Below are positions 1 through 32,000 of a stretch of 32,000 bases of DNA, piece after piece. The position numbers were made by a program, and so were the translations under genes. The notes below the pieces were generated by a model. It did not search any database. It was not told the DNA's origin and worked only from the letters and a program-made list of their open reading frames with translations. This DNA is from Candidatus Jordarchaeales archaeon. GTDB taxonomy: Archaea; Asgardarchaeota; Jordiarchaeia; Jordiarchaeales; Freyrarchaeaceae. The stretch spans positions 254,356-286,355 of the forward strand of contig JAWAHN010000002.1 of the NCBI GenBank assembly GCA_038889235.1. The letters are read 5' to 3'. Positions within the stretch are counted from its first letter, which is position 1. The number at the start of each line of letters is the position of its first letter.

Positions 1-817
1 GTAGCTCTTTCGAAACAGCATAAGATGGACTTACTGCGAGGAATGCCTTAATGTATTCAAGTTTCTTAACTTCCTCTCCTAGCATTTCTTTCCTTGCAAC
101 ATTGTAGCGTGCTAGCTTGTAGAGGGCAGTAGCCATCACTTCCGGTCGACCAGTGAGTTCAACGCTCCTAGCGTCAGCATAGTACTCTCTGATCCTACTA
201 AGGTACAGCAGGATGAGCTCCGTTACGTAGTACATGACCAGCGCGCCAAGCCCTATAAGCAAGGCGGCAGGTCCTCTTTCTCTATTACTATAACCGAAGA
301 AGATCGTTGAAAGATAAATGTAGTAGCACATCAGAGGTATAACACTCAGCATGGTCATGATCAGCATATCCCTATGCTTTATGTGCCCTATTTCATGCCC
401 TATAACGGCTTCCAGCTCGTCTTCACTGAGCATCTCCAACAAGGGCCGCGTAACACAGACACGCGCACCGCGCATAGTCCTCCCATAGGCAAATGCGTTT
501 GGAACACTAATATCCGAAATCCCCACGCGTGGCATGGGAACGCCTGCTCGAGCTGCAACTCTCGCCACGATATTATATAATCGCGGGTTTTCATGTGGAC
601 TGATATATCTTACTTTCATTACAAAGTCGACTGTTCTAGGACCTAGTATGTATTGTATCGCCATGACCATTACTGCAACTGCTAAGTAGAGCAACGGGAT
701 CTCTATACCAACAAGGTACATGAGTACTGCTATCAATGCGTTAATAAGTGCAAACATTAACGTGACAACTAACAGCATACGTAGCTTGAGCCCCAACGTC
801 CTCAAAAAGACCACCAT
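1..817 (-). CDS. htpX: HtpX family (M48) membrane zinc metalloprotease, 3' end runs off the window
   Basis: Not in the ORF track because it has no stop in the window. Manual translation from ATG at 817: MVVFLRTLGLKLRMLLVVTLMFALINALIAVLMYLVG...PNAFAYGRTMRGARVCVTRPLLEMLSEDELEAVIGHEIGHIKHRD (HExxH)...LSRIREYYADARS. N-terminal TM helices and the REYxAD third-ligand motif are typical of HtpX. Confidence 0.9.
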   Translation of the reverse strand, partial: MVVFLRTLGLKLRMLLVVTLMFALINALIAVLMYLVGIEIPLLYLAVAVMVMAIQYILGPRTVDFVMKVRYISPHENPRLYNIVARVAARAGVPMPRVGISDISVPNAFAYGRTMRGARVCVTRPLLEMLSEDELEAVIGHEIGHIKHRDMLIMTMLSVIPLMCYYIYLSTIFFGYSNRERGPAALLIGLGALVMYYVTELILLYLSRIREYYADARSVELTGRPEVMATALYKLARYNVARKEMLGEEVKKLEYIKAFLAVSPSYAVSKEL

Positions 818-1236
818 GTAATTACTCCAATCAAATTCTTTTTATTCTTTTCTCTTTTATTGCATAAAAAAGGCTTTTTTTCCGTTACTTAATGTTTTAC
901 TTATTTTTTGGTTAAATGGTTTCATTTCCTGGTTGATTTTGGATAAGTGAGGCGCAAAATGCTTCAACAGCCTGGCAGCAGGCTAAAACCTAGATTGAAA
1001 GCCATTAAGTGAACAGCAGTGTTACGTTGGCATTTACTTGTTGGTTTTTTCATAGACACTTTAAGTCAACTGTGCCCCTCTAAAGACACATTTTTCGATT
1101 TACATTGTAGCAAGCCTTTACCAGTCTGGGCAGCATCTATGTGGCTTCAGAGCCATCTAAAAACCCGCCAGACACGCTTTAAAACACTTGTGTAAGCCCA
1201 CAAAACCTAGCTTCCCGCATGGTTTGCTCAAAATGT

Positions 1237-1267
1237 TTTTTAAGTTAAGATATCCATTATTAATGGA
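1237..1267 (+). promoter_or_regulatory. Putative TATA-like element followed by a perfect 15-bp palindrome (candidate operator) upstream of the amidohydrolase-vWA pair
   Basis: TTTTAAGTT at about 1237-1245; TCCATTA-T-TAATGGA at 1253-1267; ATG at 1326. Confidence 0.35.
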
Positions 1268-1325
1268 GAGGATCTAGGAAGAATTTTTGAAGTGAATGTT
1301 GGTTTAAGAAAGGGCGGTAAGAGAG

Positions 1326-2840
1326 ATGCTAGAATTCGTTGAGAAGGGCTCTGGTCTTTCACATAAGATTTATGTTGTCGATGCACATCACCATCTAGGT
1401 GCCGATAGAGATGGTCAGAGTAACCGTAACCCAGCTGCTCCAGGAGGCACATTCGACTTTTGCGTTAGACTGAGTAGCCACGTCGCAAAGATGCTTGCAG
1501 ACGGAAAAGTTGACCTTAAATTTCAACCACACGGCTTCCTAAAAGAGCTCTTGGAAAGCGAGGAAAAGTGGAGGGATACGCTTAACGGAACTTGGGTGAT
1601 AGATAAAACCGTTGTTTTTCCTTTCAACGACGAGTTTAAATGGAAGGAGGGGGATGAGGGAAAAGCAACTTACTGGAGATCGAATGACAACATTTACAGG
1701 TGGGTTTCACGAGCCCCTTACTCGTTGAAGCTGATAGGTTACCTGCGCCTAGTCCCTCATGAAGGTGAGCTAGCCATAAGAGAACTTCACAGGGCGGTCA
1801 AACAACTTGGTTTAAGGGGCGTAAAGCTACATCCACGTTCCGATGGCTGGAGTAACGAAATAGACTCCGAGCCTGTTGAAAACCTCCTCGTCGAGGCGGC
1901 CAAACTGGGGGTTCCCGTGATATTCGACACTCGTGGATTCAACCAAGTGGTAGACATAGCATCGGTAACTGTTAAAGCGAGAGCCAGGCTTGCAAGAATT
2001 GACAAACGCTTAACAAGACAACTTAAAATAATAATCGCCCATATAGGGTTCCACTTAGGTTACGATGAACTTTACACCGTGTTAAGCCATCCAAACATTT
2101 ACGGTGAGGTTTCAGGCATACAGAGCTCGGGGGTGCAAAAGCTATTCGAAGACGCCCCCTTAAAACTGGGGGAGAATCTGGAACCATATTACTCGTGGTC
2201 CGAGAAAATAATTTTTGGAACAGATTTCCCATACTTCGACGTTTATCACGCTGCGCAGTTCATCTCTTACGTGCTAAGCGATGACTTCCCCGGAACAATA
2301 CACGATGCGCAGCGAATACTGGGTGTTAACATTCTGCGCCTAATCCCTCCAAGAATGGTCAATGTCCCCCGTGAGTTGAAGTCGGTCCACGTTGACAGCT
2401 CCATTTTTCCTTTAACCCGAAAAGTGCTCGCCTCAAAAATCACAAAATTGTTCAGTGAAAAAAAGATAGACATCTCCTCTTTCGATGAATTCCTCAGTCT
2501 TCCTCCAAAAGCATCAGTTAAAGATGGCTGCCTCCTATTACTGAAAAACCATGGAAATAACGGTAAAGATGTTTTCCTTGCGCTCCTTCCACTTATAAAT
2601 TTCGGAGTAGTAACGCTCTTTGAAAGCGAGTTGCCCGACACCAAGCAGCTAACTAGTAGGGAATTGGGTTATGACGAGTTTTCATCAAGACGTCAATTTT
2701 ACGAAAAATTATGGCCTGTTACTGTCGAGAAAGACTCTGCTGAACTTGAGAGAAAGCTAGATGAGCTACTTAACACTTTTTTAGAAAGTGTAAGAGGTGA
2801 TGCATCAGTTAAGTTAAATATGGGTTCTTCTTCTGAATAG
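1326..2840 (+). CDS. Amidohydrolase superfamily (amidohydro_2-like) TIM-barrel metallohydrolase with a ~160-aa C-terminal extension
   Basis: DAHHHLG (HxH), GVKLHP, IIAHIG and IIFGTDFP motifs. The strand-5 His of the usual PVxxH motif is replaced by Asp (PVIFDT). Confidence 0.85.
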   Translation: MLEFVEKGSGLSHKIYVVDAHHHLGADRDGQSNRNPAAPGGTFDFCVRLSSHVAKMLADGKVDLKFQPHGFLKELLESEEKWRDTLNGTWVIDKTVVFPFNDEFKWKEGDEGKATYWRSNDNIYRWVSRAPYSLKLIGYLRLVPHEGELAIRELHRAVKQLGLRGVKLHPRSDGWSNEIDSEPVENLLVEAAKLGVPVIFDTRGFNQVVDIASVTVKARARLARIDKRLTRQLKIIIAHIGFHLGYDELYTVLSHPNIYGEVSGIQSSGVQKLFEDAPLKLGENLEPYYSWSEKIIFGTDFPYFDVYHAAQFISYVLSDDFPGTIHDAQRILGVNILRLIPPRMVNVPRELKSVHVDSSIFPLTRKVLASKITKLFSEKKIDISSFDEFLSLPPKASVKDGCLLLLKNHGNNGKDVFLALLPLINFGVVTLFESELPDTKQLTSRELGYDEFSSRRQFYEKLWPVTVEKDSAELERKLDELLNTFLESVRGDASVKLNMGSSSE

Positions 2841-2868
2841 TGGATTAATGAAAAAGGGAGGGGCTGTT

Positions 2869-4338
2869 ATGCCCGACGCGAACCAGGGTGATGAAAAAAA
2901 TAGGACGAATGAAGAGTCTGCCAAACCCCTAAAAGCAGTCAAAAAAGTTGTGAAGAAGAAAGAAGGAGAAGTCGAGGTCAAGGCAGAAGGGGAACGCAAA
3001 GAGGAAGAAGTCCTCAGTAAAATGTTTAAAGAGGTGGAGGAGACCAAAAAGGAGAAAATCCCGAAGAAAACTTTCAAAGTATCGGTCAAAGAAGGGTTAT
3101 CTGGTTACATATCCATCAGCGATGTGGACGCTAAGGAGCTCGGCATACATGAAGGCGCAATAATTGAGTTCGAAGACCCGCTTTCTGGATCCGGAGGCGT
3201 CGCTCTCGCGCACTTGGATAAAACTGTCTCTGCGGGGGTTGCAGTAATTGAACCAGCCCTCAGCGAGGCATGTGGTTTAGATGAGGGGTTCGAAATAGAC
3301 ATAAAGAGGTTTGAAGGTACTCCACAAAAGTTAACTAAGATCTCCTTTGGTATTGAGCCCTTGGAAGGTGAGGCTGAGGAAGCTATAAAGCGCGTGACAG
3401 AATCCAAGGAAGAATTTCAGAAGTGGCTTGACGGTCGAGTTATATTCAAGGATTGGGTTCTTAAGAATCCGAAGCTTAAAATTAACGTTTATATTGTTTC
3501 TACAGAGCCTCCCCTTACCGGGAGGCAGGTTGGAATAATAAACTTCGCTGAAATTAAAGAGTATGAGGTTAAACCGTGGAGGGCAGCTGTCCCCTTCAAC
3601 GCCATACTACTTATAGACGTTTCAAGAAGCATGCTAACTGAAGATATGAAAGTTGCTAACATTGCGCCAGCGATTGAAGCTATAAAGACTATTGGCGGTG
3701 AGGAGATACCGGAACTTAAGGAATTTCTCGGACAATTCCAGGAAGGAAAATCCGTTAAGAGAGTTGCTGGCGCAGTGTTCGCCGCCTTACTTTACCTAGT
3801 AGAAAAAGTAGGTAGAGGGTATGGAGAAAAAGTAGCTGTAATAACTTACTCGGAGGACGCCGAACCAATAACATTCCTAATGACGGGAGGAGTAAAGCTA
3901 CCATACTTCCATCCAGGAAGGAGTAAAATAGCAGGCGTATCGCAGCTCAGTAGGCTGATAATCGATAGGCTTAACAGGGTTTCCAGCCAACACACGAACA
4001 TGTCGCAAGCCTTGATGAAAGCTCTAGAGTTAATTGAGATGTGGGATAAAGAAAGCGAGGAGAAAAAGCTGCCAACAATGGTCGTGCTTCTTAGCGACGG
4101 ATTTCCCGATGTGTGGGGAGAAGAAGGACCTCCCGTCCAAGTTGTTCACGACCACTTCTCTAAGAGGAACGATGTCGTAATATACACAGTTGGTATAGGC
4201 GGGGAAGTTCAGGAGAGGATAATGGAAGCTATAGCTTCGAAAGGCCGCGGGGTCTACTACAAGGCAGAAGACTTAGGAGAACTATTAAACTGGTACCAGA
4301 AACTTGCACGAGACCTAGTCATTAGGCTTGAAGCTTAG
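2869..4338 (+). CDS. CDC48/VAT N-domain-like (double-psi barrel + beta-clam) fused to a vWA domain with intact MIDAS; K/E-rich N-terminus; no AAA domain
   Basis: Start is probably ATG 2869 (GGAGG upstream); the ORF track starts at 2848. ISISDVDAKELGIHEG...GLDEGFEIDIKRFEG and WLDGRVI...IVSTEPP resemble CDC48_N/CDC48_2. MIDAS elements: LLIDVSRSM (DxSxS), QHTNMSQAL (T), VLLSDG (D). YTVGIG is a typical vWA strand. Confidence 0.8.
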   Translation: MPDANQGDEKNRTNEESAKPLKAVKKVVKKKEGEVEVKAEGERKEEEVLSKMFKEVEETKKEKIPKKTFKVSVKEGLSGYISISDVDAKELGIHEGAIIEFEDPLSGSGGVALAHLDKTVSAGVAVIEPALSEACGLDEGFEIDIKRFEGTPQKLTKISFGIEPLEGEAEEAIKRVTESKEEFQKWLDGRVIFKDWVLKNPKLKINVYIVSTEPPLTGRQVGIINFAEIKEYEVKPWRAAVPFNAILLIDVSRSMLTEDMKVANIAPAIEAIKTIGGEEIPELKEFLGQFQEGKSVKRVAGAVFAALLYLVEKVGRGYGEKVAVITYSEDAEPITFLMTGGVKLPYFHPGRSKIAGVSQLSRLIIDRLNRVSSQHTNMSQALMKALELIEMWDKESEEKKLPTMVVLLSDGFPDVWGEEGPPVQVVHDHFSKRNDVVIYTVGIGGEVQERIMEAIASKGRGVYYKAEDLGELLNWYQKLARDLVIRLEA

Positions 4339-4391
4339 CCCCCACTCCCTTCAACTAGTAACACCGACCGCACCGAGTAAAAGGGCTGTCT

Positions 4392-7300
4392 CTACTTCGG
4401 TGTGAATGTAACTGTTATCAGGGCGTTTTGAACGAGTTTGCGTGGGATCTCCCTGAGTTCCCCCCTCACTTTTTCGAAGAAAATCATTCCCAAGTAGTAT
4501 GATTCGGTGTTTTCCGGTCTTGGAACTTTCCACACCAATGGTTCTCCTGTTATTTTTTCTATTTTCCCTTTGGTAAGCGTTAACTCAGCTGTTTTCCGCA
4601 TAATAACCTTCTTGGTTTTCTTTTCGAATATGGCGAAAACAGCTCTTACTTGCAGCGGGTAATCCGTGAAGCTCTGAACAGCCGGTGAAATTTTGTACTC
4701 TAGCTCTTTTTCTATCTGTACGAACTCTGAGAGGGGTGGTGTGCTCAAGTATGCCACCCTCAATACAGGTCTTACAGCTTCAACTTTCACGTACCTTTCA
4801 CTAACCCATCCTAATTCCTCTCCTTTTCTAACTTCAAACCTAAGTTTACACTCTTTTCCCGTCGCAAAGAGGGGAGCCTTCACAGGTATCTTAACGAGAA
4901 CTCTTTCTTTCGCTCCCATCTTCACCGGTATAGTTTCCTGCAAAACAACGGCACCGTCAACGGATTCCATATATACTAGGTCAAATGTCAACGGACTGTT
5001 CACATTGTTTTCAAGCTGGATTATTATATCTTGAAGAGTTCCCGGCGCCATAATTCCCGGTATTTCATGCAAAAAGACATTTACCGCCTCTTTCAGACCT
5101 ATCACATTGACTTCCGCACAGTCCTCAATTATGCTTCGCCCCTCTTTTATCAAAATAGCCTTCACAGTAAACTTTCCAACATGATTAGGAGCGGTTATGG
5201 GGGGTATGTCTATCACGGAGTCCAATATGGGTTCCTTCAAGGGTATCACTGCTTCTTTTACCTCCCCCGCCTGAGACACCGTCTTTACTACGAGGTCACA
5301 CGGCACTAGTGTTCTGCTAAGCCCTCTTATCTCAACTTTCCCTGTGAACGGCGACCCTAACGCGACAGTTCCAGGCATCGATGTAAGCTTCAGAAATGTT
5401 TCTTGCCCCCTAACCACTCTGAATTTTATAGGCGTCTCAATAAGGTTTATGAGTTCTCCATTGTGGAAGACTTCCGCAGTGAAGTACATTGTGTCCTCGT
5501 TCTTGCCACTTTCCAGAACATCATCTGTAATAACCCACTTAATTGGTATGTTCGTTGATACCCCCGGTTTAACCGACAAATCGAGGATTTTCTTCTCTGC
5601 CCCAGTGGTCATGGATTTAACCTTTACTATAATGTTGACCGGGGTTGGCGAAAGCAACTCACTCGCGTCAACCATTACCTTGCTCTCCAGAGTCTCTCCC
5701 ACATTGTAAGTTTGCTTAGGAATGCGTCCAAACTCTACTGAAACCATTGCTCCCTGGAAGAAAACCCTGAAGTCCCTAGACCACGCTTCCGATACAACTC
5801 TTCCACTCGAATCTATTAATTGCGCTCTTATAGAACATCTTGGGCTAATCCACGAGCTGTAGAGCCACGGCTTCAAAGTGAGCGGCTCTATTTCAACCCA
5901 GCTCCCCTCAGCCTGCCCCTCCAATACTGCTTTCGCCCAATCGAGCTTCGCCGTCTCTTCCGACATCGCAACAAAGAGAACTTGGTCTCGTGCCCTTATA
6001 GGTTTAAGGTACACCCCCCACGGTTTGATGTCACTCGTCACGTAGTCAAGCTCACGGCCACTGTCCTTATCCACTACCGACACTTTGAGAGTTAGATACA
6101 CGTCCTGCGGCGTGGTGTTTTCAACAGCAACTATGAATGGTATTTCGGTCTCACCAGTCACTATTACTCCGTCGACCTGCGCTATCAAGTCTGCTTTACA
6201 GTTAACCCTGTAAACAGGTATCGCCAGCTTCTCAACAGCAACCGTCTCAGACGAGACAGCCAGTTCGGCGCTAAGCGTGTACTGTGAGATCCCCACTTCC
6301 GTCTCAAACTCCATTTCGCCGTACCTTCTTTCTCCGGGTTCTAGAGCGTCTAGGACAAACTCCTCCACAAGCACTTCTTCACCCTTCTGGTTCACTACAA
6401 CGCACCTCAAAGTGAGGTCTCTTAACACCTCATTTCCCTTGTTTTCAACGAACACTTTGCAAGTCACAGTCTGGCCCTCAAACACCATGGGTGTCTCAAG
6501 GACCGTTTCAAGCGAGACTGGCACCGTAACAAACTCTTGTAGGTTCGGGGTCCCCATCAGCGGGTCGCTCCATATGTTGTTGCTCGTTTGATCAGCAATT
6601 ATCTGCAGCTCCCTTGCCAAGCTCTCGATGTCCTCCCCCAGTTCAAAGAACTTTTCAAGCTGGTAGTCTGCGGTAGTCATCGGAGCAATCACATTTCCTG
6701 TCAAGTCGCCGTAAACACTGATCAAAAGTGGGTTCAGATACTCCGACTTCAAAAGCCCCAGCTCATCAAGCTCCTCCCTCAAGAAGAGGAACATGTTCTT
6801 TACAGCGTCCACTAATCGTTTCACAGGCTCTCTACCGCCAGACTTAAGGTCGAAGAAGTACGAGCGCGCAAAGTCAGGGTACCTTTTAACGAATGCGTCT
6901 AGATCCCTTGGCTTGTAGAAAGCCCCCGTAAGCCCCCACCTTATCGCCGATCTCCTGTTTTTCACTAGCGTTTCCGAATCTACATCTGGTATCTCTTCCC
7001 CAGCATCGAGGAGCCTCTTAGCCTTGAGGGCTATTGCTTGAAGGAGAGCGGCTATGGCAACCTTTCTTATTACACTTATTTGGCAGTCAAAAAATCTGAT
7101 TTCAACAGTGCCGTACTTTGTGAATGGGTACATGTCGCACATCCTGGCAGGTGTACGTCCAATAGTTTTTTCGAAAAACTCTTCGTCGAGAGATTTAAGG
7201 TATGGAATGTAGTGTTGCGGGTCATCTGGCCCAAGCTGTCGAACATTAAGCTGAAGCCTTATGCTTCTAACACAGCCTGGGGCTTGAAGTTTTCCGTCTT

Positions 7301-7934
7301 TCAGCGTGACGATATCTGTTGGCCGCCCATTCACAAAGGGAGAATTAACCGAGAGCGCTATCAGGTGGGGTATGAATGCGCGAATAAGGTTATAAACGGC
7401 AAGCCGCAACTTCGGGTCGGGGACGCCTATGTGGTGGTGGTCTCCGAAGCTTAGCCCTTGCTGATATTCCATCAACGGGTTTAGACCAGTCATTATGAGT
7501 TTAACTCCCGCAGGTAGGGAGTCGTGTGAAAGTTTAATCAGCGTGTGAAGCCACCAGGCAAGTTCTTCTAAGCTTTCACAGGGAGGTGTGGCTACTTCCA
7601 AAATCCACGTTATGGTTCCTATGTGGGGGTCGCGTCCCAGCACTTCTACATCCACTTTCTTTCCGTCGGGGAGAGTGTACGTTAAAATCAGGGTTTCTCC
7701 TCTTCTTTCAACAGGTGAGACCCTAATGTTAGACGTCTTCTTACCTATTCTCCTAACTAACTCATCCTGTGGCTCCTTGAGAATCGCTTTGAGTTTGTCT
7801 GCAACATCGTGAACGATTTTCCCCATTATACTAACCATTTTCTCTCCGTCAATCCAGCGTCCCTTCAAGTTCACTATTTGAATCTCTGACTCTATGCCAT
7901 GTGTGAACGGCAATTTCAAACTTGGTAAACTCAC
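4392..7934 (-). CDS. Glutamate-cysteine ligase family 2 (GCS2/YbdK-like carboxylate-amine ligase) fused to about six Ig-like beta-sandwich domains
   Basis: N-terminal ~460 aa: HGIESEIQIV (ExE), LEVATPPC, GDHHHIG, LIALSVNSPF, GTVEIRFFD. From residue ~471 (nt 6524) there are repeated ~105-130-aa beta-rich units, e.g. CKVFVENKGNEVLRDL...LEPGERR (CARDB-like). GTG start with GGTGA RBS. No signal peptide or TM segment seen. Confidence 0.8.
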   Translation of the reverse strand: MSLPSLKLPFTHGIESEIQIVNLKGRWIDGEKMVSIMGKIVHDVADKLKAILKEPQDELVRRIGKKTSNIRVSPVERRGETLILTYTLPDGKKVDVEVLGRDPHIGTITWILEVATPPCESLEELAWWLHTLIKLSHDSLPAGVKLIMTGLNPLMEYQQGLSFGDHHHIGVPDPKLRLAVYNLIRAFIPHLIALSVNSPFVNGRPTDIVTLKDGKLQAPGCVRSIRLQLNVRQLGPDDPQHYIPYLKSLDEEFFEKTIGRTPARMCDMYPFTKYGTVEIRFFDCQISVIRKVAIAALLQAIALKAKRLLDAGEEIPDVDSETLVKNRRSAIRWGLTGAFYKPRDLDAFVKRYPDFARSYFFDLKSGGREPVKRLVDAVKNMFLFLREELDELGLLKSEYLNPLLISVYGDLTGNVIAPMTTADYQLEKFFELGEDIESLARELQIIADQTSNNIWSDPLMGTPNLQEFVTVPVSLETVLETPMVFEGQTVTCKVFVENKGNEVLRDLTLRCVVVNQKGEEVLVEEFVLDALEPGERRYGEMEFETEVGISQYTLSAELAVSSETVAVEKLAIPVYRVNCKADLIAQVDGVIVTGETEIPFIVAVENTTPQDVYLTLKVSVVDKDSGRELDYVTSDIKPWGVYLKPIRARDQVLFVAMSEETAKLDWAKAVLEGQAEGSWVEIEPLTLKPWLYSSWISPRCSIRAQLIDSSGRVVSEAWSRDFRVFFQGAMVSVEFGRIPKQTYNVGETLESKVMVDASELLSPTPVNIIVKVKSMTTGAEKKILDLSVKPGVSTNIPIKWVITDDVLESGKNEDTMYFTAEVFHNGELINLIETPIKFRVVRGQETFLKLTSMPGTVALGSPFTGKVEIRGLSRTLVPCDLVVKTVSQAGEVKEAVIPLKEPILDSVIDIPPITAPNHVGKFTVKAILIKEGRSIIEDCAEVNVIGLKEAVNVFLHEIPGIMAPGTLQDIIIQLENNVNSPLTFDLVYMESVDGAVVLQETIPVKMGAKERVLVKIPVKAPLFATGKECKLRFEVRKGEELGWVSERYVKVEAVRPVLRVAYLSTPPLSEFVQIEKELEYKISPAVQSFTDYPLQVRAVFAIFEKKTKKVIMRKTAELTLTKGKIEKITGEPLVWKVPRPENTESYYLGMIFFEKVRGELREIPRKLVQNALITVTFTPK

Positions 7935-7940
7935 TTACGG

Positions 7941-8657
7941 TCACCTGCCCTCCAGATCTTTCACCAAAGCAACCAGGTTTTCAATCACTCTACTTATCAT
8001 CTTCTCAGGAATGCTTAAATCCAGAAATGAAAACGACTCCTTACTTTTCACGAAAACATGAATGCAGCACGCTATGGGGCCACCCCCAAATGTTTCACTG
8101 TCATACGCCACCTTAACACCGAAGTCCACCAACCTGCTGATAATGTTGTGCCTATCAATCGTTGTAAAGTCGTTCACAAAGACTACATCTTCCATCACTG
8201 GCATTTTGAATGAACGCATAAGCGCAATTACAGTGTTTGCGTCTCTCTCTCCAGATAAAACTAGAGAAATTATCTTTGCTACTTTTTCACAGGGCTCTAA
8301 ATCCTCACCTGACCCTGGTATCAAAAAGTAGTAAAAAGATTTTCCATCTTTTTTCACGTTTTCAAAGACCCTTTTTATACAGTCCGAAGAAAGCTTGTCT
8401 TCTTGTGTTGATATAAGCATTAATCGAATAGTTTCTTCTCCTTCTTCCGGAATCGAGAGCACTCCTTCTTTTACTAATCTCCCAATCTTATTTGTCAACA
8501 CTTTTTCGATTGATAAGTGGAGAAGCGAGTAGAGCTGCGAGTACTCCGCTGCCAGTTCAACAGACAGAGAAACAAGTTGTTCTACCTCATTCAGGGATGA
8601 GAGAAGCAAGTCTACAGTTCGGCCAACTTTCTCATAAACACTGGCGGCTCTCTCCAT
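7941..8657 (-). CDS. Hypothetical protein; possible degenerate N-formylglutamate amidohydrolase / Zn-exopeptidase-like fold
   Basis: Long ORF tightly packed in the operon (6 bp from the GCS2 start). Probable start ATG 8657; the track starts at 8687. Weak resemblance only: FVNDFTT ~ xDxHS, GVKVAYDSETFGGGPI ~ GxxVxxNxPYxGGxI, CCIHVFV ~ AIQIEI. Confidence 0.6.
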   Translation of the reverse strand: MERAASVYEKVGRTVDLLLSSLNEVEQLVSLSVELAAEYSQLYSLLHLSIEKVLTNKIGRLVKEGVLSIPEEGEETIRLMLISTQEDKLSSDCIKRVFENVKKDGKSFYYFLIPGSGEDLEPCEKVAKIISLVLSGERDANTVIALMRSFKMPVMEDVVFVNDFTTIDRHNIISRLVDFGVKVAYDSETFGGGPIACCIHVFVKSKESFSFLDLSIPEKMISRVIENLVALVKDLEGR

Positions 8658-8667
8658 GAACTTCCGC

Positions 8668-9825
8668 CTACCTTGAAAGTTCTTCAATAGTCCTTAAAAG
8701 GTCGGCTTTATGTCTCCTCAACTCTTGCAGTCTTTCTGAGAATTCAACCATGAGCTCCCTTATTCTCGATATGGCTTCATCTATCAATTTCAGTTTTTCG
8801 TCAAGCATGTAGGTCAAGTTTTGCACGTTACTGGTTGCAAGAGAAGACATTTTGCCCTCAATAGCGCTCACCCTTCTCTCAATACTGTCCAGCCTATCAT
8901 TAACTTCACGTACCACCTTCTTAACTTCCAAGATATCCTGCTGTGAAATCCTTCCTACTTCAACCTCACCCTTCTCAACAACCACCTCACCCCCTCCAAC
9001 TCTAGTAACCTCCCTGCCTGCTTGAGTTACCACTTCTTTTTCTTTCAGCCCAACTATTCCGCTCGCATAGCAGTCGTAAATCTCAGCCAAAGTTTCCGCC
9101 ATCTCTCTGCTATAGGATTCGCTCGCCAAACCCGAAATTATGCACGAAATTTCGTCAGAATACTTTAAACACCACGCTCCTCTCCCGCTTTTCTGATCTA
9201 GGAAGGAAAAAACAGAAAAAGCGAAGAACGGGCTTTCGAAAAGATTTTGCACGGTTTTAACTATCAAGTTCAAATCCTTAGGTAGCTGAGTGCCAGCCTC
9301 AATGTAATCACGCACCCACCCGTATTCGACTTCCCCCCTCTCTAGAAGACTCCTAACCCAGTTGCTCACTCCTCCTTCCGCCAGTATTTTAGTTCCACTA
9401 AGCTCATAAGGTCTCTCGCTAAAACCAAGCAACGAGAAAACGTTCGCCATCACCATTTTCATCTCTTTCTCACGTGTCTTGAAAACGCAAAGCCACTTTT
9501 CTCTTCCATACCCGACAGCACACACCTTGCTACCGTAATACTCTACAATGACGATAGCGGTTAAATCTCCCCGAACGAGCGGGGAAAGAAAAACGTCGCT
9601 AGAAAACGCCCTCAATAATCTTTGCGTGGCCTCCCTCACCTCTGGGCTTAAAATATCACCTTTAAAAAAAGTGAAAAAACGCACCGCGTCGCCATTGCTT
9701 TTAAGCACCTCAACTGCTTCCTCTATATCTGAGAGATTAATGAAAAGGTACCCGCTCACCCCGACTGAACTGGAAGGAGCATACCATTTTTCGAGCCACT
9801 GCCTAAGCACTTCTCCTCTCCTCAA
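8668..9825 (-). CDS. Hypothetical protein, alpha/beta N-terminal region and C-terminal coiled coil
   Basis: 385-aa ORF. The C-terminal ~90 aa show a heptad pattern (VREVNDRLDSIERRVSAIEGKM...IRELMVEFSERLQELRRHKADLLRTIEEL). Stop codon lies 10 bp upstream of the probable start of the next gene. Confidence 0.7.
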   Translation of the reverse strand: MRRGEVLRQWLEKWYAPSSSVGVSGYLFINLSDIEEAVEVLKSNGDAVRFFTFFKGDILSPEVREATQRLLRAFSSDVFLSPLVRGDLTAIVIVEYYGSKVCAVGYGREKWLCVFKTREKEMKMVMANVFSLLGFSERPYELSGTKILAEGGVSNWVRSLLERGEVEYGWVRDYIEAGTQLPKDLNLIVKTVQNLFESPFFAFSVFSFLDQKSGRGAWCLKYSDEISCIISGLASESYSREMAETLAEIYDCYASGIVGLKEKEVVTQAGREVTRVGGGEVVVEKGEVEVGRISQQDILEVKKVVREVNDRLDSIERRVSAIEGKMSSLATSNVQNLTYMLDEKLKLIDEAISRIRELMVEFSERLQELRRHKADLLRTIEELSR

Positions 9826-9962
9826 TTAAGAACCCCCAAAACAAAACACATGCATGCAGCCAGTACACATCCAAATACTATTACATATTTTGCCACTTCC
9901 AGTGCTTAAATATTCTTTCTTAAACAAAAAAAGTGAGATCTATAGTTGTGCTGTTCCCTTTT

Positions 9963-10169
9963 CTATCCACCTGAAGGTGCTTTTTTGGCTTTTTCCTCTA
10001 CGTGTTTTTCCAAAACGCTGGCCGCTTCCTGTATCATTTTAGCGCGTTCCTCTTTAGTCTTCTCCAACGCTTCCCGCTCCTCTTTCCTTCTCTCTTCGTG
10101 AAGTTTCTTCAGCATTTCTTTAGTCTTCTTCACTTCCTCAGGGGAGGGTGGAACCTCTTCTTCGCTCAC
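9963..10169 (-). CDS. Small highly charged helical protein
   Basis: Probable GTG start at 10169 after GAGGGGAG; the track starts at 10190. K/E/R-rich sequence on the same strand as the downstream operon. Confidence 0.5.
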   Translation of the reverse strand: MSEEEVPPSPEEVKKTKEMLKKLHEERRKEEREALEKTKEERAKMIQEAASVLEKHVEEKAKKAPSGG

Positions 10170-10395
10170 AAAGCTCCCCTCACATCTCATCTGCTGTAAA
10201 ATATAATTTCTTCAAAGGAATTTATTTATTTTTTGGGATAAGTTGCTGCAAAAAAGCAAAAACTTAAGTATATTTGCCAAAAACTGAGAAGTCCTCAAAT
10301 CACATCGCGCAATTTTTTGTAAACAGGTATCCCGTGAGACAAGCAAGCCATAAACCCCTGCTATTACCTTAGAAGTCTTTCGTCGATACGTAATG

Positions 10396-10403
10396 TTTAA
10401 AAA
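10396..10403 (+). promoter_or_regulatory. Putative TATA box of the tRNA-Cys gene
   Basis: TTTAAAAA about 30 bp upstream of the mature tRNA 5' end (10432). Confidence 0.5.
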
Positions 10404-10447
10404 CTCCTTTTTCGTCTAATTGGGCTAGAGAGCCGGGGTGGCCGAGA

Positions 10448-10478
10448 ACACTTTCTCCCATTTTAGAGAGTGTCGGAA
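10448..10478 (+). other. tRNA intron 1 (31 nt, D-loop, position 16/17)
   Basis: BHB: central helix CCGA(10442-45)/UCGG(10473-76), bulges GA|A and AA|A, intron stem CACUUUCU/AGAGAGUG (8 bp), outer G10-C pair. Confidence 0.9.
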
Positions 10479-10486
10479 ACGGTGAG

Positions 10487-10507
10487 TCCCTTTTCTGGGG
10501 GCATTAA
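10487..10507 (+). other. tRNA intron 2 (21 nt, D-stem, position 23/24), relaxed BHB
   Basis: Central helix GGUG(10481-84)/CAUU(10502-05) with two G-U pairs, bulges AG|U and AA|G, intron stem CCCUU/GGGGG; the exon-side outer pair is absent (C-C). Removal restores the D-stem 3' strand AGGC. Confidence 0.8.
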
Positions 10508-10521
10508 GCAGCGGACTGCAG

Positions 10522-10534
10522 TGTTCACGCAGTC
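10522..10534 (+). other. tRNA intron 3 (13 nt, canonical position 37/38)
   Basis: Central helix CUGC(32-35)/GCAG(10529-32), bulges AG|U and UC|A, anticodon stem as outer helix, G-C closing a UUCA loop. Confidence 0.95.
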
Positions 10535-10556
10535 ATCCGCCACACCGGGGTTCAAA

Positions 10557-10574
10557 ACCTTCAAAAGGTGAAAA
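10557..10574 (+). other. tRNA intron 4 (18 nt, T-loop, position 59/60)
   Basis: Central helix UUCA(10551-54)/UGAA(10569-72), bulges AA|A and AA|U, intron stem CCUU/AAGG, T-stem as outer helix. Confidence 0.9.
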
Positions 10575-10623
10575 TCCCTGCCCCGGCTCCAACTCATTTT
10601 CCGGCTATGTGAGATGGTGTTTT

Positions 10624-11247
10624 ATGCCTGTCTCTCTAACTCCAAGTGTTGTCAAGAAAATTTCTTTGGCAGTTGACGCACTCTTAACTATCTGGTCTAT
10701 TATTCGTTCCTCCTCTCCGAGCTATACACTGAAAGATGAGGAAGAAAAAGAGTTCGTTGAAAAGTTGTCATTGGCCTACCAACTACTTTCAGATCTGGCT
10801 TCCACTATGGGTGTTAAACAGCAACGTGAGAGCGGACTCGACGAAGTATTTTCAAAGTTGAAGCCGGACGAAACACTCATCCTCGTCGTTTCGCCGTCTT
10901 TCATGAGGCAACTCGTGAAGGCTGGTGTTCCGAGAGAAAAGGTAGTTGCTGTGGGGGGGCCGCTAACTAGCGAAGACGTCAAATTACTAAACCCTAACAT
11001 CTCTGAAGAATCCGTGGCAAAAATTGAAGAGCGTCTAAAGTCTTTTTGGAGGGAGCTTGAAAGAAAAGCTAAGGGTATACGTACAGTGCTCCTGGTTCTA
11101 GAGAAGGGTGGTAAGGTTGACGAGATGATAGCCAGTCGCTCAAACTTGTTATCTGAAAAATTAGGAGTTGAAGTCAAGCCAATTTACCTGAGTGGTTTTG
11201 AAGATCAGTTCATAAGTGCTCTACCACAATTCTTTAGAAAGGAGTGA
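10624..11247 (+). CDS. SepCysE-like (DUF2100 family) transsulfursome scaffold protein
   Basis: Probable start ATG 10624. Recalled family pattern: N-terminal helical hairpin (SPSYTLKDEEEKEF) and C-terminal LILVVS...GVPREKVVAVGGPLTSEDVKLLNPNISEE. Size ~207 aa; directly upstream of pscS. Confidence 0.75.
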   Translation: MPVSLTPSVVKKISLAVDALLTIWSIIRSSSPSYTLKDEEEKEFVEKLSLAYQLLSDLASTMGVKQQRESGLDEVFSKLKPDETLILVVSPSFMRQLVKAGVPREKVVAVGGPLTSEDVKLLNPNISEESVAKIEERLKSFWRELERKAKGIRTVLLVLEKGGKVDEMIASRSNLLSEKLGVEVKPIYLSGFEDQFISALPQFFRKE

Positions 11248-11252
11248 GCTGT

Positions 11253-12455
11253 ATGCCCCTTAGTCCCGACCGGCTTTTAAAGTACTACAACCTCACGAGA
11301 AACACCGAAATAGAAGCCATAAACCTCCACCCGATTCAAAGCGGAGGAAGAGCGGGGAACTATCCTGGGGTTGTTAAAGCAGTATTGAACTTCATAGACG
11401 GGTATAGCACGTGCGACTACTGTATTAAAGGTAGACTTAATGAAATCGAAACCCCTCCCCTACGCGACTTCCACAGCGACCTAGCAGAGTTCGTAGAAAT
11501 GGACGAAGTACGCCTCCTACCCGGGTGCAGACAGGCTCAATTTGCCACTTTCCACAGTCTAGCGAAACCCGGCGACTACATAGTTATTGACTCCTTAGCA
11601 CACTATTCAACATACCTCTCCGCCGAGAGAGCTGGCCTAAAAATAGTCGAGGTCCCCAACACAGGCTTCCCTTATTTCGAAGTACCACCCGAACTCTACG
11701 CTGAAAAAATAGAAGAAGTCAAAAGGGAGACTGGAAAACCACCAGCCTTAGTCTTCCTCACTCACGTTGACTACTCTTATGGTAATCTCGCTGACGCCAA
11801 AAAGGTTGCAAGGATATCTCACGAGTATGATGTACCTTTCGTCCTAAACTGCGCATACACGGTAGGCAGAATGCCTGTCTCCGGACGGGAGCTGGAAGCC
11901 GACGTTATAACTGCCTCGCTGCATAAATCTTTTGCATCACCAGCTCCGTCTGGGCTCATCGCAGCTAAGGAAGAATATGCAAAACAAATATTCAGGAGAT
12001 CTACGGTGAAAGGGGAGTGGAGTGGAAGGACGTTTCCCAACAAAGAAGTGGAGCTCCTAGGATGCACTCTTCCAGGATGCGTCGCTATAGGTGTAATGGC
12101 TGCATTTCCATATGTGGTTGAAAGAGTAAAACATTGGGATGAAGAAGTGAAGAAAGCTCGTTACTTCTCAAGCCAGTTAACGAGGATAGAAGGTGTCATC
12201 CAGCTCGGGCAGACCCCACACAACCACGACCTCCTTCACTTCGAAAGCTCCTCATTCTTCGAGATCGCTAAAAACCATCCTAGAAAAGGCTTCTTCCTCT
12301 ATGACGAGTTGAAATCCCGAGGAATTGTAGGTGTTCAACCAGGGCTTTCGAAATCTTGGAAGTTATCAACTTATGGCCAAAGCTGGGAGAACGTTAAAAG
12401 GGCAGCCCAAGCATTTCTTGAAATAGCTGAAAAATACGGCATCCCTGTCTCGTGA
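11253..12455 (+). CDS. pscS: O-phospho-L-seryl-tRNA:Cys-tRNA synthase (SepCysS)
   Basis: INLHPIQSGG, DGYSTCDYC (conserved CxxC), DSLAHYSTY, HVDYSYGNL, ASLHKSFASPAPSG (PLP Lys), KEVELLGCT (third conserved Cys). Confidence 0.93.
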   Translation: MPLSPDRLLKYYNLTRNTEIEAINLHPIQSGGRAGNYPGVVKAVLNFIDGYSTCDYCIKGRLNEIETPPLRDFHSDLAEFVEMDEVRLLPGCRQAQFATFHSLAKPGDYIVIDSLAHYSTYLSAERAGLKIVEVPNTGFPYFEVPPELYAEKIEEVKRETGKPPALVFLTHVDYSYGNLADAKKVARISHEYDVPFVLNCAYTVGRMPVSGRELEADVITASLHKSFASPAPSGLIAAKEEYAKQIFRRSTVKGEWSGRTFPNKEVELLGCTLPGCVAIGVMAAFPYVVERVKHWDEEVKKARYFSSQLTRIEGVIQLGQTPHNHDLLHFESSSFFEIAKNHPRKGFFLYDELKSRGIVGVQPGLSKSWKLSTYGQSWENVKRAAQAFLEIAEKYGIPVS

Positions 12456-12591
12456 ATTTCAGCCCAAGTTGGTCATGGTGTTTCAGAAAAATTTAAATCA
12501 CATGTCTCAATATTTCACTTTTGACAGATCTTCCCAAAAACCTAAAGGTGAGGGAAGAAGTTAAAAGAAAAAAGGGAGTTGATTTAGCTCA

Positions 12592-12849
12592 ATGTTCTGT
12601 CCTAAAGATGGAGCCCTGATGACTCCTAAAAAGAAAGACGGTAAGACAGTTCTAGTTTGTAAAAAGTGTGGTTATGAGGCGCCGGTTTCTGATGATAAAA
12701 AGTACAAGCTGGTTGTAAAAATACCACATACGACGAAAGATAAAATTGCGGTCGTTGAAAAAGAGATTAACCTTTCCTTCAAACAAGACGAGGAAGAGAG
12801 GGAAGAGCTCAAGAAGCAAGTGCTCGAGTTCCTCGCCGAAGAAAGTTGA
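12592..12849 (+). CDS. TFS/RpoM (RPA12/RPB9/RPC11-like) paralogue with only the N-terminal zinc ribbon
   Basis: MFCPKDGALM...VCKKCGY N-terminal ribbon and KDKIAVVE linker; ends in an acidic helix with no second ribbon and no RSADE loop. Confidence 0.75.
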   Translation: MFCPKDGALMTPKKKDGKTVLVCKKCGYEAPVSDDKKYKLVVKIPHTTKDKIAVVEKEINLSFKQDEEEREELKKQVLEFLAEES

Positions 12850-12966
12850 AAACCATCTTAACATCTTTTTGTTAGACTCTAAACTTTATTTTTAGATCAC
12901 ATCTTTCGTAACTATAGCGTTTTCCCCTAGTTTGCTCTCCTTACCTTAAATAGGAGGGTTGCGTTA

Positions 12967-13626
12967 GTGTCAGACTCGCTGAGGGAACATTTGCTCAGGG
13001 AAGTGGAACGCTGTATAGTGATGCTCAACGGCGGAGAGCTTGAAACGCTCATTAATAAATGTCTGGAGCGTGGTTTATCTGCTCTTGAAATACTAGATGC
13101 TATGGCGAGGGGTATGGAGGAAGTGGGGAGGAAATATGAAGCACAGGAATATTTTTTAAGTGAGCTTATTTTTAGTGGAGAAATTTTCAAGAAAGGAATG
13201 AAGTTGCTTGAACCGTATTTGAAAGGCGAATCGGTTGGAGAAACGAGAGGCGTCGTGGTCGTCGGTACGGTGATGAACGACCTGCACGATATAGGAAAAA
13301 ACATTTTCATTACACTCCTGCTCGCCGCTGGGTTTAAAGTAGTCGACTTAGGAGTAGACGTTCCCCCGGAAAAGTTTGTTGAAGCAGTTAAGGAAAACGA
13401 CGCCAGCATAGTCGGCATATCCGCCCTTCTGACAAGCACCGCACCCGGAATACGCGAAGTCGTCAAACTGCTCGAAAAGGAGGGGTTAAGGGAAAAAGTC
13501 AAGGTAATAGTGGGTGGCGCCGCCCTAACGCACGAAATGGCCAAGGAACTAGGAGCGGACGCTTACGCCGAGACAGCAGTTAAAGGAGTCGAAATATGTA
13601 AAAAATGGGCAGCAGGTAGTGTTTAG
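12967..13626 (+). CDS. Corrinoid (cobalamin-binding) protein, MtaC/MtbC/MttC-like
   Basis: N-terminal cap helices (GMEEVGRKYEAQEYFLSEL), B12 motif NDLHDIGKN (DxHxxG), SALLT, VIVGGA. Confidence 0.92.
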   Translation: MSDSLREHLLREVERCIVMLNGGELETLINKCLERGLSALEILDAMARGMEEVGRKYEAQEYFLSELIFSGEIFKKGMKLLEPYLKGESVGETRGVVVVGTVMNDLHDIGKNIFITLLLAAGFKVVDLGVDVPPEKFVEAVKENDASIVGISALLTSTAPGIREVVKLLEKEGLREKVKVIVGGAALTHEMAKELGADAYAETAVKGVEICKKWAAGSV

Positions 13627-13630
13627 TCCA

Positions 13631-14566
13631 TTACCCTTCTCTCTTTTCCGGGTTCGTTAACTTAAACACTCCTCCTACCTGCCTTAGTATCTCAAATGCT
13701 TCGGTAGGTATAATGTACTTTTTCGAGTCCTTATCGCTTATCTTAGTGAGAGTTTCAAGGTACTGGAGTGCCATTGTTTTTTCATCTATCCTCCTAGCTG
13801 TCTCCATAATTCTTTCCAAAGATTGGGCATACCCTTCAGCTCTGAGAATGGTGGCCTGCTTTCTACCCTCCGCCCTTAGACTCAAAGCTTTCCTTTTAGC
13901 CTCTGCTCTTGTGATCATCGCCTGCTTTTCACCCTCAGCGATAAGGATAGCAGACTCCCTTTTCCCATCAGCTTCGGTGACCATAGCTCTTCTGACCCGC
14001 TCAGCCTCCATTTGCCGTATCATTGCATCCAGCACGGATGCAGGAGGCAGTATCTCCCTGATCTCAACCCCAGTGATTTTGACTCCCCATCTGACAGTAA
14101 TTTCGTCAAGTTTTTCCTGGAGAATCGTGTTTATGCGCTCCCTTTCAGCAAGAACTTGGTCAAGATATATGTCGCCTATGACGGCCCTCAAAGTGGTCTG
14201 AGCAACCCCTATGGCGGCAAACCTCCAGTTTTCAACTTTAATAACCGAGTCTATCGGAGAAACAACTTTGTAGTATATTAAGACGTCTACATCGACTGGA
14301 GCATTATCCTTTGTTATACACCTTTGGTATGGCACGTCAAAGTAATCCTCTCGCAAATCCACTTTTATCATTTTGTCAATGAAGGGAATCAAGAATATTA
14401 TTCCCGGCCCCTTCTCTTTCGGAAGCACTCTCCCCAGCCTGAATACTACACCTCTCTCATACTCTCGTAAAACCCTCAACCCGCTCAAGAGAATCATTAA
14501 TACTATGAATGCGAAAACCAAGAAGGCAACAATAATAGATGTCGCATCTGCCTGAAGTGGAAACAT
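13631..14566 (-). CDS. SPFH/band-7 (stomatin/QmcA-like) membrane protein
   Basis: N-terminal TM helix; EYERGVVFRLGR, GPGIIFLIPFID, ITKDNAPVDVD, AQTTLRAVIG, WGVKITGVEIREI; AEAERxRRA-type coiled coil. Confidence 0.93.
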   Translation of the reverse strand: MFPLQADATSIIVAFLVFAFIVLMILLSGLRVLREYERGVVFRLGRVLPKEKGPGIIFLIPFIDKMIKVDLREDYFDVPYQRCITKDNAPVDVDVLIYYKVVSPIDSVIKVENWRFAAIGVAQTTLRAVIGDIYLDQVLAERERINTILQEKLDEITVRWGVKITGVEIREILPPASVLDAMIRQMEAERVRRAMVTEADGKRESAILIAEGEKQAMITRAEAKRKALSLRAEGRKQATILRAEGYAQSLERIMETARRIDEKTMALQYLETLTKISDKDSKKYIIPTEAFEILRQVGGVFKLTNPEKREG

Positions 14567-14983
14567 TCAGTACCCCCTCCGGATAGAAGGGGGTCTTAAG
14601 CAGATAAAAATTTTATGGAAAGGCTTGCTTCCTCCACTACAAAGCATTTCTCACATCACACTTTTAAACGCGCCATTATCACTTTTACGTTAGTCAAGCC
14701 CCTAAAACTAGTGTTTCAAATTAGGGACCACTTTACTTCAGTTTAATTTATAAGGTTCTGAACCACTTCTTCGTTTTTAGTACCACAGGCTGTTGAAGCC
14801 AAAAAAGTGACAACATGAACCAAATGACTTTTCAATAGCCCTCGTCTATTGCTAAGAAATAATGGCGCCGTTTTCGTCTTCATTTTCTTAACTTTTCAAC
14901 CTTTCTAGGAGTTTTCACCAAACCAGCTTTACATCCTTAAGATATTAAAAAAGTTATTAAACACCTGGAAAATTTTATATGTC

Positions 14984-15046
14984 TTGATGAACTCCCGCCT
15001 ACCTCCGGGTCTATGATGTCTCATCGACCTCGATTACACTAACCGA
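14984..15046 (+). ncRNA. Weak candidate box C/D-like small RNA
   Basis: C-like TTGATGA (14984-90) about 25 nt downstream of AAGTTATTAA, C'-like ATGATGT (15013-19). D'/D boxes are degenerate (CCGG, TCGA or CCGA). Confidence 0.2.
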
Positions 15047-15057
15047 GGGAGGTAAGT

Positions 15058-17604
15058 TTGCTCGTTATCGACTTTGATGGGCGCAAAGACGAAATCTATG
15101 TTATAGATGCAGACGTCCAAGTTGGGGTGAGCTCCGATAAAGTTAGCAAAAGTTACAACTTAGACGAGTTGCAAGTTTTTGTAAAGAAGCTTGAAGGAGA
15201 GCTTCTCCTTAAAAGCGCGCTCCTCAAAAACAAGACAGTCAAATTTAACCCAACAATTCCCCTCGGTTTGAAGGAAATTCATCCAAAAGTTTTTAGTGGA
15301 TTCGTTGACGAGTTTTTCGTCTCCCCGTTCGTTACAAGAATATCCTTTAGTGGTGGAGAAGTGGAGTTTCTGTCCCAGGAAATTTCCCGGAACAACGTAT
15401 TAATGCTCAAGTGGCTTCAAAGCTTCAACGCGTTTAATTCGCTTCCTTTCAGGTATGTTCTTCCATCCGAAGTCCCGGACATAGCGTACATTGTCTCAGA
15501 AGGTTATAGAGGTGTGCGAACTAAGTTTGACAACATTTCGTGGATCACAACCTTGTACTCCGACCTCTCTTACTTCAAGATGCCGTTAATCGTCGAAGTA
15601 TTCAAAAGGCATGAGTTAGATTTGTTGGAAAAGTTTGTCGAGCAGAACGAGAGCAGCGGCCGTCTAGAAAACCCGATAATCGTCATCCCATACTTAAAGG
15701 AACAAGTAAAGTTCAACCTCTATGGCTTCATGGGTGTAAAAAATGTTTTTCTTTGCACCTCCCCTCTGCAAATAACTACATTGAAACAATTAATTTACAA
15801 TCTTAGCGAGATTGACAGCGAGTGGTTTAAACACATAATCTTCGGGTCTGGTTTCCCCTATTCCAGCATTCGGGATGTTGTGAACAGTGTTGTCCTCCTC
15901 CTCGATGAAGACCTTCCCGGCGGTCTGAGAGCATTTAAGTGGATTATGGGGCTTAATGCACTATCCTTCCTTCCTCCGAAAGCACGCCGTGAAGGCGATA
16001 TAGAAACAGGTGAGATTTGTGTTGTTGCCGAGGGTGACGTGGCCAAAACGCTTGTTTCCTCCCTCAAAAGAGTGATACTTCATGCCGTAAACAGGAACTC
16101 TTTGCATTTGGACAGCTGCGACTGCCTAGCAGTTTTGGATCGCGAGTGCGTGGACTTGAATAAATGCTTTTTCACCTTTTCATCTATTAAAGAAAAGAAG
16201 TTTGGCAGTATACTCTTTCTACTAGAAGAGAACGGCGAAACTGCTACTATACTCCTAGTACGACAGGAAGTTGCCAGAAGGTCAAGAAGCAGGTTCTTAA
16301 GCGACTTTCTTGAACAACCAGAAATACAGGCGGCTATTCTAAATGCATCTAAACTTACATCCAATACCGACGTAGAAAACTGGTTGAAATGGTTAATTGA
16401 GCACTATAAGGAAAGAGGCATAGTAAACTATGAAGACATAAACGTATTTACAGTTCATACATTCGACTTAAAGGACAGGGTCGCCTTAATGAACGAAGAA
16501 GACATGCGTTTCCTCAACCTGAAAGAAGGTGACTTGATAGTATCAAGAACAACCCTAACCGGAGACTGGTACATAGTCCCTGTAAAAGTAGGAGAGAATG
16601 TTCCAGGAGGCTCATTATGGGTTGACGAGAAAGTAATAAACACTTGGTATGTTTTCGAAGGAGATACCGTTAGAGTTGAAAAATTTGAGGGCGTCATACA
16701 CCCCCTCAAGGAAGTAGTCCTAGTTTCCGATGAAGCAGGCAAAATAGCTGAAATCAAAGAAAGTGTTGAGAGTATACTAGACGGCATTATTGTAGGGCAA
16801 AACTCTCGCATCGTTCTCCTAACAGAGAACGACATGCCCCACGTTGTGACGGTTGCAAAATTTGACCCAGCACATCTAACTGCAGGACTAGTTAAGAGGG
16901 GAGAAACGAGAATAAGTCTCCTTCCTAAGAGTGCCTTTACTCCTTACAACCTCATCTTAATAATAGACTTCACGGAAACCATGGGTAAATGCGCTCCTGT
17001 AGCAGTGGACCCCGCCGTAATTGATGAAATAAAACACCTAACCCCCATAAGCGCCGAGGGGCTTCCTGGAGAAGCCAATTGTGCTCTAGCTGCCTCCCTC
17101 GCGCTTTCCTACCTCTTAACAAAAATAGTTAAAGTTAGCAATTTGAGCAAGGTGTTCCTGCTCACTTGCTCGGACGAAGTAAGCAAGTTCTCTCTGCTTG
17201 AGGGGCGAAAAGTTTCCTCATACCTCGAGATAACTCCTCAAAAGCAGAACGTCGCGCTAAAAATACTCATTTCGCATATTTTTGATAAGTGCAAACACGG
17301 GTGTAAGGGTAATGTCAAGCTTTCTGAGGCAGCAAACGAGATAAAAAATCTGATAGAAAGTGTAAAGGACGGGAATACTTTCCTCGTTCTCTTCGTAATT
17401 CCAGGCGAAAGACTCGAAGAAGCATTAAAAGCAACCGAGCACCTTAAAGGAGATAATAGAGTTAAGGTTGTTTTCATAAGCATAGAGTCCGTGGGATCAG
17501 CTCAAGAAGTGAAAGACAGTATATGCATACGCGAGGTAAAACCTGAAACGCTTAACGAAGCAATTAAACATTTACTCAGCACAACATTCCTTCACAAGTC
17601 GTAA
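15058..17604 (+). CDS. Fusion protein: degenerate amidohydrolase + linker domain + CDC48-N-like domain + degenerate vWA (paralogue of 1326-2840 plus 2869-4338)
   Basis: Collinear matches: IYVIDADVQVG vs IYVVDAHHHLG; HIIFGSGFPY..VLLLDEDLPG..IMGLNALSFLPP vs KIIFGTDFPY..YVLSDDFPG..ILGVNILRLIPP; GDTVRVEKFEG vs GFEIDIKRFEG; PYNLILIIDFTETM vs PFNAILLIDVSRSM; ALSYLLTKI..KVFLLTCSDE vs ALLYLVEKV..KVAVITYSED. Confidence 0.8.
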   Translation: MLVIDFDGRKDEIYVIDADVQVGVSSDKVSKSYNLDELQVFVKKLEGELLLKSALLKNKTVKFNPTIPLGLKEIHPKVFSGFVDEFFVSPFVTRISFSGGEVEFLSQEISRNNVLMLKWLQSFNAFNSLPFRYVLPSEVPDIAYIVSEGYRGVRTKFDNISWITTLYSDLSYFKMPLIVEVFKRHELDLLEKFVEQNESSGRLENPIIVIPYLKEQVKFNLYGFMGVKNVFLCTSPLQITTLKQLIYNLSEIDSEWFKHIIFGSGFPYSSIRDVVNSVVLLLDEDLPGGLRAFKWIMGLNALSFLPPKARREGDIETGEICVVAEGDVAKTLVSSLKRVILHAVNRNSLHLDSCDCLAVLDRECVDLNKCFFTFSSIKEKKFGSILFLLEENGETATILLVRQEVARRSRSRFLSDFLEQPEIQAAILNASKLTSNTDVENWLKWLIEHYKERGIVNYEDINVFTVHTFDLKDRVALMNEEDMRFLNLKEGDLIVSRTTLTGDWYIVPVKVGENVPGGSLWVDEKVINTWYVFEGDTVRVEKFEGVIHPLKEVVLVSDEAGKIAEIKESVESILDGIIVGQNSRIVLLTENDMPHVVTVAKFDPAHLTAGLVKRGETRISLLPKSAFTPYNLILIIDFTETMGKCAPVAVDPAVIDEIKHLTPISAEGLPGEANCALAASLALSYLLTKIVKVSNLSKVFLLTCSDEVSKFSLLEGRKVSSYLEITPQKQNVALKILISHIFDKCKHGCKGNVKLSEAANEIKNLIESVKDGNTFLVLFVIPGERLEEALKATEHLKGDNRVKVVFISIESVGSAQEVKDSICIREVKPETLNEAIKHLLSTTFLHKS

Positions 17605-17676
17605 TTTAAGAAAAAATTTATTGAAGCATCCCTACACATACTTATTGTGTGACTTCGACTTTGGAGGACACTTGAA

Positions 17677-18711
17677 ATGTCAAGCGATGTAGAGCTAGAG
17701 TTCGAGCCGTGGAGCAGGAGGTCCATTATCGCCGGCACCTCTTATGCTGTCCAAATTGGCAAAATAGGTGGAGAATGGGCGGTTTGCATATTTAGAGGGA
17801 AAGAAGTCATAGCTGTCAAGAAAACCGGAACCCTAGATATAAACGTGTTAACTTCAATTATCTATAGCAGTCTCGCGACTCCTCCATCTCACTATGCCAT
17901 TATGAAAGCCCTAAGCAACATAATCACAGAAGCTAAAGTCAGACAGACACCTTTAGCTCCGCCGTCAACGCAAAAACAAGTTCCACAACCACTCCCCTCA
18001 CAAGAGGCTGTACCACGAGAAGAGGAAATTTTGTCCAAAGAACTCCCAGTACCCACAGTTAAAGTCGAGGAAGAAGTGCGAGAAAAACCTCTCGAAATAA
18101 TTGTCCAGGAACCCCAAAAAGTTAGCGAAGCTGCGGTTGAACAGGTAACCACTTACCCAATGCTATCCAAAGAGTCTGAAATTACGATAGAGAAGAAGGA
18201 AGTAGTTGAGGAAAAGAAAGTATCTACAATAGAAGACATTTCCTTTCCAGAAAAATGGGAGAAAACTGTTTCAAGTCTTATGTTGCTTTGGAGCATAGCG
18301 GTATCATTTATTACGGAGAAAGCGAAGAAAAAAGCCGACGAACTCTGGAGCCACTACCGCTCTTTGATACGGGAGTCGTGGAGTAAAGTTAAAGAAACCG
18401 ACTTCAAGAAACTCATGAACCTACTTATCTCCCAGTGTCGCTTCATGGGAGCTAACGTTGTTAAAATTGAAAAATTCACTGAAAGCTACCTAGAGTCAGA
18501 CATAGAGTGTTTAGCGTCAATCTTCAAGGAAAGATATAGAAACATTCTGAATCTTCCACCAGAGTTCCCATGCATCATATGCCAGATGAGAGGAGAAGAA
18601 ATCGGAAAGCTTCACGGTTTAAAAATAGAGATTGTGGTGAAAGACAACGGGTGTAAAATAAAAGCTCAAGCTCCATCTGTAAGAGAAACCAGCGAGCTTA
18701 TCGTGATATAA
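17677..18711 (+). CDS. Hypothetical two-domain protein with a P/Q/E-rich linker and a Cys-containing C-terminal domain (V4R/H-NOX/Bet3-like fold possible)
   Basis: 344-aa ORF with GGAGG RBS. Linker PLAPPSTQKQVPQPLPSQ...; C-terminal IEC...PCIIC...NGCKI pattern. Confidence 0.6.
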   Translation: MSSDVELEFEPWSRRSIIAGTSYAVQIGKIGGEWAVCIFRGKEVIAVKKTGTLDINVLTSIIYSSLATPPSHYAIMKALSNIITEAKVRQTPLAPPSTQKQVPQPLPSQEAVPREEEILSKELPVPTVKVEEEVREKPLEIIVQEPQKVSEAAVEQVTTYPMLSKESEITIEKKEVVEEKKVSTIEDISFPEKWEKTVSSLMLLWSIAVSFITEKAKKKADELWSHYRSLIRESWSKVKETDFKKLMNLLISQCRFMGANVVKIEKFTESYLESDIECLASIFKERYRNILNLPPEFPCIICQMRGEEIGKLHGLKIEIVVKDNGCKIKAQAPSVRETSELIVI

Positions 18712-18753
18712 TCTATCTCTTCTTTGTCTCATTAGATATCAACGTGTTCCCGC

Positions 18754-18773
18754 GGGGAGTTCACCCCTTTTTT
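18754..18773 (+). terminator. Short GC hairpin plus T-run between convergent genes
   Basis: GGGG-AGTTCA-CCCC followed by TTTTTT, in the gap between convergent genes (stops at 18711 and 18780). Confidence 0.35.
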
Positions 18774-18779
18774 ATTCTA

Positions 18780-19970
18780 TCAACTACTTTCGAGGACGAA
18801 TTCTTCAATTTTGTTGAAAGCTTCCTCTAGAATTTCTATGGGCGGCAGAAATACTATTCTCACGTGGTTTTTCCCCTGTTCTCCGAAGCCGGAGCCATGC
18901 ACTATGAGCACACCCTTACTCCTAAGAAGTCCCTCCACAAACTTTTCATCACTGCCCCACTCATCAACATCAATTTTCGGGAATATGTAAAATGCCCCCC
19001 GGGGCATCTCACATCGAACATTTGGAATCTCGCTCAAGCGTTTAAACGAATAATCTCTTCTTTCCCTCAACTTCGAAACCATTTCTTTAATGTGTTCTTT
19101 AGAGCCGTTAAGCGCTGCAACCCCGGCAATCTGCGCCGGAATGTTTACTGAAAGTCTCATTCGCGCCATCTTCATGACGCCTTCCTTAACTTCGCTCAAC
19201 AAGTTTTCTGGATCGTAAAAGTAGACATAACCCAACCTCCAACCAGTAATCAGGTAAGTTTTTGAGAGGCCGTTAAGCCCTATCACCGGAACGTCGTTTG
19301 AAAGAGACGCTGTGCTCCTGAACCCTCCATCGTAAACTATTAAGTCATATATTTCATCGGAAATCACTGGAATTTCGTACTCACCAGCAATATCCAACAC
19401 TCCTTTCACTATCTTATCTGAATAAACAGCGCCTGAAGGATTGTTAGGATTAATCAAGACTATAGCTTTCACTTTTTCTCCCATCTTCTTCCTTATGTCA
19501 TCAATGTCAGGTATCCAGCCGTCATCTTCAATACACCTATACTTTTTCACACTAATCCCGTTAAGGAAGGCATAAGAAATGTACGGGGGATACGAGGGAT
19601 CAGGAACTAAAATCTCATCTCCAATATCGGCTATCGACGGTAGGACAAGCTGAATTCCCTCAGAAACCCCAGCCGTAACGAGGACGTCGTCGGGCATCAG
19701 CCCTCTTACCCCATTAACCTCCCGCTCCTTCTTGCATATAGCTTCCCTAAGTTCTAGGATCCCCTCAGAAGGAGCATAGTAAGTGTATCCTTTCATCGCA
19801 GCGCTAGCAAACGCCTCCCTTATGTGAAGGGGTGTTTCAAAGTAGAGGGCCGGGTCACCTATATTCAAATATATTATCTTTTTTCCTTCCCTTTCTAGCT
19901 GTTTAGCGTGATTTACAAGGTCCCTTATCGCATAGTTTATCATCGTAACTCTCTTACTGCCTATGAACAA
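18780..19970 (-). CDS. PLP-dependent aminotransferase class I/II (AlaA/alanine aminotransferase-like)
   Basis: YLNIGDP, YAPSEGILELREAI, NPNNPSGAV, DEIYD, NGLSKTYLITGWRLG (PLP Lys). TTG start with GGAGG RBS. Confidence 0.92.
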   Translation of the reverse strand: MFIGSKRVTMINYAIRDLVNHAKQLEREGKKIIYLNIGDPALYFETPLHIREAFASAAMKGYTYYAPSEGILELREAICKKEREVNGVRGLMPDDVLVTAGVSEGIQLVLPSIADIGDEILVPDPSYPPYISYAFLNGISVKKYRCIEDDGWIPDIDDIRKKMGEKVKAIVLINPNNPSGAVYSDKIVKGVLDIAGEYEIPVISDEIYDLIVYDGGFRSTASLSNDVPVIGLNGLSKTYLITGWRLGYVYFYDPENLLSEVKEGVMKMARMRLSVNIPAQIAGVAALNGSKEHIKEMVSKLRERRDYSFKRLSEIPNVRCEMPRGAFYIFPKIDVDEWGSDEKFVEGLLRSKGVLIVHGSGFGEQGKNHVRIVFLPPIEILEEAFNKIEEFVLESS

Positions 19971-19996
19971 GCGTGCTCCTCCGTTTTTTAATTCAA

Positions 19997-21442
19997 CTAA
20001 GATTGAGCGGTGACTTTTAGCTTTATCGCTTCTAGGAAGTATTCCAGCTCCCCCCTAAATCCTTTTCCCTTAGCTTCCCTTTTAGTGAATCCCTTTCTGC
20101 GTGCAATCTTTCTTAGAGCCTTGTCAACCCCTGACCCATATTGCAAAGCTATCTTTTTTCTTTCAATGGCAGATCTCGGAACATTGAAGCGCTCAGCTAC
20201 CCTCCTTAAAATATACTTTCTGATGCACCCCTCTCTGGTTTTGGCAATCTTGTACTGGGGCGGTATTCTAACAGCATATTCTACTAGGTCTACGTCGAGA
20301 AAGGGACGGCGTAGAGAGATACCGACGCTTCCCGCTACCTCCTCTTCCCTAGCTAGATCCCTCTCGGGGAGCATATTAAGATAGTAAATAAGCGTGGAGT
20401 GTAGTGCCTCGTAGTCTCCCTCATTCAAAGCGGAAACGAACCTTGAATACCCACCGAAAAGCTCGTCGGCTCCGGTGCCGTTTATCGCATACTCGCACCC
20501 ATCTCTGCGAGCAGCACTTAAAGCAAGAAATATGGGTATTGACAGTTCCACGTTTAAAGTATTCCTCCCAAAGGCTTTAACAACAATTGGAAGAACATCA
20601 AGTAACTCTTCCTCAGATATGTACTTCACTTTCACCTCCAAACCGATTTCCTCACCTGTAGAAACAGCGTTCTCAACGTCCTTACTTCCTTCGAAGCCCG
20701 AACAATATAACCTGCACTTAACCCCACTTTCGCGTAAAACAGAGGCTATTATTGTGCTGTCAAGCCCTCCAGAGAAAAGGACACATATCTTTCCACTGCT
20801 TCTCTCCAAAACAGCCTTCCTGAGTGCAAGCGAAACACCTTCTACAGCCTCCTCAAAACTCAAGCTCTTTTCATAACTTTCCGGGATACGATACCACGTC
20901 TCAATATTCCTTATCTTTCCTTCAGACGCGAACACCATTGATCCGGCGGGAACCAGTCTAGGTTCAACACCCACCGCTTCAACGACTCTCTTCCTGTTTG
21001 AGAAAACAACAAAGCCTTCTCCTAAACCGTAATATAGCGTCCTGCGCCCAAGCCCGTCGCTAACCGCTACTACGCGCCCCTCCCTAAATAAAAGAGTTGC
21101 CACTTCTGCCTTGGCCCTTCTCATCAAATCCGTAATATATCCGTTTTCCACTGCCTTGAGAATATCTCTGGCAAAGTACTCCAACCCCTCAGCTCCATAA
21201 ACTTCACCAGTAACCACAGCAGCTTCGCCCTCTACACCGAAGTGGGAACAATCACCTCCCCTAACACTAACTCCAACACAATCTCCAACCAAGCTTCGAC
21301 GAACGCTACTTCCTTCATCAGCAGGAGTACAACCCTCCTCGGAGAAGATGTAAACCCCACTAGTCCCACCCTGGCGTAACTCAGCTACTATTTTCGCTAT
21401 AGGCGCTTCTTTTGTCGAAGAAACTCCAAAAATCACGCTCAA
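19997..21442 (-). CDS. Asparagine synthase (AsnB)-family protein with a degenerate N-terminal glutaminase domain
   Basis: VLFSGGLDS (PP-loop), GTGADELFGGY, RRPFLD, RKYILRRVA, RKKIALQYGSG. The N-terminus is MSVIFG instead of MCGIxG, and there is no HRGPD. Confidence 0.85.
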   Translation of the reverse strand: MSVIFGVSSTKEAPIAKIVAELRQGGTSGVYIFSEEGCTPADEGSSVRRSLVGDCVGVSVRGGDCSHFGVEGEAAVVTGEVYGAEGLEYFARDILKAVENGYITDLMRRAKAEVATLLFREGRVVAVSDGLGRRTLYYGLGEGFVVFSNRKRVVEAVGVEPRLVPAGSMVFASEGKIRNIETWYRIPESYEKSLSFEEAVEGVSLALRKAVLERSSGKICVLFSGGLDSTIIASVLRESGVKCRLYCSGFEGSKDVENAVSTGEEIGLEVKVKYISEEELLDVLPIVVKAFGRNTLNVELSIPIFLALSAARRDGCEYAINGTGADELFGGYSRFVSALNEGDYEALHSTLIYYLNMLPERDLAREEEVAGSVGISLRRPFLDVDLVEYAVRIPPQYKIAKTREGCIRKYILRRVAERFNVPRSAIERKKIALQYGSGVDKALRKIARRKGFTKREAKGKGFRGELEYFLEAIKLKVTAQS

Positions 21443-21539
21443 CTTGTCCCACCACTGCTGCCCATTGCAACCAAGAAACTTTTTAGCTTCTTTTAATCTT
21501 GTTTGTGACGCTGTTCGCTCTTCCGGTGGGGCTCGACGA

Positions 21540-22820
21540 ATGCTGAAGGAACTGAAGGATCTGCACGGGTTATACCAGCCAACTTACAAGCAAAACATAT
21601 TCTCGGTCATACCCACAGCAATAAAAATCCTGGGCATAGAAACAGGTAAACCCACCCTTTCAAGCAAGACTGTTAAAAGAAGTTTTGAGGAAGCATCTTG
21701 CTTCGACGTAGAAAAAGTCGTGTGCGTGCTAGTTGACTCTGTTAGTGTTAGGCAGCTAAGCTTATTTGAAAAACTAGAAAAAGTCTGGGGCAAACTTGGC
21801 GAACTCACCTTATCCTCCGTTTTCCCGACAGTAACCTCTTCAGCAATAGTCTCGGTCCACTCCGGCTTACCACCTGAGAGACACGGCATAGTAGGACACA
21901 AAATATGGTTCCAGCAGCTCGGAACAATTGTGGACACACTTAAGATGGCATCAGTTAAAGCTCCTTCCACAGACAGGCTTGTGAAGAGCGGAATAGATGC
22001 CCGCGTCTTGCTACTGGAAGATGGCCTGTACGGCTCTCTCAACAACACCGACGTTTTACACGTGGAATTAATGCCTTCAAGCATAGCTAGAACCGGATTA
22101 TCCCACGTCCTCGGGGTCGAGGACGTAACGGTGGAATTCGAAAATCCGGTAGACGCATTTTCAACCTTACACTCAATTCTGGAAAAGTACGCCGAGAGAA
22201 AGGCGTTAATAAACGTCTACTTCGACCTTACAGATGTTATAAGTCACAAGTATGGGCCGACCAGCGAGGAATACAGGCTTGCCGCTCGCCACATAGAAGA
22301 AGTCTTCACCCACTTCTTAGGTCACTTGAAGAAGGACGACGAGGTTGCCTTCTTCTTCTTCAGCGACCATGGACAGGAAGAAGTGGTTGAAGATAAAACT
22401 GTTAAAATATCAGAGGAGGAGGCGGGTCCTCTACTTCAGCATCTTAGGATGCCTCCGGGAAGATCGGGCCGCGTGGTGCACTTTTACGTCAAGGAGGGAG
22501 GTGAGGATGGTGTTGTGAAGTGGATTGAAGAAAAAGTTGGAGAAAAGGGCTTTCTAGTCGATTTTGAGAGAGCATGTAAGTTCTTTAACCTTAAACCGAA
22601 AAGCAGGTTTAAGAAGGAGGTCAAATCGAGGATGGGCGACTACATACTGGTCATGAATGCTGGTGCGGAGCTGAAATTCCAAAAGAAAGAGGAAAAGGTT
22701 AAGATAATCGAGGAAAAATGGATGGGCTCACATGGGTCGGCAACGCTAAACGAGCTATTGGTTCCGTTAATCGCTGCGAGAGCTGACGTTTTTAAAGAAC
22801 TTCTGGGGTTGAAGAAATGA
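21540..22820 (+). CDS. Alkaline phosphatase superfamily protein (nucleotide pyrophosphatase/phosphodiesterase-like)
   Basis: Probable start ATG 21540; the track start at 21444 leaves no promoter space opposite the AsnB-like gene. VLVDS, SVFPTVT (nucleophile region), HGIVG, DVISHKYGP, FSDHGQ, GSHGS. Confidence 0.88.
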   Translation: MLKELKDLHGLYQPTYKQNIFSVIPTAIKILGIETGKPTLSSKTVKRSFEEASCFDVEKVVCVLVDSVSVRQLSLFEKLEKVWGKLGELTLSSVFPTVTSSAIVSVHSGLPPERHGIVGHKIWFQQLGTIVDTLKMASVKAPSTDRLVKSGIDARVLLLEDGLYGSLNNTDVLHVELMPSSIARTGLSHVLGVEDVTVEFENPVDAFSTLHSILEKYAERKALINVYFDLTDVISHKYGPTSEEYRLAARHIEEVFTHFLGHLKKDDEVAFFFFSDHGQEEVVEDKTVKISEEEAGPLLQHLRMPPGRSGRVVHFYVKEGGEDGVVKWIEEKVGEKGFLVDFERACKFFNLKPKSRFKKEVKSRMGDYILVMNAGAELKFQKKEEKVKIIEEKWMGSHGSATLNELLVPLIAARADVFKELLGLKK

Positions 22821-23524
22821 CGAAGGATTTTTCCGTGATCATTCCAACATACAACGAGGAAAAATATCTTCAACGCTGCTTGAAATCTGTTTTGTCCCAA
22901 ACGGTTCCTCGAGAAAGCTACGAGATAATAGTGGTTGACGGCTATAGCGAAGACGGAACAATTAGGCTGGCGGAAAAGGCTGCAGACAAAGTAATCCTAG
23001 CAGAAAGAAAAGGGGCTGGAAACGCCAGAAATCTAGGAGCCAGTGTAGCCAAGGGTAAAATACTCGTTTTCCTCGACGCAGATACCGTCATCACGCCGAA
23101 CTTCATGGAAAGGGTTCGTGAGTGTTTCGCCGACAGAAGGGTGGTGGGAGGCACTTGTGACATATACCCCCTAGAAGCAGACCCACCTGCGGTTGCCCTC
23201 TACAGCCTGATAAATGTGCTCTACAAGTTTCTTTACAAGGTTGGTTTCCCGCACGCCCAGACTAAGTGCTGCTTCTATCTTCGTGAAGTCTTCATTAAAG
23301 TGGGAGGCTTTAATGAGAGGTTAATGGTTGCAGAAGATCAAGAACTCGCGTGGCGCATGTCAAAGAAAGGGAGGATGGTTTACGTTAAAGGGGTTGCCGC
23401 CTACTCCTCCATGCGGCGGGAGAAGAAGAAGGGATATATCGCAACCGTTATCGATTGGATTAAAAACTACCTGATGGTGGCTACTTTGGGGTACTCCCAG
23501 AAGTTTTGGGAGCCTGTAAGGTAA
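22817..23524 (+). CDS. Glycosyltransferase family 2
   Basis: SVIIPTYNEE, IIVVDGYSEDGT, ARNLGA, LVFLDAD (DxD), AEDQEL, SSMRR. ATGA overlap with the upstream gene. Confidence 0.93.
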   Translation: MTKDFSVIIPTYNEEKYLQRCLKSVLSQTVPRESYEIIVVDGYSEDGTIRLAEKAADKVILAERKGAGNARNLGASVAKGKILVFLDADTVITPNFMERVRECFADRRVVGGTCDIYPLEADPPAVALYSLINVLYKFLYKVGFPHAQTKCCFYLREVFIKVGGFNERLMVAEDQELAWRMSKKGRMVYVKGVAAYSSMRREKKKGYIATVIDWIKNYLMVATLGYSQKFWEPVR

Positions 23525-24142
23525 GTGGCAGGAGGTGTTCCGAGTTTGAGCATCATAGACATGCACGTCCACACAGAGTTTTCACCGTGTTCGAAGCTGA
23601 AGCTGGTTGAGGCCTTAGAGAAAGCATCACACATAGGAGTCGGCCTAGTTATAACTGATCACGACACAATTAAAGGTGCTCTAAAAGCGAAGTCCCTCTC
23701 CTGGAAGTACGAAGTGGCTGTCTTCATCGGTTGCGAGATTTCCACTAAGGACGGACAAATACTAGCATACGGAATAGAAGAAGAGATCCCGCCCCGTCTC
23801 CCTGCAGAGCAAACCATAGAACTCATCCGCGAGCAAGGTGGGGCCTCCGTCGCTCCACACCCGTTCTGCAGCGCTAGGGAAAGCCTGTTCGAAAAAACAT
23901 ACACCCTCCCATTAGACGGGATTGAAGTGTTAAACTTAGCCGAAGGCGGTATTAGTGAAGAGGCGAGAACAGTTGCCCTAAATAGGGGTTTAGCTCAGAC
24001 AGGTGGGAGCGACGCACACACGTTAAGCTTGGTCGGAGAAGCAGGTACAAAGTTTCCCTACCAGCCAGAATCAGAGGACGACCTAGTGGAGTTATTAAGA
24101 AAGAAGAAGTGTACTCCCGTGAAACTCACTCGCCGCTCTTGA
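23525..24142 (+). CDS. PHP-domain metallophosphoesterase
   Basis: DMHVHT, ITDHDT, GCEIS, PHPF, IEVLN, GGSDAH. Starts immediately after the GT2 stop. Confidence 0.9.
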   Translation: MAGGVPSLSIIDMHVHTEFSPCSKLKLVEALEKASHIGVGLVITDHDTIKGALKAKSLSWKYEVAVFIGCEISTKDGQILAYGIEEEIPPRLPAEQTIELIREQGGASVAPHPFCSARESLFEKTYTLPLDGIEVLNLAEGGISEEARTVALNRGLAQTGGSDAHTLSLVGEAGTKFPYQPESEDDLVELLRKKKCTPVKLTRRS

Positions 24143-24317
24143 ACCTCTCACCCCCATTTAGAAGCCTATGCGGTAATCAGTGCAAAGTGGATGGCGAAGC
24201 TGAACGTTACCCATTAAAAATTCCTAAAATATTGCTAGCAAGAACATTAGCTACCCGGATCATGTCTTCATTGCACTTTACGACTAGAAATTCACCCATC
24301 TTAATGGTTGGCGTCAA

Positions 24318-24845
24318 CTACTCGTCACTTTTCCTCTTGTTAAGCTTTCTACCCCACTTATCCAGTCTAGGCCACGAACGCCAACCCGTCTTAGCAATTT
24401 TCAACCTTTCCTCAGGGTCTTCGTAAATCCATTTTAAGAGCTTAACAAACCTTTCCTTTCCTGCCTCCAAACCTAGAATTTCGCGCGGAACGCCTAAACT
24501 TACCAGATAATCGACGTACGCTTTCTCGACCAAGACTTGTAATGCCCCCTCAATCTTAACAGTTTCAACCTCAAACCTCTCTGCGAGCCTCCTCCTCGCA
24601 AGCTTAAAAATATCCCCTCTACAGATCTTAATAACTTCTCCCTCAACAACTCCTACTCGTTCAAAACACCGTAAAACAGCGTTAACAGCTTCTTCTAAAT
24701 ACCTCTTTTCTTTGAATAAGGGATTTTGGAAAAAGTGAACGGGGATCACATCCCAAACAAAGCAATTCTTCCTAACCTCTAGGACACCGACGACAACTCC
24801 TCCGACAGGATCGCCCACCCCGGCGTCGTCAACCATCACTACCAT
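24318..24845 (-). CDS. Uncharacterised RNase H-like fold protein (RNase HII-like first motif)
   Basis: Probable start ATG 24845. VMVDDAGVGDPVGGVVVGV parallels RNase HII IDEAGRGPVIGPMV; later motifs are ICRG, KIEGALQ and KTGW. Confidence 0.6.
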   Translation of the reverse strand: MVVMVDDAGVGDPVGGVVVGVLEVRKNCFVWDVIPVHFFQNPLFKEKRYLEEAVNAVLRCFERVGVVEGEVIKICRGDIFKLARRRLAERFEVETVKIEGALQVLVEKAYVDYLVSLGVPREILGLEAGKERFVKLLKWIYEDPEERLKIAKTGWRSWPRLDKWGRKLNKRKSDE

Positions 24846-24929
24846 TAAAAAGCCCACCGTTACAATTTGAAACAGTGTTTCTCGTATTTTACTGGTACGG
24901 AAACTTTTAAAGAATGACGTTCCAAATGA

Positions 24930-25976
<1,047 letters not shown>

Positions 25977-26077
25977 CCTAAAAAGATTCCGGAAGACTTA
26001 ATTTTCAAAAAATGTTCAAAACCAAACTCTTTTATCACTCCTCCTCCACTTTTCTTTTAGTAGGGGGTCAAGATAAA

Positions 26078-26569
26078 ATGAGCTTCCTACTCAGTCCAAG
26101 AGGGATCTTGAGCTTCATTATTGGCTTATTCTTCATGTTTGGAGTAGTGTACTTCGTAGCTCTCGGACACACTCTGGTGGACCTAAAAACAGTCCTCCTA
26201 GGCTTCCAGATCAGCCCATGGCTCGGGTGGAATATACTTTCCCCCACAATCAAGGCATCATTAGCGGACTACCTGATTAGACCTTACACGTTAGCTACAG
26301 CGACGCCTCCCGCTCAAACATACGTTCCAATAGCTGCTTTAGCTCTTGGAGGCTTCGTGATGGGTCTCATAAGAAAGCACCCGCTCAACGCGGCTATCAT
26401 AGGGTTCACATTAGCTATAGTAGTAATCATTGCATATGTTGTCTCCCTCATCTCTAACCCATACAACATAATACCTAGCATCCTAGGATTGTCACTAAAC
26501 GACATACTCCTCGTCTTCGTAATACCCTCTGCCACGGGATTCATTGGAAGTCTACTCACCGCCATCTAA
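26078..26569 (+). CDS. Small multi-pass membrane protein of unknown function
   Basis: Probable start ATG 26078; about 4 hydrophobic segments. Confidence 0.65.
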   Translation: MSFLLSPRGILSFIIGLFFMFGVVYFVALGHTLVDLKTVLLGFQISPWLGWNILSPTIKASLADYLIRPYTLATATPPAQTYVPIAALALGGFVMGLIRKHPLNAAIIGFTLAIVVIIAYVVSLISNPYNIIPSILGLSLNDILLVFVIPSATGFIGSLLTAI

Positions 26570-26824
26570 GAGAAGAAACTCTATTTCCCCCTCATTTTTT
26601 ATGTTTAGCAAAACTTCACTTTCTTTTTTCATAACTCTCGATCAAGCGAAAAGTGAAGGCAAGGTTTATGCCGTCGCAATGTCTGGTGCCATCCTTTCGT
26701 TATGAGAACTAAAAATTAGTTCAATGCTAATTTTAGCTTCCTCAGCTGCGCTTAAAACCATGACCTTTTTAAGGAAGAACTATCCCTCATTTGTTCAAAA
26801 CCATGAACGGGGAGGTTAGGAGTT

Positions 26825-27694
26825 GTGACGCTGAAGGACTTACTTGTTCTCGCGATAGTCTACCTTTACGTGTTTGCAGTGATAGGTGTCAGTGAAGGGT
26901 TGAGGAGGTGGAAGGGGTTAAGCTCGGAGTTCACGAGGAAAATGATACACTTCTTCGCTGGCGACGCCATAGTGTTCTGTCCCTTCTTCGATACCCCACA
27001 ATTGATTCCGCTGGTCCCGCTAACACTAGGTCTCCTTATCTTCTTCACAACTCCAAGAAGCCCCTTTAAAAGTCTTAGGACAATGTTTGAAGTTATGGCT
27101 AGGGAAGAAGACTATGCTTCGGGGCACATTTACGGCCCGTTCTACTACATTGTCTCCGTTGGAATAGTAGTAGCAGTTTTCGTCTTGCCCTTCGCCGCAG
27201 CATACTGGCCGCTCTTCACTTTAGGTGCTTTTGCTCTCTTCTCAATGTTCTACGGTGACGGACTGGCGGCAATAGTCGGCTCCAAGTGGGGGAGGCACAA
27301 GTATACGGTCAGGGGGAATACAAGAAGCGTCGAAGGCTCACTTACAGTATTCTTGATGTCAGTGGTTTCGGCAATTATAACCTTCACGTATTATTCGTAC
27401 TTTGGTTTCTGGCCTAGTCTAGGAATGCTACACAACAAGCTTTTGTTAGTCGCACTACTAGGTACGCCACTCGCCATCATGCCAGTCTTCATGTTTCAGT
27501 TAATGCCCCTGCACGCTGGCTTGATAGTGTTAGCGCTTGTAGGGTCCATCCTGGCTACACTCATAGAAGCACTCTCCCCCCGTGGACTAGACAATCTCAC
27601 GCTCCCCTTACTGCTAACCTCCACTCTCATCTTACTAGCGTACATCTTGACGCCGTGGTACTTCGCCACCATCCAAATGCTACCAACCATCTAG
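26825..27694 (+). CDS. CTP-dependent polyprenol/diacylglycerol kinase family (SEC59/DGK1/VTE5-like) membrane protein
   Basis: RKMIHFFAG, YGPFYY, YGDGLAAIVGSKWGRHKY, RSVEGS, DNLTLP; many TM segments. Confidence 0.88.
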   Translation: MTLKDLLVLAIVYLYVFAVIGVSEGLRRWKGLSSEFTRKMIHFFAGDAIVFCPFFDTPQLIPLVPLTLGLLIFFTTPRSPFKSLRTMFEVMAREEDYASGHIYGPFYYIVSVGIVVAVFVLPFAAAYWPLFTLGAFALFSMFYGDGLAAIVGSKWGRHKYTVRGNTRSVEGSLTVFLMSVVSAIITFTYYSYFGFWPSLGMLHNKLLLVALLGTPLAIMPVFMFQLMPLHAGLIVLALVGSILATLIEALSPRGLDNLTLPLLLTSTLILLAYILTPWYFATIQMLPTI

Positions 27695-28659
27695 GAGAAG
27701 TAAAACTCGTAATCCCTATCTCTCTCATCAACCCTGGGCTGCGTGATCCCAAGTCTCTCCTTTAACTCCCTATTTTCTCTTTTAAGGCTTTCAACTTGGT
27801 TTCTGAGCTCAAGCATAGTGTCCTCTATAGTTTTAACTGTACGCTCTATAGCTTTACTTCTCCACTCGTCTCTCTCCCTCACCAACTCCTGCAGTCTCTC
27901 CTCATACCTCTTGCGCGTCGCTTTAAGCGCCTCCAGGAGCCTCTCAACCCTCTGTTTCAAAGCGTTGTTCTCCTCCAAGAGACTTTGATAGGCTGAAGAC
28001 TCCGTCCCGCACCTCAACTTCTCGACTTGTCTCTTCAACTCCTCATTTTCTTTCCTTAACTCCTCAAGCTCCCTCAACAGGCTGGTCTGCCCCTCCTCAA
28101 TCGACTCCACAAAGAAATTCCTGCCTCCCTTCACCCTTTCAAGCTCTTCCCTCAACCTCCTGTTCTCATTCTCTAGGTTCTTCACCTTCTCCTTTAGCTC
28201 TAATATCTTGACTATCGGCAGTGGGTCACCTTCTTTTCGTTCTATTTGCTCGTCTCCACTTCTCCCTCTGCCACTACTTGAAAGAAACTCCACAAGCCTT
28301 CCTACAGAATCAGCTACTCGGCTAAGCTCTCCCCTGCTCACGTGTAGCGCTTTAGCAGCACTCAACTCACTCGACGACAGAATGTTATAGTACTCTGTAA
28401 CGTCACTAAGCGCTTCATCACTAAGCTTCTTGAGCACATCAGACGGTAACCCTTTGGCTTCTGCCTCACCACAAGCTTTCTTAATAGCGTTCAGCAACTT
28501 TTCCGTCTTAACTACTGCAAGCCTCCTGTGCTCAACAGCCCCCAGCTCGCCACTAAACGCCCGGTCTATGTTCGCCTCTTTAATAAGCCACTCAAGAGTC
28601 TCCTTAATCTCATAAACGTAATACTCGAGTTTTTCTCCACGCCCAGCACCTTCCATCAT
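27691..28659 (-). CDS. Coiled-coil protein of unknown function
   Basis: Probable start ATG 28659, 1 nt after the pyrK stop; the track's upstream extension overlaps pyrK. Four LxxENxxL(K/R) units in the C-terminal half. Confidence 0.7.
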   Translation of the reverse strand: MMEGAGRGEKLEYYVYEIKETLEWLIKEANIDRAFSGELGAVEHRRLAVVKTEKLLNAIKKACGEAEAKGLPSDVLKKLSDEALSDVTEYYNILSSSELSAAKALHVSRGELSRVADSVGRLVEFLSSSGRGRSGDEQIERKEGDPLPIVKILELKEKVKNLENENRRLREELERVKGGRNFFVESIEEGQTSLLRELEELRKENEELKRQVEKLRCGTESSAYQSLLEENNALKQRVERLLEALKATRKRYEERLQELVRERDEWRSKAIERTVKTIEDTMLELRNQVESLKRENRELKERLGITQPRVDERDRDYEFYFS

Positions 28660-28660
28660 C

Positions 28661-29470
28661 TCACTTTCCAATTCTCTCTCTACACCCACAAGCATCCCTC
28701 CTGAAAATCCCAAACTCGTCCAAAACCGTTCTGAGCATCTTTTCATCAAACACGGGTCCATCCCTACAGACAAGGTATTGCCCTATGCCACATGAGCCGC
28801 AGAGCCCAATGCCACACTTAACATACCTCTCCAAAGCAACCTGTACTCCAACTCCACACTCTTCAGCGGCCCTGAAAACCCTTAATAACATGCCTTCAGG
28901 GCCGCAAGCATAAACCTGGTCGTACCCCTCCTCCCTTATCGCTTTTTCAGCAAAGTCGCCCGCCATACCCTTAAGCCCAGCACTTCCATCTTCAGTTAAA
29001 ACGGTAACTTTGGACGCAAGCCTAGCCACTTTACTGACGAAAACAAGCTCCTCCTTGGTTTTAGCTCCAATCACAACATGTGTCTCGACACTATTTCTCG
29101 AGGCATCCTCCACGAGAGGAAAGAGAGGCGCCACTCCAACACCGCCGCCAACCACCAAGATTTTCTCCCCTTTTAACTCAAACCCCCTCCCCAAAGGCCC
29201 CCTAACTCCGAGTAGGTCGCCCCTCCTCAACTTGAAAAGCGCCCCAGTTGCCTCCCCAACCTTTCTAAAAGTTATCCCCAGCGGGCTTCTACTCGAAATA
29301 CTCATCGGCACTTCGTCGACTCCGGGAATCCACACCATGAGGAACTGCCCCGGCGCTGCCATCAGCATCTCTTCATCGAGAAGGATAGTTTTAACTGTTG
29401 GTGTTTCGGTGATGACTCCCTCAACACGTCTCACCCTAGGCCTCTGAACTTTACACGTGGGCAGCTCCAA
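28661..29470 (-). CDS. pyrK: Dihydroorotate dehydrogenase electron transfer subunit
   Basis: ETPTVKT, PGQFLMVWIPGVDEVPMSIS, GPLGRGF, VGGGVGVAPL, YACGPEGM, ERYVKCGIGLCGSC...VCRDGPVF (2Fe-2S). Start is uncertain (TTG 29470 or GTG 29434). Confidence 0.93.
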   Translation of the reverse strand: MELPTCKVQRPRVRRVEGVITETPTVKTILLDEEMLMAAPGQFLMVWIPGVDEVPMSISSRSPLGITFRKVGEATGALFKLRRGDLLGVRGPLGRGFELKGEKILVVGGGVGVAPLFPLVEDASRNSVETHVVIGAKTKEELVFVSKVARLASKVTVLTEDGSAGLKGMAGDFAEKAIREEGYDQVYACGPEGMLLRVFRAAEECGVGVQVALERYVKCGIGLCGSCGIGQYLVCRDGPVFDEKMLRTVLDEFGIFRRDACGCRERIGK

Positions 29471-30353
29471 CAGCCTCCTTAATATCTTTAAAACCCTTCC
29501 TTTCGAGATAGCTTTTAATCCCGTCAACCAGCTCCCTGAAAACGCTAAAACCCTTCACCAGTGCAGTTGCCACCTGGATCGCTGACGCGCCAGCTAGAAT
29601 GTGCTCTACGGCGTCTTCCCAGCTGAGTATCCCACCCACTCCTATAATAGGTATTTTTAAAGCTTCATAAAGCTCGTAGACACACCTTACCGCTATCGGC
29701 TTTATGGCAGCCCCTGACAAGCCTCCAAACCTGTTTGAAAGTACTGGGCGGCAAGCCTCTATGTCTATAACCATCGCTCTAACAGTGTTTATCGCGGTCA
29801 CAGCGTCCGCCCCAGCCTCCTCAGCAACCTTTCCAACCTCAACTATGCTTGTGACATTCGAGCTAAGCTTAACGAACACAGGTATTCCAACTTTCCTTTT
29901 CACGGCCTTCACTATCCGCGCGACGAGTTTAGGACTCCTCTCCAGAACACCAACCTCTGTGTGGGGACAAGAAACATTGATTTCCACGGCGTCCGCTCCA
30001 GCTTCCTCAGCTTTCCCGGCGATGGAAGCGCACTCTTTGGGGCTCTCCCCGAAAACGCTGACCACGACAGGAACCCCGCCTTTCTTGGCAAATTTTATCT
30101 CCTCGACGAACTCGTCTATCCCCGGGTTAGGCAAGCCCATGCAGTTCAAGTAACTTCCCGGCATCACTTCAACTATAGTCGGGTTAGGGTATCCCTCTCT
30201 CTTCTTAGATCCAACAGACTTTGTTACGACGGCCCCAGCTCCAGCTTCCGCCGCCCTCACCAAAAGCTTCCCAGTAGTTCCAATGACTCCAGAAGCGAGC
30301 ATAACCGGGTTCCTCATCTTCAACCCGCTCAGCTCCACTTCAAGTTTCACCAT
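29451..30353 (-). CDS. pyrD: Dihydroorotate dehydrogenase family 1B catalytic subunit
   Basis: NPVMLASG, AVVTKS, LNCMGLPNPG, EINVSCPH, PVFVKLS, AINT, GGLSGAAIKP, IIGVGGI; adjacent to pyrK. Confidence 0.96.
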   Translation of the reverse strand: MVKLEVELSGLKMRNPVMLASGVIGTTGKLLVRAAEAGAGAVVTKSVGSKKREGYPNPTIVEVMPGSYLNCMGLPNPGIDEFVEEIKFAKKGGVPVVVSVFGESPKECASIAGKAEEAGADAVEINVSCPHTEVGVLERSPKLVARIVKAVKRKVGIPVFVKLSSNVTSIVEVGKVAEEAGADAVTAINTVRAMVIDIEACRPVLSNRFGGLSGAAIKPIAVRCVYELYEALKIPIIGVGGILSWEDAVEHILAGASAIQVATALVKGFSVFRELVDGIKSYLERKGFKDIKEAVGAAHV

Positions 30354-30530
30354 GCTTACTCCTCATCCAGATTATGTTCGCCGTGTAGAGCAAAGGTTCA
30401 ACTGGAAGTTTATAAACTTCGTATTTTGAAAGTATTTTCACGGCGGGGTGCTCGAAGAACAATTCGCTTAAGGCTGAGGGAACCATTTAAAAGTCTCGAA
30501 CTTGGATTTAAGGTTAGAGGGGTTTTAACC

Positions 30531-31730
30531 TTGAATGTTTACCTTGTTAGTTGCATTTCGGGCGTTTTTGCGCTGGACGAGTCCGGGAATATATTGAGCT
30601 TTTCGCTCACACCAGCTAGAGACGAAGAAGTAGCAGAGCGTCTATATGCACTGCAGAAAGGCGAGCTGACTCCCGAACTGAAAGAAGTAGTTGAATCACT
30701 GGGTCAAGGGAACACGTATATAGTGGAGGACAGGCAAATCGGTGAAGCTCTAAAAAACAGCTTCAATGTCGAAGTGAAGGTTGAAAAGGGGAATGGCGTA
30801 GCACGCCTTTTCAGGTCCCGCATTCGCGAGTACCTCGAAAAGGTTGGATTTACTCCGTCGGAAGAAGAGATTAAAGAGTTGACGAAACGCGCATCGTTAA
30901 TATTGGCTCGTAGGAAAGTCAAGGAAGTCGGTAGCCGGAGGGATGAGCACCTAATACAGGCAGTGTACTGCCTTGACGATATAGAGGAAGTCTTAAATCT
31001 ATTCTCTATAAGAATCAGAGAATGGTACAGTCTAAACTTTCCAGAGCTTACCCGATTACTACAGTCTCACTTGTCATATGTACGAATAGTGGGCGAGCTT
31101 GGACCTAAAGAGGAAATAACGAGGGAGGATCTCTCAGAAAAACTAAACTTCCCGCCGGAAATCGTGGAAAACGTGATGGATGAAGTTTCTAGGTCTATGG
31201 GGGCTCCTATCTTAGAGGACGACTTCAAACCCTTAAGAGAGCTTGCCTCGATAACCCTAAACTTATTCGAGTTCAGGGACCTACTGAGAAACTACATTGC
31301 GAGCCTGATGCAGGAGATTGCACCCAACCTCACGGCTATCGTGGGACCCCTAGTAGGTGCCCGCTTAATATACCTCGCAGGTGGACTCGAAAAGCTAGCC
31401 CGCCTACCAGCGTCCAAGATACAAGTGCTAGGTGCGGAAAAAGCACTCTTCCGCAGCTTAACTATAGGTACACCGCCGCCTAAACACGGCGTCTTGTTCA
31501 GACATCCTGAAGTGAGCGGTTCTCCATGGTGGCAGAGGGGGAAGGTAGCGCGGGTTTTGGCGAACAAGGTTGCCATCGCTGCCCGTGCCGACGTATACAC
31601 CGGAAACTACATAGGCGATGAGTTACAAAAAGATTTAGAGAGAAAAATTGAAGAGATAAGGAGGAAGTTTGCTGCCCCTCCAGTCGAGAAACCTAAAACT
31701 CGCCCTAAGCCCGTGAAGAAGAGGAGGTAG
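30531..31730 (+). CDS. nop5: Box C/D sRNP core protein Nop5 (Nop56/58)
   Basis: Probable TTG start at 30531; the track's 190-codon upstream extension is mostly antisense to pyrD. APNLTAIVGPLVGARLI, LPASKIQVLGAEKALF, PKHGVLF, RGKVARVLANK, basic C-terminal tail. Confidence 0.95.
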   Translation: MNVYLVSCISGVFALDESGNILSFSLTPARDEEVAERLYALQKGELTPELKEVVESLGQGNTYIVEDRQIGEALKNSFNVEVKVEKGNGVARLFRSRIREYLEKVGFTPSEEEIKELTKRASLILARRKVKEVGSRRDEHLIQAVYCLDDIEEVLNLFSIRIREWYSLNFPELTRLLQSHLSYVRIVGELGPKEEITREDLSEKLNFPPEIVENVMDEVSRSMGAPILEDDFKPLRELASITLNLFEFRDLLRNYIASLMQEIAPNLTAIVGPLVGARLIYLAGGLEKLARLPASKIQVLGAEKALFRSLTIGTPPPKHGVLFRHPEVSGSPWWQRGKVARVLANKVAIAARADVYTGNYIGDELQKDLERKIEEIRRKFAAPPVEKPKTRPKPVKKRR

Positions 31731-31731
31731 A

Positions 31732-32000
31732 ATGTCTGAAAGGAAGCCACCTGTGGTAAAACCACACGACTATGAAGGAGTGTATTTAGTTATTTCTAAG
31801 GGTAAGAAGCGGCTTGCCACCAAGAACATATCCCCAGGGTTTAAGGTTTACGGAGAAGACTTGATCGAGTACAAGGGGGAAGAATACCGCATTTGGGATC
31901 CAAACAGGAGTAAGCTTGCAGCCGCCATACTGAAAGACCTCGAAATGCTACCAATAAGGCCGGGTGGCAGAGTCCTGTATCTTGGGGCTGCGACGGGAAC
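31732..32000 (+). CDS. flpA: Fibrillarin-like rRNA/tRNA 2'-O-methyltransferase, 5' part
   Basis: Not in the ORF track (no stop in the window). MSERKPPVVKPHDYEGVY...LATKNISPGFKVYGEDL...YRIWDPNRSKLAAAI...VLYLGAATG; starts 1 nt after the nop5 stop. Confidence 0.95.
   Translation, partial: MSERKPPVVKPHDYEGVYLVISKGKKRLATKNISPGFKVYGEDLIEYKGEEYRIWDPNRSKLAAAILKDLEMLPIRPGGRVLYLGAATG

Follow-up and report, generated by a model that had tools for sequence, protein, structure and literature searches.

A ligase, a hydrolase and a Cdc48N-vWA protein encoded together in a conserved gene module of Asgard archaea

We describe a gene set that Asgard archaea have kept, duplicated and inherited jointly, and whose members, judged by comparative genomics, very probably form a functional unit. 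Its products are a predicted carboxylate-amine ligase, a hydrolase of the Amidohydro_2 family, a protein that carries a Cdc48-type N-domain in front of a vWA domain, and a fourth conserved member, referred to here as P248. The module is cytoplasmic and multi-protein, with no signal peptide or transmembrane segment seen in its proteins, and the locus described here is one copy of it. Full-text literature searches found no publication on the gene set.

The window, by which we mean the whole 32,000-nucleotide stretch of DNA that was analysed, had been given a preliminary description in which two convergent units meet at a 53-bp gap, and the open reading frames were indeed recovered at the positions assigned to them there (Table 1). 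The hydrolase and vWA genes are 7 bp apart, and the P248 gene has an alternative start at a TTG at 8687 (7941-8687, 248 aa). ARAGORN detected no tRNA in the window, and among the window's open reading frames a proteasome or AAA+ gene was absent.

Table 1. Features of the locus and of its surroundings in the window.
Feature	Position	Strand	Description
htpX (M48)	2-817	-	left of hydrolase gene
Hydrolase gene	1326-2840	+	504 aa; Pfam Amidohydro_2 (PF04909)
Cdc48N-vWA gene	2848-4338	+	496 aa; Pfam VWA
Gap between the convergent units	4339-4391		53 bp
Ligase gene	4392-7934	-	1180 aa; Pfam GCS2
P248 gene (238-aa protein)	7941-8657	-	ATG at 8657; directly upstream of ligase
385-aa protein gene	8668-9825	-	C-terminal coiled coil; N-terminal domain without assignment
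75-aa charged protein gene	9963-10190	-	own TATA-like element and T-run
Fusion gene	15058-17604	+	848 aa; hydrolase-like and Cdc48N-vWA-like halves end to end

Linkage of the plus- and minus-strand units in other genomes, on which the preliminary description had made its case depend, was found at the level of co-occurrence, co-localisation, joint duplication and congruent trees. Homologues of the ligase and of the vWA protein were both present in 98 of the 201 Asgard genomes sampled and both missing from 96, leaving seven genomes with only one of the two, three of which represent weak matches. The two follow the same family pattern of presence, and strong matches to the hydrolase track it as well. 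Among the loci listed, the ligase, hydrolase and vWA genes occur together in at least five arrangements, in genomes labelled as Jord-, Frey-, Thor-, Hermod- and Lokiarchaeia. The Jord, Frey and f6 loci have the hydrolase and vWA genes on one strand, facing the ligase and P248 genes, and in f21 the order is hydrolase-ligase-vWA on a single strand with overlapping start and stop codons. In Loki, Hermod and f23 the order is c13-ligase-hydrolase, with 2-50 nt between the genes (but about 1.8 kb at one of 11 loci), and the vWA gene is 5-40 kb away; in Loki the linkage of this gene to the rest of the module is only loose. The hydrolase gene also adjoins the ligase gene in f27, where the vWA gene is 6 kb off. 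In Thor, c15-P248-ligase is followed by 8 kb of conserved genes and then by vWA-hydrolase-fusion, and in f26 the ligase gene and the vWA-hydrolase pair are on separate contigs.

A second set of ligase, hydrolase and vWA genes is present in the same genome and in other Jord and Frey genomes, and the trees of the three proteins have in common a deep split between {Jord2,(f27,f21)} and the rest, with 100% support. Scanning of the recurrent neighbours turned up neither a transporter or other metabolic gene conserved in all lineages nor a proteasome or AAA+ gene, and the loci compared held no conserved small open reading frame, common to the lineages, that might encode a tag.

The ligase scored 39.1 bits against Pfam GCS2 (cut-off 21) and 91.6 bits (E 5e-26) against the NCBIfam YbdK subfamily, below the cut-off of 176.4, and it fell far below the cut-off of every NCBIfam equivalog. 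Its sequence makes it a divergent GCS2/YbdK branch and not an equivalog. The GCS2/YbdK-like domain spans residues 1-470 (nt 6525-7934), and its best solved chain is YbdK 1r8g, to which the GhExE signature (G13, E15, E17) and the active-site residues H166, H168, R226, E278 and R280, all invariant in 10 orthologues, can be aligned. The ligase thus shares with the YbdK/GCS2 enzymes (PF04107; E. coli YbdK 1r8g; 1tt4) the catalytic fold, the GhExE signature, the pair of histidines and the Arg and Glu of the ATP/Mg site, and is predicted to be an ATP-dependent carboxylate-amine ligase. Unlike those enzymes, however, it is encoded with an Amidohydro_2 enzyme, a Cdc48N-vWA protein and a P248-domain protein, and it carries a beta-rich C-terminal tail of 710 residues, in place of which the Loki ligase has a 100-residue N-terminal extension. 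The tail is probably Ig/CARDB-like; the only matches in line with the earlier label "Ig" are sub-threshold ones to CARDB, LacZ_4 and FixG_C and a feature lead (CARDB) in the ESM Atlas.

The hydrolase matched Pfam Amidohydro_2 with 68.1 bits (cut-off 26.4; E 1.5e-18) over a TIM barrel of approximately residues 1-340, which is followed by a family-specific C-terminal extension (approximately 345-504). All 20 orthologues compared agree in residues D19, H21, H23, H169, D201, H239 and D300. The metal ligands of the family (HxH, His, His, Asp) correspond to H21, H23, H169, H239 and D300, all of which are kept, and by alignment the metal site is intact. Those Amidohydro_2 enzymes whose structures have been solved are decarboxylases, and the closest solved chains are of the LigW type (E 9e-4) and not peptide amidases; ACMSD, LigI and lactonases also belong to Amidohydro_2, and we know of no protein amidase in the family. 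While the barrel and the metal ligands are shared with LigW, the gamma-resorcylate decarboxylase, the Asgard hydrolase differs in its conserved 160-residue C-terminal extension, in its genomic partnership with the vWA protein and the ligase, and in having a dead fused paralogue. A complex prediction for the hydrolase with the ligase domain (1-470) returned a score of 0.00, which speaks neither for nor against binding.

In the vWA protein, a K/E-rich tail (residues 1-70) precedes a Cdc48/p97-type N-domain (residues 72-248, nt 3061-3591) and then the vWA domain, which scored 37.8 bits against Pfam VWA (cut-off 23.8) and whose MIDAS residues (D257, S259, S261, T383, D417) are the same in all 18 orthologues compared. 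The N-domain had already been recognised in the preliminary description, and although Pfam CDC48_N misses it (13.2 bits, under a cut-off of 35.1), the label was borne out both by profile matches to the VAT-N and Cdc48 barrels (E 1e-4 to 5e-3) and by an AF2 model (pLDDT 92.7) that matched whole p97N and NSF-N chains in Foldseek (E 4e-10, TM 0.66-0.72). On this model the head of the protein is a complete two-lobed Cdc48/p97 N-domain, with double-psi barrel and beta-clam, of the kind common to Cdc48, p97, VAT and NSF. In contrast to Cdc48/p97, where the N-domain is fused to AAA+ rings, it is here fused to a MIDAS-vWA domain; no AAA+ ATPase family matched the vWA protein, the remainder of which is the vWA domain. 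The Loki proteins have extra N-terminal sequence and reach 720-764 aa in total.

P248 consists of an N-terminal helix of 60 residues and an alpha/beta domain, in which D186 and G191-G193 form a D-x4-GGG motif. Its family is tiny, with 52 representatives among 1.8 billion proteins, and the ESM Atlas gave no usable match for it. By hhalign, P248 is related to a 222-aa Thor protein encoded in the corresponding place (probability 97.7, E 2e-12) and to the C-terminus of a 600-aa protein encoded upstream in Loki (probability 81.6, E 1e-5), where the domain thus appears to be fused into a larger protein; it was not detected in the f21, f27 and second-set loci. The AF2 model (pLDDT 90.3) matched pyroglutamyl peptidase, PghP, N-formylglutamate amidohydrolase, PbaB/PAC2 and M20/M42 peptidases, with Foldseek E values of 3e-4 to 1e-3 and TM scores of 0.4-0.5, and VIA Z scores of 9-10.8 over 135-168 residues, values to be expected of a common fold, which carry no claim of family membership. 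The protein, for which an amidohydrolase fold had been suggested as possible, is not a TIM-barrel amidohydrolase and has instead a long helix and an alpha/beta domain. In 46 members of the family, conservation of 90% or more is confined to D186, G191, G192 and G193; no position keeps a Cys or His, and neither a Cys-His-Glu triad nor a set of zinc ligands is conserved. The modelled alpha/beta domain is of a peptidase/phosphorylase-like fold class, but P248 itself has no conserved catalytic residues, and while the domain superposes on those of pyroglutamyl peptidase I, PghP, N-formylglutamate amidohydrolase and PbaB-PAC2, P248 differs from that class in its additional 60-residue N-terminal helix and in lacking the triad and the zinc ligands.

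The fusion protein is homologous by BLASTP to both of the plus-strand proteins, hydrolase and vWA. It has lost the metal ligands of the hydrolase and a complete MIDAS, and the ligand positions are substituted in seven orthologues; its sequence marks it as a linked, non-catalytic paralogue. The fusion gene adjoins the module or lies near it in five lineages (f1, f2, f6, Thor and f26), which upholds the earlier suggestion that the fused paralogue is a further component. That its two halves are joined implies that the hydrolase and the vWA protein bind each other.

From these parts we infer a writer, an eraser and a reader, in a mechanism to which, taken as a whole with the roles of ligase, P248, hydrolase, vWA protein and fusion, we assign a probability of roughly 40%. 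A GCS2/YbdK-type ligase would activate a carboxylate with ATP, by way of an acyl phosphate, and would join it to an amine, whereby a protein or peptide substrate would come to bear an amide or isopeptide bond. Non-catalytic parts, namely the P248-domain subunit and the Ig-like tail of the ligase, would hold the substrate; in Loki, the substrate-holding extra domains would be carried by the upstream protein and not by the ligase. The Amidohydro_2 enzyme might cleave the bond made by the ligase or prime the substrate for ligation, and in pupylation Dop does both, removing the bond and preparing the substrate for PafA. The Cdc48N-vWA protein would be a dock for the hydrolase or for the substrate once marked, with the MIDAS binding a carboxylate and the groove of the N-domain a partner motif or a ubiquitin-like fold, and the dead fusion would be a paralogue used for binding only. 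In favour of this mechanism we count the predominance of protein-binding parts in the module (Cdc48 N-domain, vWA, non-catalytic P248, fusion); against it we count the lack of a conserved small tag, the decarboxylase relatives of the hydrolase, the small-molecule chemistry of GCS2 enzymes, the contig split in f26, the loose position of the Loki vWA gene, and a window that contains no proteasome or AAA+ gene.

In its logic the mechanism would resemble pupylation (PafA, Dop and Pup, in Actinobacteria), which likewise combines a carboxylate-amine ligase of the glutamine synthetase fold with a hydrolytic enzyme and a reader, and the Pup ligase PafA descends from a GCS2-like fold or ancestor (PMC2588565). 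The Asgard ligase, however, matches GCS2/YbdK only and falls outside the PafA/Dop family; the hydrolase, a metal enzyme with a TIM barrel, is not a paralogue of the ligase, and the putative reader is a Cdc48N-vWA protein that lacks an ATPase. The window also differs in having no Mpa or proteasome gene, and a Pup-like tag ending in a conserved GGQ or GGE was not found near the ligase in the loci compared.

No archaea are known to be closer to eukaryotes than the Asgard archaea, and two building blocks of eukaryotic protein quality control, a Cdc48-type head that binds adaptors and a MIDAS-vWA domain, are here tied to a ligase and a hydrolase. Should the targets of the module be proteins, it would offer a new route of protein marking; should its target be a metabolite, it would be an unusual scaffolded pathway. 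The boldest form of the proposal is an independently evolved protein-conjugation system beside ubiquitin-like and Pup tagging, so far in Asgard archaea, in which the ligase and P248 would write an amide or isopeptide mark with no E1/E2/E3 cascade, the Cdc48N-vWA protein would read it, and the TIM-barrel hydrolase would erase it or prime its substrate; this we consider unlikely. The ligase, its P248-domain partner, the hydrolase, the Cdc48N-vWA protein and the dead fusion are defined well enough for expression and assay.

A somewhat unlikely alternative to protein marking is a small-molecule pathway, in which the ligase would convert a small amine or amino acid into a gamma-glutamyl or other amide that the hydrolase later removes or transforms, with the vWA protein and P248 as mere scaffold or regulator. 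Known GCS2 enzymes join small molecules, and EgtA/EgtC and PuuA/PuuD are routes that use transient amidation. The nearest characterised relatives of the ligase, YbdK/GCS2, use free glutamate, the closest relatives of the hydrolase with solved structures use small aromatic acids, ligase and hydrolase form the tightest pair in Loki and f27, and a tag protein was not found, all of which would fit such a pathway. Against it stand four conserved non-catalytic binding modules (Cdc48 N-domain, MIDAS-vWA, P248 and the dead fusion) and a 700-residue tail on the ligase; moreover, the vWA gene follows the phyletic pattern and the tree of the ligase, and among the neighbours scanned no transporter or other metabolic gene recurs in all lineages.

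It is very unlikely that the locus holds two independent pairs, P248-ligase and hydrolase-vWA, kept close by shared descent alone and having no common substrate. The distance between the pairs in Thor and their separate contigs in f26 would fit independent pairs, and the complex prediction, itself without a verdict, shows no ligase-hydrolase interface, but the ligase-hydrolase adjacency in Loki, f21 and f27 crosses both of them, presence and absence are nearly identical at the level of genomes, none of the three genes is missing from the duplicated set, and the trees of the three proteins agree. Convergent genes have no common promoter and a 53-bp gap alone is uninformative, but the idea that the units are chance neighbours with unrelated functions is refuted by linkage that spans classes and by the duplication of the set, and we give it almost no credence.

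Some neighbours named in the preliminary description find no support as parts of the system. htpX is near the locus only in f1, where an extra gene, of 518 aa in G006 and G070, separates it from the hydrolase gene, and we rejected it as part of the module. Homologues of the 385-aa coiled-coil protein were found at the same position in G006, G070, G028 and other Jord and Frey loci only; the protein had no match in Pfam or the ESM Atlas, and hhalign detected no relation among it, the 794-805-aa proteins of f6 and f26, the 318-aa protein of f21, the 508-aa protein of the second set and other families. It is a lineage-specific accessory gene of Jord and Frey.

In terms of RNA, run X8 gave zero cover. 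Run X4, a sediment metatranscriptome that contains a relative with 90-97% identity, yielded contigs covering the hydrolase, vWA, ligase and P248/385-aa genes, with 26 of 30 bins covered; carry-over of DNA being possible, we do not count these contigs as evidence of expression. The 75-aa charged protein is confined to family f1 (tblastn identities of 87% in G070 and 78% in G006, and no match elsewhere) and is probably not a core part. We rejected it as a Pup- or ubiquitin-like tag on the grounds of that distribution and of a GG end that varies, the C-termini within f1 being PSGG, PPSG or PPS; the ends of a 146-aa Thor protein are likewise variable.

The window (G000:C2:254356-286355, in a genome of 2.1 Mb) carries every ORF of the preliminary description where that description had placed it, and the locus has its named relatives in Jordarchaeia and Freyarchaeota (Jord/Frey) MAGs. 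Neither a signal peptide nor a convincing membrane segment was detected in the listed proteins of the locus, and the module proteins are therefore probably cytoplasmic.

Features of the locus (window coordinates)
Feature	Position	Strand	Remark
htpX (M48)	2-817	-	
Amidohydro_2 hydrolase, 504 aa	1326-2840	+	
vWA protein, 496 aa	2848-4338	+	7 bp after hydrolase gene
Gap between facing units	4339-4391		53 bp
Ligase, 1180 aa	4392-7934	-	N-terminal GCS2/YbdK-type domain
P248, 238/248 aa (ATG/TTG start)	7941-8657/8687	-	6 bp upstream of ligase
385-aa protein with coiled coil	8668-9825	-	
Charged 75-aa protein	9963-10190	-	Own TATA-like element and T-run
Fusion, 848 aa	15058-17604		End-to-end homology to both + strand genes

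It had been argued earlier that only conserved linkage would make this neighborhood convincing, and such linkage was found, both as co-occurrence and as shared gene order. In a sample of 201 Asgard genomes, one per species and spread evenly over the phylum, 101 had a ligase match, 102 a vWA match and 98 both, counts that come from kin and so are not independent; 96 genomes had neither, and seven had one alone, three of these being weak matches. The two proteins followed the same family pattern, with all or nearly all genomes of f1, f2, f6, f7 (Thorarchaeia), f9, f26 and f27 matching, 8 (ligase) and 7 (vWA) of the 10 genomes in f21, and no vWA match and just one weak ligase match (f17) in f3-f5, f8 and f10-f20. 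Thorarchaeia without a ligase match were also without a vWA match, and hydrolase matches with E below 1e-27 tracked the same pattern.

Gene order was compared by calling and clustering ORFs in 20 fetched regions, followed by profile searches over 80 named loci, and the module genes proved to be grouped, in five arrangements or more. The order of the window recurs in Jord/Frey and f6, with hydrolase and vWA genes facing those of ligase and P248; in f21 hydrolase, ligase and vWA genes are read in that order from a single strand, stop codons overlapping start codons. In Loki, Hermod and f23 a gene of ORF cluster c13 (550-660 aa) precedes ligase (550-580 aa) and hydrolase with gaps of 2-50 nt (the ligase-hydrolase spacing is about 1.8 kb in one of 11 loci), and the vWA gene lies 5-40 kb off, often on the same contig. 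The hydrolase gene adjoins that of the ligase in f27, with the vWA gene 6 kb away, and in Thorarchaeia the order c15-P248-ligase is followed by ~8 kb of conserved genes and then by vWA-hydrolase, from which the fusion gene diverges. The one clear exception is f26, which has its ligase group on one contig and its vWA-hydrolase-fusion group on another. The best 80 of 250 ligase loci were Asgard-labelled save for three MAGs labelled Bathyarchaeia or Thermoproteota, and these three show Asgard-type gene order.

The genome of the window (G000) also contains a second complete set, in which hydrolase2 and vWA2 face a 1233-aa ligase2 (C2:344676-351333), and other Jord/Frey genomes have it too (L090, L107, L112, L121). 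When trees were built by maximum likelihood for ligase domain, hydrolase and vWA protein, all three showed one common deep split, supported at 100%, separating the second Jord set, with f27 and f21 grouped together, from the first Jord/Frey set, Thorarchaeia, f26, f6 and Loki/f23. Given this congruence, duplication or transfer involved all three genes at once, and they have since descended together. The second set and the congruent trees exclude chance juxtaposition, and we are confident that the genes function together as a module.

The ligase keeps the GhExE signature (G13, E15, E17), H166, H168, R226, E278 and R280 in 10 orthologues from all lineages, and these residues align to E. coli YbdK (1r8g). 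Because it scores above the Pfam GCS2 cut-off and far below every NCBIfam cut-off, its sequence places it as a divergent branch of the GCS2/YbdK relatives. Its 710-residue tail, absent from Loki ligases, is predicted to be beta-rich, with sub-threshold CARDB, LacZ_4 and FixG_C matches and, from the Atlas, a CARDB lead. The hydrolase is a genuine member of Amidohydro_2 whose closest solved relatives are LigW-type decarboxylases; 20 orthologues all have D19, H21, H23, H169, D201, H239 and D300, and its metal site is therefore intact. It carries a family-specific C-terminal extension of 160 residues.

The Cdc48-type N-domain proposed earlier for the vWA protein, not seen by Pfam alone, was borne out on two sides: a model of residues 72-248 (pLDDT 92.7) matched whole p97 and NSF N-domains (E 4e-10, TM 0.66-0.72), and a sequence profile independently matched the VAT-N and Cdc48 double-psi barrels. 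D257, S259, S261, T383 and D417 of the MIDAS are invariant in 18 orthologues. This proposed docking protein thus unites a Cdc48-type N-domain and a MIDAS-vWA domain, without an ATPase. Loki orthologues (720-764 aa) have extra N-terminal sequence. The fused paralogue, which the preliminary description had counted as a further component, is indeed linked to the module, lying beside or near it in f1, f2, f6, Thorarchaeia and f26; its hydrolase metal ligands are replaced and it has no complete MIDAS in all seven orthologues examined. The existence of this gene fusion argues that hydrolase and vWA protein act in contact.

P248, the fourth conserved member, has no Pfam or NCBIfam match. Profile comparison related it to the 222-aa protein directly upstream of the ligase in Thorarchaeia, f6 and f26 (probability 97.7, E 2e-12) and, over the whole domain, to the C-terminal domain of Loki/Hermod c13 (probability 81.6, E 1e-5; HMM E 2e-6), with which it shares a D-x4-GGG motif; among 1.8 billion representative proteins searched with a profile, the family has only 52 members. 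The AF2 model (pLDDT 90.3) consists of a 60-residue helix and an alpha/beta domain of the fold class of pyroglutamyl peptidase I, poly-gamma-glutamate hydrolase, N-formylglutamate amidohydrolase, PbaB/PAC2, M20/M42 peptidases and nucleoside phosphorylases, the scores (Foldseek E 3e-4, TM 0.4-0.5; VIA Z up to 10.8) indicating a shared fold, not family membership. D186 and G191-G193 are the sole conserved residues, with no conserved Cys, His or zinc ligand, and we take P248 to be a ligase subunit without catalysis of its own, or at any rate an unconventional one. In Thorarchaeia and Jord the tail sits on the ligase; in Loki, with its tailless ligase, an Ig-like domain and helical repeats are apparent in the sequence of the upstream c13 protein. 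Such swapping of accessory domains by neighboring genes would fit a ligase-P248 complex.

Activation of a carboxylate by ATP and amide formation with an amine are established for the GS/GCS fold. The ligase would accordingly be expected to join a carboxylate and an amine in this way, a proposal for which the fold chemistry was also drawn from PMC2588565; the hydrolase would reverse or prime the bond so made, and the Cdc48N-vWA protein would dock enzyme or substrate. Catalytic or metal-site residues are retained in both enzymes and in the MIDAS, and several module members are binding-type domains without conserved catalytic residues. That protein-binding modules predominate argues for a protein or peptide substrate over a metabolite, and we give the protein-directed reading a probability of roughly 0.4. 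A small-molecule route with transient amidation, to which this predominance runs counter, is somewhat less probable. Two independent pairs, chance and unnamed alternatives together make up the rest.

Pupylation, to which the locus had been likened, is the closest system in logic, but three hallmarks of pupylation were looked for (PafA/Dop-family enzymes, a Pup-like tag and, among the window's ORFs and the recurrent neighbors scanned, a proteasome link) and none was found, and the module at most works like pupylation without being a member. Full-text literature searches found no paper describing the ligase/hydrolase/Cdc48N-vWA combination. The module fits best as a variant on the theme of modification by ligase plus hydrolase, and there is a considerable likelihood that it is something more distinct.

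The idea of a modification locus is thus partly supported: the module is real and the fused paralogue is linked to it, but the roles of its members are putative, and three genes once listed with it lie outside the core. The htpX gene is near the locus in f1 only, and in two other f1 genomes (G006, G070) another gene intervenes. The charged 75-aa protein has counterparts (78-87% identity) in two f1 genomes and none elsewhere; the C-termini read PSGG, PPSG and PPS, so that the Gly-Gly end in the window is not conserved. The 385-aa coiled-coil protein was found in Jord/Frey only. Other lineages have accessory genes of their own: f6 and f26 encode a protein of 794-805 aa, f21 has a small GTPase and a protein of 303-318 aa, Loki has Roadblock and c11 (an ORF cluster) beside its vWA gene, and Thorarchaeia have the helical c15 (146 aa). 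The c15 gene is directly upstream of that of P248 in nearly all Thorarchaeia loci (L037 4076-4513 (+); 47 loci among L053-L132); the protein contains a Gly-rich motif that is conserved, matches no Pfam family and may be a lineage-specific fifth member.

A membrane-protease theme recurs near the module, htpX in f1 included. Next to the fusion gene, the window (13631-14566 (-)) and G006 both have a Band_7/SPFH gene; in Thorarchaeia (see L037 12382-13973 and L038-L040) the 8 kb from ligase to vWA gene are filled by Band_7, NfeD, Rce1-like CPBP protease, HEAT-repeat, DUF92 and PfkB kinase genes, and Rce1-like and HEAT genes are also beside vWA-hydrolase in f26.

Among the vWA proteins, those of f27 (L050 14637-16133 (+); L051 3920-5398 (-)) end in a strongly acidic Glu/Asp-rich tail of 40-60 residues, absent from other lineages; Jord/Frey proteins have a 70-residue Lys/Glu-rich N-terminal tail instead. 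A third Cdc48N-vWA paralogue, outside the window (G000:C2:442903-444078 (+)) and 46% identical to the window's, occurs in every searched Jord/Frey genome with no ligase match adjoining. ARAGORN found no tRNA in the window. The stretch 10432-12455 includes a DUF2100 gene and one for a SepSecS/SepCysS-like class-V aminotransferase. The 360-aa protein at 27691-28773 (-), with sub-threshold leucine-zipper-type matches (HALZ, bZIP_1, ZapB), is probably another coiled-coil protein. In a sediment metatranscriptome run (X4), where DNA carry-over is possible, contigs of a relative (90-97% identical) covered most of the locus (within 1-18000), and one of 1.2 kb ran from the start of the ligase gene across that of P248 into the end of that for the 385-aa protein.

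Follow-up and report, generated by a model that had tools for sequence, protein, structure and literature searches.

Four BHB introns in the tRNA-Cys(GCA) gene that precedes the SepCysE-like and SepCysS genes of Candidatus Jordarchaeum

The locus at 10432-10591 (+ strand) of the DNA stretch analysed here, a window of 32,000 nt whose coordinates are used throughout unless a contig is named, is very probably a functional gene for tRNA-Cys(GCA), the only one of a Candidatus Jordarchaeum species, and is split by four BHB introns (I1-I4). In the source genome it lies at C2:264787-264946. Its 160 bases divide into 77 nt of exon and 83 nt of intron, the latter inserted at tRNA positions 16/17, 23/24, 37/38 and 59/60, and the shortest of the five exons has a length of 8 nt (Table 1).

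The spliced 77-mer is called by ARAGORN as a tRNA-Cys(GCA) with G37, U73 and an encoded CCA, a canonical cloverleaf being restored. It is a class I cloverleaf, whose anticodon loop reads CUGCAGA, with U33 and a purine at 37. Run on the unspliced precursor, the same program calls no tRNA, while Rfam gives no match in the window and the locus is absent from the genome-wide tRNA-model matches even at E<=10. A preliminary description of this DNA had derived the same cysteine tRNA, with GCA, G37, U73 and CCA, and had expected automated annotation to miss or mis-call the gene; both points are borne out, ARAGORN and Rfam being blind to the unspliced locus. Upstream, the motif of a TATA-like box, GTTTAAAAG/A, recurs at equal offset in the 3 other Jordarchaeum species and in the sister genus, and the box presumably acts as the promoter of the tRNA-Cys gene. 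The short T-run on the 3' side could possibly serve as a weak archaeal termination signal, and read-through into the next gene would also be compatible with it.

Table 1. Coordinates of the tRNA-Cys gene, its neighbours and related genes of the source genome (positions of the window, or of the contig where one is named).
Feature	Position	Strand	Description
TATA-like box TTTAAAAA	10396..10403	+	about 32 nt 5' of the mature tRNA end; read directly
Exon 1	10432..10447	+	16 nt; acceptor 5' strand, U8, G9, D-stem 5' strand, A14-A16
Intron 1 (I1)	10448..10478	+	31 nt at 16/17; alternative register 33 nt at 15/16
Exon 2	10479..10486	+	8-nt micro-exon; D-loop G18 G19 to G23
Intron 2 (I2)	10487..10507	+	21 nt at 23/24
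Exon 3	10508..10521	+	14 nt; G24-G37, including anticodon GCA
Intron 3 (I3)	10522..10534	+	13 nt; canonical 37/38 position
Exon 4	10535..10556	+	22 nt; A38 to A59
Intron 4 (I4)	10557..10574	+	18 nt at 59/60, T-loop
Exon 5	10575..10591	+	17 nt; U60, T-stem 3' strand, acceptor 3' strand, U73, encoded CCA
Short T-run	10597..10600	+	3' of the tRNA-Cys gene; read directly
DUF2100 / SepCysE-like gene	10609..11247	+	Pfam PF09873, 69.7 bits; directly 3' of the tRNA-Cys gene
SepCysS (Sep-tRNA:Cys-tRNA synthase)	11244..12455	+	TIGR02539 493 bits (cut-off 365); NF006810 545 bits
Two EndA paralogues	C1:1056164-1056754; C3:444014-444601	+; -	34% identical to each other
Further four-intron tRNA genes (Asp-GTC, Phe-GAA, CAT)	C1:741358-741516, C1:758710-758860, C1:907829-908038		reconstructed in the source genome

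BHB motifs were scored by comparing the 4 exon bases that end 2 before the 5' cut with the 4 intron bases that end 2 before the 3' cut. At all 4 junctions the central helix is paired 4/4 between two 3-nt bulges, and the cut falls after the second bulge nucleotide. The central helix is CCGA:TCGG in I1, with an intron helix (h') of 8 bp; GGTG:CATT in I2, including two G-U pairs, with an h' of 5 bp; CTGC:GCAG in I3, where the 5-bp anticodon stem forms the outer helix (h); and TTCA:TGAA in I4, which has a 4-bp h' (CCTT:AAGG) and the 5-bp T stem as h. A flanking helix (h or h') of at least 2 bp is hence found at all four introns. When the introns were shuffled, a canonical motif appeared at the exact boundary with frequencies of 0.001, 0.018, 0.009 and 0.014 for I1 to I4, which makes a chance origin of the motifs unlikely. 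A reference-free search, which starts from an acceptor stem and CCA and reads the cloverleaf with jumps over any BHB-compatible segment, was also used; among the 103 splice solutions enumerated at the locus, the 16/8/14/22/17 exon split has the top score. The split into a tRNA-Cys(GCA) by four BHB introns at the positions given in the preliminary description is upheld by the BHB geometry (4/4) together with the ARAGORN call, and its exon and intron lengths, 4-bp helices, 3-nt bulges and cut points were reproduced exactly, as was the excess of intron over exon (83 vs 77 nt).

The source genome (G000) was compared with those of three other Jordarchaeum species (G001-G003, of which G002 is Candidatus Jordarchaeum sp. 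LHC_1308), a sister genus (G004), the complete Freyarchaeota SRVP19 chromosome of the same order (Freyarchaeum, CP147778.1; G006) and two more distant Asgard genomes (G016 and G036). The whole locus is present in the three other species-level Jordarchaeum genomes, each time as a single locus, with 76-80% identity, and in the spliced alignment all 4 species carry four introns at the same four positions. The mature tRNA is identical at 75-76 of its 77 positions (97-99%) among these species; their introns, of unequal length, show 53-64% identity. Three positions account for all variation in the mature tRNA, one in the D-loop and two in the variable loop: the sequence of exon 1 is the same in 4/4 species, exon 4 varies solely in the variable loop, and exon 2 shows a single substitution, T20 to C in G002, that keeps the pairing with intron 2.

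Several of the changes within the motifs preserve pairing. The I2 central pair reads T:A, T:G, T:G and C:G across the four species, one of these changes being exonic; in G001 the central pair of I3 goes from G:C to G:T and that of I4 from T:A to T:G; and in the h' of both I2 and I4 a C:G is exchanged with a T:A between species. The three sister Jordarchaeum species show I1 and I2 in a relaxed form, with just 3/4 central pairs. Outside the genus, G004 has introns solely at 23/24 and 59/60, G016 has one intron, at 37/38, and G036 also has one, in the D-loop, while the 59/60 intron is common to Jordarchaeum, G004 and Freyarchaeum, where the locus is syntenic. The mature tRNA-Cys of G004, G016, G036 and G006 (75-77 nt, each from a gene with one to four introns) share 64-66 identical residues with that of the source genome, and the G016 gene reaches 53 bits on the Rfam tRNA model. 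A metagenome scan with the exon1-gap-exon2 pattern returned mostly chance matches; the remaining ones were exact copies of the loci of G002 and G003 and hence gave no new orthologues for covariation. When contigs were scanned with exon 5 (17 nt), most of the matches listed were chance ones from GC-rich bacteria, the useful ones being those of Jordarchaeum and Freyarchaeota.

Concerning the exact boundaries, the same four-intron gene could be processed with I1 cut 1-2 bases away from the position adopted in Table 1, as a 33-nt intron at 15/16 or as a 32-nt one. The mature tRNA would then have 75 or 76 nt, and a D-loop of 7 or 8 nt (AGCGGTG) would take the place of the 9-nt AGAACGGTG. We hold this shift to be possible, if somewhat unlikely. 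The 15|33 solution is among the 103 enumerated, pairing 3/4 central positions and having an h' of 9 bp, and its D-loop has the same length and AGYGG pattern as the intron-free D-loop of G004 (AGTGGCG) and as the D-loop of G036. The base opposite A14 is moreover a C in 3/4 species, giving an A14.C mismatch, and the first I1 base covaries with this opposite base (A:T in the source genome, G:C in the others), which favours pairing between these two over pairing with A14. On the other side, the 16|31 register has in the window a perfect 4/4 Watson-Crick central helix and the best score, and neither A16 nor the A that precedes CGG changes among the 4 species, as expected for exonic bases, whereas the adjacent intronic positions do. 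We retain the 16|31 register here.

The surroundings of the gene relate it to the synthesis of Cys-tRNA. The tRNA-Cys gene, the SepCysE-like gene and SepCysS follow one another in the same orientation (10432-12455), and this order is kept in the four Jordarchaeum species, the sister genus G004 and Freyarchaeum. The SepCysE-like protein has MJ1481 (3wkr/5x6b/5x6c) as its sole PDB sequence match, a weak one (E 0.077); 3wkr is the M. jannaschii SepCysE (PMC5424206). SepRS is encoded in the source genome (526 bits) and in all six genomes G000-G004 and G006. As for CysRS, none is found in the source genome, where the best score of 41 bits against a cut-off of 340 evidently reflects cross-matches to other class I synthetases, and 0/4 Jordarchaeum genomes (completeness 95, 73, 83 and 92%) have one above the cut-off; it is present in G004 and in Freyarchaeum. 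Judged from gene content, Jordarchaeum may rely solely on the SepRS/SepCysS route. The spliced tRNA-Cys has G37, an identity determinant for methanogen SepRS (PMC5424206). Since the genus has SepRS and no detected CysRS, and the gene lies directly upstream of those for the SepCysE-like protein and SepCysS, the tRNA-Cys gene is very probably essential.

The rest of the tRNA set shows the same kind of fragmentation. ARAGORN or Rfam detect just 12-14 tRNAs in the 2.14-Mb assembly (95% complete, 8 contigs), and reference-guided k-mer seeding reached only ~30 loci. With a BHB-aware search at least 29 tRNA genes were reconstructed, all of them interrupted and all with spliced products accepted by ARAGORN, in an inventory that is partial (78 candidate regions left out) and in which the boundaries of individual genes are predicted. 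These 29 genes cover 28 different anticodons plus a second CAT. In this partial inventory, one intron occurs in 8 genes, two in 7, three in 10 and four in 4, with a mean of 2.34 and no intron-free gene; besides tRNA-Cys, four introns are reconstructed in Asp-GTC, Phe-GAA and a CAT tRNA. All well-supported tRNA genes of the genome carry the 3' CCA in their DNA, which renders a CCA-anchored tRNA search workable. The GCA anticodon occurs in 1/29 reconstructed genes, namely the tRNA-Cys locus itself. The search for another tRNA-Cys, which the preliminary description had proposed as a check, was negative in the 95%-complete assembly, both among the 29 genes and by BLAST of the mature sequence, which detected no further exon copy. 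BLAST of the four introns against the genome likewise gave no paralogous copies, and hence no sign of intron copying.

These data bear on the idea that the locus is a decaying or silent relic, with decoding carried out by another tRNA-Cys located outside the assembly. Room for it is left by an assembly that is 95% complete in 8 contigs. Against it, exons are 97-99% and introns 53-64% identical across four species, the cloverleaf and identity features are intact, and the promoter-like box and the synteny with the SepCysE-like gene and SepCysS are conserved. No other GCA tRNA or exon copy is found, and the same single locus is present in three further assemblies. The probable indispensability of the gene also argues against a relic, which we consider very unlikely.

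Folding calculations give a more differentiated view of the individual introns. The precursor folds better than 200/200 shuffles (z = -4.7), and for the primary transcript RNAfold assigns the central helices of I1 and I3 pair probabilities of 0.87 and 0.91, respectively. The central helix of I2 has a probability of ~0 and that of I4 of 0.02 (37 C), both being unformed in the precursor and in every partly spliced intermediate, and in this protein-free nearest-neighbour model, which is a weak test, forming the four BHB motifs together costs 17 kcal/mol relative to the MFE. We read this as a probable dependence of the I2 and I4 motifs on the enzyme or on a tRNA body that is already partly matured, and not as a sign that these introns stay unspliced. 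Alternatively, one insert, most plausibly I2 with its weak G-U-rich helix, might be retained or removed by another route. The RNAfold result for I2 and I4 would agree with this, as would the many D-arm insertions without canonical motifs reported in a recent preprint (10.64898/2026.10.13.758758). However, the D-stem would be destroyed by a retained I2, and the T-loop by a retained I4; in the window the two junctions each show a 4/4 central helix together with an intron helix; exon and intron covary at the I2 central pair (T:A, T:G, C:G); and both introns are conserved into the sister genus, so this alternative appears highly improbable. An assembly or binning artefact that produced a chimeric sequence, conceivable for a metagenome-assembled draft, can be practically dismissed in view of the same architecture in four independently assembled species-level genomes and of identical copies of two loci (G002 and G003) in separate public metagenome contigs.

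For the functional four-intron gene favoured here, the genome encodes a suitable set of enzymes. PF01974 (EndA) matches twice, with 111 and 77 bits. The alpha protein (196 aa) is similar to the catalytic chains of the heterotetrameric enzymes from Aeropyrum and Pyrobaculum (E 4e-47 to 5e-39) and keeps the catalytic His, while the beta protein (195 aa) has a Val at the place where that His stands in alpha. The pair would fit, by its sequence features, a crenarchaeal-type alpha/beta splicing endonuclease, and the two-subunit arrangement is known to cleave relaxed and non-canonical motifs (PMC4033280). An RtcB ligase is also encoded (600 bits).

A maturation pathway can be proposed on this basis. 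Transcription would start from the TATA-like box ~32 nt upstream and give a precursor of ~160 nt, from which the alpha/beta splicing endonuclease would cut out the D-loop, D-stem, anticodon-loop and T-loop introns, RtcB then joining the five exons into a tRNA of ~77 nt with encoded CCA. The I1 and I3 helices are predicted to be stable already in the primary transcript, and I2 and I4 would probably depend on the enzyme or on the partly matured tRNA. The motifs of I1 and I2 both draw on bases of exon 2, and cutting both flanking introns before ligation would free this 8-nt exon; we infer that removal is probably ordered. The mature tRNA would be charged with phosphoserine by SepRS and the product then converted to Cys-tRNA by SepCysS. 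The gene stands at the head of the SepCysE-like/SepCysS unit, and its splicing would include the rescue of the 8-nt micro-exon. More speculatively, and with little probability in our judgement, in a genus that has lost CysRS every Cys-tRNA, and perhaps cysteine synthesis too, would hang on one gene needing eight cuts and four ligations; the splicing of its precursor could then be obligatorily ordered, rate-limiting or regulated and would link maturation of the tRNA with the supply of cysteine.

In reviews up to 2021 the highest number stated for one tRNA gene is three introns (PMC4033280, PMC8450103), and the preliminary description had considered that four might be a record. This suggestion does not stand. 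Valentin-Alvarado et al. 2024 (PMC11291895) report 92-95% of tRNA genes as interrupted in Atabeyarchaeia and Freyarchaeia, and their Suppl. Data 4 includes four-intron genes for Freya Arg-TCT, Ile2-CAT and Leu-GAG and for Atabeya-2 Trp-CCA and Lys-TTT. The preprint of Goswami et al. of October 2026 (bioRxiv 10.64898/2026.10.13.758758), which deals with 90 Asgard genomes including Jordiarchaeaceae, reports for Freyr-, Jordi- and Atabeyarchaeaceae an average of 2.2 intervening sequences in each tRNA gene and as many as five within a single one, with 30% missed by tRNAscan-SE, mostly in the D-arm. Within the present genome, at least 3 other four-intron reconstructions undercut the claim as well. 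Given that four- and five-intron tRNA genes are already reported for the lineage, the tRNA-Cys gene is no record and the known maximum is unchanged.

Among the closest known systems are these Asgard multi-intron tRNAs (PMC11291895; 10.64898/2026.10.13.758758), which share with the present gene the class Jordarchaeia and short BHB-type inserts, many of them in the D-arm or T-loop. In the families described there, inserts interrupt 92-98% of tRNA genes and average ~2.0-2.4 per gene, which compares with 2.34 from the partial count in the source genome, and the alpha/beta EndA pair is a further likeness. Unusual is that all four junctions of this tRNA-Cys are canonical, the figure given in the preprint being 37-58%. 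Suppl. Data 4 of PMC11291895 covers Freyarchaeia and Atabeyarchaeia, not Jordarchaeum.

The preliminary description had framed the gene by comparison with Thermoproteales, which is not the appropriate frame for a member of the Asgard class Jordarchaeia. Multi-intron tRNA genes of that order (Sugahara 2008; Fujishima and Kanai 2014, PMC4033280; tRNAscan-SE 2.0, PMC8450103) likewise have BHB introns at non-canonical positions, which a broad-specificity (alpha-beta)2 endonuclease removes, and an ordered removal is needed where motifs overlap; however, they come from a different phylum, with up to 3 introns per gene and ~0.84-1.5 per gene on average. With respect to the neighbourhood, the clusters of tRNA-Cys, SepCysSn or SepCysE, and SepCysS described by Mukai et al. 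2017 (PMC5424206) likewise place the substrate tRNA beside SepCysS and a SepCysE-family adaptor, and the same work describes a full-length SepCysE-type gene in a selenocysteine-using archaeon. Unlike in those clusters, the clustered tRNA is here a four-intron gene, and Jordarchaeum has apparently lost CysRS altogether.

The gene thus offers a clean, fully canonical case of extreme tRNA-gene fragmentation, with an 8-nt exon, in a lineage where such genes are the rule, and it shows why ARAGORN and Rfam leave such genomes seemingly without tRNA-Cys. As the sole tRNA-Cys found in a genus that has SepRS/SepCysS but no detected CysRS, it would be a good substrate for studying the specificity and order of action of an Asgard splicing endonuclease.

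A direct counterpart exists in Freyarchaeia. CP147778.1 holds at 1326639-1326821 (G006:C1) a 183-nt tRNA-Cys(GCA) gene that also has four BHB introns, after sequential nt 16, 33, 47 and 60, and that is orthologous and syntenic (tRNA, SepCysE-like, SepCysS). The 59/60 and D-loop positions are common to both genes, whereas the other two introns lie at 32/33 and 46/47 in Freyarchaeia and at 23/24 and 37/38 in Jordarchaeum. At the same coordinates Suppl. Data 4 of PMC11291895 has an entry 'Ser AGA, 25.2 bits, 3 introns', and the table contains no tRNA-Cys for Freyarchaeia. The Freyarchaeia tRNA-Cys apparently entered it as a low-scoring tRNA-Ser, so the published tRNA set can probably be corrected. 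The Freyarchaeia genome differs from Jordarchaeum in also having CysRS. As a side observation, a second CysRS-like frame of this genome (G006:C1:2176317-2177573, - strand) scores 324 bits, just below the cut-off, and contains one in-frame TGA; it could represent a selenoprotein, a pseudogene or a case of recoding.
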